This document shows positions 1 to 32,000 of a stretch of DNA of 32,000 nucleotides, piece by piece. The notes beneath the pieces were generated by a model, which saw only the letters and a list, made by a program, of their open reading frames with translations, was not told the DNA's origin and did no database searches. The stretch's first letter is position 1, and each line of letters opens with the position of its first letter. The DNA comes from Hyperthermus butylicus DSM 5456 (lineage in GTDB: Archaea > Thermoproteota > Thermoprotei_A > Sulfolobales > Pyrodictiaceae). The DNA lies in contig NC_008818.1 in the NCBI RefSeq assembly GCF_000015145.1, positions 1,380,001 to 1,412,000 on the forward strand, given 5' to 3'. A program made the translations under genes and the position numbers.

Positions 1-562
1 ACTCATACATGGCTGCAAGCCTTCCATACCCCTTCTTGAGCGGCAGGAATACAGCCCACGGGGTATGCTTCTCGACCTGGCTCCGGAGATGCTCATCCCC
101 CGCAACCAGTACTACTGGAACACCGTGCTCGCCAGCGTAGAGCGCGTTTAGCAGGTACTCGCTAGCCAACTCGCCGTTGACGTAGATTCTGTGGATAACC
201 CTGGAGCTGTAGGTGTGCTCGAGGAATCCACCTGTGGTGCCAGCGGCGGCGTGGTAGCCTATGAACATTGCAGCGTCGAAGCCCTCCTCCACGCCGAGAA
301 CCATCGAGAATGGTCTAGGGTAGCCTTGCACTAGCCGGACACGCTCATCAACATCAATGTAATCTATGTTCGCCATGAACCCGTGGCTATCAGCTACAAC
401 TACATCATCCACACCGAGCACTGAAAACTCGTCCGCAAGAACATTCACGATCCAGGTCATGATGCGGCGTGCATCCCCGTAGAGAGGGTAGCCGGGCGCG
501 ACCTGGGACAGCGTTGATATGCCAGGTAGGCCTTCAAGGTCTACGGAGACGTAGATCTTCAA
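1..562 (-). CDS. Peptidase family M55 / D-aminopeptidase DppA-like protein, N-terminal ~187 aa (gene runs off the window start)
   Basis: The ORF track omits it because it is truncated. My minus-strand translation from TTG (562-560) reads LKIYVSVDLEGLPGIS...VVVADSHGFMANI...YPRPFSMVLGVEEGFDAAMFIGYHAAAGTTGG...GVPVVLVAGDEHL. This matches the DppA/M55 hallmarks (MK-Y-S-D-EG start, DSH, PFSMV, GYHA, VAGD). Confidence 0.85.
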   Translation of the reverse strand, partial: MKIYVSVDLEGLPGISTLSQVAPGYPLYGDARRIMTWIVNVLADEFSVLGVDDVVVADSHGFMANIDYIDVDERVRLVQGYPRPFSMVLGVEEGFDAAMFIGYHAAAGTTGGFLEHTYSSRVIHRIYVNGELASEYLLNALYAGEHGVPVVLVAGDEHLRSQVEKHTPWAVFLPLKKGYGRLAAMYE

Positions 563-1013
563 GGCTCAGAAGCCCTCCAAGATACAGCCTGATCCAGGGT
601 AGACGGTTAAACATCCAACCCTGCAGTAACAGTGCCATCCCCTAGCAGGCCCGGCCCTTCCCTCCATGGAGGCTTGTAGCTCTGACAATTAGGCCTCTGA
701 ACAATGCCTCGACGATGGTCTATCCGCCAGCCTACAGTTCCGTCCCGCAGAGCCCAAGATGTGACAGAGGGGTAGAGGCTCGGGAGCACAACACGATACC
801 GCGGCCAAGCATCCAGAACAGCCATGCATGCTGGCCCGGCTCACGTGGCTCGCCGGTAGCTGCAGGATGTGTGGCAGTCATCTGGCATATTACGGCCATA
901 GCATTGCCCGGGTTTGCGGCTAGTAGACATGTATACTGCCGGCTAGGTGGCTAGGTATTTGGTCAGCCCTAGCGGTTATAATACTCTGGCTTGCCTGTTC
1001 CCCTAGCTAATGG

Positions 1014-1790
1014 GTGCAAGTGTTGCACCTCACCATCTACATTCACCCATCCTGCCCTGCCAGCCGCAACCTGGTGCTATACCTCCACGAGAAGGGGCTC
1101 CTTAACCGGGTTGAACTCGTCTCGACGGCACGGCCATCTACATCGGGTTTGTTGAGGGAGGCTGTGTGGAGCGTACCGTGGCTTGTGGGAGAGGGGGTGC
1201 CGCTTGCAACGGACCCCATAGAGCCCGGGGAGGCGGAGCTCATCATAAGGGAGTTTAGGACTACGAGGACCAGCAATCCGCTGGATGATTTCGCTGAGGC
1301 TATCCTCCACAGCGCTTACGCGTCCGCAGTAGCATATCTTCACGGTAGCCTTGAGCCGGTACTGGATTGCGACTTTGTCATGGCTGCTACTAGGGCCAAG
1401 CTGCGTGGTCTGGACGTCTCCCAGGTGCTCCTCGAGGCTGGGCACCGTGCTGCAGACCTCTACGCCGACCTGGAGGACAAGATAATGAGGGCCCTCGGGA
1501 TATCCTATGTACGCGAGCTCTACTGGGCCAGCGGCGGGAGCCTAAGCCGGGAGGAGCTTGTAGAGCTAGCAACACCCATACATGTCGGTGCGTGGCTGAT
1601 AGCCAAGGCCAGCCTTGGCCGGAGCGGGCTCCCCTCGAAGCCGGTGCCGGATAAGGCCAGGCTTGAGAGGCTCGCAAGCTTCGTTAGGAGGGGTGCAGCT
1701 GGCCTGCTTAGGAGGATTGAGAGAGAGTACCAGGAGGTTATGGAAGATGAAAACTACTGGAGGATACTTGAGGAGCACGGGCTAGCCTAG
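1014..1790 (+). CDS. Hypothetical protein; the N-terminus resembles a thioredoxin/glutaredoxin fold with a single-Cys CPAS motif
   Basis: 258-aa ORF with a GTG start. The N-terminal LTIYIHPSCPASRNLVLYLHEKGLLNRVELV has the beta-alpha-beta look of glutaredoxin-like proteins; the rest is helical with no motif I recognise. Its stop shares a palindromic CTAG (1787-1790) with the convergent hemB. Confidence 0.5.
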   Translation: MQVLHLTIYIHPSCPASRNLVLYLHEKGLLNRVELVSTARPSTSGLLREAVWSVPWLVGEGVPLATDPIEPGEAELIIREFRTTRTSNPLDDFAEAILHSAYASAVAYLHGSLEPVLDCDFVMAATRAKLRGLDVSQVLLEAGHRAADLYADLEDKIMRALGISYVRELYWASGGSLSREELVELATPIHVGAWLIAKASLGRSGLPSKPVPDKARLERLASFVRRGAAGLLRRIEREYQEVMEDENYWRILEEHGLA

Positions 1791-2803
1791 AACGGGCTGT
1801 AGCCCTCCCGGAGCCACCGAGCCACGTCAAGCGCATGATAAGTTATCACTATGTCTGCACCCGCCCTCCTTATAGCAGTTATTATCTCCATTGTTACGAG
1901 CTTCTCATCTATCCAGCCCTTCTCAGCAGCAGCCTTGACCATGGAGTATTCTGCGCTCACGTTGTAGGCTGCTAGGGGGTACTGGGGAAACGCCTCCTTA
2001 ACCAGTCTTATAACGTCAAGGTATGCCAGGGCCGGCTTCACCATGAGGATATCCGCTCCCTCCTCGATATCCAGCATCGCCTCCTTAATCGCCTCCATCG
2101 CATTCCTCGGGTCCATCTGGTAGCTTCTCCGGTCGCCAAACCGTGGTGCTGATCCAGCAGCCTCTCTGAATGGGCCGTAGAAGCCGCTGGCATACTTTAC
2201 AGCATAGCTCATAATCCCGACCTCGGTGTAGCCAGCGTCGTCTAGCGCCTCCCTTATCGCTGACACCATACCATCCATCATTCCTGAGGGAGCTACGAAG
2301 TCTGCTCCAGCCTCAGCGTGGGTGACAGCTATGCGGGCGATGACCTCTAGGGTTGAGTCGTTGTCTATGAGCTGTCTCCCGTGCCTTTCAACGGGTATGC
2401 CGCAATGCCCATGGGTGGTGTAGCCGCATATGCAGACGTCGGTGAAGATGGCTGGCTCCCAGCCGAGCTCGCGGCGTATCAGCCTTATCGCAGTGGGCAC
2501 GGGGCCCCGTGGGTCGTAGGCGTAGGTGCCGCGGAGGTCCTTCTTCTCGTCCGGGACAACGCCGAACAATAGGAATGACTTGATGCCGAGGTCTAGTGCC
2601 TCGCGTATAACGTCCACGACCCTCTCCGGGGGATAGCGGTACTGGCCCGGCATGCTGGGGATGGGCTCGGGCTCCTTTATCCCCTCCTTAACGAATATCG
2701 GCATCATGAGCTGGCTGGGCGAAACCAGGGTCTCGGCGACAAGGTCGCGGATCGCCTTGGTGAGCCTTAGCCTCCGAGGCCGGAGCTCAGGGAACCCGGG
2801 CAC
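1787..2803 (-). CDS. hemB: Porphobilinogen synthase (delta-aminolevulinic acid dehydratase)
   Basis: 338-aa ORF. The N-terminus FPELRPRRLRLTKAIRDLVAET, then SMPGQYRY, GIKSFLLFGV, a TDVCICGYTTHGHCG-type metal site, APSGMMDG, YASGFYGPFREAA, DRRSYQMDP and ADILMVKPAL are all classic ALAD/HemB blocks. Confidence 0.95.
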   Translation of the reverse strand: MPGFPELRPRRLRLTKAIRDLVAETLVSPSQLMMPIFVKEGIKEPEPIPSMPGQYRYPPERVVDVIREALDLGIKSFLLFGVVPDEKKDLRGTYAYDPRGPVPTAIRLIRRELGWEPAIFTDVCICGYTTHGHCGIPVERHGRQLIDNDSTLEVIARIAVTHAEAGADFVAPSGMMDGMVSAIREALDDAGYTEVGIMSYAVKYASGFYGPFREAAGSAPRFGDRRSYQMDPRNAMEAIKEAMLDIEEGADILMVKPALAYLDVIRLVKEAFPQYPLAAYNVSAEYSMVKAAAEKGWIDEKLVTMEIITAIRRAGADIVITYHALDVARWLREGYSPF

Positions 2804-2916
2804 CCAGCATCCACCACTGTTAGCATAGGCCTAGCAGGCGATTAGGAACTTTACCCCGAGCCTTCCAGCAGCCCCGCCTAGCAAGAGACGCAGCGCGGGG
2901 AAGGGGCTGCAAGGCT

Positions 2917-3546
2917 TTGCGCAGGATACTCCTAGCCTACCATCGGCCAGGCAAGCCCCGGGAGGAGGAGAGGGTCGAACAGCTAGCCCAGACGGTAGCG
3001 ATGTTGGCGCGCGGCAGGCTAGCTGTGGACACAATGGTTGTCGATGAGGTTGACGAAGCTGCAGGTGAGAGATACGACGCGATATACCTCCTAATGTTCA
3101 CCAGGGGTGGCCACTGGCTCTCCGTGATAGAGGCTACTGGTAGAACGCCAAAACTGATACCCCTACACCTAACAGCCGCGATACTAGCCTCGAGAGCGGC
3201 TGAAGCAGGGGCCAGGAGGCTCCTGCTCTTAGGCCTCAGGGCCCGCAGGCTCGAGCACCTACAGCTAGAGGACCTGGGGAGGCTGAGCCTCCTACTGGCA
3301 ACCTGGAAGCTGGGGATGAGCTACCAGCTCCTAGAAGCCATTGACTCCCAGCCCAGGATGCAGGAGAAATGGTGCCGCAGCGACACTCTAGTAGCGCCAC
3401 TAGCTCTCCTCGACGGCAAGCTAGCGGACCATGCCAGAGCCCTAGCAAAAGCATGCGGTGCAGCCCACGCAGGCCCACTGCTACACCACTCAGCTCCCAC
3501 GATAGCAGCCTGGATAGCCGAAGACGCGGCCTACCCCAGGGTGTAG
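2917..3546 (+). CDS. Hypothetical protein, tentatively a degenerate CbiX/SirB-like class II chelatase
   Basis: 209-aa ORF with a TTG start, divergent from hemB. It has two pseudo-repeated halves: RILLAYHRPG...YLLMFTRGGHWLSVIE and RLLLLGLRAR...LVAPLALLDGKLADHA. These loosely resemble the CbiX pattern (LLLVGHGSR ... vvPlfL..G.H). The functional call is weak and rests on motif resemblance only. Confidence 0.35.
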   Translation: MRRILLAYHRPGKPREEERVEQLAQTVAMLARGRLAVDTMVVDEVDEAAGERYDAIYLLMFTRGGHWLSVIEATGRTPKLIPLHLTAAILASRAAEAGARRLLLLGLRARRLEHLQLEDLGRLSLLLATWKLGMSYQLLEAIDSQPRMQEKWCRSDTLVAPLALLDGKLADHARALAKACGAAHAGPLLHHSAPTIAAWIAEDAAYPRV

Positions 3547-3597
3547 AGGGAATGAACAAGATAACCCCTCCACAAGCACAGTAGACATGCAGGAGCC

Positions 3598-3952
3598 CCG
3601 GGGGCCCCGAAGGGGCTCCGCGCGGGTAGGGCCGGGGGGCTCGCCCTCCCCCCACGCCCGAAACGGGCGCAATGCGGGGGCCAGTAACCCGGCTTGGGGC
3701 TGTAGGCCCCCGCGGCAGACCCAGCCGACCAATGACCCCCGTCCCGCGGGGCCGGCGGCGGCGGAGCCCCCTCCGGAGGGAGGGCGGCTACCGCCCTTGC
3801 CGGGGGAACCAGGCCAGGCCCGGAAGGGAGCAACCTAACCCCGGACGCCCGGCGTTCGCGGGGGCGCGGGGTGAGGCAACGGCTGGGCCCGCTGCCGCCG
3901 AGGGTCTACAGCCGCAAGCCGGGGGCCGCGCGGGCCCCGGGAGAGCCCCGTG
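3598..3952 (+). ncRNA. ffs: Signal recognition particle RNA (archaeal 7S / SRP RNA); ends approximate
   Basis: A very GC-rich, ORF-incoherent stretch. It contains the universally conserved SRP domain IV (helix 8) motif CCAGGCCCGGAAGGGAGCAAC at 3814-3834 (compare E. coli 4.5S CAGGUCCGGAAGGAAGCAGC). A helix-6-like hairpin CCCCCTCC-GGAG-GGAGGG lies just upstream. The 5' GGGGCTCCGCGCGG (~3611-3625) is complementary to the 3' CCGCGCG...GAGCCCC (~3926-3949), closing the molecule at an archaeal-typical length of about 300-350 nt. Confidence 0.85.
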
Positions 3953-4504
3953 CCTCCTCCTTCCGGTGCTAGCGCTTATCCCCAGGCCGGCCGGCACACT
4001 ATTCTACACGGGCCGGGTATCGCCCGGGCAAGCGTGCCGCGTAACGGCGCGGGGATGAGCCCGGGTATCCGTTCCAGGCCCCAGACGGGGGCACAAGCTC
4101 CTCCTCAACTTGCCGGCCTACTTCTATGGCGGTGACGCAGTTGTTGCCAGCTGGATTTTGCGGGCAGAGCTGCTTTGGCCATAACCGCCCACTGGTGGTG
4201 TCTAAGCCCGCGTCTACAGGGGCATAGCTGCTAGGAGGATCAGAGTATGCCCGGGTGCTGTGTCCAATATACATGTGTGTCCAAGGAAGCTAGAGGAGGA
4301 AATGGAAAAAAGCTCAGCGGCTTATTTTTAACTGAGAGGAGAGATATGAAGCTTCTAGAGGAGAGGGTGAAGCGGCATCGCAGGCTTGCAGGCCTAGGCC
4401 AGCAAGGTGCTTGAGCAGTGTTCAGTCATTCCGAGGGGCACGGCGGTAGGGTGCAACGTAGAGCCGTGATCGACTTGTCGCGAAGGAATGCTGTCCTGGA
4501 GGTG

Positions 4505-4702
4505 TTAGACCTCCTGTATCTCTATATTCTCGGGTAGGTACTGCGCTATGAATCTCCATACGCGCTCGTTGAAGCGCTCCTTGGGGACTAGCACTGTTAT
4601 GCCACGACCGCGGAGTATGATCCTTATGAACTGGTTGGCCACCCCACCACCGGTTACATAGCTTCGCTTTTGTATATCTCTATATAAGTTTGCATACTTC
4701 AT
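4505..4702 (-). CDS. Small basic hypothetical protein (65 aa)
   Basis: ATG-started ORF in an otherwise non-coding AT-rich spacer, divergent from the cytochrome locus. No motif recognised. Its stop codon lies within or just beside a short hairpin (GGAGGT-GTTA-GACCTCC). Confidence 0.35.
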   Translation of the reverse strand: MKYANLYRDIQKRSYVTGGGVANQFIRIILRGRGITVLVPKERFNERVWRFIAQYLPENIEIQEV

Positions 4703-5075
4703 ACACCTCTACATAATAAGCAGCGATAATTAACGGTTTGCTCTGGGAGTATGGCCTGCATGTACCTAGCCTGGCCCGAGACAAGAGGAACTAGTCTTAG
4801 GCTGTCCCTCCCTGAGGGCTGGTAGAGTGTCTTCTCCTGCTCGACAGTAATGCTGCAGGTTCAGCTACGCTAGTGTCTCCTAAGGCAGGCTTCTTGCGGC
4901 ACCGGAGTCCTGCACGGTTGCTAGCCATGGTGTAACGGGACGCAGTGGTGTTTGTAACAGTAGTTAATTAACATATCATGGTGTGCCGAAAAATTAGGGT
5001 TGTAGACATAACTAGATGCACGTAATTGTCGAACTATCACGGCCTAGACAAGGGTGTGTGGAGGTACGTCGGGGC

Positions 5076-7583
5076 ATGAAGCGTCTTCTATTAGCTAGCA
5101 TTATAGTTGTGACTCTCCTTCTATCGAGTGCTGCACCAGCCTTCGCGGCTCAGTTTGGCGATGAGCTGGTAGCTAAGGTTCAGGAGCTAATGCAGAGTGA
5201 CAAGGTGAGCCCACAGACAAAGCTGTGTATAAGCTGCCACATACAATACACGCCAGGCATTGTATACGAGTGGGCCAACAGCAAGCATGCAATGTACACG
5301 CCAGCCGAGCTAGCAGAACTCTACAAGGCCATTGGTGCCCCGGAGTGGGCTGACAAGATAGCCGACAAGTTCAAGGACTATCCGTACGTCGTGGGCTGCT
5401 ACGAGTGTCACGGTATGTTCAAGGAGGCCGATAGGCCCGACGTGATCGAGAACCACAACGGCTACAAGATAGTGACCATTGTCACCAGGAAGGACTGCAG
5501 CCAGTGCCACCCCAAGGAGAGCGCAGAGCTGAGCTGGACCTGGCACGCGACCGGTGCTGCTATGTCGCCGTTTAAGCCCTGGTACCAAGGTATTCTGGAG
5601 TGGGCCAAGAGCCAGGGTGCAAACCCGTTCGGCGACGAGCAGGCCAAGCAGCTTTACGAGAAGTACCTCCCACCATACCTGACCAAGCAGCGCGGTGTAG
5701 ATGACGTCAACTGGGACTTCTACAAGGAGATCGCAAAAGCTGTAATGGACTACTTTGAGACCGGCCAGGAGAACGACATAATAAAGATACTCAAGGAAGC
5801 AACCGGTATGATAACACCATATGACATGGACTTCAAGAACTGGATAAGCCCGCTATGGCCGGCCAGCGGCGTGCTCAACACAACAATACTAAAGAAGCTG
5901 AATATCGAGGTAACCGTAACAGCTATGGGTGAACAGACAGCAACAATAAACAACATCATGGAGCACCCAATGTTTAGGAACGGCTACTTGTACCACGCAT
6001 GTTTCGAGTGTCACGGCAGCATAGTTGTTCCATACAAGAAGGAGACCGTTAACATCAACGGCGTACAGGTTAGCAGGGTAGCCCTATGGGGCTGGCCAAA
6101 CAACGGCGCGGCCCGTATAGACCCCGACGGTAGCCTCGGTACATGTACAGCTTGCCACCCGAGACACTTGTTTAGTGTGAAGCAGGCACGCGAGCCATGG
6201 ACCTGTGGCCAGTGCCACCTAGGCTATGACCACCCACACATTGAGATCTATGAGGAGAGCAAGCACGGCAACATCTGGGACGCCTATGGCCATGAGTGGA
6301 ACTGGGAGCAGATACCATGGCGTGTAGGCGTCGACTTCAACGCGCCAACCTGTGCCACATGCCACATGAGCACCCTGGCAGACGCTAATGGCAACATACT
6401 AGTGCCGGGCACTCACGACCTAGCAAGGAGGCTGGTATGGGATCAGATGCACTTCTTCAGCCACCCGAAGCCAGTGATACCAGACAAGCTCCAGGTAAGC
6501 TTGTTCCTTGGCGGCTTTAGCGTGCTAAAGGGCAAGATGGAGGACGTCTACGCAGCAGCCGAGAAGATACCAGAAAGCTCGCCATACAAGTACCCTGTCT
6601 TCATGGGCCTAAAGATCGTCGACGAGGTGAAGCCAGGCGAGCCAGGATTCCCAAGGCTGCTAAAGATAGAGTACACTGGCGAGCTAAAGGAGCACCGCGA
6701 GGAGATGAAGGCTGTATGCAAGCTATGCCATAGCAGCCAGTGGGTGGACAACTTCTTCCGCACAGCTGACCAGAACATCATTGACTATGACGTAGTTGCT
6801 AGGTTTGCATTTAGCCTGCTACAGCTAGCCTGGAATGAGGGCATACACGATAACACGAACCCGCTCGACGAGTACATGGAGATAATGTGGTACTACATCT
6901 GGCACCATGAGGGCCGCCGCTGGAGGAACGGCGTCTTCATGATGGGTCCAGACTTCGCCCACTGGTTTGGCATCGTTGACACTGTCCTGGACAAGCTAGG
7001 CAGGATGACTAACTACCTCTACATAGCGATGAAGGTGAGGCTGCTAGAGACCGAGCTGCAGGCGCTAAAGCAGGCTGCTGCTGGCGCACCATACACGCCA
7101 GAGCTAGCGGCACAGATAGCAGAGCTACAGAAGGAGCTGGAGACCCTCAAGCAGCAGCTAGCAGCTCTAGAGGCGCAGGTGCCAGCGCTAAAGAGCCAGA
7201 TACAGAGCCTAGAGGCTGGCTACAGCAGCGTTGAGGGCGAGCTAGGCACGCTGAAGACTGATGTCAGCACGCTGCTACAGCAGCTAGACGAGCTGAGCAA
7301 GCAGCTGGAGGCTCTAAGCCCACAGGCCAAGGATATACAAGCGCTAGTCTCTAAGATAAAGGAGATAGCTGTGCAGCTAGAGCAGCTGGGCCAGAAGACC
7401 GAGGCAGCGAGCAGCAAGGCTAGCCAGGCGCTAGCAACTGCTGAGGAGATTGGCAGCAAGATCGACGAGCTAAGCAGCAAGATAGACAGTGTATCCGCAA
7501 CGGCCTACACCCTGGGCGCTATAGCGCTAGCAGCTGCTGTAATAGCTCTAGGCTTATCGATACTCTACAGCCGCCGCAGCTAG
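5076..7583 (+). CDS. Octahaem c-type cytochrome of the hydroxylamine oxidoreductase (HAO) family, with a signal peptide, a C-terminal coiled-coil stalk and a TM anchor
   Basis: There are eight CxxCH motifs: CISCH, CYECH, CSQCH, CFECH, CTACH, CGQCH, CATCH and CKLCH. Their contexts are HAO-family-typical: EWANSKHA after haem 1, GTCTACHPRHLFS, CGQCHLGYDHPHIEIYEESKHG, APTCATCHM. I place the start at ATG 5076 (MKRLLLASIIVVTLLLSSAAPAFA|AQ, preceded by GGAGGT) rather than the track's 5016. The C-terminus is ~150 aa of heptad-like sequence, one TM helix, then RRS. Confidence 0.85.
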   Translation: MKRLLLASIIVVTLLLSSAAPAFAAQFGDELVAKVQELMQSDKVSPQTKLCISCHIQYTPGIVYEWANSKHAMYTPAELAELYKAIGAPEWADKIADKFKDYPYVVGCYECHGMFKEADRPDVIENHNGYKIVTIVTRKDCSQCHPKESAELSWTWHATGAAMSPFKPWYQGILEWAKSQGANPFGDEQAKQLYEKYLPPYLTKQRGVDDVNWDFYKEIAKAVMDYFETGQENDIIKILKEATGMITPYDMDFKNWISPLWPASGVLNTTILKKLNIEVTVTAMGEQTATINNIMEHPMFRNGYLYHACFECHGSIVVPYKKETVNINGVQVSRVALWGWPNNGAARIDPDGSLGTCTACHPRHLFSVKQAREPWTCGQCHLGYDHPHIEIYEESKHGNIWDAYGHEWNWEQIPWRVGVDFNAPTCATCHMSTLADANGNILVPGTHDLARRLVWDQMHFFSHPKPVIPDKLQVSLFLGGFSVLKGKMEDVYAAAEKIPESSPYKYPVFMGLKIVDEVKPGEPGFPRLLKIEYTGELKEHREEMKAVCKLCHSSQWVDNFFRTADQNIIDYDVVARFAFSLLQLAWNEGIHDNTNPLDEYMEIMWYYIWHHEGRRWRNGVFMMGPDFAHWFGIVDTVLDKLGRMTNYLYIAMKVRLLETELQALKQAAAGAPYTPELAAQIAELQKELETLKQQLAALEAQVPALKSQIQSLEAGYSSVEGELGTLKTDVSTLLQQLDELSKQLEALSPQAKDIQALVSKIKEIAVQLEQLGQKTEAASSKASQALATAEEIGSKIDELSSKIDSVSATAYTLGAIALAAAVIALGLSILYSRRS

Positions 7584-7625
7584 CCGGAAAAGCTAGCTCC
7601 CCCGAGGAGCTGTTTAGACCGATTA

Positions 7626-7630
7626 TTTTT
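7626..7630 (+). terminator. Oligo-T tract, candidate archaeal transcription terminator after the octahaem cytochrome gene
   Basis: GATTATTTTTACC lies ~40 nt after the stop at 7583. Archaeal RNA polymerase terminates at oligo-dT tracts. Confidence 0.35.
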
Positions 7631-7726
7631 ACCTCCATAACGCGTTACGCTCACCTCCTCTTCCCTCCCCCTAAGCGTATTAGGTGTGGATCCGTCTGCT
7701 TGTTACGGCTTGTGAGGGACTAGTAG

Positions 7727-9244
7727 ATGCAGCTGGCCCGCTACGTGGCGGCTATGGTGTTGTTGGAGTTCATTGTCGGCCACGTGGTTCTTGCCGGTGT
7801 TGTGGAGGGTTTGTTGGCTAGGGACTTCTATAGGCTTGTTGTAGTGTTTAGAGAGCCTCTGGACGGTGATGCATGGAGTGTCTATGTGGCGTTTAGTGGG
7901 CCGGGGGCAGGTGTGAATTGTAGCGGGCAGCTGCGCCCTAACCTGTACTACCTGCAGACCAAGACTATCTCCCGCGGCTTGGTGGTGGCACCACTCTACT
8001 ATGTTCTCAGCAGCATCTGTCCCAGGGTGCTCTCGGAGTTACAGCTCCTAGCTGGAAGTCGTGGCGATGAGCTGCTGGTTGTCGAGCTGGAAGCCCCCCA
8101 GGGCTACTCTGTTAGGAGTGGCATGGACTGGCGCGGGTTCGGCAAAGCTGGCGGTCCCTACACTCTCCCGCTCAGCGCTTTTGTGAGATACTACGTGTTT
8201 GACGGCGTTGTAGTTGCTGGTGAGGAGTATCGGGTGGTTGACGACTCGGCGCTAAACCTTACGGTGGTGGCTCTGCAGGCCTCGAAGGAGACTGTTGAGT
8301 ATACAGTGGAGAGTCTTGTGGCTGTGCGGGATGCGGTTGCAGAGTGGCTTGGCCCTAGCCCCCGCTCGCCGGTTGTACTCGTAGTTGCCGGGCCGGGAGA
8401 GCACCAGTACCTGCCGCCCGGCACCGCCCACAGCATGGGGGGTGTGGTCTACGTCAAGCTGGGTGTGGTGGAGAACCTCCCATGGCTCGTCCACACGGTG
8501 GCACACGAGGCTCTCCACGGTTGGTTCAACCACGGCATGCTCTACGGCGATTTCAGCTTCCAGGAGGCGGCGGCAGAGTTCCTAGCGGTGAAGGCCCTGC
8601 ACGACCAGAGGCCGAGCCTCTACGAGCTTGCAGCTAGCTACCTCGAGTACATGCTGGCAGTGGACGAGCAGTATGCTGTGTGGATGCGTGTCAACGCTGC
8701 GCTATGGCATGCAGGGCTGAGAGCCTGCGGGGAGGACTTGTACATGTACGCGGTCCGGGAACTGTACAATAGGGTTATCACGGATGGGTTCTCGGGGCCC
8801 GTAAGCCTGCTAGACGTGGCCTCGCTAATGGTCGAGAAGGCGTCCACACAGTGCAGGGAGGCCCTAGAAGCGATGATAGGCTGGGTACTCCTAGCACCTA
8901 GGAGTGGGACTAGCGAGTGGCCATACATAGACACCGGCAGCTACAATGCCGGGGCTGGAACATCAGCCATAGACAGCCTTGGTACGCATGTAGAGCCGGT
9001 GGTCCCCTACAACGCCACCCTGCCGGGGATGGAGCAGTCCGAAGCTGGTAGTGGAGAGAGCGGGGCAGCCCAGAGCCAAACGGGGGCACGGGCTCTACAT
9101 CCCGCGGGCCAGCCGGAGCCTACTCCAGGCGCATGTGGGGGATCCGGGAGCCCTACCTACTGGCTAGTGGTTGGCTTCGTGGCAGGGCTGGGGGTAGCCT
9201 CCCTGGCCTGGATTGCTGCTAGGCGGCGTAGGGGGAGGAGCTAG
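7727..9244 (+). CDS. Membrane-anchored extracytoplasmic protein with a gluzincin-like HExxH motif (putative zinc metallopeptidase)
   Basis: 505-aa ORF with a hydrophobic N-terminal signal/anchor (VAAMVLLEFIVGHVVLAGVV). VHTVAHEALHGWFNHGMLYGDFSFQEAAAEFLA resembles the M1/MA-clan HExxH(Q/G)WF...E arrangement. The C-terminus is a Gly/Ser/Pro/Ala-rich linker, a TM helix (YWLVVGFVAGLGVASLAWIAA) and RRRRGRS. Confidence 0.55.
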   Translation: MQLARYVAAMVLLEFIVGHVVLAGVVEGLLARDFYRLVVVFREPLDGDAWSVYVAFSGPGAGVNCSGQLRPNLYYLQTKTISRGLVVAPLYYVLSSICPRVLSELQLLAGSRGDELLVVELEAPQGYSVRSGMDWRGFGKAGGPYTLPLSAFVRYYVFDGVVVAGEEYRVVDDSALNLTVVALQASKETVEYTVESLVAVRDAVAEWLGPSPRSPVVLVVAGPGEHQYLPPGTAHSMGGVVYVKLGVVENLPWLVHTVAHEALHGWFNHGMLYGDFSFQEAAAEFLAVKALHDQRPSLYELAASYLEYMLAVDEQYAVWMRVNAALWHAGLRACGEDLYMYAVRELYNRVITDGFSGPVSLLDVASLMVEKASTQCREALEAMIGWVLLAPRSGTSEWPYIDTGSYNAGAGTSAIDSLGTHVEPVVPYNATLPGMEQSEAGSGESGAAQSQTGARALHPAGQPEPTPGACGGSGSPTYWLVVGFVAGLGVASLAWIAARRRRGRS

Positions 9245-9419
9245 GCGCGACTATGAACAGGATTATCCTCTTGGGTCTGCGGCGGGACTGACTGGCTGAA
9301 GAGGGGAACTTTTTCGGGCTAGTGTTTAATACTCAACAGCTACTGCCACTACCTCGTCATGGCGAAAGTGTAGTGTTAGCAAGTAACAGACCATTGTTGA
9401 CTCCTTGGAGGTGCCTAGC

Positions 9420-10106
9420 ATGTGCCAGTACTCCCGTGCAGAGTGGAGCCTGGCAGCTTTAGCCCTAGCCGCGGTGGTAACACCCCTACTCTACGCTGCA
9501 ACGGCGAGCGCCCAGGACGCCACGCAGCTCTATCCGTGTACCACTTGCCACAATGTCCTAAACCTAACCGGCGACAGGAAGGCAGTGCCATTCCACGGGA
9601 TAGACCTTACCGTGGGGGCACACCGTGGGCTCTACTGCTCCAACTGCCACGTCGCGCCTGTGATGCAGGAGCTTGTTAATGGTGCCGAGGTCTACATTCC
9701 AGGGTTGCACACAATGGAAGAGCTCATGGAGACCAATAAGGTGTGCGCCGTATGCCATCCACGAGAGTTTGCGGACTACCAGTACTTGGTGCATGGTAAC
9801 AAGACCTATGTCTGCCCAGGCGGCAACGTGACGAAGGTTATAGGTTACAAGGGCGTGACCTACGACTTCCACATCTGCAGCGATTACCGAAACCTAGAGA
9901 CGGTACCCGCCAGGGCCTGCGTGGAATGCCACAACCCTCATACACCAACCATGCCACCGGTCAGTATCCTGCCGGTACCCTCTGAGAGGCCAGCACCACC
10001 CGACGAGTCAAGCATTGCATACGGTACAGCAGCTGCTGTTATAGGCGGGCTAATTCTCGCCATAGGCGCCCTCATCCTCCCCCTAGGTCACACGCGTAGC
10101 CGGTAA
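9420..10106 (+). CDS. Tetrahaem c-type cytochrome, signal peptide plus C-terminal TM anchor
   Basis: Four CxxCH motifs (CTTCH, CSNCH, CAVCH, CVECH). The start is placed at ATG 9420, with GGAGGTG 7 nt upstream; the track start is TTG 9405. Signal peptide WSLAALALAAVVTPLLYAATASA|QD. The C-terminus is AAAVIGGLILAIGALILPLG followed by HTRSR. Confidence 0.85.
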   Translation: MCQYSRAEWSLAALALAAVVTPLLYAATASAQDATQLYPCTTCHNVLNLTGDRKAVPFHGIDLTVGAHRGLYCSNCHVAPVMQELVNGAEVYIPGLHTMEELMETNKVCAVCHPREFADYQYLVHGNKTYVCPGGNVTKVIGYKGVTYDFHICSDYRNLETVPARACVECHNPHTPTMPPVSILPVPSERPAPPDESSIAYGTAAAVIGGLILAIGALILPLGHTRSR

Positions 10107-10125
10107 AGCTGGGGTGGAGGCCGGG

Positions 10126-11194
10126 ATGGTGGAGAGGAGCAGCCCAGGAAAAAACAGTACCCAGGTTGATCGGTCTAGGAGGGAATTCCTCAAGGCAGCT
10201 ACTGTTGCAGCTAGCGTCTCGGCAATCTCCTTCCTAGCTGTGAACCGGGACGAGCTGGATAGAGTCCTGGTGCCGGTTAAGCTTGGGGACCTCCTAGCTG
10301 AGGCTGAAGAGGGCGAGAGCGAACTCGAGCGCAGGGCTAGGAGGAAGGAGGAGGAGCTGAGGAAGTGGTGCCAGGCGGAGGCCGAGAAGATATGTGGCGA
10401 GTACGGTGAGGACTCTGACGCTTGTAGGGAGGCTAGGAAGCGCTGCGAGATGATAAGGGTTAAGGCTACGGGGCCCCGGAAGGGAGCCCGCTACGCCATG
10501 GCCCTTGACATTAACAAGTGTATAGGGTGCCGCCGCTGCGCCTACGCTTGTGTCATGGAGAACAATCAGGCGAGAAACCTGGGGATAGAGTGGATCAGAG
10601 TACTAGAGCTGCCCAGGGAGGGGGAGCTAGAGCTACTTCACGCCGACATGTACTACGCCGAGGCCCCCAAGGAAGGACAAGGTCTACGTGCCAGTAGCAT
10701 GTATGCACTGCGAGAACCCGCCGTGTGTCATGGTTTGCCCGGTTAGGGCTACCTGGAAGGAGCCCGATGGCATTGTAGTGATTGACTATGACCGCTGCAT
10801 AGGCTGTAGATACTGTATAACAGCATGTCCCTACGGTGCACGCCGCTTCAACTGGGCCAAGCCCTATGTGCCAGTGACAGAGCTAAACCCCAACATGCAC
10901 ATACTCGGCAACGTGCCACGCCAGATACACGTCGTGGAGAAGTGTACCTGGTGCATACAGCGCACCCGCGATGGCGGCGTACCGGCGTGCGTCGAGGTCT
11001 GCCCTGTTGGTGCGAGAGTCTTCGGAGACCTCAACGACCCTGAGAGTCCGATACGCCGCGTCCTAAGAGAGTACGGTGGCTTCGTATTGAAGCCCGAGGC
11101 TGGCACCAAGCCCAGATTCTTCTACTTCTTTGGCCCCAAGCGTACACCTCCACGCGAATCCACGGAGACAAGGGCAGCTCAGGGACAAGGGTAG
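10126..11194 (+). pseudogene. Tat-exported 4x[4Fe-4S] ferredoxin-type subunit (NrfC/PsrB/ActB2-like), interrupted by a +1 frameshift at a C5 run (10664-10668)
   Basis: The first frame (to 10746) carries the twin-arginine signal SRREFLKAATVAAS and cluster motif CIGCRRCAYAC. The second frame, open from 10631, carries CMHCENPPCVMVCP, CIGCRYCITACP and CTWC..ACVEVCP. Deleting one C from GAGGCCCCCAAGG restores a continuous ...YYAEAPRKDKVYVPVACMHCENPPC... The start could be GTG 10114 or ATG 10126, the latter with GGAGG upstream. Confidence 0.75.
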
Positions 11195-11218
11195 ACCTCT
11201 CCGAGGGGGTGTGCCTGG

Positions 11219-12475
11219 ATGACGCGTAGCGGTGGCTTCCTAGACACGATAAAGTACGTTATCCGGGAGGCGCTACTAACTGGTAGCCCACGCTACTACA
11301 TGGCATTCTTGGGCCTGCTGCTGGTAGCAGCGTACGGCATCTACCTCTGGATATTCGTCCAGCATGCCCCGATATTCCTCGGCAAGGATGAGGGAGGCCT
11401 AATACTCACCAACCTCAGCGACACTGTGCCATGGGGGATCTACATATCGTTCTTCGTGTTCTGGGTCGGAGTGGCAGCGGCAGGCATAATGTTCGGCATA
11501 GCAGCATACGTATTCGGGGACAAGGAGTTCAAGAAGGTAGCGGTACTCGGCGAGGTACAGGCGGTAGCAGCAATAATAACCGTGCTGACACTAATCATGG
11601 TCGATGTCGGTAGGCCGTTCCGCGCGCTAATACTGCTACCGCAGCTGCCAAACCTAAAGTCGATGCTAGACTGGGACTTCATAGTGCTAACCACCTACCT
11701 AGCACTAAATCTGATAGGTGTGCTGGTAACAGTGCACTACTACCGCCAGGACAAGCCGCTACCCAAGAAGTTCATAGTGCCATTCATAATCATAGCGGCG
11801 CCCTTCGCGATAGGTATACACACTGTGACAGCATTCATATCGCAGGCACTAACAGCTAGGCCTATCTGGAACAGCCCACTACTCGCACCACGCTATGTTG
11901 CAACAGCATTCGCTAGTGGACCAGCCATACTGCTAATAGCACTATACCTCGCCGAGCGCTACATAGACGGTTTCAAGGTAGACTTCAGCGTCTACAAGAA
12001 GACTCTATACGTAATAGTAGGCTCGCTGATAGTAGGCCTATACTTCACCTTCAGCGAGATTCATGAGATATTCTGGTACACCACTGAGTCTATGAAGAAG
12101 GCGCAGGCTGAGGTGCTATTCTTTGGCTACCACGTGCCATACCTAGCGATACTAGTGTGGCTCTGGATAGGCCTAGGCATAGCGGCAGTAATCCTAGGCA
12201 TACTGCCACGGGTACACAATACGAAGAGGGGCATACTCTTAGTCTCGGCAATAACGGTGATAGCAGTGGTGGCAGAGAAGACGATGACGATAATCATACC
12301 AGGATACATACCAGGAAGCCTTGGCGAAATACGCCCATACTACCCGACACCGCTAGAGATAGGTATAACGATCGGCGTACACGCGCTAGGCATACTAGTC
12401 TACCTGCTACTCGCAAGGCCAGCGCTGAAAGCAGTGATAACCCACTACTACAAAGGCGGCAGTGTACACCACTAA
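11219..12475 (+). CDS. NrfD/PsrC/ActC-family polytopic membrane subunit (quinone/quinol-interacting)
   Basis: 418-aa highly hydrophobic ORF with about 10 predicted TM helices. The family-typical N-terminal block is ...TNLSDTVPWGIYISFFVFWVGVAAAGIMFG. It sits immediately downstream of the NrfC-like gene, which is the usual pairing. Confidence 0.85.
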   Translation: MTRSGGFLDTIKYVIREALLTGSPRYYMAFLGLLLVAAYGIYLWIFVQHAPIFLGKDEGGLILTNLSDTVPWGIYISFFVFWVGVAAAGIMFGIAAYVFGDKEFKKVAVLGEVQAVAAIITVLTLIMVDVGRPFRALILLPQLPNLKSMLDWDFIVLTTYLALNLIGVLVTVHYYRQDKPLPKKFIVPFIIIAAPFAIGIHTVTAFISQALTARPIWNSPLLAPRYVATAFASGPAILLIALYLAERYIDGFKVDFSVYKKTLYVIVGSLIVGLYFTFSEIHEIFWYTTESMKKAQAEVLFFGYHVPYLAILVWLWIGLGIAAVILGILPRVHNTKRGILLVSAITVIAVVAEKTMTIIIPGYIPGSLGEIRPYYPTPLEIGITIGVHALGILVYLLLARPALKAVITHYYKGGSVHH

Positions 12476-12643
12476 CAACAGCCATGAAGTGGAAAACCCT
12501 ACTCCCCTCACGGTGTTTCTAGATGTTTTCACACGCGTACAACGCCGCGATGAATACCGAAAACATACACATGGTGGGCTCTCGGGTAGAGTGTAGGGGA
12601 TTCCCCAAAGGGAGAGGCAGGCCAGGATGGGGGTGGGCACTGC

Positions 12644-13246
12644 ATGCGTGACCGCGCCTCGGCGCCTGTGTTACTTACAGCGGTACTCGTACTAGCACTA
12701 GCATCCATAGGTGCTGCCGCACTATCCGCGGAGGAGGCTGAGAAGCTATTCCAGTCGAGCGGTTGCACGGGCTGCCATAACGGTGTAGTAGCGCCAGACT
12801 TTCAGGGCACCATAGCAGTCATTAGGGAGTGGGCATCAAAATATGAGACCCTCGACGAGGCTGTGGCTGCAGAGGCTCCCAACTTTAAGATGTTTAATAA
12901 TGCTAAGAGCTGGGATGAGCTAATGAGCTCGATGCCGGGAATAACACCTGAGCTCAAGGATTACTTTGCAAGGGTTTTCGAGGAGGCAAAGACTGGAGCA
13001 GTACCAGTCCAGGAGCAGCCAGCAGGTGAAACCACCGAACAGCCAGTGCAGCCGACAACACCGGTGGTGACGCAACCAAAACCCAAGCCGGCGGTTAACG
13101 TCACGAAACTGCCAGAGGTATCGGCTCCAAACCCCTCAGCGCAGGCAGAATCACTAGTAAAGACAGGCCTACCGGCAGGCGTAGCAGTCCTCATAACAGC
13201 AATAGTAATCCTGGCAGCCTTCACAAAGAAGGCCAGGCAGCACTAA
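12644..13246 (+). CDS. Monohaem c-type cytochrome (class I-like) with a Pro/Thr-rich linker and a C-terminal TM anchor
   Basis: Signal peptide (VLLTAVLVLALASIGAAALSA). A single CTGCH lies near the mature N-terminus and a candidate distal Met is in MSSMPG. The linker is PVQEQPAGETTEQPVQPTTPVVTQPKPKP, followed by the TM helix GLPAGVAVLITAIVILAAF and KKARQH. Confidence 0.8.
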   Translation: MRDRASAPVLLTAVLVLALASIGAAALSAEEAEKLFQSSGCTGCHNGVVAPDFQGTIAVIREWASKYETLDEAVAAEAPNFKMFNNAKSWDELMSSMPGITPELKDYFARVFEEAKTGAVPVQEQPAGETTEQPVQPTTPVVTQPKPKPAVNVTKLPEVSAPNPSAQAESLVKTGLPAGVAVLITAIVILAAFTKKARQH

Positions 13247-13262
13247 CCCAGACCCCCCACTA

Positions 13263-13268
13263 TTTTTT
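13263..13268 (+). terminator. T6 tract, candidate terminator after the monohaem cytochrome gene
   Basis: CACTATTTTTTACAAC lies 17 nt after the stop at 13246, in the short convergent spacer. Confidence 0.4.
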
Positions 13269-13296
13269 ACAACAGCTCCAGACCGTGTGGGGGCTC

Positions 13297-15156
13297 CTAG
13301 GCTTTGTATATGTGGAGCCTTCTGTTGTCGATTTGTATCGTTGCCAGCTCCAGTACCTTGTCGGGATCGTTTTCTGCTGGGTAGTCTAGACTGATTATGG
13401 ATGCACCCAGGCCCTTCAAGGCTTCCAGCAGTTTTGCCACGGCTCTAGGTAGGAGGTATGCATATGCCGTGTCTGCCCGGCGCGGCCTGAACACGGCCAG
13501 GTCGGATACTACAGTGTGCGCCAGGGGGTTGTCTCTCAGCCTTCTATGGGCCTCTACTGCTAAGGTCTCGTCGAGCTCTAGGCAGATGGTGTGCATTCCC
13601 CGTTCCGCGGCCTTGGCTGCCACGGTGGCTGTGCCGCAGCCCGGCTCATAGTATATGGGCTGCCGGTTTCCGGCCCTAGCTGCAGCCATGGCTTCCACAA
13701 GGTCTAGTATCGTGTCCACGATATCGCTGCTTGTTGGAACGTAGGGCGAGAGGCTACCCGCAGCATCCATTATGGAGGCAAAGGCGTCGTAGAGTAGTTG
13801 TATTGTCCTACCAAGCTCTAGCTCGTCCAGTACAAGCTCATCTGATTCCATGGGGTCGGTGGGAAACCGCTCCTCCCCACCCTTGCGTGTCGGTGGCCTG
13901 TCTCTCGTCATCCCCCCACCCCCTGGCTGTTCCGTGTCTGCTAGCTTCCCTAAGAGCTTCTGGAGAGCACCTCCCTCTACTATGCGGCGTAGCTTGTTCT
14001 CGTGCACCCGGTAGGCTTTGCGGATCCAGCTGGGCTGGCCCTCCAGGCTCCCACTGCATGCTAGGCCTATGCCACAAGCCTTGTCCATAAACTCGGTCCA
14101 GGAGAGACTCTCGCCCCTCGCCGATGAGAGGTAGTGGTACTCGTGGAGCGTAGGCCGTACCGCCACCGGCCGCCGAAAACCGAGCCACTCTAGGCAGCAC
14201 GTCTTGCCAGGCTGGTACCAGCGTGTCAAGCCCGGAGCATCGGGGCGGAGCGTGTCCTTGCAGGCGGAGTATACCGCGCCATACCGGGCTGCTAGTGCTG
14301 CGAGCGCAGTGTGCATCTGGAGCCTCCATGGACTCGTGGGGTGGAGGAGGGGCTCCCGGCCAGGCTCCTCGCCGAGCTGGTAGGGCTCCCAGTTCCACCT
14401 CCTCCAGTCCATGCCTAGCAGTTTGTAGAGCCTCTCAAGGCCCTCCCTCGTCTCGCGCAGCGGCTCACCTATGACGCCCCGGGCGCCCCTCTCCAGGGCC
14501 TCCTCCGCCGCCCAGAGGTGCTCCTCCTCTAGGCCGGGTATGAGCGGCTGAACCCTCACCACCACTGGCACCCTGTGGCCCACGAGGTGCTCGAGCGCTT
14601 CCAGCCTCGCCTCAACTGGTGGGGCTCCAGGCTCGAGCAGTACCGCTACCCGGCTACTGTAGGGTATGGTGAGCTGCACGATGAGGAGGCCGTGATCAGC
14701 AAGGGCTAGGAGGAGAGACTCTAGCTCGGGGTCGCGGCGCGGATCCCCCTTTGTATTCAGCACTATTGGCACCTTGTGGCGGAGCGCGATACGCAGCAGC
14801 CTCTTAATCACAGGGTGGAAGGGCCCTCTAGGCGGCTGGAGCGGGTCGCTGAGCGTGGCGAGTCGGAAGAATGGCTTCGGCTCCCTTAGCCTCTGGGCAA
14901 GCTTCTCGAAGAGCTTTGGAAGCCAGGGCTTCGCCTGCGACTTGCCGTGGGGGCCACGGTACCAGCGAGCGTAGCAGTAGACGCAGCCATAGCTGCAGGT
15001 CGTGAAGGGTTCCAGACGCAGTATAGAGTAGCACAGCGAGGAGATATAGTTGCTAGGCTTGATTACAAACTCTAGCCACTCAACCACATCATACCAGCCC
15101 GGTATGAGAATAGCAGCACCATAGCTAATTAGGCTATAAGTCTGGCAACAAGTCAA
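13297..15156 (-). CDS. Fusion protein: SplB/COG1533-like radical SAM domain (N-terminal) plus class I SAM-dependent methyltransferase-like domain (C-terminal)
   Basis: 619-aa ORF. The N-terminal LRLEPFTTCSYGCVYCYARWY contains the CxxxCxxC radical SAM cluster motif in the context typical of the 'DNA repair photolyase' SplB-like group. The C-terminal ~170 aa has Rossmann motif I (IYYEPGCGTATVAAKAA) followed by an acidic beta-2 end (HTICLELDE). Confidence 0.75.
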   Translation of the reverse strand: MTCCQTYSLISYGAAILIPGWYDVVEWLEFVIKPSNYISSLCYSILRLEPFTTCSYGCVYCYARWYRGPHGKSQAKPWLPKLFEKLAQRLREPKPFFRLATLSDPLQPPRGPFHPVIKRLLRIALRHKVPIVLNTKGDPRRDPELESLLLALADHGLLIVQLTIPYSSRVAVLLEPGAPPVEARLEALEHLVGHRVPVVVRVQPLIPGLEEEHLWAAEEALERGARGVIGEPLRETREGLERLYKLLGMDWRRWNWEPYQLGEEPGREPLLHPTSPWRLQMHTALAALAARYGAVYSACKDTLRPDAPGLTRWYQPGKTCCLEWLGFRRPVAVRPTLHEYHYLSSARGESLSWTEFMDKACGIGLACSGSLEGQPSWIRKAYRVHENKLRRIVEGGALQKLLGKLADTEQPGGGGMTRDRPPTRKGGEERFPTDPMESDELVLDELELGRTIQLLYDAFASIMDAAGSLSPYVPTSSDIVDTILDLVEAMAAARAGNRQPIYYEPGCGTATVAAKAAERGMHTICLELDETLAVEAHRRLRDNPLAHTVVSDLAVFRPRRADTAYAYLLPRAVAKLLEALKGLGASIISLDYPAENDPDKVLELATIQIDNRRLHIYKA

Positions 15157-15263
15157 GCAGACGTTTCAGAAGCCATGTTACCGCGTCTAGTAGATGCTCC
15201 AAGGTTACTTGGGGCTACATACCGGTAGGTGTGTTGTAGCGCTAGTGGCTTGAAATAAGCTCT

Positions 15264-16550
15264 GTGGGACTTCTATGCTTGGTGGTTTGGGTTTTGCGCG
15301 GCTGCCTGGTATATCTTGCTTCACCCATTCACCAGCAAGAGTATGTATCTTGGCTCCGCTACACGTTCAAGACTTTCCTGCTGCATGCCGGTGTTAGTGT
15401 AAAGGATAGGGGTCTTGCTACGAGCCCCGAGGAGGCGGCAAGGCTTGTCGAGGGCTGCAACTATGTCGTAGCGGTTGTTGCTACTGGTGGATCCGAGGAG
15501 CTCATACTATCGGTTGTAAAGGCGGCTCGTGGCGCGCCAGTGCTAATTGTCGCTCAGCCCTATGCTAACAGTCTCCCCGCAGCACTTGAAGCCTACCCTC
15601 TCCTCCGCGGTGGGAATACTGCGCTAGTATTCCTTGATAGTCTCGATCCCAGCTCTGTGGGTGCTGTTAGGAAGCTGCGTAGCGCCGTTGCTGGGTTGCG
15701 TGGGGCTGCAAAGCTGCGCTCAGCCCGCATAGGCCTTATAGGGGAGCCCAGCCCATGGCTCGTCTACAGTCGTACCACGCTTGAGAAGCTACGGGAGAGG
15801 CTTGGCGCCATACTCGTCCGGATAGAGATGGAGGAGCTCTACGAACTTATGGACCGTGCTGAGCCCTCAGAGGAGCTTGTAGAACGTATCTATCACGGCG
15901 CAGCAGCAGTAGATGTCCCACGTGGCCGTGTTCCGAATGCCCTCCGAGTCTACCTGGCCCTTCGCAGCATCGTTGAGAAGCACCGGCTCGATGCTGTCAC
16001 CGTGGAGTGTTTCCGCCTCATAAAGGAACGAGGCACTACAGCTTGTCTGGCCCTCTCGCTACTCAATAGCGAGGGTGTAGTGGCTGGCTGCGAGGCCGAC
16101 GTGCCATCCACTGTTACGATGCTACTTCTCCACACCGTTTCAGCAGGCCCAGTCTTCATGGGTAACCCCTCAATAGTAAAGGGTGACAAGCTGATGATTG
16201 CCCACTGCACAGCACCCATCGCAATGGGGAGGCGCTACACGCTTCACAGCCACTTCGAGAGCGGCCTCGGCGTAGGGATCTCTATACAGCTGGAGCCGGG
16301 CACAAGAGTGACGATAGCCAGGTTCGACCCAGAGTTCAGGGTACTACGGGTCGGCCGTGGCGTGGTGGAGGAGTCGGGGCTGCTTAGCAGACTGCACTGC
16401 CGCACCCAGCTCTGGATAAGGCTTGACGGCAACGCGGAGAGGATAGTAGAGGAGAGCATCGGCAACCACTACGTTGTGGCCCTCGGGGACCACGTGGACG
16501 CTCTTAGGGCTGCAGCATCCATACTGGGGTCTAGTTTGGACATCCTCTAA
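15264..16550 (+). CDS. L-fucose/L-arabinose isomerase family protein (COG2407-like)
   Basis: Family-typical blocks: RIGLIGEPSPWLVYS, TTACLALSLLNSEGVVAGCEADVPSTVTMLLL, MIAHCTAP, and the C-terminal GNHYVVALGDHVDALRAAASILG. The true start may be an internal in-frame TTG/GTG (15279-15294) just before LVYLASPIH. Confidence 0.6.
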   Translation: MGLLCLVVWVLRGCLVYLASPIHQQEYVSWLRYTFKTFLLHAGVSVKDRGLATSPEEAARLVEGCNYVVAVVATGGSEELILSVVKAARGAPVLIVAQPYANSLPAALEAYPLLRGGNTALVFLDSLDPSSVGAVRKLRSAVAGLRGAAKLRSARIGLIGEPSPWLVYSRTTLEKLRERLGAILVRIEMEELYELMDRAEPSEELVERIYHGAAAVDVPRGRVPNALRVYLALRSIVEKHRLDAVTVECFRLIKERGTTACLALSLLNSEGVVAGCEADVPSTVTMLLLHTVSAGPVFMGNPSIVKGDKLMIAHCTAPIAMGRRYTLHSHFESGLGVGISIQLEPGTRVTIARFDPEFRVLRVGRGVVEESGLLSRLHCRTQLWIRLDGNAERIVEESIGNHYVVALGDHVDALRAAASILGSSLDIL

Positions 16551-16611
16551 GTAGACAGCCTCATCGATTTATTCCCCTGATCCATGCTGGTAAGACTGGT
16601 GACACAGCTCC

Positions 16612-17949
16612 TTGTCAAGGCCAAAGCGCGTAGTCATAATGGGTGCCGGCGGCCGCGACTTCCACGTCTTCAACATGGTCTACCGTGACAACCCCGAGTA
16701 TCAGGTTGTGGCGTTCACTGCCACCCAGATCCCCGGCATTGAGTGGCGCCGTTATCCTCCGAGCCTCGCCGGACCCCGGTATCCTGACGGCATCCCGATT
16801 GTACCCGAGTCTAAGCTCCCCGAGCTCGTAAAGGAGCATGGTGTGGATGAGGTCGTCCTCGCCTATAGCGATCTCACCTACGATGAGGTAGGCCATCTCC
16901 TAAGCATGGCACTCTCAACCGGCGCCACATTCAAGATCATAGGGCCAAGGGACACAATGATAACAAGCTATAAGCCCGTAATAGCCGTCACAGCTGTGAA
17001 GACCGGCGCTGGCAAGAGCACTGTTAGCAGGGCCTTGGTGAGGGAGATCAAGTCCCGGGGCCTGGAGCCCGTGGTTATAAGGCACCCGATGTCCTACGGC
17101 GACCTCGAGGCACGGAAGCTGATAGTTATAAGGAGTGAGGAGGATGTCGAGAAGTACCCGCTAACCATCGAGGAGAGGGAGGAGTTCGAGCCCTACCTAG
17201 GCATGGATGTAACCGTGATGGCCGGCGTGGACTACGGCATAGTGGTCCGGGAGGCCGAGAAGAGGGGCGACATACTGGTATGGGATGGAGGTAACAACGA
17301 CTGGCCATTCATAAGGCCCGACCTATGGATAGTCGTCGCCGACGCGCTGCGGCCCGGCCTGGAGGCATCCACTTTCCCCGGCGAGATAAACGTCCGGATG
17401 GCCGAGGTAGCAATCATCACTAAGGCTAGCGAGGCTGGCCCCGAGAACGTGAAGAAGGTACGGGAGAACCTACTACGGCTCAACCCAAAGCTGGACATCG
17501 CGGTAGCCGACATAGAGGTGACTGTTGACAAGCCCGAGATGATACAGGGCAAGAGGGTCGTAGTGGTCGAAGACTCGCCCACTGTAACCCATGGCGGTGC
17601 CCCGTACGCGGCAGGCTACGTAGCGGCGAAGAAGTATGGCGCAGAGATAGTCGACCCGAAGCCCTACGCGGTGGGCATCATAAAGGAGATGTACGAGACC
17701 TACCGGCACATGGGGCCAGTTGTACCGTCCACCGGCTACACGTCTGAGCAGCTCCGCCACCTAGAGGAGACGCTGAACCGTGTACCAGCAGATGTAGTAG
17801 TGATAGCGAGCCCGGCAAGGATAGAGAAGATGATAAAGCTCAACAAGCCCTACGTGAGGGTGAGCTACGAGCTAAAGGTACTAGAGGGCCCGACACCCAA
17901 AGACCTCGTCGACAGACTGCTCGAGAGGCACCCGGTACCCAAAGCCTAA
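16612..17949 (+). CDS. P-loop protein of the COG2403 'predicted GTPase' / cyclic 2,3-diphosphoglycerate synthetase-like family
   Basis: 445-aa ORF. An N-terminal Rossmann-like block (RVVIMGAGGRDFHVFNMVYRDNPEYQVVAFTATQIPG) is followed by a Walker A-like AVKTGAGKST and VIRHPMSYGDL. The family assignment is from memory of this conserved archaeal family; the substrate is unknown. Confidence 0.6.
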   Translation: MSRPKRVVIMGAGGRDFHVFNMVYRDNPEYQVVAFTATQIPGIEWRRYPPSLAGPRYPDGIPIVPESKLPELVKEHGVDEVVLAYSDLTYDEVGHLLSMALSTGATFKIIGPRDTMITSYKPVIAVTAVKTGAGKSTVSRALVREIKSRGLEPVVIRHPMSYGDLEARKLIVIRSEEDVEKYPLTIEEREEFEPYLGMDVTVMAGVDYGIVVREAEKRGDILVWDGGNNDWPFIRPDLWIVVADALRPGLEASTFPGEINVRMAEVAIITKASEAGPENVKKVRENLLRLNPKLDIAVADIEVTVDKPEMIQGKRVVVVEDSPTVTHGGAPYAAGYVAAKKYGAEIVDPKPYAVGIIKEMYETYRHMGPVVPSTGYTSEQLRHLEETLNRVPADVVVIASPARIEKMIKLNKPYVRVSYELKVLEGPTPKDLVDRLLERHPVPKA

Positions 17950-18018
17950 GCCTCAATTATTTCTCCCACACCCATCCACTATCCTCCCCCGCGACAAGAG
18001 GGCATCCCGCCCGCGGGG

Positions 18019-18026
18019 TTATAGAG
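18019..18026 (+). promoter_or_regulatory. Candidate TATA box upstream of aIF-1A
   Basis: TTATAGAG lies ~25 nt upstream of GTG 18052, spacing expected for a leaderless or near-leaderless archaeal mRNA. Confidence 0.3.
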
Positions 18027-18153
18027 CTCCAGCCCTGCTCAACCCCTGGTAGTGGGTGAATAAGCCCTGGCGAGGAAGAAGAGGCGCGCCGAGGAGGAGG
18101 CTCGGAAGGAGCCACCACTACCAAGCGAGGAGGAGGGCACCCAGCTCTGCGTA

Positions 18154-18408
18154 GTGGTAAGGCTGCTCGGCGCAGACCACCTGCTGATAAGGTGCCAGGA
18201 CGGGGTTGAACGGAAGGCAAGGATACCCGGCAGCATGAGGCGCAGGGTCTGGATAAGGGAGGGCGACATAGTCCTAGCAGCCCCATGGGACTTCAAGCCA
18301 GACCGCGCCGACGTGGTGTACAGATACTCCAGGGAGGAGCTAAGGAAGCTCGTGGAGAAGGGCATAGTGCCACAAGAGCTTCTAGAGCTAGCAGAGGAGT
18401 ATGCATAG
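18154..18408 (+). CDS. eif1a: Translation initiation factor aIF-1A (see finding on the unresolved N-terminus)
   Basis: VRLLGADHLLIRCQDGVERKARIPGSMRRRVWIREGDIVLAAPWDF..DRADVVYRY matches the eIF-1A S1/OB core (R.PGK.R.RVWI..GD.VLV..W). The same frame upstream to 18064 still reads aIF-1A-like (RKKRRAEEEARKEPPLPSEEEGTQLCVV) but contains no ATG/GTG/TTG. Confidence 0.9.
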   Translation: MVRLLGADHLLIRCQDGVERKARIPGSMRRRVWIREGDIVLAAPWDFKPDRADVVYRYSREELRKLVEKGIVPQELLELAEEYA

Positions 18409-18417
18409 GCACCGTTA

Positions 18418-18669
18418 ATGTGTGAAGGCTACACGTGGAGAGAGGCTGGAAGTTTGACGAGCCTTTTGTCATCATTTTTAGCTGTCATCACCGGGTTCAC
18501 AGCAGCATTGGTACTAGTGGTTACCGGGAGGAGCAAGCCTCTACGGTACCTCTTCCTCGCAGGCTTCATGGTGCTAGCTTTTAGTGATGTCCTCGGAGGA
18601 GGCCACCTGTGGCCCATATGGCTCGCTGCTGGCGGCGCCATCCTAGCTGGGCTGCAACGAGAGAAATGA
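18418..18669 (+). CDS. Small hydrophobic membrane protein (83 aa, 2-3 TM helices)
   Basis: ATG ORF made almost entirely of TM segments (LLSSFLAVITGFTAALVLVV, YLFLAGFMVLAF, WPIWLAAGGAILAG). A decayed paralogue at 22678-22898 is recognisably similar at the protein level, which argues that this is a real gene. Confidence 0.55.
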   Translation: MCEGYTWREAGSLTSLLSSFLAVITGFTAALVLVVTGRSKPLRYLFLAGFMVLAFSDVLGGGHLWPIWLAAGGAILAGLQREK

Positions 18670-18957
18670 GGGCAAAAAGATGCCCGCTAGGCTGGTCCAC
18701 GAGGCGTATAACATCCTAAAAGCTGTTAAGGTTAGCACAGCTAATGCTAGAACTATGATAGTGATGCCAACTAGGGTTAAGAGGGCTGGAATTACTAAAT
18801 GAATACGAGCATGTACACCAAAACACCCCGGTTAGGTAACTCCATGTATGCGATAAAGACGTAAAAGCTTAAGTAATAGCACCGAAGTGATGTGTCTAGG
18901 TACAGGAAAGGGTGGGTTAAGCGTGGTAGTACGTTCTGTTAGGGGTAGAAGAAAAAA

Positions 18958-20559
18958 GTGATTATTCTCGCCTTGTTCGTAGTACTCCTTCTTCCTGCTA
19001 TAGCTGAAGCCTTTACAAGGCTTGCAAACTATACCGCTGCCCCGGGCATAGTATTAGAATTCAAGTTCCTAAAGCCTACAGCGAAGGGTTTCACCACCTG
19101 GGAGGAGCCAGCTAGAGGAGGAGACATCATAGCAATGATTCACGTTGAAGCTGTAGCCCCAGCAGGTATACAGGGAGACTTTATCCCGCTCTACACCGGC
19201 GCCTACCACGGTAAGCCTATCTACCTACCCTCTAGCGGTATGCTTGGCGATATTGCAAAGGCCTGGGTTAAAGAATACACTAGGAGGGGGAGCAACCCGG
19301 ACACAGTATACTCTGGGCTACTGGTTTTTGTTTCAGTGCTAAACCGTACAGCCCTAAAACACCATGATATGAGAAATGCAGTAATCTACTCCACCGTTGA
19401 CGTGGTGAGCTACAAGCCAGCAGCAATAGCTGCAGGGAAAACATTGAAGTATACGATAAACGTCATAGTAGATCGTAAGCATAGGAATTTAGAGTATAGA
19501 GTCGAAGAGATGAAGGGGCTCTTAGAGACCATGGCGGTAAAAATGGCATCCGACAAGCCGAGATCTACAAATATGCAGGGCTATCAGCTCCAGCCTCAGA
19601 ACCCAGAGGAGTCATGGTACTGTGACGAATTCTCCGAACCAATTGCATCATACTGCTGGCGTCGAGAACTCTACATTGCACCGGGGCATCTAACTGGTAT
19701 CCTACCATCAGACTATTTCAGATGGGAAAACGGTAAGCTATACGTCAAGACACCGCTAATGATAGTCTACAACAAGTACTCCTACTCCGACACAATCACG
19801 GCTAACATAAACCTTGGGTCGACTAATGCTGCAATCTCGATATATGCAACCTTTGGTGCTGGTGAAGGACTCGTAGAGTTATTCAGGGGTGAAAAGGAGA
19901 GCGTACCGGAATTGACTATATGGAAGTCTGGGGATAGGATCTGGGGCGGCGAGAAATACTACTACTCTAGAGCAGAAACAGTTCCCCCCGAACACTGGTG
20001 GTGGGCATGGATATGGGGTAGGCCGGTCTTTGCAGTCTATAGGGAGTACTACTGCCTCTTAGACTGCGAGCCTCTAAGCAATAGCTATGTAATTGCAGCT
20101 GTAACAGATGTTATAACCGAGGGAAGTATTATAGAGGGGGGTGAAGAAAAGAGCAAGCCCGCAGAGCCGCTTATGAGCTACCTCTTTGAGGGAATCGAGT
20201 TAACTAGCGTTGGCACGCTCAATCCGGGCGATTCGCTACCTCTAGGCTCAATATTTAACACCTTTGATACTTGTGGTGCCGACTTTGAGATAGGTATACC
20301 TGTAGGAGCTATTGTTGGCGGGCTCCTGGGGGGCCCTGAGGGCGCCGCGATAGGCTCGGTTTTCGGTGTCTCGGTCTCGGCTGAGGGAGCTAAGATCTAC
20401 ATACTTGGTGGTATAGAGAATGAGGGCAACTATAATGTGCCAGAATATATATGGGTTGGAGCTAGCAAGCTCAAGTATAGGCATGAGCAGTGCTGGCTCT
20501 TCTTCTGTCAGACATGCTATTACAATGTACTGATAGGCATCTACGTGGAGGCTAGGTGA
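18958..20559 (+). CDS. Secreted hypothetical protein (533 aa) with a Gly-rich hydrophobic C-terminal segment
   Basis: GTG start with a Sec-type signal peptide (MIILALFVVLLLPAIAEA|F). It lies in AT-richer DNA, is rich in aromatic residues (EHWWWAWIWG), and has a C-terminal glycine-zipper-like GIPVGAIVGGLLGGPEGAAIGSVFGV followed by a Cys cluster (CWLFFCQTC). No family recognised. Confidence 0.6.
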   Translation: MIILALFVVLLLPAIAEAFTRLANYTAAPGIVLEFKFLKPTAKGFTTWEEPARGGDIIAMIHVEAVAPAGIQGDFIPLYTGAYHGKPIYLPSSGMLGDIAKAWVKEYTRRGSNPDTVYSGLLVFVSVLNRTALKHHDMRNAVIYSTVDVVSYKPAAIAAGKTLKYTINVIVDRKHRNLEYRVEEMKGLLETMAVKMASDKPRSTNMQGYQLQPQNPEESWYCDEFSEPIASYCWRRELYIAPGHLTGILPSDYFRWENGKLYVKTPLMIVYNKYSYSDTITANINLGSTNAAISIYATFGAGEGLVELFRGEKESVPELTIWKSGDRIWGGEKYYYSRAETVPPEHWWWAWIWGRPVFAVYREYYCLLDCEPLSNSYVIAAVTDVITEGSIIEGGEEKSKPAEPLMSYLFEGIELTSVGTLNPGDSLPLGSIFNTFDTCGADFEIGIPVGAIVGGLLGGPEGAAIGSVFGVSVSAEGAKIYILGGIENEGNYNVPEYIWVGASKLKYRHEQCWLFFCQTCYYNVLIGIYVEAR

Positions 20560-20781
20560 TCCTCTAAGCCTTCGTGGCACCCCTTTCCGCGATATTTTTC
20601 TTCGTACCCCACTCGTGGGTATGGAAGATCTGGGCCGTTAGCTATACATGCTAAGCAAGCCGTTTTTGGGTGTATTTGTGCTCAGCTCATTTCTAGCTCC
20701 CTGTCGATTTTCAGAACCCCCTTGAAGCTTTCATGGTTCTGTGGCGTTGCTGCTTGTATGTGACTGCATGCAACAAGATAA

Positions 20782-21153
20782 ATATGGATGTATGGTGTCT
20801 GTTCTAGGTGCTCTTGTATTGAATGGCTAGGGTCTAGCATCGGGCTGAGCAATTTTATTTCATCGCTGCGTTGCCCGATGTTTAGGCTGGAACCCTTCAC
20901 CGGATGCAGCTTCGACCGTATCTACTGCTATGCGAGATGGAGGCTGTGAACTCATGGATCTCTATGGATCTCTAGGGTTAAGCGGTACGTGGCGCGGTAG
21001 TTTGAGAAGGTGGCCGCGAGGCTGCCCAGTGATATGTCTAGGCCGCTCTTTGGACCTGCAGTGTTCAGCGTCTCTTCTAACACTTTAACGGCAGAGTGCC
21101 AGGTATTGTTAAGTCACTACTCCGGATTGCATGAGGGTTTCCTTCATGGTTGA
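20782..21153 (+). pseudogene. Decayed N-terminal fragment paralogous to the radical SAM fusion gene at 13297-15156
   Basis: My translation gives EWLGSSIGLSNFISSLRCPMFRLEPFTGCSFDRIYCYARW, against EWLEFVIKPSNYISSLCYSILRLEPFTTCSYGCVYCYARW in the intact gene. Further on, FEKVAARLPSDMSRPLFGPAVFS aligns with FEKLAQRLREPKPFFRLATLS. There are in-frame stops at 20947 (TGA) and 20998 (TAG), the middle cluster Cys is lost (GC to DR), and nothing remains beyond ~130 codons. Confidence 0.65.
20954..20973. repeat. Perfect 10-bp tandem duplication (ATGGATCTCT x2) inside the radical SAM pseudogene
   Basis: Read directly from the sequence: ATGGATCTCT at 20954-20963 and again at 20964-20973. Confidence 0.9.
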
Positions 21154-21374
21154 CACTGGGGGGCGACTAGTGTTGTTGACGTGTGGATTGGAGCGTGTCT
21201 GCATCTGAGCATGTGCGCGTTAGTTTGGTCTCGTGGAGCCCCAAGAGGCAGGTTGGGAGCTGTGCCGGTGGAGACTTTCCGAGACAAGCCTCTGGAACAA
21301 TGGACGGTATACGTGATGGGCTCTGTACATCCACGAGGCTTGGAGAAAACCGGAAGCCGTAAAGTGGAGCCTAG

Positions 21375-22664
21375 GTGCTGGGGTTGCGTTGGCAGTATAG
21401 CGTGGTGGCAGCGGCGGGGCAGCAGTGTTGGCCTCGCACCGTGGCGCCGGGGTGCCCCGTATCACTGCTAGCGGTTGTTATTGGAAGCGTTTTCCTGGCC
21501 AGTATCGGGTTTGGCTTGTCTAGGCTGGCGCTTGCCAAGTATCTCCGCGACGATCTTGGCGCCTCGGCGCTAGTTGTTTCGAGCCTTACGAGCTGGTTTA
21601 TGGGTGCCAGGGCGTTCTCCTCAATACTCTCCGGCATTGCTGCTGATACCTTGCCATCTGCGAGGAGGATGCTCATGATTCTCCCACTGGGCCTCACAGC
21701 AGTTATCGTCTACACTATTCCGTCTCTAGAGTCTCCAATCGCCATATTGTTTCTCAACGCGCTATGGGGGTTTCTGAGCGGCGCAGTCTGGCCAGTTGTA
21801 CAGACAGCAGCAGCTATGCTAGCTGGGCCCTGGAGTTCCACGGTCATGTCGGTATACTTTGCCTCGGGGAGCCTTGGCACTACAGCTGGCCAGTATCTCT
21901 ACGGTGTACTCACAGTCGATAACCCAGGAGCAGTTAGGCTATCCGCATTATTCTTCGCCTCCTCAGCAGCCATGCTAGCCTATGTCTCTCATGCAGCTCC
22001 GGCAGCTGGCATCCGCGGGAGGAGAAGGAGCAGGAGCGGCCTGAAAGCCGTACTCGGGACTCTTAGGAGGGACAGGTTTGCCTCGTGGATACTCCTCTCA
22101 GCCCTGGCTGCAGGCTACCTCTCCGGTCTCCTCCGAGAATTCCTCTACGTATACCTCGGCGAGGTCTACGGCCTAGACCGCCAAGAGCTAGCATCAACCC
22201 TGGCGCTGGCGGACCTGGCAGCATTTGCTGTCGGGCTCGCGGTAGGCCAGCTTGCCGACCGGCTCGGCGTAGCCCCCGTAATAGCAGCAGTACTCGCAAC
22301 CGGGCTCGCTGGTAGCCTAGCCCTAGGCCTCTCAACCAGCCTACCAGTAGCCATGATCGGGCTTGCTCTCGCGCTCACCGCTACTAGGAGCAGTCTACCA
22401 CTAACGAGGAATGCTGCTGCGTTCAGCGCTGAGTACCGTGCAACACTCGTAGGCGCCTCCAACACGCTCTCAAACATAGGCCACCTAGCCAGCCCCATAA
22501 TCGCTGGAAAGCTCTACGACACGCTCTACGGCAGCACCATAGCTGGTATAAGAGGCGAAGCAACACCATTCCTAACAGCCGCCATACTACTCGCACCAAC
22601 ACTAGCACTATACCCGGTATGCGTCAGGACGAAACAATACACGCGTCCTGTAGACCGGGTATAG
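21375..22664 (+). CDS. Major facilitator superfamily (MFS) transporter
   Basis: About 12 hydrophobic segments. An MFS loop 2-3-like motif is present (GIAADTLPSARRM), and the central basic loop GIRGRRRSRSGLKAVLGTLRRDR separates the two six-helix halves. The start is likely the in-frame GTG at 21441, just before TM1, rather than 21375. Confidence 0.8.
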   Translation: MLGLRWQYSVVAAAGQQCWPRTVAPGCPVSLLAVVIGSVFLASIGFGLSRLALAKYLRDDLGASALVVSSLTSWFMGARAFSSILSGIAADTLPSARRMLMILPLGLTAVIVYTIPSLESPIAILFLNALWGFLSGAVWPVVQTAAAMLAGPWSSTVMSVYFASGSLGTTAGQYLYGVLTVDNPGAVRLSALFFASSAAMLAYVSHAAPAAGIRGRRRSRSGLKAVLGTLRRDRFASWILLSALAAGYLSGLLREFLYVYLGEVYGLDRQELASTLALADLAAFAVGLAVGQLADRLGVAPVIAAVLATGLAGSLALGLSTSLPVAMIGLALALTATRSSLPLTRNAAAFSAEYRATLVGASNTLSNIGHLASPIIAGKLYDTLYGSTIAGIRGEATPFLTAAILLAPTLALYPVCVRTKQYTRPVDRV

Positions 22665-22677
22665 CAGAACAGCCTTT

Positions 22678-22898
22678 CTATCCTCGGCTCACAGTTGAAG
22701 CCCACAAGCATAACATGCCAGCTGCAAATCATATGGGCTACAAGTGGCCTCTCCCGAGGACATTGCTAAAAGTTAACGCAGTGAATCCTAAGGGAGGAAA
22801 TACCGTAAATGCTTGTAGCTCTCAGTAATAGCCAGTACCAGTGTTGCCGCAAGCGCAGCGGTTACGGCTAGAAATAACAAGGTACTCTATCAACACAT
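22678..22898 (-). pseudogene. Decayed paralogue of the small membrane-protein gene at 18418-18669, in inverted orientation
   Basis: The minus strand starts with the same ATGTGT and reads LLFLAVTAALAATLVLAITESYKHLRYFLP / GFTALTFSNVLGRGHL*PI*FAAG. The intact copy reads SFLAVITGFTAALVLVVTGRSKPLRYLFLAGFMVLAFSDVLGGGHLWPIWLAAG. Both Trp codons are stops (TAG 22740-22738, TGA 22731-22729), there is an early TGA TAG, and there is at least one frameshift. Confidence 0.65.
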
Positions 22899-23034
22899 CC
22901 CGCGCTATTCATGTACAGCCCTTCTGTGTAATAGTGTCTTACTAGCGGTTAGCGGATAGTTGTAGAACAATTTGTTGGTGCTGCCCCACTAATATGAGCT
23001 GGCCACCCTAACCATTAGAGACTGGGGGTACTAG

Positions 23035-23462
23035 TTGAGTATCGAGGAGTACAAACTGCTAATACATAGGAGCAGGATGTTCCTAGAGGAAGCCCGTGAA
23101 GCTTATGGTGGGGAACGCTATGATTTAGCGGTGTTTCTTGCTGAGCAAGCTTTACAGCTCTACCTCAAAGCACAGCTCCTCCGTGTACTTGGAGACTATC
23201 ACGTACGCATAGTATCCGGCAGCTGCTTGCTATGCTCTCAAAAGCACTTGGCGGAGACTCTGAGAAGGAGATAACCGAGTTTATGAGGCGTGAAAGGCCT
23301 CGTCTATCAGAGCTGGAGGATGTGTACATAGCTTCCCGGTATGGTATCCGTACCTATACGAGGGACGATGCAGAGGACATATTATACACTGTGGAGAGAG
23401 TGATTAATCTTGTCGAGGAGCTACTCAGACGTGTTGCTCGAGGTGATGCTAGAGAGAGCTAG
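23035..23462 (+). pseudogene. HEPN-domain protein (toxin partner of a HEPN-MNT module) carrying a 1-nt deletion frameshift
   Basis: The first frame reads ...YDLAVFLAEQALQLYLKAQLLRVLGDY and then goes out of frame. The second frame, open from 23145, continues RTHSIRQLLAMLSKAL...LEDVYIASRYG. That segment includes the HEPN R-x4-6-H motif (RTHSIR) and the conserved RY. Restoring one base in GACTATC(C)ACGTACGCAT gives LGDYPRTHSIRQLL. Confidence 0.75.
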
Positions 23463-23763
23463 CTTGCTCAAGAGCTGGAGGCAGCTCGTGAAGAAAGCAG
23501 TGGATGCGATAAAGGAGGTCTGCCCGGAGGCCCACGTATACATTACTGGCAGTATTGTAAAAGGTGAATGGATTGCAGCCAGCGATATAGACCTCATAAT
23601 CGTACTTACCCGTGAGCCAGACATGCGGGAAGCGGCACGAATAATAGAGCATGTGTGGAAAAAGCTAGGACTACTACACACTCATCCACTTGAAATACAT
23701 GTAACCGGGCCCGAGGGCTTAGAGAGGTATAAGAGGAAAGGCGTGCTCGTACAGCTTGCGTGA
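23446..23763 (+). CDS. Minimal nucleotidyltransferase (MNT, Pol-beta superfamily), antitoxin-type partner of HEPN
   Basis: HVYITGSIVKGEWIAASDIDLIIVL is the G-S-x(n)-D-x-D nucleotidyltransferase signature. The gene overlaps the HEPN gene end. The start could be ATG 23446, GTG 23431 or TTG 23410. Confidence 0.8.
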   Translation: MLERASLLKSWRQLVKKAVDAIKEVCPEAHVYITGSIVKGEWIAASDIDLIIVLTREPDMREAARIIEHVWKKLGLLHTHPLEIHVTGPEGLERYKRKGVLVQLA

Positions 23764-24187
23764 AGACATGCGGATAAAACATTATGCTCTGATAGCGTTT
23801 ATGGTGCTACCCCCCATTCCTAGCCTCCAATTTATCCGTCTTAGCTTCTCGTCGAATGCAACAAATACAGCATCGTAGCTTATTGCGGTGACTACCATAT
23901 CGGAGCTAACAATAGCAGCATAATCCTTCTACGTGTTGCTTTCCACTCCAAGGAAGCAGGAAGCAATAGTAGCCGTATAGAGCACAGCAATAGCGAGCTT
24001 CAGCTCCACAGCGATAACATTATTTCCCTCTTGAACCCAGGTCGGACCCAGCTCTTTCATTCACCCGGCGTTTAAGATAGACGCTACTGTTAGAGCCTTG
24101 TAGCGGTCTACCCCGGATCTGGAAGGGTTGTAGCTGGGGTGTTGGCTGCTGGGCCGGCGTAGGGGGCGTAGGATCAAGGATAAGGAC

Positions 24188-24967
24188 TTGTTTGAGACTG
24201 TGGAGGAGGTCTGGGATAGTCAGACCCTGCTGGCGGCCTACGAGGTTATGAGGAGGCTCCGCATAGACCGTTTTGCTGGCGTTGTTAGTGCGGGGAAGGA
24301 GGCCCGGGTCTACCGGGCGATCGGAAGGGACGGCAAGGAGTACGCCGTGAAGATCTACCTTACGGTTACCGCTGAGTTCCGGAAGAGCATCCAGAAGTAC
24401 CTCCTTGGCGACCCTCGGTTCGAGGGCGTAGACATAAGCAATACCAAGAAGCTGTTCTTCGCCTGGGCCCGCAAGGAGTACCGGAACTTGAAGAGAATGT
24501 GGGAGGCTGGCGTAAACGTCCCCCGGCCGTACCTGGTCTACCAGAACATCATAGTGATGGAGTTTCTGGGCCGCAACGGGCTCAGAGCCCCGACACTACA
24601 CGAGGTAAAGCACGAGCTGGAGCCCGAGGAGGCGGAGAAGCTGGCGTGGGAGGCGGTAGACCAGTATGCCCGCATCTACTGCTGCGCTAGGCTGGTACAC
24701 GCCGACTATAGCGAGTACAACCTAATGCTCCTAGACGGCAAGCTATACGTGATAGATGTGGCCCAGGCTGTCTCGCTGGAACACCCCAACGCCGAGGACT
24801 TCCTACGTCACGACATTGAGAACATATACCGGTTCTTCCATAAACAACTCGGCGTGGAGCTACCCGAGCCCCAGGAGCTACTCGAGAGGGTGAAACAATG
24901 CAGGATACAGTGCGTCGAGAGGAAAGTGGAGGAGGAAACTCAGCGGGCCAGCAGGAGGGCAGGGTGA
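24188..24967 (+). CDS. rio1: RIO-type serine/threonine protein kinase Rio1
   Basis: Matching blocks: GVVSAGKEARVYRAIGRDGKEYAVKIY (flexible loop and catalytic Lys), IIVMEFLG, LVHADYSEYNLMLLDGKLYVIDVAQAV (catalytic and metal-binding loops). TTG start; the stop overlaps the next gene's start in GTGA. Confidence 0.9.
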   Translation: MFETVEEVWDSQTLLAAYEVMRRLRIDRFAGVVSAGKEARVYRAIGRDGKEYAVKIYLTVTAEFRKSIQKYLLGDPRFEGVDISNTKKLFFAWARKEYRNLKRMWEAGVNVPRPYLVYQNIIVMEFLGRNGLRAPTLHEVKHELEPEEAEKLAWEAVDQYARIYCCARLVHADYSEYNLMLLDGKLYVIDVAQAVSLEHPNAEDFLRHDIENIYRFFHKQLGVELPEPQELLERVKQCRIQCVERKVEEETQRASRRAG

Positions 24968-25542
24968 CCCCAGGCCTCCTAAGGCTCTACGCTAAGGTGC
25001 CACCGGACCGTATCGGCGTGCTGATAGGCGAAGGCGGCAAGGTGAAGATAGAGGTTATGAAGAGGACCAGGACAAAGATAACCGTGGACAGCACCACCGG
25101 CATGGTTATAATTGAGCCTGAGTCGCCAGACGTGCCACCATACATGGTTATGAAGGCCCAGGAGTTCGTACGGGCAATAGCATACGGCTTCAGCCCCGAG
25201 CGCGCCATGAGGGTTCTCGACGACGACCAGGTACTAGTAGTGATAGATCTCAAGCAGTACGTAGGCGATAGCCCTAACCACCTGCAGAGGGTGAAGGGCA
25301 GGATCATAGGCGAGAAGGGCAGAGCTAGGAAGACCATAGAGGAGATGACTGGCACCTACATATCAATCTACGACAACTACGTCGCAATAATCGGGGACTT
25401 CGAAACAGCAAACATAGCAAAACAGGCAATAGAAATGCTGATACAGGGCAGGCAACACAGCACAGTCTACAGGTTCCTGGAGAGAACAATGTTCAGGCTA
25501 CGCCGCGCACGCATGACCGAGCTATGGGAACAGCCATTCTAA
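24964..25542 (+). CDS. KH-domain RNA-binding protein, archaeal Dim2/Pno1 homologue
   Basis: Two KH-like modules (RIGVLIGEGGKVKIEVMKRT and VKGRIIGEKGRARKTIEEMTG) and the conserved C-terminal LIQGRQHSTVYRFLE. The start is placed at GTG 24964, overlapping the rio1 stop, rather than the track's 24898. Rio1-Dim2 adjacency is a conserved archaeal arrangement. Confidence 0.85.
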   Translation: MTPGLLRLYAKVPPDRIGVLIGEGGKVKIEVMKRTRTKITVDSTTGMVIIEPESPDVPPYMVMKAQEFVRAIAYGFSPERAMRVLDDDQVLVVIDLKQYVGDSPNHLQRVKGRIIGEKGRARKTIEEMTGTYISIYDNYVAIIGDFETANIAKQAIEMLIQGRQHSTVYRFLERTMFRLRRARMTELWEQPF

Positions 25543-26042
25543 CCCCATTCCATCGGGGATGACGAAAGCCAGGATTACCGACAAGTGATGATTCTCCCGA
25601 AGCCCGACCCCTACCCATGCTGATCTACCAAGCTTAAGATAGTACCACGAATGCTTACCGTTAAAAAGTTTAAAAGTCCCACACCAGGTCACTTCATAAC
25701 GATATAGGTATGCTGGAAAAGGGTAGCCTACCCAGACTATCATACAAAGCGATGGTATCTCGAAAATTATACTTCAAAGAATGATTCTATCCCATATAGG
25801 CATAGTGGTGTCCTGCAGGAGGAACATAGTAGAAGAACGGGGCCCCTGGGAGCCCCAGTAATACTAGGGGGTTCCCAGGTATTTAAACATATTGATTAGT
25901 GGTCTTTTTGTGAGCTAATCCTCGATGGTATACCAGTGTACCAGTCTTAGGAGGCGCTCGTCATAGACCCGATGAATGAGCGGTAACAGCTTTTTACTAG
26001 CCCCCCTCATCCTCCGAGGCCAAACTAGAGTGTAGAATTGCC

Positions 26043-26325
26043 ATGGTTACCGTGTAAAGTGATAAGCTCGACGAGGTAAGCTTCTACCTCCAAACAATCC
26101 GCCGTGCTAGGGACGAAGCTGTCCGCAAAGTGTTCGAGGATGTTGCACGGGAGGAGAAAATCCATATAGGCGAGTGCGTTCGGCTTTTACTACTACGCTG
26201 TTATTGCTCTCCTAAAACAGCTTGACCCCGAGCAAGCCCAGGCGTTTGAGGAAGGATTACGGGAAGTAGCCGAACTCCTAGACGAACATGCAGCCAGGGG
26301 CGTCAGCGGCAGCAAGCAGAGCTAG
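26043..26325 (+). pseudogene. Decayed ferritin-like gene of the encapsulated-ferritin (EncFtn)-like type
   Basis: ATG 26043 is followed by an in-frame TAA at codon 5. It then reads DKLDEVSFYLQTIRRARDEAVRKVFEDVAREEKIHIGE, and after a frameshift another frame reads LLKQLDPEQAQAFEEGLREVAELL...*. The EEK-H-GE...LL..LDP......EG..EV pattern is what I recall for EncFtn/Flp-type small ferritin-like proteins. The family call is from memory. Confidence 0.45.
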
Positions 26326-26397
26326 CAAATGCACAAATATAGCACACATGGAAGCGCGCCAGGGCTCCTCCAGCGAGCTCTGCACCCGGCGGTTTTC

Positions 26398-27015
26398 CTA
26401 GCTGGTCGCCTCCACGGGTATCTCTGCAACGGTATAGTAGTTGTCGCTTATCCGTATTAGCACGTGTATAGTGTACTGGTAGCCACCCACGGGACCATAT
26501 TCAACTCTCACGGTCACCGGGATCCCGGGCTCAAGCACACCTACATCATACAGCCTCAGTGCCACACAGTTCTGGATGAAGCTCGAAAGTTGATAGTAGC
26601 CATTCCCATAGGCTATGTAGACGTTGCGGCAGGGCGCGGTGATGCTGGCTAGTTGATTCCAGCCCGTGGGACTACTTGCATCTGCTATCTCGGAGGCTAG
26701 TATGTAGACATTAAAATCATAGTTTGAAGGCGGTGCTATCCTGGACGTGTTCCTGTCGAACGCTATAACGGTCACGTAGAGCCTCACTGGAGCTTCTAAA
26801 GCCTCGCCATAAATGTTTACGACTGTTACATTATCCTCGCCGTAGACAGGTACCGCGCTTATAGCAGCAGATGTCCTCGCGATAAGCGATGCTATCTCAT
26901 TACCCGTACGCTGTGCCGCGATAAGCGGAGTAAGGTAGTAGATAAGACCATAAGCTATAACCAGAGCCACGCCAACCATTATAGCGGTGGAAATCAATTC
27001 AGCTTGACCACGCAT
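26398..27015 (-). CDS. Hypothetical extracellular protein with an archaeal class III (type IV pilin-like) signal peptide
   Basis: The start is placed at ATG 27015. The track's 27144 start would overlap the upstream gene by 100 nt. The N-terminus MRGQAELISTAIMVGVALVIAYGLIYYL is a short basic leader, then G-Q/A, then a ~20-residue hydrophobic helix. The rest looks beta-rich. Confidence 0.6.
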   Translation of the reverse strand: MRGQAELISTAIMVGVALVIAYGLIYYLTPLIAAQRTGNEIASLIARTSAAISAVPVYGEDNVTVVNIYGEALEAPVRLYVTVIAFDRNTSRIAPPSNYDFNVYILASEIADASSPTGWNQLASITAPCRNVYIAYGNGYYQLSSFIQNCVALRLYDVGVLEPGIPVTVRVEYGPVGGYQYTIHVLIRISDNYYTVAEIPVEATS

Positions 27016-27043
27016 AGTCACAAGCACCTCGTCCCTACGTCCC

Positions 27044-29467
27044 CTAACGGTGTAGGAACCACAAGCTAGTCCACTCAATGGCAACTGTGAAGTCCATATC
27101 GTTAATAGTGTTATATGCTGTCCAGCCATTAGTTTCAAGCTCACTTACGTAGGGATCGTTGAAACCCAGCACAACATAGAATGTCTCGTTCCTATCTGGC
27201 ACTGCCAGGTAGACGGCATCGGTTAGGAAGTTGGTGTTAGGAGGCCATGTATCCTCAACGTCGTCGAGCTCCTGGTAGATGTACTCTCTACTCGAGAATA
27301 CATAGCCAGTACTATTTATCAGGTAGACTCCGAACAAGCCCTTACGGGGATCGTCAACATCCCCCGTGTCTGAGCCCGAATTATCGTGGAAGTAGTAGCG
27401 AAGCTGCATCGACACTTGCGCCACCTCGCTGCCGTTGACCTCATATCCTATAAATACGACGTATATCGTGGCTGTAGTATAGTCAATACAGCCTCTAGCA
27501 TTAAAGTCCGATAAAATTGTGCCATCCGGCAACCTATACATACTTCTATATATACTTGTTGCATAGCCCACTATATCGTCGTAAGTGTAGTCCCATCCGA
27601 TTCCAGTCTCCTCAGTCATAAACACTAACTCCGTTAACCCGTTCGTATCAACATCCACGAAGGCTATGTATGGGTCAAGACCACCAGTTTCATCTACCTG
27701 AAACTCATAAAGTAACACCTTCACGTCTTTTGCATACAAGGTGCCAATAACATAATTGTTACCTTTGGGACCGGATACGGCACCGTAAAGGCCACTATAA
27801 CCTTCCACGTAGTAGAAGCCAGCGTAGTAGTAAAAGCCGAACGCTTTAGTATCGTTCAGCCAGCCACTTGTGCGGTAATCATAGAGTTCAAGGAAGTGCG
27901 CCTTCTGGGCAGCCAGTTTCACGCGGAATGGATATGGAGTCAAGCCGCTGATATCGTTGCTTTCGTCGTCTATAATTGGACTGGCTACAACTACTAGATC
28001 TCCTGCTGTGCCATAACCTGTTGAATCTATGATCACACCGGTACGGTTAACGTAATCAGAGCCTAGTGTCACGTTTAAGTCATAAACCTTCATCACGTAT
28101 GTAACCCGCCACTGACTCGTAGCGGATCCTTCGACTTTTAAGCGGGCAAGCCAGCAGCCACTCCCACGAAATACGACGCCGTTCCATGATGTTTTATTCT
28201 CTGGAGGACACCATATCGAGATAGGCCATCCTTCCTGATCTATGCCGCGAACAAACAGCCCTACACCATTGAGATCTAGAATTGCTCGCTCAATAGTAAA
28301 GCTTAGTTCTTCGTTCTCAGCGCCAATGTTGTAGTAGCTCGTTTCAACCGGTGCTTTTGCCAGTAGTGATGTGAGGGAACCAGTGGAACCTAGTGGGCAC
28401 ACATTCTTCATGTAGACATTGTTATCTCCGCCCACGTAGAGGCCGGTGAAGCATAGCTCCCAGCTTCCATCTGGCTTCTTGGCAACAATTGTGCCAAGGT
28501 GTACACCATCATCGGTGAAGCTTGGCCTCCATGGAATCCAGGTATATCCGGCATAGAGTAGCGAGATGCTATACTTTGACTCGGTATAGCTGCCGCCCAT
28601 ACCGCCAAGCACAAAACTGCCTGCAAACGGCATCATAGAGTCTATATAGACAAGGTCATAGACCTTCTCCCCGCTATACTTGTAGGCACCAAGCGCCCAG
28701 TACCCGATATCATCGTTTGTTTCAATGGTATGGTATCCCTTATCGGTTGCGCAGAGTGCCCTTGTAATACCGCTATCTGCTATTGTATCCTGGCTCTTTT
28801 TTGGCTCTGCAAGGTTTGTAGTGACTGCTATATCGGGGTTTTGCAATAGATCATCCAGACTTGTGTAATTAACGAATATTAGGTAGTATGCTTGTACAGC
28901 TCCAGCAACCTCTGCGTATGTCGTCTGGCTTTCGGCGAGTTTTAGTACTGGTATGTAGCTGCCTTCAACCAAGAATATCCCTAGCAGCTCGCCGTTAGTG
29001 ATGATTACCTTCACATACTCGCCAGGTTTGATTGCTATACCACCGTAGTTAAGTATCCAGGAGCTAGGTGATGGTGACACCTTAAACCTAGTGGAGCCAC
29101 TAATACCGCAGCCTAGGGTGCAGTTACCTGCCTTCACTAAATGGATATAGCCATTGTCGTCACGTACTATTAGTAGGTACACAATGTGAAGTCGTGAATC
29201 TTTGTTCGTTAATGTGTATGTTTTAGTTCCACCGCTAACCGTCACAGAGATGTCCAGCTTAGGTATGGCAGTCCTGGCCTTCTCAAATAGCGTAGATACG
29301 AGTCTGCTATGTGTAACATTGCTGCTAGCATGAAGGTATATGATGAACGGTATTAGCACAGATATCAGGAACGTAATTATGATTATTGCTGCAATGGTAC
29401 CCGATATACCCCTAGTAGGCCTTGTAAGTTTCGGCAATGCCAGCCACCGAGATACCCTTAGCTGCAC
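27044..29467 (-). CDS. Large (807 aa) extracellular protein with an archaeal class III (type IV pilin-like) signal peptide; putative surface filament or adhesin component
   Basis: The N-terminus ...PKLTRPTRG|ISGTIAAIIIITFLISVLIPFIIY fits the [KR]G-[ISA] prepilin-peptidase site followed by a hydrophobic helix. There is an alternative in-frame TTG start at 29437. The body is Tyr/Gly/Thr/Val-rich with many N-x-S/T sequons (NVT, NCT, NYT, NKT, NRT, NDT, NGS, NST, NET). The DNA is AT-rich; one 60-nt line I hand-counted was 27/60 GC. Confidence 0.7.
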   Translation of the reverse strand: MQLRVSRWLALPKLTRPTRGISGTIAAIIIITFLISVLIPFIIYLHASSNVTHSRLVSTLFEKARTAIPKLDISVTVSGGTKTYTLTNKDSRLHIVYLLIVRDDNGYIHLVKAGNCTLGCGISGSTRFKVSPSPSSWILNYGGIAIKPGEYVKVIITNGELLGIFLVEGSYIPVLKLAESQTTYAEVAGAVQAYYLIFVNYTSLDDLLQNPDIAVTTNLAEPKKSQDTIADSGITRALCATDKGYHTIETNDDIGYWALGAYKYSGEKVYDLVYIDSMMPFAGSFVLGGMGGSYTESKYSISLLYAGYTWIPWRPSFTDDGVHLGTIVAKKPDGSWELCFTGLYVGGDNNVYMKNVCPLGSTGSLTSLLAKAPVETSYYNIGAENEELSFTIERAILDLNGVGLFVRGIDQEGWPISIWCPPENKTSWNGVVFRGSGCWLARLKVEGSATSQWRVTYVMKVYDLNVTLGSDYVNRTGVIIDSTGYGTAGDLVVVASPIIDDESNDISGLTPYPFRVKLAAQKAHFLELYDYRTSGWLNDTKAFGFYYYAGFYYVEGYSGLYGAVSGPKGNNYVIGTLYAKDVKVLLYEFQVDETGGLDPYIAFVDVDTNGLTELVFMTEETGIGWDYTYDDIVGYATSIYRSMYRLPDGTILSDFNARGCIDYTTATIYVVFIGYEVNGSEVAQVSMQLRYYFHDNSGSDTGDVDDPRKGLFGVYLINSTGYVFSSREYIYQELDDVEDTWPPNTNFLTDAVYLAVPDRNETFYVVLGFNDPYVSELETNGWTAYNTINDMDFTVAIEWTSLWFLHR

Positions 29468-29510
29468 CTAAATCCTAATTCTAAGAGAGAGGTTAGTATT
29501 TGAGTACTAG

Positions 29511-29518
29511 TATAAAAC
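29511..29518 (-). promoter_or_regulatory. Candidate TATA box for the pilin-like two-gene operon
   Basis: The minus strand reads GTTTTATACTAG, with TTTTATA ~44 nt upstream of GTG 29467. Confidence 0.35.
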
Positions 29519-29875
29519 CTTTCCTCGAAGAGGCAGGCAAAAATCGAACAGCAAGGAAATGAACGAGAGCAACTTGGTAAACCCACAGCTAAGCACTCTC
29601 CACCCAGGTATTAACACCCCCGAACAGGGTAAACCGAACCACAACCACAGACTAGAAGTGGAGCCCGCAGGGCCCGCCCCACCCTCCCCGCGCACAACCC
29701 AACACACCGAGCCGCCGGGGCCCCGGGGTCCGTTGGGCCGGCCCAGGGGGTGGGGTTGGGCTCTGTGGGCTCTCCATTCTCTCTTGCTAGTAGCTTGCCT
29801 GTGTTGTTGCTAGTTCTTCGAGGTGGGTTAGTGCTGGTAGTTCCTGGATGAAGCCTTTGAGCCTTGAGACGGGGA

Positions 29876-30484
29876 CTATGAGACGCCCTCGGCTAGCTTG
29901 GGCACGTTTTCGCGCAGCGTTATGATGACTGGTATGAGTCGCCATGTGCCTCTTGGTAATCTCAGCTTCCACCAGAGCTTGGCGAGCCTCTCTAGTCTCT
30001 CGCGGTGCTGTCGTGCGGCTTCCCGGAGCCTCGATGGTGTTGCTGTTCGCGGGTTCCAGTGTTTGCAGTCCACTACGATGCCTAGCTTTGCTGGGGGGTC
30101 GAGCCCTAGCACGTCTACTTCTAGGCCTCCCTTTCCTGGCACCCTGAGGCTGCGGTAAACCGTGTAGCCCGCCTCCTCGAGCGCCTTGGCTGTATAGTCT
30201 TCGAACATTTTCCAGTCGAGGCTCCTAGCTACGATGGTCTCGGAGGCCCCGTTCTTCACGGCGGCTATTGCCAGCTCGACAGGGTCGTGAAGACACACTA
30301 CGCCCTCTTCGATGGTTATGGCGCTTGTCGCCTTGGCAAGTGTTTGGAGGGCGTTTTCCACCACTATGGGTCGTAGGAAGGCCTTCTCGGCTATCTCTGT
30401 GACCGGCTTGCAGCCCTGTGGCGATAGCTCGGAGAGGATTATCGTGGCTAGCGCTGAGACTGTTAGTTTGTGCCGGCACGGCAC
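29876..30484 (-). CDS. Restriction-endonuclease-fold (PD-(D/E)xK, Mrr-cat-like) protein with a probable N-terminal winged-helix domain
   Basis: The C-terminal half FEDYTAKALEEAGYTVYRSLRVPGKGGLEVDVLGLD...LGIVVDCKHW fits the E...D-x-D...(D/E)-x-K layout of Mrr-type nuclease cores. The N-terminal ~90 aa is helical. Confidence 0.5.
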   Translation of the reverse strand: MPCRHKLTVSALATIILSELSPQGCKPVTEIAEKAFLRPIVVENALQTLAKATSAITIEEGVVCLHDPVELAIAAVKNGASETIVARSLDWKMFEDYTAKALEEAGYTVYRSLRVPGKGGLEVDVLGLDPPAKLGIVVDCKHWNPRTATPSRLREAARQHRERLERLAKLWWKLRLPRGTWRLIPVIITLRENVPKLAEGVS

Positions 30485-30534
30485 CCCCTTAGCCCCCGAG
30501 CTTGGGGCTAGGATTTATCCGGGCTGCCTGGGCT

Positions 30535-31587
30535 GTGAGGGTTGAACTCGTCTGGTTCGACTCGCTGGGCGCCAAGGGTGCCTCCGTGCTCGTGGAGGCC
30601 TGTGGGCACCGGGTCGTCATAGACCCGGGCGTTGCCGTTATGCATCCCTCCTTCCCGGCGAGCCGTGAGGCCAAGGAGGAGTGGTACCGTGAGGGCCTCG
30701 GCCGCGTCATGGAGGCGCTGAAGAGGGCTGACATAGTTGTAGTGACACATTACCATCATGACCACTACCTCTACCGGCCCGAGCACATAAGCCTCTACCT
30801 GGGCAAGACGCTTTACGCGAAGAACCCAAACATCTACGTTAACGAGTCCCAGCACGAGAGAGCCCTAGAATTCTACTCTATGCTCTACCGCTTAGCCGGC
30901 ATCGGAGACCACCTAGAGGAGCCAGCACTAGATCCAAACGATATTCCCGACCCTCTGGACTCTCTCCTCGAGGCTCGTTCGCGCAGCTTCCCAGGCTACG
31001 ATAAGCGTAGGAGGGAACTCCTAGAGAGGGGACGCGGGTGGTTCAAGCGCCTCGTTGGGAGATGGGCTAGCTGGAGGTGGATACGTAGCCTAGAGGCGAA
31101 TGGGCTCCATGTAGTGTGGGCTGACGGAGAGGTCTTCGAGCATGGCTGCTTAAGGCTCCGCTTCACAGGCCCCCTATTCCACGGTGTGGAGTACACTAGG
31201 GTAGGCTGGGTTATCGGCGTCATAGTGGAGGCTGGGAGGCGTAGGCTCTTCTACAGCTCCGACGTCAACGGCCCCGTCATAGAAGACTATGCCTCCATGA
31301 TAATAGAGGCGGCACCGGACACGCTGATCCTCGATGGGCCTCCAACATACCTCCTTGGCTACATGCTCAACCGGGTAAACCTCAGCAGAGCTATCGAGAA
31401 CGCCGTGAGAATAGTCTCCGAGACGACCAGGCTTGAAACCGTGGTCTACGACCACCACCTGGCAAGGGAGCCCCGGTTCCGAGAAAGAGCAGCACCCGTA
31501 TGGGAAGTCGCGAAACGCAGGGGTGTCAAGCTGGCAACAGCTGCAGAACACATGGGACTCGTTCCAGCCGTACTACGTAGAGCCTAG
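30535..31587 (+). CDS. Metallo-beta-lactamase-fold hydrolase, archaeal UPF0282/COG2248-like
   Basis: VELVWFDSLGAKGASVLVEACGHRVVIDPGV followed by IVVVTHYHHDHY (H-x-H-x-D-H zinc motif) and a later SSDVNGP. The start is probably GTG 30535 rather than TTG 30502. Confidence 0.75.
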   Translation: MRVELVWFDSLGAKGASVLVEACGHRVVIDPGVAVMHPSFPASREAKEEWYREGLGRVMEALKRADIVVVTHYHHDHYLYRPEHISLYLGKTLYAKNPNIYVNESQHERALEFYSMLYRLAGIGDHLEEPALDPNDIPDPLDSLLEARSRSFPGYDKRRRELLERGRGWFKRLVGRWASWRWIRSLEANGLHVVWADGEVFEHGCLRLRFTGPLFHGVEYTRVGWVIGVIVEAGRRRLFYSSDVNGPVIEDYASMIIEAAPDTLILDGPPTYLLGYMLNRVNLSRAIENAVRIVSETTRLETVVYDHHLAREPRFRERAAPVWEVAKRRGVKLATAAEHMGLVPAVLRRA

Positions 31588-32000
31588 CCGCCACCCCCAC
31601 CAACCCCATCTCTTCCGGGATAGAGTTCCCCTAGAGCACCAAGCATGTCCTTCCCATAGTGGACATGTGTTGAGCTGGTCGCTGTGTACTCCTGGAGAGT
31701 GCTTATTGGTCAACATGCTGGTGGCGTTTTGCTGGTTGTTGTTTGTAGGTTGGCTCTAGAGCACGCCGTCCCAGGAATAATGTGGCAGATGCGTGAGGCT
31801 TCCCGCGCTATAGCGTCGTGGGCCATCTTCTTGGTGGCAGTATTTTTGGCTCTGCCCTCCCGCGTAAGGTTTGCATGGAGTCTGAGCGCTTGCTGCCCGG
31901 GGGCTGTGGGGCTGGCCAGTTGTGGCGAAGATTCTCGCGGTTGCACGCTATGTACTTGTTGAGGGGCTGCGTGGTGGTGACCGTGGACAACCATGTCCAC

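Follow-up and report, generated by a model that had tools for sequence, protein, structure and literature searches.

Two conserved units make up a probable respiratory island of c-type cytochromes in Hyperthermus butylicus

What kind of electron-transfer system is encoded where an octahaem cytochrome of the HAO family stands beside a small module of NrfD type, and in which direction might its electrons run? The locus occupies positions 5076 to 13246 of the 32 kb stretch of Hyperthermus butylicus DNA analysed here (the window). An earlier note had described six same-strand genes, and all six were found on the + strand at the positions first given, except that the iron–sulfur (FeS) gene is split into two ORFs. 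Only three ORFs in the window carry CxxCH motifs, namely the octahaem, tetrahaem and monohaem proteins, and, as had been stated before, the window contained neither a molybdopterin match nor a credible CxxCK ORF that might represent NrfA; no hydrogenase and no DsrM/DsrK-type partner were found in it. A hemB gene lies 2.3 kb upstream of the locus.

The six-gene order was not conserved when relatives were compared. What is conserved is a four-gene operon and a pair, and judging by synteny the locus is a c-type-cytochrome respiratory island built from two units rather than one six-gene unit. Unit 1, whose synteny is kept in 27 archaeal loci, comprises a tetrahaem cytochrome, a four-cluster ferredoxin, a 10-helix NrfD protein and a tethered class I monohaem cytochrome, while unit 2 comprises an IhOCC/HAO-type octahaem enzyme on a coiled-coil stalk and an M1/M61-like zinc peptidase, with the peptidase gene after the octahaem gene in all five Pyrodictiaceae loci examined. 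Just 7–24 bp separate the tetrahaem, FeS and NrfD genes in the window, unit 1 appears operon-like, and the gap between it and the peptidase gene is only 160 bp. Such clusters were already noted in papers from 2008 to 2021, H. butylicus included, and Podar et al. (2008) explicitly noted an Igni528-530-like cluster in this species (PMC2614490).

The octahaem cytochrome (5076..7583, + strand) is a protein of 835 aa with eight CxxCH motifs and a signal or transmembrane (TM) helix at the N-terminus, matching the H. butylicus 'multiheme c-type cytochrome' at 100%. Its proposed place in the HAO family was borne out by profile, sequence and structure comparison: the best solved relative is Ignicoccus IhOCC (4QO5; sequence E 4e-79, Foldseek 1.5e-23), followed only by HAO, HDH and HAOr, and no structures other than IhOCC and those of the HAO family matched the fold. 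The literature agrees with the earlier statement on HAO-like cytochromes from Ignicoccus; IhOCC (Igni_0955) is regarded as an octahaem nitrite reductase without P460 (PMC9250108), and HAOs without the cross-link work as reductases (PMC8042395). The pair Asp385-His386, after haem 6, is invariant in 33 homologues. Residues ~641–809 (~165 residues; 6996..7502, +) form a predicted coiled-coil stalk, with hydrophobic occupancy of 0.75–1.0 at heptad positions a/d, nearly unbroken helices over residues 554–834 in the AF2 model and matches to coiled-coil Pfam/NCBIfam profiles, and a C-terminal membrane anchor follows at residues 812–830 (7509..7565, +; hydropathy 2.38). Stalk length sorts into lineage classes, being 164–203 residues in the Pyrodictiaceae, whose orthologues also carry the anchor, and shorter in other Desulfurococcales; stalk and anchor are both absent from the Ignicoccus hospitalis type. 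The enzyme is probably trimeric.

The second gene of unit 2 (7727..9244, +) encodes a protein of 505 aa with a TM helix at each end, a HEALH motif at residues 260–264 and an invariant Glu280. Its earlier description as a membrane-anchored HExxH protein stands, with the correction that the AF2 model (pLDDT 78.5) has an M1/M61-like zinc peptidase fold (best Foldseek matches M61 and M1 aminopeptidases, E 8e-10) and that the gene has a conserved link to the octahaem gene. No Pfam or NCBIfam profile matched the protein, and its homologues number only 12, all from Pyrodictiaceae. Given this fold, a role as electron carrier was rejected; the peptidase may process or service the octahaem cytochrome.

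Unit 1 begins with the tetrahaem cytochrome Hbut_1391 (9405..10106, +; 233 aa), which has the four CxxCH motifs reported before, a C-terminal TM anchor, a weak NrfB-like signal (24 bits) and five invariant His outside the motifs, enough for four bis-His haems; its gene is upstream of the FeS gene in 23 of 23 archaeal loci with that sequence available. The NrfD-family integral membrane subunit (11219..12475, +; 418 aa; Pfam NrfD E 1e-36, 127 bits) has about 10 TM helices and presumably provides the site for quinone or quinol. ActC of alternative complex III (ACIII) was the only PDB match of its profile (E 2e-14), in keeping with the NrfD/ActC likeness proposed earlier, and PsrC in the PDB was not matched. 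The monohaem cytochrome c (12644..13246, +; 200 aa), likewise confirmed, has one CxxCH (CTGCH), an invariant Met97, a ~55-residue linker rich in Pro/Thr/Val and a C-terminal TM anchor, and its profile matches the class I Aquifex cytochrome c555/c552. Its gene accompanies the module in 22 of 25 loci and is missing beside it in the Ignicoccus-type loci (L027, L029) and in L014; in P. fumarii, tandem duplication has made the orthologue a dihaem protein. A class I cytochrome with His/Met ligation would hardly be expected to carry electrons towards a couple with a potential as low as that of S0/H2S, which argues against a sulfur reductase here.

The remaining subunit is a four-cluster, Tat-exported ferredoxin of the NrfC/PsrB/DsrO type (10126..11194, +). 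In restored form it carries the Tat motif SRREFLK and 16 cluster cysteines plus four extra, so that its earlier description as a Tat-exported 4x[4Fe-4S] NrfC-like protein was right in these features; the gene had been taken as intact, and its frameshift was missed. The Tat motif, together with the signal or anchor helices present on all three cytochromes, gives unit 1 a predicted topology that fits electron transfer on the outer face of the membrane. In sequence the FeS/NrfD pair is nearest DsrO/DsrP rather than Nrf or ACIII, with 198 bits for the ferredoxin against DsrO and 243 bits for NrfD against DsrP, both below the curated cut-offs (200 and 350), and QrcC/QrcD and HmcB/HmcC rank next. 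The likeness to NrfC and ACIII drawn earlier holds for the subunit logic of ActA-ActB(FeS part)-ActC-ActE or NrfBCD and not for sequence.

The module has no molybdopterin subunit close by in the window, as the earlier note had stated, and none was found close to it in 27 of 28 archaeal module loci; the exception is Pyrofollis, with a molybdopterin enzyme 3.3 kb from the module. The attachment to a molybdopterin subunit that the note had considered for relatives occurs in bacteria and not in archaea: among the closest bacterial tetrahaem-FeS-NrfD trios, those of 9 of 16 loci lie beside a NapA-like subunit (897 bits, under the cut-off of 904), and L041 has a NapB-like cytochrome as well. The trio there has the position in which one would expect the quinol dehydrogenase of a periplasmic N-oxyanion reductase, which by analogy supports that direction for unit 1.

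Unit 1 most likely works at the outer membrane face as a quinol:cytochrome c oxidoreductase, and in the reading as a whole, with such an oxidoreductase feeding a reductive octahaem enzyme, we place belief and doubt in about equal measure. We infer that its products form a complex in which quinol would be oxidised at NrfD and electrons passed to the four [4Fe-4S] clusters of the ferredoxin, from there to the four bis-His haems of the tetrahaem cytochrome, and through the tethered monohaem cytochrome to the octahaem head. Unit 2 would be a reductive IhOCC-type HAO-family enzyme, held on its stalk and C-terminal anchor, whose head would reduce a small outer-face acceptor, with nitrite, NO or hydroxylamine most plausible. 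The stalk would keep this head at a distance of ~20 nm or more from the tetrahaem cytochrome near the membrane, so direct transfer is doubtful, and the monohaem cytochrome as a tethered shuttle is speculation on our part. H. butylicus and Ignicoccus appear in the literature only as sulfur reducers, and nitrite respiration is thus not among their known traits.

The ferredoxin gene is broken in the deposited sequence, so that, barring a sequencing error behind the extra C, this strain may have no active unit 1. Its two overlapping frames (10114/10126-10746 and 10688-11194) are deposited as two ORFs, the 206-aa N-terminal piece being entered in GenBank as a separate protein (ABM81216), and no intact H. 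butylicus version was found in any public collection. Alignment with 12 orthologues, each a single ORF, placed a one-base insertion in a C5 homopolymer (10664..10668, +), which divides the cluster-binding cysteines over the two ORFs; removing one C gives a protein of 355–359 aa colinear with the orthologues, restoring '...YYAEAPRKDKVYVPVACMHC...'. In three relatives, P. delaneyi, Pyrofollis and L049, the module is separated from the peptidase gene by an HTH_10 regulator and five or six ccm genes, with a polyferredoxin also among the separating genes; this block is absent at this site in H. butylicus, where the gap is 160 bp. A thioredoxin gene occurs in the same island in relatives. The locus could accordingly be a decaying relic, with a true frameshift, the regulator/ccm/polyferredoxin block lost and no functional complex in a mainly fermentative organism. 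We regard this as unlikely, though a serious possibility: the lesion count is just one, all other ferredoxin residues including the 20 Cys are conserved, the five other genes are intact, the ccm genes may sit elsewhere in the genome, and another H. butylicus gene, considered essential, is also frameshifted in the deposit (PMC2678158), a hint of sequence errors.

Electrons might also run the other way, with the module as a cytochrome c:quinone reductase like Qrc, Hmc or the DsrJOP half of DsrMKJOP, and with an uptake hydrogenase supplying the octahaem protein, mainly an abundant outer-face carrier, from which they would pass over the tetrahaem, FeS and NrfD subunits to the quinone pool. The best-scoring families, DsrO/DsrP and then Qrc/Hmc, do belong to complexes that take electrons from periplasmic cytochromes; in vitro, Igni_0955 and, to a lesser degree, Igni_1359 accepted electrons from the native Ignicoccus hydrogenase (PMC4429474); Igni_1359 ranks with the most abundant proteins of I. 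hospitalis (PMC3149612), and a NiFe hydrogenase lies 6 kb away from it. However, the DsrO/DsrP scores are under their cut-offs, the window holds neither a hydrogenase nor a DsrM/DsrK-type partner, the bacterial trios sit with a terminal reductase (NapA-like) rather than a donor, and a mere carrier would not need the Asp-His pair kept invariant beside the catalytic haem, which makes reverse flow improbable in our judgement.

We give a similarly low weight to the reading that the genes cluster only as c-type cytochromes and their helpers (maturation, haem supply, regulator), the two units serving different pathways. Of 31 archaeal loci, 10 have units 1 and 2 adjoining or within one island, and the lack of adjacency in the other 21 counts against the preferred reading. 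The octahaem gene is ≤10 kb from the module not only in the window but also in L015, L021, L022, L023, L025, L026 and L030, with varying order and orientation, and within one island with it in P. delaneyi and Pyrofollis; none was found within about 10 kb of the module in L007, L008, L014, L027, L028 and P. fumarii (L051), and the I. hospitalis orthologue Igni_1359 stands alone, away from the module. Orthologues of both units (67% and 80% identity) occur in P. fumarii, an organism that forms ammonia from nitrate (PMC3156397), which speaks for the preferred reading. The ccm genes, thioredoxin and HTH_10 regulator in the island of relatives, the nearby hemB and the molybdopterin enzyme of Pyrofollis favour mere neighbourhood, and ccm clustering could reflect common maturation or regulation rather than partnership. 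Against this, these genomes have very few c-type cytochromes, leaving few alternative partners, and at least four distinct gene orders place the units side by side, a recurrence that would be difficult to account for if there were no selection.

It is quite improbable that the stalk serves to bring the octahaem head up towards the S-layer, where electrons of the membrane module could pass by direct contact to insoluble acceptors such as Fe(III) oxides or S0. The Pyrodictiaceae stalk and anchor are lacking in the S-layer-less I. hospitalis, and P. delaneyi reduces ferrihydrite by direct contact, with its orthologous octahaem protein Pyrde_0496 detected in haem-stained bands and its monohaem protein Pyrde_0485 more abundant on ferrihydrite (PMC8105010); but Pyrde_0496 was seen under nitrate and iron conditions alike, the iron-specific protein was another octahaem, Pyrde_0784, the conserved catalytic-pocket residues point to a small-molecule substrate, and H. 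butylicus is not known to reduce iron. Most doubtful is a tetrahaem-FeS-NrfD part of a 'bacterial-type' sulfur/polysulfide reductase, as Podar et al. (2008) proposed for Igni_0528-0530 (PMC2614490), with the octahaem enzyme or another subunit reducing polysulfide, thiosulfate, tetrathionate or sulfite, since, although Thermus PsrB (2VPW, E 3e-42) is the best solved relative of the ferredoxin, the host organisms reduce sulfur and multihaem enzymes can reduce polysulfide (PMC13510729), the archaeal module lacks a catalytic molybdopterin PsrA/SreA subunit, a complete Mo sulfur reductase is encoded separately in both H. butylicus (Hbut_0371-0373; PMC2678158) and I. hospitalis, PsrC is not matched by the NrfD profile, and P. 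fumarii has the module yet does not grow with sulfur.

Among known systems, IhOCC (structure TM 0.73 on target), Igni_1359 (56% identical) and the reductive HAOs, epsilon-Hao and HAOr among them, share with the octahaem protein the eight CxxCH in HAO order and the HAO-type fold. The Asp-His pair after haem 6 is common to HAOr (Kuenenia, 6H5L) and bacterial HAO-like proteins, whereas IhOCC has Asp-Val; the ~165-residue stalk and anchor are found only on the H. butylicus side when I. hospitalis and bacterial proteins are compared, and the spacer between haems 3 and 4 is 160 residues against 83 in bacteria. The tetrahaem-FeS-NrfD(-monohaem) operon is shared with Igni_0528-0530 and with Pyrde_0485-0496, the 'putative membrane respiratory complex' of Kashyap & Holden (2021), to which the octahaem and NrfD proteins are 78% and 85% identical; the frameshift is on the H. 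butylicus side, where the units directly abut, while HTH_10 and ccm genes part them in P. delaneyi and I. hospitalis keeps them apart. The closest non-archaeal homologues, the trios of Myxococcales/Polyangiales and an uncultured proteobacterium (L033-L043), have the same gene order (FeS C-terminal half 58–66%, NrfD 33–39% identity), but their partner is a molybdopterin nitrate-reductase-type subunit instead of an octahaem cytochrome, and the N-terminal extension with four Cys seen in archaea is missing from their ferredoxin. DsrMKJOP (its DsrJ-DsrO-DsrP half), Qrc and Hmc of sulfate reducers share the cytochrome, FeS and NrfD composition, although DsrJ is trihaem rather than tetrahaem bis-His and DsrM, DsrK and a dsr context are missing here. 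ACIII (ActABCDEF) likewise combines a 10-helix subunit of the NrfD type with an FeS domain of four clusters, a multihaem protein and a monohaem cytochrome c, and the ferredoxin has ActB among its best matches; the H. butylicus module lacks the molybdopterin-like ActB1 domain, the second NrfD (ActF) and ActD, its tetrahaem protein has four haems against five in ActA and no detectable sequence similarity to it, and its monohaem protein is anchored through a C-terminal helix. In E. coli NrfABCD, the CxxCK pentahaem NrfA takes the place of the HAO-type catalytic protein, and other families outscore NrfC and NrfD for the H. butylicus pair, but the logic is alike, with a catalytic multihaem reductase, a small multihaem carrier, an NrfC-type ferredoxin and an NrfD-type quinol dehydrogenase, and unit 1 would be a functional analogue of NrfBCD and of a stripped-down ACIII.

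The six same-strand genes claimed by the earlier note were all located on the + strand at the positions it had assigned: an octahaem cytochrome gene with eight CxxCH motifs (5076-7583), a gene for a HExxH (HEALH) protein (7727-9244), a tetrahaem cytochrome gene (Hbut_1391, 9405-10106), a NrfC-like ferredoxin gene split by a frameshift (10114/10126-11194), a NrfD gene (11219-12475) and a monohaem cytochrome gene (12644-13246). According to the CxxCH/CxxCK scan, no ORF in the 32 kb window other than the octahaem, tetrahaem and monohaem genes contains CxxCH, and since the sole CxxCK lies in a 73-codon minus-strand ORF devoid of CxxCH, the window holds no NrfA candidate. The claimed absence of a molybdopterin subunit, NrfA and a NapC/NrfH-type cytochrome was likewise borne out within the window by tblastn with two molybdopterin queries, by the haem-motif scan and by Pfam searches of the flanking ORFs. 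T5-T6 tracts were observed at 7626-7630, 9310-9314 and 13263-13268, after the octahaem, peptidase-fold (HExxH) and monohaem genes, respectively, and a TATA-like box, TTTAATA, lies at 9325-9331 ahead of the tetrahaem gene; these signals fit, as a weak hint, three transcription units (octahaem, then peptidase, then a four-gene operon). The hemB gene (1787-2803, minus strand; Pfam ALAD E 5e-139), encoding the haem-synthesis enzyme delta-aminolevulinate dehydratase, is located 2.3 kb upstream of the cytochrome genes, and between the two lies an archaeal SRP RNA (3619-3932; Rfam RF01857, 146 bits), which accounts for the ORF-poor stretch of 67% G+C there; no tRNA genes were detected in the window. 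A radical-SAM fusion gene (13297-15156, minus strand) is convergent with the monohaem gene and encodes 619 aa, a PA0069-family radical-SAM domain being fused to a methyltransferase-like region at the C terminus; other loci gave no sign of a link between this gene and the cytochrome genes.

The assignment of the octahaem protein (835 aa) to the HAO family held in both sequence and structure searches. Against the PDB, phmmer retrieved IhOCC of Ignicoccus hospitalis (Igni_0955, 4QO5) at 4e-79, followed by HAO, HDH and HAOr entries at 1e-10 to 2e-19, and Foldseek with the AF2 monomer model (pLDDT 77.7) returned only 4QO5 (E 1.5e-23) and HAO-family entries at E<=1e-3, with no NrfA, ONR, OTR or MccA among them. 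The Pfam Multi-haem_cyto score is 79 bits (cut-off 21.9), and the protein is 56% identical to Igni_1359, the second octahaem protein of I. hospitalis. All eight CxxCH motifs are invariant among 33 archaeal and bacterial homologues, and so is D385-H386 ('GYDHP', after haem 6), which aligns with 'GPDHP' of Kuenenia HAOr and which, going by its role in NeHAO, we take to be the distal pair near the catalytic haem; IhOCC, in contrast, has Asp-Val at this site. Seven non-motif His (71, 157, 364, 386, 397, 447 and 610) are invariant and three more are nearly so, a count compatible with the seven bis-His haems and one five-coordinate catalytic haem that define the HAO family (PMC8042395), ligation as such not being readable from sequence. 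Local alignments to NeHAO and KsHAO span only residues 355-440, short of the region of the cross-linking Tyr. HAOs without the Tyr cross-link are reductases (PMC8042395), and IhOCC, which has been placed in the HAO/HDH clade, is stated to lack P460 and has been called a nitrite reductase (PMC9250108).

A C-terminal feature of the octahaem protein that the earlier note had overlooked is a heptad-rich coiled coil at residues ~641-809, followed by a TM anchor at 812-830. It is compatible with a trimeric stalk, a reading drawn from a monomer model only. The stalk ranges from 164 to 203 residues in Pyrodictiaceae and from 100 to 129 in MAGs of other Desulfurococcales, and the I. hospitalis-type octahaem proteins and most bacterial ones have neither stalk nor anchor. 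The spacer between haems 3 and 4 (window 5511-5999, residues 146-308) also varies, with 119-173 residues in archaeal proteins versus 83 in bacterial HAO-like homologues; in the model it is mostly helix, with pLDDT above 85 up to residue ~250 and about 60 at 250-270. A shorter octahaem paralogue of 564-598 aa, which shares 31-36% identity with the long-stalk proteins, was found adjoining the long-stalk gene in locus L048 (7010-8806, minus strand) and near the four-gene module in L030 (6678-8372), so that these lineages have two HAO-type enzymes, as does I. hospitalis.

The HExxH protein gave no Pfam or NCBIfam match at E<=0.01 and has only 12 homologues, all from Pyrodictiaceae, which share an invariant HTxAHExxHGWFN...E motif with H260, E261, H264 and E280 invariant. 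M1/M61 gluzincins are marked by a zinc site of HExxH plus a downstream Glu and by a thermolysin-like catalytic domain after a beta-rich domain, and both this zinc site and this fold were found in the HExxH protein: Foldseek with its AF2 model (pLDDT 78.5) ranked M61 (7XYO) and M1 (ERAP1, IRAP, F3) structures best at E 1e-9 to 1e-7, with TM scores of just 0.37-0.45. The GxMEN exopeptidase motif is not kept, the corresponding 'HSMGG' missing the Glu. As modelled, the product is therefore best described as a membrane-anchored zinc-peptidase fold and not an electron carrier. Each of the five Pyrodictiaceae loci examined, namely those of the window, P. delaneyi, Pyrofollis, L048 and L049, has a homologue directly 3' of its long-stalk octahaem gene, with a gap of 5 bp in L049, so the octahaem and peptidase genes form a conserved pair. 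Thermodiscus-type loci differ in carrying an unrelated protein of ~720 aa at this position; BLAST revealed no homology between these proteins and the HExxH protein, and they contain no HExxH.

The remaining four genes form a second unit. A genome scan with an NrfD alignment yielded 27 archaeal and 16 bacterial loci, which were then searched by tblastn with the window proteins. The tetrahaem-ferredoxin-NrfD trio is present in every archaeal locus with sequence available (tetrahaem 23/23), and the monohaem gene in 22 of 25, being missing from L014 and the Ignicoccus-type L027 and L029. Besides its four CxxCH, the tetrahaem protein has five other invariant His, and it is anchored at the C terminus. 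In the monohaem protein C41, C44, H45 and M97 are invariant, and a Pro/Thr-rich linker leads to a C-terminal anchor; the single sequence has no Pfam match, and its profile matches Aquifex c552 and c555, the latter at 7e-11 overall and about 3e-3 per domain. The CxxCH, distal Met and profile similarity identify it as a predicted class I cytochrome c. In the P. fumarii cytochrome after NrfD (L051 11327-12193), the class I domain is duplicated in tandem, which gives two CxxCH. [quoted passage not shown]

The ferredoxin had been described as a Tat-exported NrfC-like protein with 4x[4Fe-4S], which stands for its motifs after a one-base repair, but the window contains no intact ORF, a point missed by the earlier note. 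The gene is read in two frames (10114-10746 and 10688-11194) through a +1 frameshift at a C5 run (10664-10668); the GenBank entry has the 206-aa N-terminal piece as a separate protein, and no intact H. butylicus version was found in a collection of 15 billion proteins. Removal of one C from the run restores '...YYAEAPRKDKVYVPVACMHCENPPC...', and the repaired protein of 355 aa is colinear with 12 orthologues, each a single ORF of about 350 aa. It contains 16 motif Cys in four groups and the Tat motif SRREFLK, has no molybdopterin domain, and matches PsrB (3e-42), ArrB (6e-40) and ActB (2e-36) in the PDB. Judged from these motifs, neither fragment alone could bind the clusters. A programmed shift was set aside, as the site is a plain C5 run with no slippery or structured context seen and 12/12 orthologues are single ORFs; a sequencing error or recent mutation is simpler, and a second frameshifted gene, thought to be essential, exists in the H. 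butylicus deposit (PMC2678158). Whether the H. butylicus system is functional or a relic hinges on the frameshift. The ferredoxin also has an N-terminal extension (window 10369-10446), located after the Tat signal and ahead of the first cluster motif and missing in the bacterial relatives checked, with four conserved Cys (C-x7-C-x9-C-x6-C, residues 86/94/104/111); the protein thus has 20 Cys versus the 16 needed, and the extra four could form two disulfides or an additional metal site.

As to the six-gene order, the module and the octahaem-peptidase pair are each conserved in relatives, but their linkage is not universal. In P. delaneyi (L001), Pyrofollis (L047) and L049 the octahaem and peptidase genes are followed by those for an HTH_10 regulator, a thioredoxin and CcmF/A/C/B, with a polyferredoxin gene (~490 aa) after the Ccm block in Pyrofollis and L049; the HTH_10 and thioredoxin-CcmF-CcmA-CcmC-CcmB genes were located in 14545-22124 of L001, 14461-22341 of L047 and 13968-22269 of L049. 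The module comes next in Pyrofollis and, as reported, in P. delaneyi (PMC8105010), and in L049 that position is past the end of the available sequence. H. butylicus has only 160 bp (9245-9404) at the matching site and lacks the block of ~10 kb there, a comparison that covers this site only. The module flanks also contain an octahaem gene upstream in L015, on the opposite strand in L021, downstream in L022, L023, L025 and L026 and, as the paralogue, in L030. None was found near the module in L007, L008, L014, L027, L028 or P. fumarii, and Igni_1359 stands alone, away from the module. With linked loci in several orders alongside unlinked ones, the linkage is recurrent and not universal.

Other neighbours of the module were also recorded. 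A cytoplasmic polyferredoxin-like protein of ~480-500 aa with Fer4 domains and 20-24 Cys, not in the window, is often encoded near the archaeal module (L026 6565-8013, minus strand; L050 12205-13701; also L014, L020-L023 and L025). Divergent from and upstream of the tetrahaem gene, Pyrofollis (L050 7120-7839, minus strand) and one MAG (L011 1214-1921, minus strand) encode a Reeler/'choice-of-anchor V' protein, C-terminally anchored and with a single CxxCH, that probably belongs to the spondin-like Igni_0579/1052 type described by Kletzin et al. In P. fumarii an ammonium transporter and a P-II gene (L051 15140-16751) are situated 3 kb downstream of the module.

The proposal that the ferredoxin/NrfD pair works without a molybdopterin partner agrees with the archaeal loci, none of which has a molybdopterin gene near the module except Pyrofollis, where a divergent 1278-aa enzyme is encoded 3.3 kb away, but not with the bacterial ones: a NapA-like subunit (897 bits, cut-off 904) adjoins the trio in 9/16 bacterial loci, joined in L041 (8207-14614) by a NapB-like four-haem cytochrome. 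These loci (L041, L033, L035, L037-L040, L042 and L043) belong to Myxococcales/Polyangiales and an uncultured proteobacterium. They look like a nap variant with an NrfCD-type quinol dehydrogenase replacing NapC or NapGH, the trio occupying the place expected of the quinol dehydrogenase for periplasmic nitrate reductase. Both units are present in P. fumarii, which reduces nitrate to ammonia (PMC3156397). The near absence of molybdopterin genes beside the archaeal module, the separate Mo sulfur reductase of H. butylicus (PMC2678158), the NapA-linked bacterial trios and nitrate reduction by P. fumarii together favour electron flow from quinol to an outer-face reductase. We give even odds to such a flow, for which nitrite, NO and hydroxylamine are the most likely substrates. 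To our knowledge, H. butylicus and Ignicoccus are known as sulfur reducers only, which counts against an N-oxide substrate, and the stalk, which sets the octahaem head apart from the membrane-proximal tetrahaem protein, counts against flow from quinol to the octahaem protein. A further point against is the reduction of octahaem proteins by Ignicoccus hydrogenase in vitro (PMC4429474), which supports a Qrc-like flow in the reverse direction.

A more far-reaching and improbable extension of the quinol-to-reductase reading would be an envelope-spanning chain in Pyrodictiaceae, comprising a stalked HAO-type head, a tethered shuttle, a minimal NrfCD-type 'complex III' and a dedicated peptidase. A trimeric octahaem head would stand at S-layer height on a coiled-coil stalk of ~25 nm, electrons would reach it from the 'complex III' by way of a class I cytochrome flexibly tethered to the membrane, and processing or release of the head would fall to the M1-like peptidase. 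If true, the 'unidentified electron transport complex' of Kletzin et al. for the APE_1719-like cytochrome would be identified, and this would be an archaeal way of moving electrons over a wide pseudo-periplasm to soluble N-oxides or solid acceptors.

Pyrodictiaceae and Ignicoccus grow at 90-113 °C and make c-type cytochromes in abundance, with only tentative roles, and we know of no bc1 complex in them. Should the module prove to be a quinol:cytochrome c oxidoreductase that feeds a reductive HAO-type enzyme, this would account for the conversion of nitrate to ammonium by Pyrolobus without NrfA and would show electron passage across the archaeal pseudo-periplasm. The genes and clusters themselves are already noted in relatives. 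Igni528-530 (NrfD, FeS and four-haem protein) were described as a bacterial-type polysulfide reductase in a cluster 'also present in Hyperthermus butylicus' (Podar et al. 2008, PMC2614490), the cytochromes were purified and surveyed (Nass 2014; Kletzin 2015, PMC4429474), Pyrde_0485-0496 were named a putative membrane respiratory complex (Kashyap & Holden 2021, PMC8105010), and Hao is listed in the Pyrodictiaceae core genome (a 2026 paper). The locus is real and was mostly well interpreted, and it is a further case of these known but biochemically uncharacterised clusters. New here are the division into two units, the anatomy of stalk and tether, the identity of the peptidase, whose gene is consistently paired with that of the octahaem protein, the bacterial relatives linked to NapA and the frameshift.

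Comparison with known systems places the module outside each of them. The echo of the bacterial hao-orf2-cycA-cycB cluster dissolves into position only, as the middle gene encodes a peptidase fold and the tetrahaem protein gave no cytochrome c554 signal in any search. Among window ORFs, no Pfam or NCBIfam matches to DsrM (cytochrome b) or DsrK (CCG-domain FeS) were obtained, and the repaired ferredoxin scores 198.2 bits against DsrO (NCBIfam NF045797 equivalog), just under the curated cut-off of 200. NrfD, with about 10 hydrophobic helices, scores 127.4 bits against Pfam PF03916 (gathering score 25.8); its best family is DsrP (NCBIfam NF045798 equivalog), at 243 bits under the curated cut-off of 350, which the NrfD-type protein of the Woeseiaceae relative L034 exceeds with 402 bits. 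NrfABCD differs in having a pentahaem CxxCK NrfA and a pentahaem NrfB, neither found in the window, and the tetrahaem protein scores 24 bits against the NrfB model (cut-off 184). In ACIII, ActA is pentahaem, ActB carries a fused molybdopterin-like domain, and ActD and a second subunit of NrfD type, ActF, are present, whereas the window has a four-CxxCH cytochrome, a single NrfD gene and no molybdopterin domain. The tetrahaem profile retrieved only marginal NrfA/ONR matches from the PDB, ActA not among them, and the tetrahaem protein was accordingly left without a family assignment; the sole PDB match of the NrfD profile is ACIII ActC. Of the proposed ACIII/Nrf-like module, what survives is thus a generic NrfCD-type unit that shares the 10-helix DsrP/ActC design but belongs to none of Dsr, Nrf and ACIII and which, if it does act as a quinol:cytochrome c oxidoreductase, would be a minimal, ancestral-looking relative of ACIII.

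Follow-up and report, generated by a model that had tools for sequence, protein, structure and literature searches.

The closest solved structure to Hbut_1389 of Hyperthermus butylicus is that of IhOCC from Ignicoccus hospitalis (Igni_0955, PDB 4QO5), an octahaem cytochrome c that has been grouped with HAO and HDH as clade 1 and described as a nitrite reductase without the P460 cross-link (PMC9250108). The two proteins have an eight-haem head and the archaeal order in common. However, IhOCC consists of 551 amino acids, has no predicted transmembrane (TM) helix and no stalk, and its chain stops approx. 29 residues past the last aligned head motif, whereas Hbut_1389 carries approx. 180 extra C-terminal residues and an insertion of approx. 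135 amino acids between haems 3 and 4. The extension itself is on record. In a survey of archaeal cytochromes, Kletzin et al. (2015) named Hbut_1389, for which a coiled-coil extension and a TM helix are entered at the C-terminus (Table S2), named Pyrfu_1334 alongside it for the coiled coil, and found a C-terminal TM helix in 10 of the 13 archaeal proteins of the HAO cluster. The novelty of a stalked, tail-anchored HAO, implied by a sequence-only reading of this locus, is therefore not borne out: extension and anchor have been known since 2015, and the discovery value is small. Added here are a register map, a conserved Pro motif, classes of tail length, and a conserved gene linkage.

The octahaem head and its export

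The gene lies in a window of 32,000 nucleotides, by which the whole stretch of H. butylicus DNA analysed is meant (Table 1). Its product is identical to A2BMK2_HYPBU, the Hbut_1389 of Table S1 in Kletzin et al. (2015). The mechanical ORF (5016..7583, + strand) encodes 855 amino acids; Met21 is the likely true start, which is used in the database copy (P0001) and yields a normal signal peptide, MKRLLLASIIVVTLLLSSAAPAFA, followed by AQ. Residues are numbered by the ORF unless P0001 is named. Hbut_1389 thus combines a signal peptide, a long coiled coil, a single C-terminal TM helix, and a basic end.

Table 1. Features of Hbut_1389 and of its downstream neighbours (nucleotide positions in the window)
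Feature	Position	Strand	Basis or remark
Hbut_1389, octahaem c-type cytochrome	5076..7583	+	835 aa counted from Met21; mechanical ORF opens at ATG 5016
Sec-type signal peptide MKRLLLASIIVVTLLLSSAAPAFA	5076..5147	+	N-terminal hydrophobic peak; TMHMM topology i5-27o809-831i in Kletzin Table S1
Haem-rich head, eight CxxCH motifs	5148..7040	+	CxxCH motifs, PDB/Pfam matches, AF2 + Foldseek
Third C-terminal head helix, aa 645-688	6948..7079	+	AF2 helix 625-668 (P0001 numbering), pLDDT ~90
Gly/Pro hinge GAPYTP, aa 690-695	7083..7100	+	Heptad register slips by one; AF2 helix break
Coiled-coil segment 1, aa 696-771	7101..7328	+	~11 heptads, single register
Motif LAALEAQVPAL, aa 715-725	7158..7190	+	Nearly invariant Pro (723) at heptad position b
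Heptad discontinuity SPQA, aa 768-771	7317..7328	+	Register +4, as if 3 residues were inserted
Coiled-coil segment 2, aa 772-831	7329..7508	+	One register as far as the membrane helix
Single TM helix TLGAIALAAAVIALGLSILY, aa 832-851	7509..7568	+	Kyte-Doolittle; Kletzin Table S1 TMH 809-831 (835-aa numbering)
Cytoplasmic C-terminus SRRS + stop codon	7569..7583	+	Positive-inside
Hbut_1391, tetrahaem cytochrome c, signal peptide + C-terminal TM anchor	9420..10106	+	Kletzin cluster 6, together with Igni_0530
NrfC-like 4Fe-4S subunit, Tat signal (SRREFLK)	10114..11194	+	Two frames here, one extra base ~10678
NrfD/DsrP-like integral membrane quinol-interacting subunit	11219..12475	+	PF03916 E=1e-36; DsrP model 243 bits, below cut-off
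200-aa exported protein, one CxxCH, C-terminal TM anchor	12644..13246	+	Motif + topology

The HAO-like catalytic head proposed from sequence is confirmed by several lines of evidence. The eight CxxCH motifs (residues 71, 128, 161, 329, 377, 397, 446, and 568) show no variation across alignments of 46-62 homologues, and the order and spacing of the family are kept. In sequence searches of solved structures, the head matches 4qo5 (E=3.9e-79), 6h5l (2e-19), 1fgj, which is HAO (2.7e-16), 4n4j (1.5e-13), and 6hif (2.8e-10), the HAO/HDH matches overall ranging from 1e-10 to 1e-19; PF13447 scores 78.9 bits (cut-off 21.9). Moreover, the AF2 model of the head (pLDDT 86) finds 4qo5 as its best Foldseek match (target TM-score 0.76), followed by HAO-like proteins, HAO, and HDH. 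The head is an octahaem domain of the HAO/IhOCC type (clade 1 of Soares et al. 2022). Because its nearest relative, IhOCC, is without the P460 Tyr cross-link (PMC9250108), the head is most likely a reductive enzyme; its substrate would be nitrite or hydroxylamine, the two described for IhOCC, or some other acceptor.

HAO is a homotrimer. In the HAO/HDH/IhOCC family, oligomerisation is mediated by three C-terminal helices (PMC9250108), which are present in the AF2 model at residues 554-587, 600-621, and 625-668 (P0001 numbering). The third of these is conserved in all homologues, including those without a stalk. In the model it leaves the head and passes straight into the tail, and heptad phase calls place the beginning of the heptad pattern at approx. 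residue 664, still on this helix.

Register and conservation of the C-terminal tail

From nucleotide 7040, which sits in codon 675, the protein departs from the region that can be aligned to IhOCC and HAO, and it is at this point that the sequence-only reading had begun a coiled-coil tail of about 150 amino acids. Such a tail is indeed found (approx. 156 amino acids, residues 676-831). Ala, Leu, Glu, Gln, and Ser account for 102 of its 156 residues (65%), and Asn, Cys, Phe, His, Met, Arg, and Trp are absent from it. Fourier power at a period of 3.5 is 3.27, compared with 0.25 +/- 0.25 in shuffled sequences (0 of 2000 reach 3.27), and there is no peak at 3.6. The periodicity is strong also when scored by heptad register: 30.3 versus 3.3 +/- 2.4 after shuffling (maximum of 1000 shuffles, 14.3; z = 11.4), the helices of the head giving z = 2.8 as a control. 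All a and d positions between residues 676 and 831 are reported as apolar or Thr, with L15 A3 V2 I2 at d and L7 I6 A5 T2 V2 Y1 at a. The evidence for the register rests on this score and on independent phase calls for each helix. The length of the longest single-register run was dropped as evidence, since shuffled sequences gave equally long runs under the switching penalty used.

The claim that the heptads are uninterrupted proved too strong. The tail holds four Pro and six Gly, and the register breaks at GAPYTP and at SPQA; in addition, Pro723 is nearly invariant. The hinge is kept as G-A-P-Y-x-P in Pyrodictiaceae-type proteins, register shifts past the hinge in homologues are mostly 3, 4, or 5, and a shift of the SPQA type is also seen in most close homologues. 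Within segment 1, three AF2 helices scored separately have an identical absolute phase, while segment 2 is the part of the tail with the lowest sequence conservation. The tail ends as had been read, in one TM helix and RRS: TLGAIALAAAVIALGLSIL (832-850) is the highest hydrophobic window of the protein (Kyte-Doolittle, 19 residues, 2.38), after which come YSRRS and the stop codon in a positive-inside arrangement, and R/K-rich C-terminal ends are found in all anchored homologues.

The accompanying statement that the DNA is repetitive holds only in part. Tandem Repeats Finder gave no match, which leads us to reject tandem-repeat DNA, and CAGCAGCTAG, although present in two exact copies, is not above chance in its window-wide count. 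What remains are weak families of direct repeats, the only ones found (20-35 nt, 60-76% similar, the spacing in most cases a multiple of 21 nt), and an excess of GAGCTG, which occurs 4 times in the interval versus approx. 0.9 expected from its density in the window.

Approximately 55 homologue clusters (90% identity) keep the coiled coil, the TM helix, and the R/K end. The named sources of stalked homologues are Pyrodictium, Pyrolobus, and Pyrofollis, to which Desulfurococcales MAGs are added. Tails fall into two length classes, roughly 100-145 and 180-215 residues, and Ignicoccus-type proteins have a stub only (approx. 40 residues or none). Single-register runs in homologues reach 109-178 residues, with few or no Gly or Pro. 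A Pro motif, [AS][LM][ENQ]xx[VILM]P or, in its strict form, E[AS]x[VILM]P, is found in approx. 51 of 56 stalked homologues at a fixed distance from GIVDTV. The stalk diverges faster than the head (e.g., 44% vs 73% and 34% vs 65%) yet retains its heptads, which is the pattern expected of a structural spacer. Tail architecture, and in part its sequence, is kept even where heads are only 55-60% identical; the comparison of C-termini thus finds a conserved tail, and not the lineage-specific low-complexity artefact that had been considered.

In particular, Pyrfu_1334 (Pyrolobus fumarii), P0002 (Pyrodictium delaneyi), and PYJP_05600 (Pyrofollis japonicus), which are 57-78% identical to Hbut_1389 over 93-97% of its length, share with it the hinge, EAQVP, the SPQ discontinuity, the TM helix, and the RR tail; they differ only by small lengths in the distal stalk (tails of 187-197 amino acids vs 180 in Hbut_1389). 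P0002 is probably Pyrde_0496, an octahaem cytochrome that was found by mass spectrometry in haem-stained bands of 140-160 kDa (PMC8105010), a size that argues against a truncated form. A scan of genome contigs returned, among the matches listed, mostly distant bacterial HAO loci and no cultured Pyrodictiaceae. Pfam and NCBIfam matches to the tail are all to generic coiled-coil families, each below its cut-off. A homology search with the tail only (676-855), aimed at other enzymes on the same stalk, gave none at E<=0.001 among 2957 candidates, and a short-query PDB search with the head-stalk junction gave only designed coiled coils.

A candidate trimeric stalk and its neighbourhood

The heads of Hbut_1389 may trimerise via the three C-terminal helices of the family, and the third helix of each chain would then run on, uninterrupted by a domain boundary, as one strand of a parallel three-stranded coiled coil. 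We infer the trimer and its extension from the trimeric state of the family and from the fact that the stalk continues the third C-terminal oligomerisation helix; the a/d pattern, with an I/L/A mix at a and Leu at d, fits trimers and dimers alike. The rod would comprise approx. 136-156 residues; below it, each chain would cross the membrane in one TM helix and end in a short, basic segment in the cytoplasm. The arithmetic behind the earlier estimate of approx. 20 nm is right: at 0.148 nm per residue, this length gives 20-23 nm if helical. The stalk would thereby act as both spacer and tether, holding the haem head in the sub-S-layer space, and the Gly/Pro hinge under the head, together with the one heptad discontinuity, would allow limited flexibility.

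Downstream genes suggest where the electrons come from. Adjacent genes encode the parts of an NrfCD-type module, namely, a multihaem cytochrome, an NrfD-family membrane protein, and a 4Fe-4S protein exported by Tat, although nrfC is frameshifted in this sequence. Tetrahaem, Tat-NrfC, and NrfD genes are also linked to an octahaem gene of only 48% identity in one MAG locus (L001), and the orthologous cluster of P. delaneyi has been described as a putative membrane respiratory complex, with a gene matching the 200-aa exported protein of Table 1, which is probably a monohaem cytochrome (PMC8105010). The gene directly downstream of Hbut_1389 (7727..9244) codes for a tail-anchored protein that has an HExxH motif. 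Hbut_1391 is the probable electron donor to the octahaem head, and electrons probably pass from the quinol pool through the NrfD-like subunit, the Tat-exported NrfC-like protein, and the tail-anchored tetrahaem cytochrome to the head. A rigid head 20 nm up could not reach a tetrahaem cytochrome on a short linker; electrons could take this path only if the stalk bent or a diffusible carrier bridged the gap. Taken as a whole, this explanation appears moderately probable to us: exported through Sec, the octahaem cytochrome c of HAO/IhOCC type would be a type-I membrane protein whose tail forms a parallel homotrimeric stalk of approx. 20-23 nm, with electrons supplied by the adjacent quinol module.

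The distance problem would vanish if the tail were a compact antiparallel helical bundle on the membrane, formed within or between chains, with the head close to the membrane and to the anchored tetrahaem donor. The two AF2 monomer models available (Hbut_1389 and a homologue, P0012, in which 159 residues are in register) do split the tail at Gly/Pro-rich points into 5-6 helices of 16-40 residues, and Foldseek searches with the tail returned BAR-like hairpins, albeit only non-significant ones. However, pLDDT is low at the breaks and beyond (38-60; 38-76 beyond approx. residue 710), long amphipathic helices are routinely folded back in monomer predictions, and the predicted helices are of unequal length (16-28 residues) and fit a regular bundle poorly. 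Moreover, heptad phase is the same across the predicted loops: it agrees in 4 of 4 helices of P0012, for which chance is approx. 0.003 if phases are independent, and in Hbut_1389 it forms two groups, of 3 and 2 helices, offset from each other by 4. Phases that stay in register across helix breaks favour one long rod, as do the long, Gly- and Pro-poor runs of the homologues, so that a bundle seems unlikely. We also give a low probability to a coiled coil that serves mainly as a docking element for envelope partners (an S-layer stalk protein or cytochromes) or that forms a dimer or tetramer, with LAA[LM]EAxVPxL as the binding site. Conservation of that one segment, with its nearly invariant Pro, goes beyond the needs of a spacer, a core of Leu at d and I/L/V/A at a would also suit dimers, and a Staphylothermus protease is known to bind the coiled-coil stalk of tetrabrachion (PMC5744192). 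On the other hand, the window yielded no candidate partner with a matching coiled coil and the tail-only search was empty. Against this reading stand also the head family's use of its C-terminal helices to oligomerise, the homotrimeric state of HAO, and a stalk that extends the last of those helices.

Two further alternatives deny the stalk a role in the mature enzyme. If the tail were a removable tether, clipping would free a soluble head into the sub-S-layer space; this would agree with the presence of Igni_0955 and Igni_1359 in soluble and membrane fractions alike (PMC4429474) and with the HExxH protein encoded next to Hbut_1389. Yet both Ignicoccus proteins are without any TM helix, the haem-stained bands of P. 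delaneyi lie above the holo-monomer of approx. 98 kDa (PMC8105010), and approx. 20 in-register heptads kept across approx. 55 clusters are unexpected of a disposable tether, which makes clipping very improbable. That the tail is a functionless, lineage-specific artefact of low complexity can hardly be credited: its biased composition and its sub-threshold, generic family matches point that way, but its a/d core is fully apolar (z=11), it persists where heads have diverged, and the TM helix and basic residues always stand at its end.

The stalk could be given a wider meaning, which we hold to be rather unlikely as a whole, namely, that of a molecular ruler whose length classes track the width of the sub-S-layer space and which places an eight-haem wire at the S-layer canopy. 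Electrons would then pass to insoluble or extracellular acceptors, e.g., sulfur or Fe(III) minerals, and the conserved segment with the Pro would serve the electron-delivering partner as a place to dock or as a hinge. To our knowledge, Ignicoccus is without an S-layer; for Hyperthermus or Pyrodictium, no figure for the width of the sub-S-layer space was found in the literature searched. A ruler of this kind would be a single-polypeptide archaeal counterpart to the porin-cytochrome conduits of Gram-negative bacteria.

Even without the ruler, the stalk suggests how a large redox enzyme might be kept at a set height in the "pseudo-periplasm" of cells that have one membrane and an S-layer far from it, and it sharpens the question of how electrons travel from the membrane quinol module to a head that is perhaps 20 nm away. 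Since members of the octahaem family occur widely among hydrothermal Desulfurococcales and Pyrodictiaceae, and that of P. delaneyi is expressed in both nitrate and Fe(III) respiration, what the stalk does matters for extracellular electron transfer near 100 °C.

Relation to other anchored and stalked proteins

A tail anchor does not by itself set Hbut_1389 apart. Many shorter HAO-family matches (475-560 amino acids), including proteins named by their source as hydroxylamine dehydrogenases, end in a TM-like stretch and R/K, and most bacterial members of the family among GTDB species representatives have no anchor. What is distinctive here is the long stalk. Proteins with a plain anchor have 36-85 residues between the GxD[FYW]xH motif and the TM helix, compared with 182 in Hbut_1389; among GTDB species representatives, the last haem lies 113-120 residues from the TM helix in proteins of the Hydrothermarchaeota type and 193-294 residues from it in stalked Thermoproteota.

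Outside the family, SlaB, the S-layer stalk protein of Sulfolobales, is built in the same manner, with a signal peptide, an extracellular domain, a long coiled coil, and a C-terminal TM helix, and it keeps the SlaA lattice approx. 30 nm above the membrane (bioRxiv 10.64898/2026.08.21.746120). The tail weakly matches an NCBIfam model of SlaB in its C-terminal coiled-coil part (positions 314-395 of the 416 in the profile, E=1.6e-5), but with 24 bits against a cut-off of 700; homology is rejected in favour of generic coiled-coil similarity, and the resemblance is architectural only. Moreover, the head of SlaB consists of structural Ig-like domains, whereas that of Hbut_1389 is a redox enzyme. A precedent for an enzyme carried far from the membrane comes from the same order: in Staphylothermus marinus (Desulfurococcales), tetrabrachion is an anchored coiled-coil stalk that bears the STABLE protease in the sub-S-layer space (PMC5744192). 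The stalk of tetrabrachion is 70 nm long, four-stranded, and built partly of 11-residue repeats, and the enzyme is held on it without a covalent link. In Hbut_1389, by contrast, enzyme and heptad stalk form one polypeptide, and the rod would be approx. 20 nm long and presumably three-stranded.

Hbut_1389 and its haem-bearing head

The public form of Hbut_1389, the octahaem cytochrome of the window, comprises 835 aa and begins at Met21 (nt 5076), whereas the mechanical ORF (window 5016-5075) opens 20 codons further upstream. Met21 is likely the true start, since the public protein begins there and the Sec signal peptide, MKRLLLASIIVVTLLLSSAAPAFA cleaved before AQ, arises only with this start. 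Over its printed part, the entry A2BMK2_HYPBU / Hbut_1389 in Table S1 of Kletzin et al. 2015 (PMC4429474) is identical in sequence, and its TMHMM topology is given there as i5-27o809-831i. Given that its signal peptide is cleaved, its haems are attached extracellularly, and its C-terminus is basic, Hbut_1389 is a type-I, tail-anchored exoprotein.

The head carries eight CxxCH motifs, all of which are invariant in alignments of 46-62 homologues. Its best solved relative is 4qo5 (E=3.9e-79), the Ignicoccus hospitalis octahaem cytochrome IhOCC, followed by HAO-like, HAO, and hydrazine dehydrogenase (HDH) chains, and PF13447 lies above the Pfam cut-off. An AlphaFold2 model built from 62 sequences (mean pLDDT 86) likewise matches 4qo5 in Foldseek (target TM-score 0.76), then HAO-like, HAO, and HDH chains. 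The HAO-like catalytic domain recognised in the sequence-only reading is therefore correct; judged by these matches, "IhOCC-like" would be the more precise name. IhOCC has been described as a nitrite reductase without the P460 cross-link (PMC9250108). In comparison with IhOCC and HAO, an alignment gap reveals an insertion of ~135 residues between haems 3 and 4 of Hbut_1389 (window 5586-6000, ORF aa about 190-328), which is modelled with high confidence and conserved in close archaeal homologues.

The coiled-coil tail and its membrane anchor

Residues 676-831 of the tail (156 aa) consist to 65% of Ala, Leu, Glu, Gln, and Ser and include no N, C, F, H, M, R, or W. Their hydrophobic periodicity peaks at exactly 3.5 residues (power 3.27 vs 0.25 ± 0.25 in shuffled sequences; 0 of 2000 shuffles reach 3.27), with no peak at 3.6 residues in the same test. 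A heptad-register dynamic programme scores the tail at 30.3 vs 3.3 ± 2.4 for shuffles (maximum 14.3; z=11.4), while the head helices, used as a control, reach z=2.8. In particular, d positions are all L, A, V, or I (15 Leu), and a positions are all L, I, A, V, T, or Y. The stretch TLGAIALAAAVIALGLSIL (832-850) is the top hydrophobic window of the entire protein and is followed by YSRRS and the stop codon. These data confirm the coiled-coil tail and C-terminal TM helix claimed earlier; the description of the heptads as uninterrupted was slightly overstated, as two long segments each keep a single register but are set off by a slip at GAPYTP and a discontinuity at SPQA (see table). The accompanying claim of repetitive DNA proved weak. 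Tandem Repeats Finder detects no tandem repeats in the tail DNA, and direct repeats are 60-76% similar and lie mostly multiples of 21 nt apart, a spacing that mirrors the protein heptads. CAGCAGCTAG occurs exactly twice, its window-wide count not being above chance, and GAGCTG occurs 4 times in the interval vs ~0.9 expected from the window density.

Features of the octahaem gene, its tail (ORF residue numbering) and the genes that follow (window nt)
Feature	Position	Strand	Remarks
Hbut_1389 ORF	5016..7583	+	855 codons; interval 7040-7583 is its 3' end
Heptad onset	from ~664		inside the last head helix
Gly/Pro hinge GAPYTP	690-695		heptad register slips by one
Stalk segment	696-771		single register, ~11 heptads; holds Pro723 (position b) and three Gly
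SPQA discontinuity	768-771		register +4, a 3/4-residue discontinuity
Stalk segment	772-831		single register to the TM helix
Hbut_1390	7727..9244		505 aa, tail-anchored, family unassigned; between octahaem and tetrahaem genes
Hbut_1391, tetrahaem	9420..10106		signal peptide and C-terminal anchor; short Pro-rich linker
NrfC-like 4Fe-4S protein	10114..11194		twin-arginine signal SRREFLK
NrfD/DsrP-like membrane protein	11219..12475
200-aa ORF	12644..13246		signal peptide, one CxxCH, C-terminal TM helix then KKARQH

As a less likely alternative to an extended rod, the tail might form a folded-back helical bundle. The AlphaFold2 monomer splits it into separate helices (675-699, 702-722, 730-745, 751-778, and 782-806 in 835-aa numbering; confidence is low past ~residue 710), a comparable set with helices of 29-40 residues is predicted for the homologue P0012, and Foldseek searches with the tail return nothing beyond non-significant BAR-like hairpins. 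However, when each predicted helix is scored independently for its absolute heptad phase, the helices agree across the loops: in Hbut_1389, helices one to three have a common phase and helices four and five a second one, offset by 4, and all four of P0012 fall in one phase, for which the chance would be ~0.003 were the loops separating independent helices. Moreover, stalks of the family contain single-register runs of up to 109-178 residues, and past the hinge their register mostly changes by 3, 4, or 5. Such phase agreement, long runs, and shifts are the hallmark of a single long, locally perturbed coiled coil.

As one long coiled coil, a rod of 136-156 residues at 0.148 nm per residue would measure 20-23 nm; the ~20 nm height estimated previously thus stands as arithmetic and would hold if the rod is extended, as we infer. 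The three C-terminal oligomerisation helices described for the head family (PMC9250108) correspond to model helices 554-587, 600-621, and 625-668 (835-aa numbering), the last of which exits the head straight into the heptad region (pLDDT ~90 in the AlphaFold2 monomer). Because three such helices would leave a three-fold symmetric head, the best guess for the stalk is a parallel three-stranded coiled coil; its a/d composition is compatible with trimers and dimers alike. The sequence-only interpretation as a whole is plausible and partly supported, with coiled coil, anchor, and conservation shown, and trimeric state, extension, and head height inferred.

Conservation and length classes

A protein search with Hbut_1389 yielded 2181 matches, and among the best 65 of these, ~55 clusters keep the coiled coil, TM helix, and R/K-rich end. 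Measured between the GIVDTV motif and the TM helix, tails span 177-216 residues in proteins with the named sources Pyrodictium delaneyi, Pyrolobus fumarii, and Pyrofollis japonicus, and also in a second group (P0051-P0060) in which the insert differs. Desulfurococcales MAGs (Acidilobaceae as an alternative label) have tails of 98-146 residues. Among proteins with tails of 35-47 residues, some have a TM helix (P0062-64) and others lack it (Igni_1359 of I. hospitalis and relatives). IhOCC (551 aa), unlike Hbut_1389, has neither stalk nor TM helix. The stalk evolves faster than the head (identity to Hbut_1389 of 76% vs 81%, 44% vs 73%, 34% vs 65%, and 26% vs 57%), with the heptad pattern kept. 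One motif, L-x-x-[KR]-L-x-A-[LM]-E-[AS]-[QE]-[VI]-P-x-L, is much better conserved than the rest of the stalk (homologues P0002-P0061; window 7158-7190). It lies at a fixed distance below the head, ~55-67 residues after GIVDTV, and is present with its Pro, nearly invariant at heptad position b, in ~51 of 56 stalk-bearing proteins. This segment may be a hinge or a docking site.

In the species-representative genomes examined, the long stalk was encountered in Thermoproteota only; in Hydrothermarchaeota-type proteins an anchor follows a short coiled coil, and the anchor is missing from most bacterial representatives. Since many shorter family members found in the protein search also end in a TM-like stretch and basic residues, the tail anchor is common in the family and the long stalk is the special part. 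At seven loci (L010-L014, L016, L024) in Hydrothermarchaeota and Methanobacteriota MAGs, HAO-like ORFs end in a short coiled coil and then ...KGVCGPTAIAAIALLPLAGYAALRRRKL; the conserved Cys-Gly-Pro immediately preceding the hydrophobic stretch resembles a sorting or lipidation signal at the C-terminus more than a plain anchor.

Neighbouring genes, proposed electron path and known systems

Four of the five exported proteins of the cluster are tail-anchored. Hbut_1390, which has no family match in Pfam or NCBIfam, starts with a hydrophobic segment, carries the HExxH-type motif HEALH, and has RRRRGRS after its C-terminal TM helix; it is possibly a metalloprotease-like exoprotein. The 200-aa ORF probably encodes the tail-anchored monohaem cytochrome mentioned for H. 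butylicus in Kletzin et al. 2015. The NrfC-like gene is divided between two reading frames: compared with the MAG homologue, frame 1 covers its residues 1-187 as far as nt 10680, while its residues 185-347 are found in frame 2, beginning at nt 10673. Deleting one base (C10678, directly after a C5 run) restores ...APKEG-KVYVPVACMHCENPPC..., and the frameshift at ~10678 may reflect a sequencing error, a pseudogene, or a recoding site; a genuine frameshift would mean that this strain has a defective version of the proposed electron-input module.

In a Desulfurococcales MAG (L001), tetrahaem, NrfC, and NrfD genes are found directly upstream of an octahaem gene whose product is 48% identical. The matching set of P. 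delaneyi (Pyrde_0485-0496) has been described as a putative membrane respiratory complex (PMC8105010), and its octahaem protein Pyrde_0496 was identified by MS in haem-stained bands of 140-160 kDa, a size that argues against tail loss. In the simplest model, electrons would pass from quinol via NrfD, NrfC, and the tetrahaem protein to the octahaem protein, with every carrier at the outer face. This path is weakest in terms of distance: because a rigid 20-nm stalk would separate the head from a tetrahaem donor with a short linker, the gap might be bridged by bending of the stalk at its hinge or by a diffusible carrier, or the head might serve acceptors at the S-layer.

Other features of the window include a porphobilinogen synthase gene (ALAD/HemB, E=5e-139; haem biosynthesis) at 1790-2803 (-), ~2 kb upstream of the cytochrome cluster, and an archaeal SRP RNA at 3619-3932 (Rfam RF01857, 146 bits), on account of which the GC-rich ORFs over it (3672-4058, 3531-3833, and others) are spurious. 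The region 27044-30484, with a G+C of 0.47-0.48 vs ~0.55 elsewhere, may be foreign DNA; its 807-aa ORF, which matches no family and has a TM helix at the N-terminus, lies beside a gene for a protein with an Mrr-type restriction endonuclease domain.

The novelty implied for a stalked, tail-anchored HAO architecture fails, as stalk and anchor are already on record, though never analysed, for this exact protein: Hbut_1389 is among the 13 archaeal HAO-type octahaem proteins in cluster 4 of Table S2 of Kletzin et al. 2015, where it is named as having a C-terminal coiled-coil extension and a C-terminal TM helix, and the main text of that survey anticipates that C-terminal anchors keep archaeal cytochromes c beneath the S-layer (PMC4429474). 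No further discussion of the stalk was found in the searchable open literature, and the feature at 7040-7583 is modestly interesting. The tail weakly matches the coiled-coil part of the NCBIfam SlaB model (24 bits vs a cut-off of 700), and homology to SlaB is accordingly rejected. In its architecture, Hbut_1389 resembles SlaB of Sulfolobales and tetrabrachion of Staphylothermus, which are membrane-anchored coiled-coil stalks.

Follow-up and report, generated by a model that had tools for sequence, protein, structure and literature searches.

What kind of surface structure might be built around a type IV pilin-like protein of about 800 residues? The question is raised by two neighbouring open reading frames of Hyperthermus butylicus, found in the 32,000-nucleotide stretch of DNA analysed here (the window). 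The initial annotation described products of 807 and ~205 aa, encoded 28 nt apart with a TTTTATA box upstream, and this arrangement was confirmed from the sequence. The features of the locus are as follows.

29511..29517, minus strand: TTTTATA, TATA-box-like, preceded by the purine-rich (BRE-like) GAGGAAAGG, read from the sequence
27044..29467, minus strand: large gene from the ORF list, 807 aa from GTG 29467; layout predicted from the AF2 model: class-III-like N-terminus, ~50-residue helix, pilin-like beta domain, ~600-aa beta-rich ectodomain
29408..29467, minus strand: basic leader of the large protein, ending in ...TRPTR-G, with R-[GA] conserved in homologues
29333..29407, minus strand: uncharged hydrophobic tract ISGTIAAIIIITFLISVLIPFIIYL, residues 21-45 of the large protein, Kyte-Doolittle peak up to 3.07
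27629..27655, minus strand: DVDTNGLTE, a DxDxNG..E loop in the conserved C-terminal domain of the large protein, from alignment A1
27016..27043, minus strand: 28-nt intergenic spacer, from the sequence
26398..27015, minus strand: small gene, an ORF of 205 aa from ATG
26935..27006, minus strand: hydrophobic tract of the small protein (Kyte-Doolittle), residues 4-27, starting with an invariant Gln at the predicted +1 position

The TTTTATA element may be the promoter for both genes. It is found 44 nt upstream of the large gene's GTG and 74 nt upstream of an alternative TTG start at 29437; from that TTG the product would have 797 aa, and a GGTG Shine-Dalgarno-like box (29445-29448) stands 7 nt upstream of it. 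Within the spacer, GAGGTG (27025-27030) precedes the small gene's ATG by 9 nt. The two genes may form one transcription unit for a type IV pilin-like glycoprotein of large, modular build and a small partner that is also pilin-like.

Both products carry pilin-like N-termini, as had been claimed: a basic leader, R-G and then a ~22-residue uncharged hydrophobic stretch, with Kyte-Doolittle windows above 1.6 found only at the N-terminus in large and small protein alike. The predicted prepilin-peptidase site of the large protein is after Gly20 of the 807-aa form (...TRPTR-G|ISG), in line with the initial annotation. For the small protein that annotation had placed the cut after Gln4; cleavage after Gly3 (MRG|QAE; N-terminus MRG|QAELISTAIMVGVALVIAYGLIYY...) is the likelier site, because Gln is invariant at +1 in the homologues and because of archaeal pilin precedent. 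The N-termini of 12 small orthologues follow [RK][GAST]-Q-[AS]-[EN]-[LVI]-[IL]-[SA]-T, with Thr or Ser at -1 in two and the basic -2 residue missing in one, and a homologue of 33% identity has the identical type of N-terminus. The motif is likewise conserved across the large-protein family, where 59 of the 65 members of at least 480 aa have a class-III-like N-terminus and the hydrophobic tract has the consensus [ILV]S.[TA][IL]AG[LI]I..[TS]F. In all 18 full-length large homologues R-[GA] directly precedes the tract, the Arg at -2 (R9 in A1) being invariant. Both products have the N-terminal layout of class III signal peptide proteins: a leader with Gly/Ala at -1 and Lys/Arg at -2, followed by a ~20-residue tract that, in the AF2 models, begins a long helix carrying a beta head.

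Could these N-termini nevertheless be uncleaved signal anchors? The pair would then be type II membrane-anchored envelope glycoproteins unrelated to type IV pili, for example a surface-layer or sheath component with its partner. Our crude class-III-like rule is positive in ~5% of unrelated ORFs, a false-positive rate that leaves room for such a reading; at that same rate, however, two adjacent class-III-like proteins are unlikely to occur by chance. Neither protein reached the threshold of a curated pilin HMM (Pfam PF07790, NCBIfam TIGR02537), which also favours an anchor, as does the housekeeping neighbourhood of the pair in Pyrodictiaceae. The large protein is, as the initial annotation noted, Tyr/Gly/Thr-rich (G 9.4%, T 8.3%, Y 7.6%; few Cys, Met or His) and rich in N-x-S/T sequons (10 against 5.5 expected; family mean 12.2 against 6.7), and surface-layer genes, too, typically have a Thr/Ser/Tyr/Gly-rich, Cys/Met/His-poor composition and glycosylation sequons, evolve fast and form low-GC cassettes. 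Against this, a basic residue plus G/A sits exactly at the start of the tract and is kept across lineages that are ~20% identical elsewhere, the tract runs on into a helix of ~50 residues, as it does in pilins, and the distant homologues show linkage to a pilus operon. Moreover, the three ~500-560-aa paralogues encoded together by these homologues are unlike known crenarchaeal surface-layer gene sets (SlaA/SlaB). We therefore regard uncleaved anchors as an unlikely explanation.

Profile comparisons gave weak signals toward pilin N-terminal families (TIGR02537, UpsB and Pilin_N). The small protein scored 14.3 bits against TIGR02537, the archaellin/pilin N-terminal domain (sub-threshold, cutoff 20), and a distant family member (P0027) scored 16.3 bits against PF07790 Pilin_N (cutoff 25.2); the large protein itself gave no hit to either model. 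Comparison by hhalign with neighbouring UpsA-like pilins gave probabilities of 12-86% depending on the subfamily, and weak ones, 12-37%, for the Pyrodictiaceae proteins. In Foldseek searches, 8fk7_A, a type IV pilus subunit of Pyrobaculum calidifontis, was matched locally by the models of both proteins (probability 0.98-1.0).

The models themselves are of helix-plus-beta type. The AF2 single-sequence model of the small protein (pLDDT 82) has a helix at residues 2-51 and 12 strands, a predicted pilin-like 'lollipop' of long N-terminal helix and beta-sandwich head. For the large protein (pLDDT 69.9, pTM 0.67) the AF2 model has a helix at residues 9-56 and is all-beta thereafter, with a beta domain of ~100 residues at 61-163; its confidence is moderate. 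The tract ISGTIAAIIIITFLISVLIPFIIYL is predicted to form the N-terminal half of this alpha-1 helix, and the ectodomain appears from the model to contain jelly-roll-like parts. In the conserved C-terminal domain, alignment A1 shows no variation at D595, D597, N599, G600 and E603 (797-aa numbering), the DxDxNG..E motif having been selected as the most conserved pattern of the large family. The DVDTNGLTE loop resembles in sequence the Dx[DN]xDG calcium-binding loops, a motif class described earlier (PMC3123361).

The large beta-rich product might also be explained as an extracellular enzyme or a solute-binding protein that is merely kept at the surface by its class III signal, with an unrelated small gene beside it. 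Class III signals do occur on surface enzymes and on binding proteins. The best Foldseek matches of the large model by E-value were glycoside hydrolases and lectin-like jelly rolls. However, the global matches had TM-scores of at most 0.16, no catalytic or binding domain was found in Pfam, NCBIfam or PDB profile searches, and a pilin-like small partner is present at every locus examined, so that this explanation seems very improbable. Against the PDB and BFVD the large model had no global neighbour (TM-scores <=0.20). Glycosidase and phage-tail matches were set aside as generic beta-rich matches. Identity as a solute-binding protein was rejected, there being no such family in Pfam or NCBIfam and no adjacent ABC transporter in the window or the Pyrodictiaceae loci.

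The pair is not the singular oddity that it had seemed. Word-indexed homology searches with the large protein, as a single sequence or a 29-sequence profile, recovered the query alone, so that exhaustive HMMER searches were needed; these found at least 82 relatives (sequence clusters). Neither protein, nor any of eight relatives, could be assigned to a family of Pfam or NCBIfam, and a PDB profile search with the large protein returned nothing significant. The large-protein family is thus unannotated in Pfam, NCBIfam and the PDB, and it is fast-evolving. Wherever the flank is readable, a small partner adjoins the large gene: in 10/10 full-length Pyrodictiaceae loci, in a Desulfurococcales locus (L013) and in 32/32 hot-spring metagenome loci, the last found with a subfamily alignment. 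In all ten Pyrodictiaceae loci the partners are adjacent on the same strand, with gaps from -27 (overlap) to at most +44 nt. The small families of the Pyrodictiaceae and metagenome operons are homologous (hhalign probability 98.2%, E 3e-14). The pairing of large and small protein is therefore obligate.

Which machine, then, would take up such proteins? The initial annotation saw no assembly ATPase, platform or PibD-like gene in the window, and indeed no T2SSE, T2SSF or Peptidase_A24 domain was found in window ORFs of at least 110 aa; nor were pilus ATPase, platform or peptidase genes found within 10 kb of the pair in 13 Pyrodictiaceae/Desulfurococcales loci. The metagenome homologues are organised differently, as a module of five class-III-like genes comprising three large paralogues (~500-560 aa) and one or two small ones. 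Next to this module, 6 of the 32 metagenome loci (L017, L023, L025, L038-L040) encode a T2SSE ATPase, a T2SSF platform and two pilins of UpsA-like type, a count to be read knowing that eight further loci end at linker genes c2/c3, before any pilus operon could show. In L023 all 11 genes are co-directional, overlapping or separated by short gaps. For Hyperthermus butylicus itself, the archaeal pilus census (Makarova et al. 2016, PMC4858521) gives three clade-4 pilus ATPases and places A24 peptidases in nearly all ATPase-bearing archaeal genomes. Lack of a prepilin peptidase had been named as evidence contrary to a pilin identity; because of these ATPases and the near-universal co-occurrence in that census, H. 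butylicus is expected to have one and probably does. [quoted passage not shown]

Taken together, we put a probability of roughly 0.5 on the pair being a modular minor pilin or adhesin and its small pilin partner, which PibD would process and a machine encoded at another locus would assemble. Each protein would be inserted into the membrane by its N-terminal hydrophobic helix, and the cell's PibD-type prepilin peptidase would cut both behind the R-G motif. As low-abundance (minor) subunits, the two proteins would then enter a type IV pilus ATPase/platform machine whose genes lie elsewhere in the genome, the small protein pairing with and stabilising the large one. [quoted passage not shown] Three structures had been offered at first for the pair. 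Of these, a tip adhesin accompanied by its minor pilin is the best fit, given the helix-plus-beta models, the obligate partner and the pilus-operon linkage in distant homologues. A bindosome-like assembly finds no backing, as there is neither a solute-binding domain nor a nearby ABC transporter. A filament made mainly of ~800-aa subunits is unsupported, and the large protein as major filament subunit was rejected.

It is possible, though clearly less probable, that both proteins are processed by the peptidase and yet build no long pilus. They might instead form a short pseudopilus or bindosome-like stalk, or an envelope-spanning accessory like the archaellum stator FlaF/FlaG, with the small protein as anchor or stalk and the large one as a head at the level of the surface layer. 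The same N-terminal and structural-model evidence applies to such an arrangement, and the module is complete in itself, its genes mostly lying apart from those for pilus machinery. Sulfolobales sugar-binding proteins are established examples of large non-filament proteins that carry class III signal peptides, and such proteins have recently been found widely (bioRxiv 10.64898/2026.04.22.720090); FlaG, FlaF and PilA are grouped as one family in the census (PMC4858521). On the other hand, neither a solute-binding domain nor an ABC transporter neighbour was found, Pfam and NCBIfam gave no match to a FlaF/FlaG-type family, and in L023 the five paralogous class-III genes that immediately follow those for ATPase, platform and pilins are more suggestive of a minor-pilin set.

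A modular minor pilin with a partner has parallels in bacteria, where such pilins are known to sit at the pilus tip together with a small partner that stabilises them (PMC9934059). Like the pair, Streptococcus sanguinis PilC with PilA, and PilB (PMC9934059, PMC8179133), combine a class 3 signal peptide with a pilin module, made of a long helix and a small beta domain, onto which extra domains are grafted. In PilC/PilA a small pilin is likewise encoded alongside, its binding and stabilisation of the large one being known for the bacterial case, and a predicted adhesive, lectin-like beta head is a further shared feature. On these models the pair fits the definition of a modular minor pilin: a pilin moiety with grafted domains, encoded with another minor pilin. 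No sequence or fold homology to PilC, PilA or PilB was detected, however, and the likeness is one of architecture alone. The archaeal large protein is also bigger (750-874 aa against ~450-490 aa for the S. sanguinis modular pilins), the Pyrodictiaceae pair is encoded away from pilus machinery, and it differs in its expected archaeal PibD-type processing, with Gln at +1 in the partner and no Glu5.

[quoted passage not shown] By sequence the DxDxNG loop recalls the PilY1 calcium site. PilY1 itself is not a pilin (Sec signal, beta-propeller), whereas the large protein carries a pilin-like N-terminus. A PilY1 homologue was rejected, with no Pfam match, no propeller among the Foldseek matches and only the short DxDxNG loop shared. 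Among archaeal proteins, arCOG02911, arCOG05616, arCOG07037 and PilY-like proteins (PMC4858521; bioRxiv 10.64898/2026.04.22.720090) are also large, all-beta and FlaFind-positive, come from crenarchaeal pilus loci and were proposed as minor pilins or adhesins. The large-protein family was placed in none of the arCOGs among the census entries examined (PMC4858521); the census is locus-centred, so that a stand-alone pair would escape it. The Sulfolobales bindosome substrates GlcS, AraS and TreS have class III signals, but with solute-binding folds and ABC-transporter operons, neither of which was found for the pair.

The locus had also been read as an AT-rich island that was acquired horizontally. 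The island is real: GC is 0.468 in the large gene and 0.501 in the small one, against 0.573 +/- 0.031 for the other ORFs of the window. GC values near 0.48-0.49 occur in two further stretches of the window as well. The anomaly recurs in orthologous loci, in several genomes as a sharp, highly divergent cassette, the pair being 32-48% identical between genomes with flanking genes 70-87% identical. However, simple horizontal acquisition is contradicted by synteny, since the position of the pair next to RIO1/KH is conserved across Pyrodictiaceae, and a recent one-off event was rejected. As the compositional anomaly is real and recurrent, replacement of the cassette in situ is possible. High divergence and low GC are typical of exposed surface proteins. 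A tblastn search against plasmids and phages returned no match, so that there is no sign there of a mobile-element origin. Of the neighbouring pseudogenes claimed in the initial annotation, one was confirmed, a rubrerythrin/EncFtn-like remnant at 26043-26325 beside the pair; tblastn in the window found no remnants of dCTP deaminase, biotin ligase or cytochrome bd, which flank the pair in other genomes.

A bolder and rather doubtful extension is that the small-plus-large module is an autonomous, exchangeable surface-recognition cassette of Thermoproteota, repeated in-situ allele replacement between lineages having made the locus low in GC and hyper-divergent yet syntenic. If so, the calcium-loop ectodomain on its pilin stalk would set what the cell binds, be it mineral or sulfur surfaces or kin cells as in species-specific Ups aggregation, and this would make it the first tip-adhesin system known from an archaeal pilus, its population dynamics resembling those of antigens.

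To conclude, we know of no archaeal pilus tip complex or minor-pilin set that has been experimentally characterised. The family described here, with one to three giant pilin-like proteins and a small partner, offers a concrete and widely conserved candidate for archaeal pilus binding specificity; its motifs are defined and hence mutable, and some homologues lie directly within a pilus operon. It also gives annotation pipelines an unannotated protein family and, for hyperthermophiles, a clear case of a surface cassette that is hyper-variable, low in GC and fixed at a single place in the chromosome.

The initial annotation described a two-gene unit whose products both carry class III-like signals (type IV pilin-type signal peptides with a basic leader, Gly or Ala at -1 and then a hydrophobic tract). 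Indeed, the open reading frames, the sequence and the hydrophobicity of the products agree with that description, including the 28-nt gap between the two genes (ORF listing and window sequence) and the TTTTATA element:

27044-29467, minus strand: large gene, 807 aa from GTG
26398-27015, minus strand: small gene, 205 aa from ATG
29511-29517, minus strand: TTTTATA element whose 5' side is purine-rich, read from the sequence
9 nt upstream of the small gene's ATG, minus strand: GAGGTG, read from the sequence

The public protein collection gives the large protein as 797 aa from a TTG start at 29437, with a GGTG box 7 nt upstream, and the GTG and TTG starts lead to an identical predicted mature protein. 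The N-termini read ...TRPTRG-ISGTIAAIIIITFLISVLIPF in the large and MRG-QAELISTAIMVGVALVIAYGLI in the small protein, and in both strong hydrophobicity is confined to this segment. The large protein was also rightly called rich in Tyr, Gly and Thr (7.6, 9.4 and 8.3%, respectively) and in sequons (10 against 5.5 expected).

Profile searches found no relative of the large protein in Pfam, NCBIfam or the PDB, and word-indexed homology searches returned nothing beyond the query itself. Searching 1.84 billion representatives exhaustively with HMMER recovered 82 relatives. About 20 of these are full-length (750-874 aa, 31-37% identity) and about 50 are shorter (500-680 aa), with the C-terminal ~250 residues in common. 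A survey of distribution, as proposed with the initial annotation, places the pair in Pyrodictiaceae, a Desulfurococcales MAG and hot-spring metagenomes. Conserved motifs comprise D-x-D-x-N-G-x-x-E, YFHDN-G-D, YQ-L---EDT[WY]PP and DPY, and there is a conserved C-terminal strand, with Arg usually the last residue. A basic residue, G/A and an uncharged hydrophobic tract open 59 of the 65 family members of at least 480 aa, the exceptions being mostly truncated fragments; in 18 full-length proteins Arg at -2 is invariant and -1 is always G or A. The same rule, a crude one, is also matched by ~5% of the unrelated ORFs in the loci retrieved, and most of those hits are Sec signal peptides or true pilins. 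The reading of both products as uncleaved, signal-anchored glycoproteins of envelope or surface-layer type is one that we regard as unlikely.

A homologue of the small protein is 33% identical with a matching N-terminus (RGQAELIST...), and the truncated gene upstream of it encodes the C-terminal end of a protein of the large family. A 199-241-aa gene directly follows the large gene in 10 of 10 full-length Pyrodictiaceae loci, and the ten small genes share the N-terminal pattern [RK][GAST]-Q-[AS]-[EN]-[LVI]-[IL]-[SA]-T. In the Desulfurococcales MAG, a 212-aa small equivalent lies upstream of, and overlaps, a 577-aa large-family member. With a subfamily profile, 32 hot-spring metagenome loci were retrieved, where three tandem large paralogues of ~540, 500 and 555 aa follow a ~220-aa small protein, which often has a ~390-aa paralogue in front of it; class III-like N-termini occur throughout this module and its reading frames overlap or abut. 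The Pyrodictiaceae and metagenome small families are homologous over their whole length (hhalign probability 98.2%, E 3e-14), and in its C-terminal domain the large family of Pyrodictiaceae matches all three metagenome paralogue classes (probability 99.2-99.6%). Therefore, pairing in three sets of loci together with profile homology defines a conserved unit of one small pilin-like and one to three giant pilin-like proteins. Two divergent large-plus-small pairs per genome were also seen, on one Pyrodictium MAG contig (loci L007 and L011) and in one further MAG (L006 and L012); the second pair (L011, L012) adjoins hydantoinase and metallophosphoesterase genes, and the L011 large gene is seemingly split into 140-aa and 585-aa ORFs by a frameshift or sequencing error.

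As initially annotated, an assembly ATPase, platform protein and PibD-like peptidase are missing from the window: in a domain search, none of its ORFs of at least 110 aa contained a domain of a pilus ATPase, a platform protein or an A24 peptidase. The Pyrodictiaceae and Desulfurococcales pairs lie among genes of housekeeping or metabolism (RIO1, KH protein, dCTP deaminase, biotin ligase, acetyl-CoA carboxylase, cytochrome bd, pyruvate kinase). At six of the metagenome loci (L017, L023, L025, L038-L040), the module adjoins four pilus-type genes:

Beside the module, six metagenome loci: T2SSE ATPase, best match FlaI/BasE
Beside the module, six metagenome loci: T2SSF platform protein, best match UpsF/BasF
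Beside the module, six metagenome loci: two ~135-aa UpsA-like pilins, one passing TIGR02537

In L023, 11 co-directional genes with short gaps encode the ATPase, platform, two pilins, two unknowns and five class III proteins, and in L038-L040 the pilus block and the class III module are convergent. Eight more metagenome loci stop at linker genes, before any pilus block could appear, and in ~10 no pilus genes were found within the available flanks. The conserved linker genes c2 and c3 (L023 5690-8036; also L017, L024-L030, L038-L041), which recur next to the five-gene module and the pilus operon or in the space separating the two, encode a ~400-aa multi-pass membrane protein and a ~346-aa soluble protein without a match in Pfam or NCBIfam, which may be further components of the system. 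Makarova et al. 2016 (PMC4858521) give H. butylicus three clade-4 pilus ATPases and no archaellum, and place A24 peptidases in nearly all archaeal genomes with an ATPase. A non-filament surface assembly, bindosome- or stator-like, is a possible if tentative alternative.

The AlphaFold2 model of the small protein (single sequence; pLDDT 82, pTM 0.72) has a helix at 2-51 and then a 12-strand sandwich, a pilin 'lollipop'. That of the large protein (18-sequence alignment; pLDDT 69.9, pTM 0.67) has a helix at 9-56, a confident beta domain at 61-163 and several more beta domains with low-confidence loops between them. Foldseek found no global neighbour in the PDB and BFVD (TM-scores ≤0.20); local matches of both models include 8fk7_A, a type IV pilus subunit of Pyrobaculum calidifontis (probability 0.98-1.0), and those of the large model also jelly-roll ligand-binding domains. 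DVDTNGLTE, an invariant loop of the large protein, is similar to calcium-binding loops of the Dx[DN]xDG class (PMC3123361) and reminiscent of the calcium site in PilY1, a pilus adhesin (PMC3248442); in both cases this is a resemblance only. An enzyme or binding protein, to which the jelly-roll matches might be referred, is very improbable and carries the least weight of the alternatives, after the non-filament assembly and then the signal-anchored glycoproteins.

Our preferred reading, at a probability of about 0.5, is that the pair comprises a modular minor pilin or adhesin with a small pilin partner. Both would be processed by PibD and assembled by pilus machinery whose genes lie elsewhere, most likely at the pilus tip or on a short stalk. 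Bacterial parallels for this proposed way of working are modular-pilin tip complexes such as S. sanguinis PilA/PilB/PilC (PMC9934059) and minor-pilin/PilY1 sets (PMC8833165). Neither protein reached the curated pilin models of Pfam and NCBIfam and no homology to known adhesin modules was found, so membership in a known family is not established.

Horizontal acquisition had been suggested on composition and neighbouring pseudogenes, and the compositional anomaly itself stands: GC of the large gene is 0.468 against 0.573 ± 0.031 for the remaining window ORFs. A recent one-off acquisition, however, is argued against, since the pair keeps its place next to the RIO1 kinase and KH-domain genes in the window and six Pyrodictiaceae loci, with local inversions. 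These flanking genes have their closest relatives, at 72-81% protein identity, in MAGs of Pyrodictiaceae, among them 'uncultured Hyperthermus'. The pair forms a sharply bounded low-GC cassette in higher-GC Pyrodictiaceae genomes: in locus L004 (9950-12902), GC drops from ~0.62 to 0.42-0.47 exactly across the two genes and then recovers (GC3 0.45 against 0.80 in the flanks), with the same trend in the window (26398-29467), L003, L005, L008 and L010. Between genomes the pair is 32-48% identical, against 70-87% for flanking proteins, and sequons average 12.2 against 6.7 expected. Such fast divergence, sequons and atypical composition are as expected for exposed surface proteins. No homologues of the pair were found in plasmids and phages, and a syntenic yet divergent low-GC pair suggests that alleles have repeatedly been replaced in situ or that a codon constraint acts specifically on these genes.

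Several other observations concern the window. At 26043-26325 (plus strand) lies the remnant of a small rubrerythrin/EncFtn-like gene (repaired translation 28.7 bits against PF02915), interrupted by an in-frame stop (TAA, codon 5) and a 25-nt insertion, GCGTTCGGCTTTTACTACTACGCTG (26176-26200), whose deletion restores ...HIGEFIALLKQLDPEQAQAFEEG. These 25 nt copy, perfectly and in reverse complement, large-gene segment 27820-27844, which encodes the conserved AFGFYYYAG, and may be a templated repair scar; alternatively, as they follow the operon at a distance of ~200 nt, transcription that reads through would yield an RNA with a 25-nt complement to its own coding region. A 41-codon fragment at 20818-20940 (plus strand), which shares 46% identity with the N-terminus of a radical SAM protein family that has an intact member at 13297-15156, is probably a gene fragment or pseudogene. 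Another low-GC stretch (~0.48), at 18.5-24 kb, holds a 533-aa ORF (18958-20559, plus strand) with an N-terminal signal-like sequence, many Trp, Tyr and Cys residues and no Pfam match. The ~5.8-kb segment around it (unknown ORF, MFS transporter, nucleotidyltransferase) is missing from the Pyrodictium loci between the c21 gene and RIO1/KH and looks like an insertion or variable region. A cluster at 5016-12475 (plus strand), unusual for a crenarchaeon, encodes an 855-aa multihaem cytochrome c with a C-terminal coiled coil, a 505-aa unknown protein, a second multihaem cytochrome, two 4Fe-4S proteins and an NrfD-type membrane subunit, and recalls the cytochrome respiratory complex proposed for Pyrodictium delaneyi iron reduction (PMC8105010). 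An archaeal SRP RNA (Rfam RF01857, 146 bits) at 3619-3932 (plus strand) overlaps two mechanical ORFs (3236-3655 and 3672-4058), neither of which, given this overlap, is likely to be a gene.

Large class III-signal proteins and predicted archaeal minor pilins or adhesins are already known as concepts from PMC4858521 and bioRxiv 10.64898/2026.04.22.720090; the literature and databases searched gave no description, curated model or structure of the large-protein family. What is new here is an unannotated family of proteins of unusual size, with an obligate small partner, a location that is usually stand-alone, and a low-GC, hyper-variable cassette that recurs.
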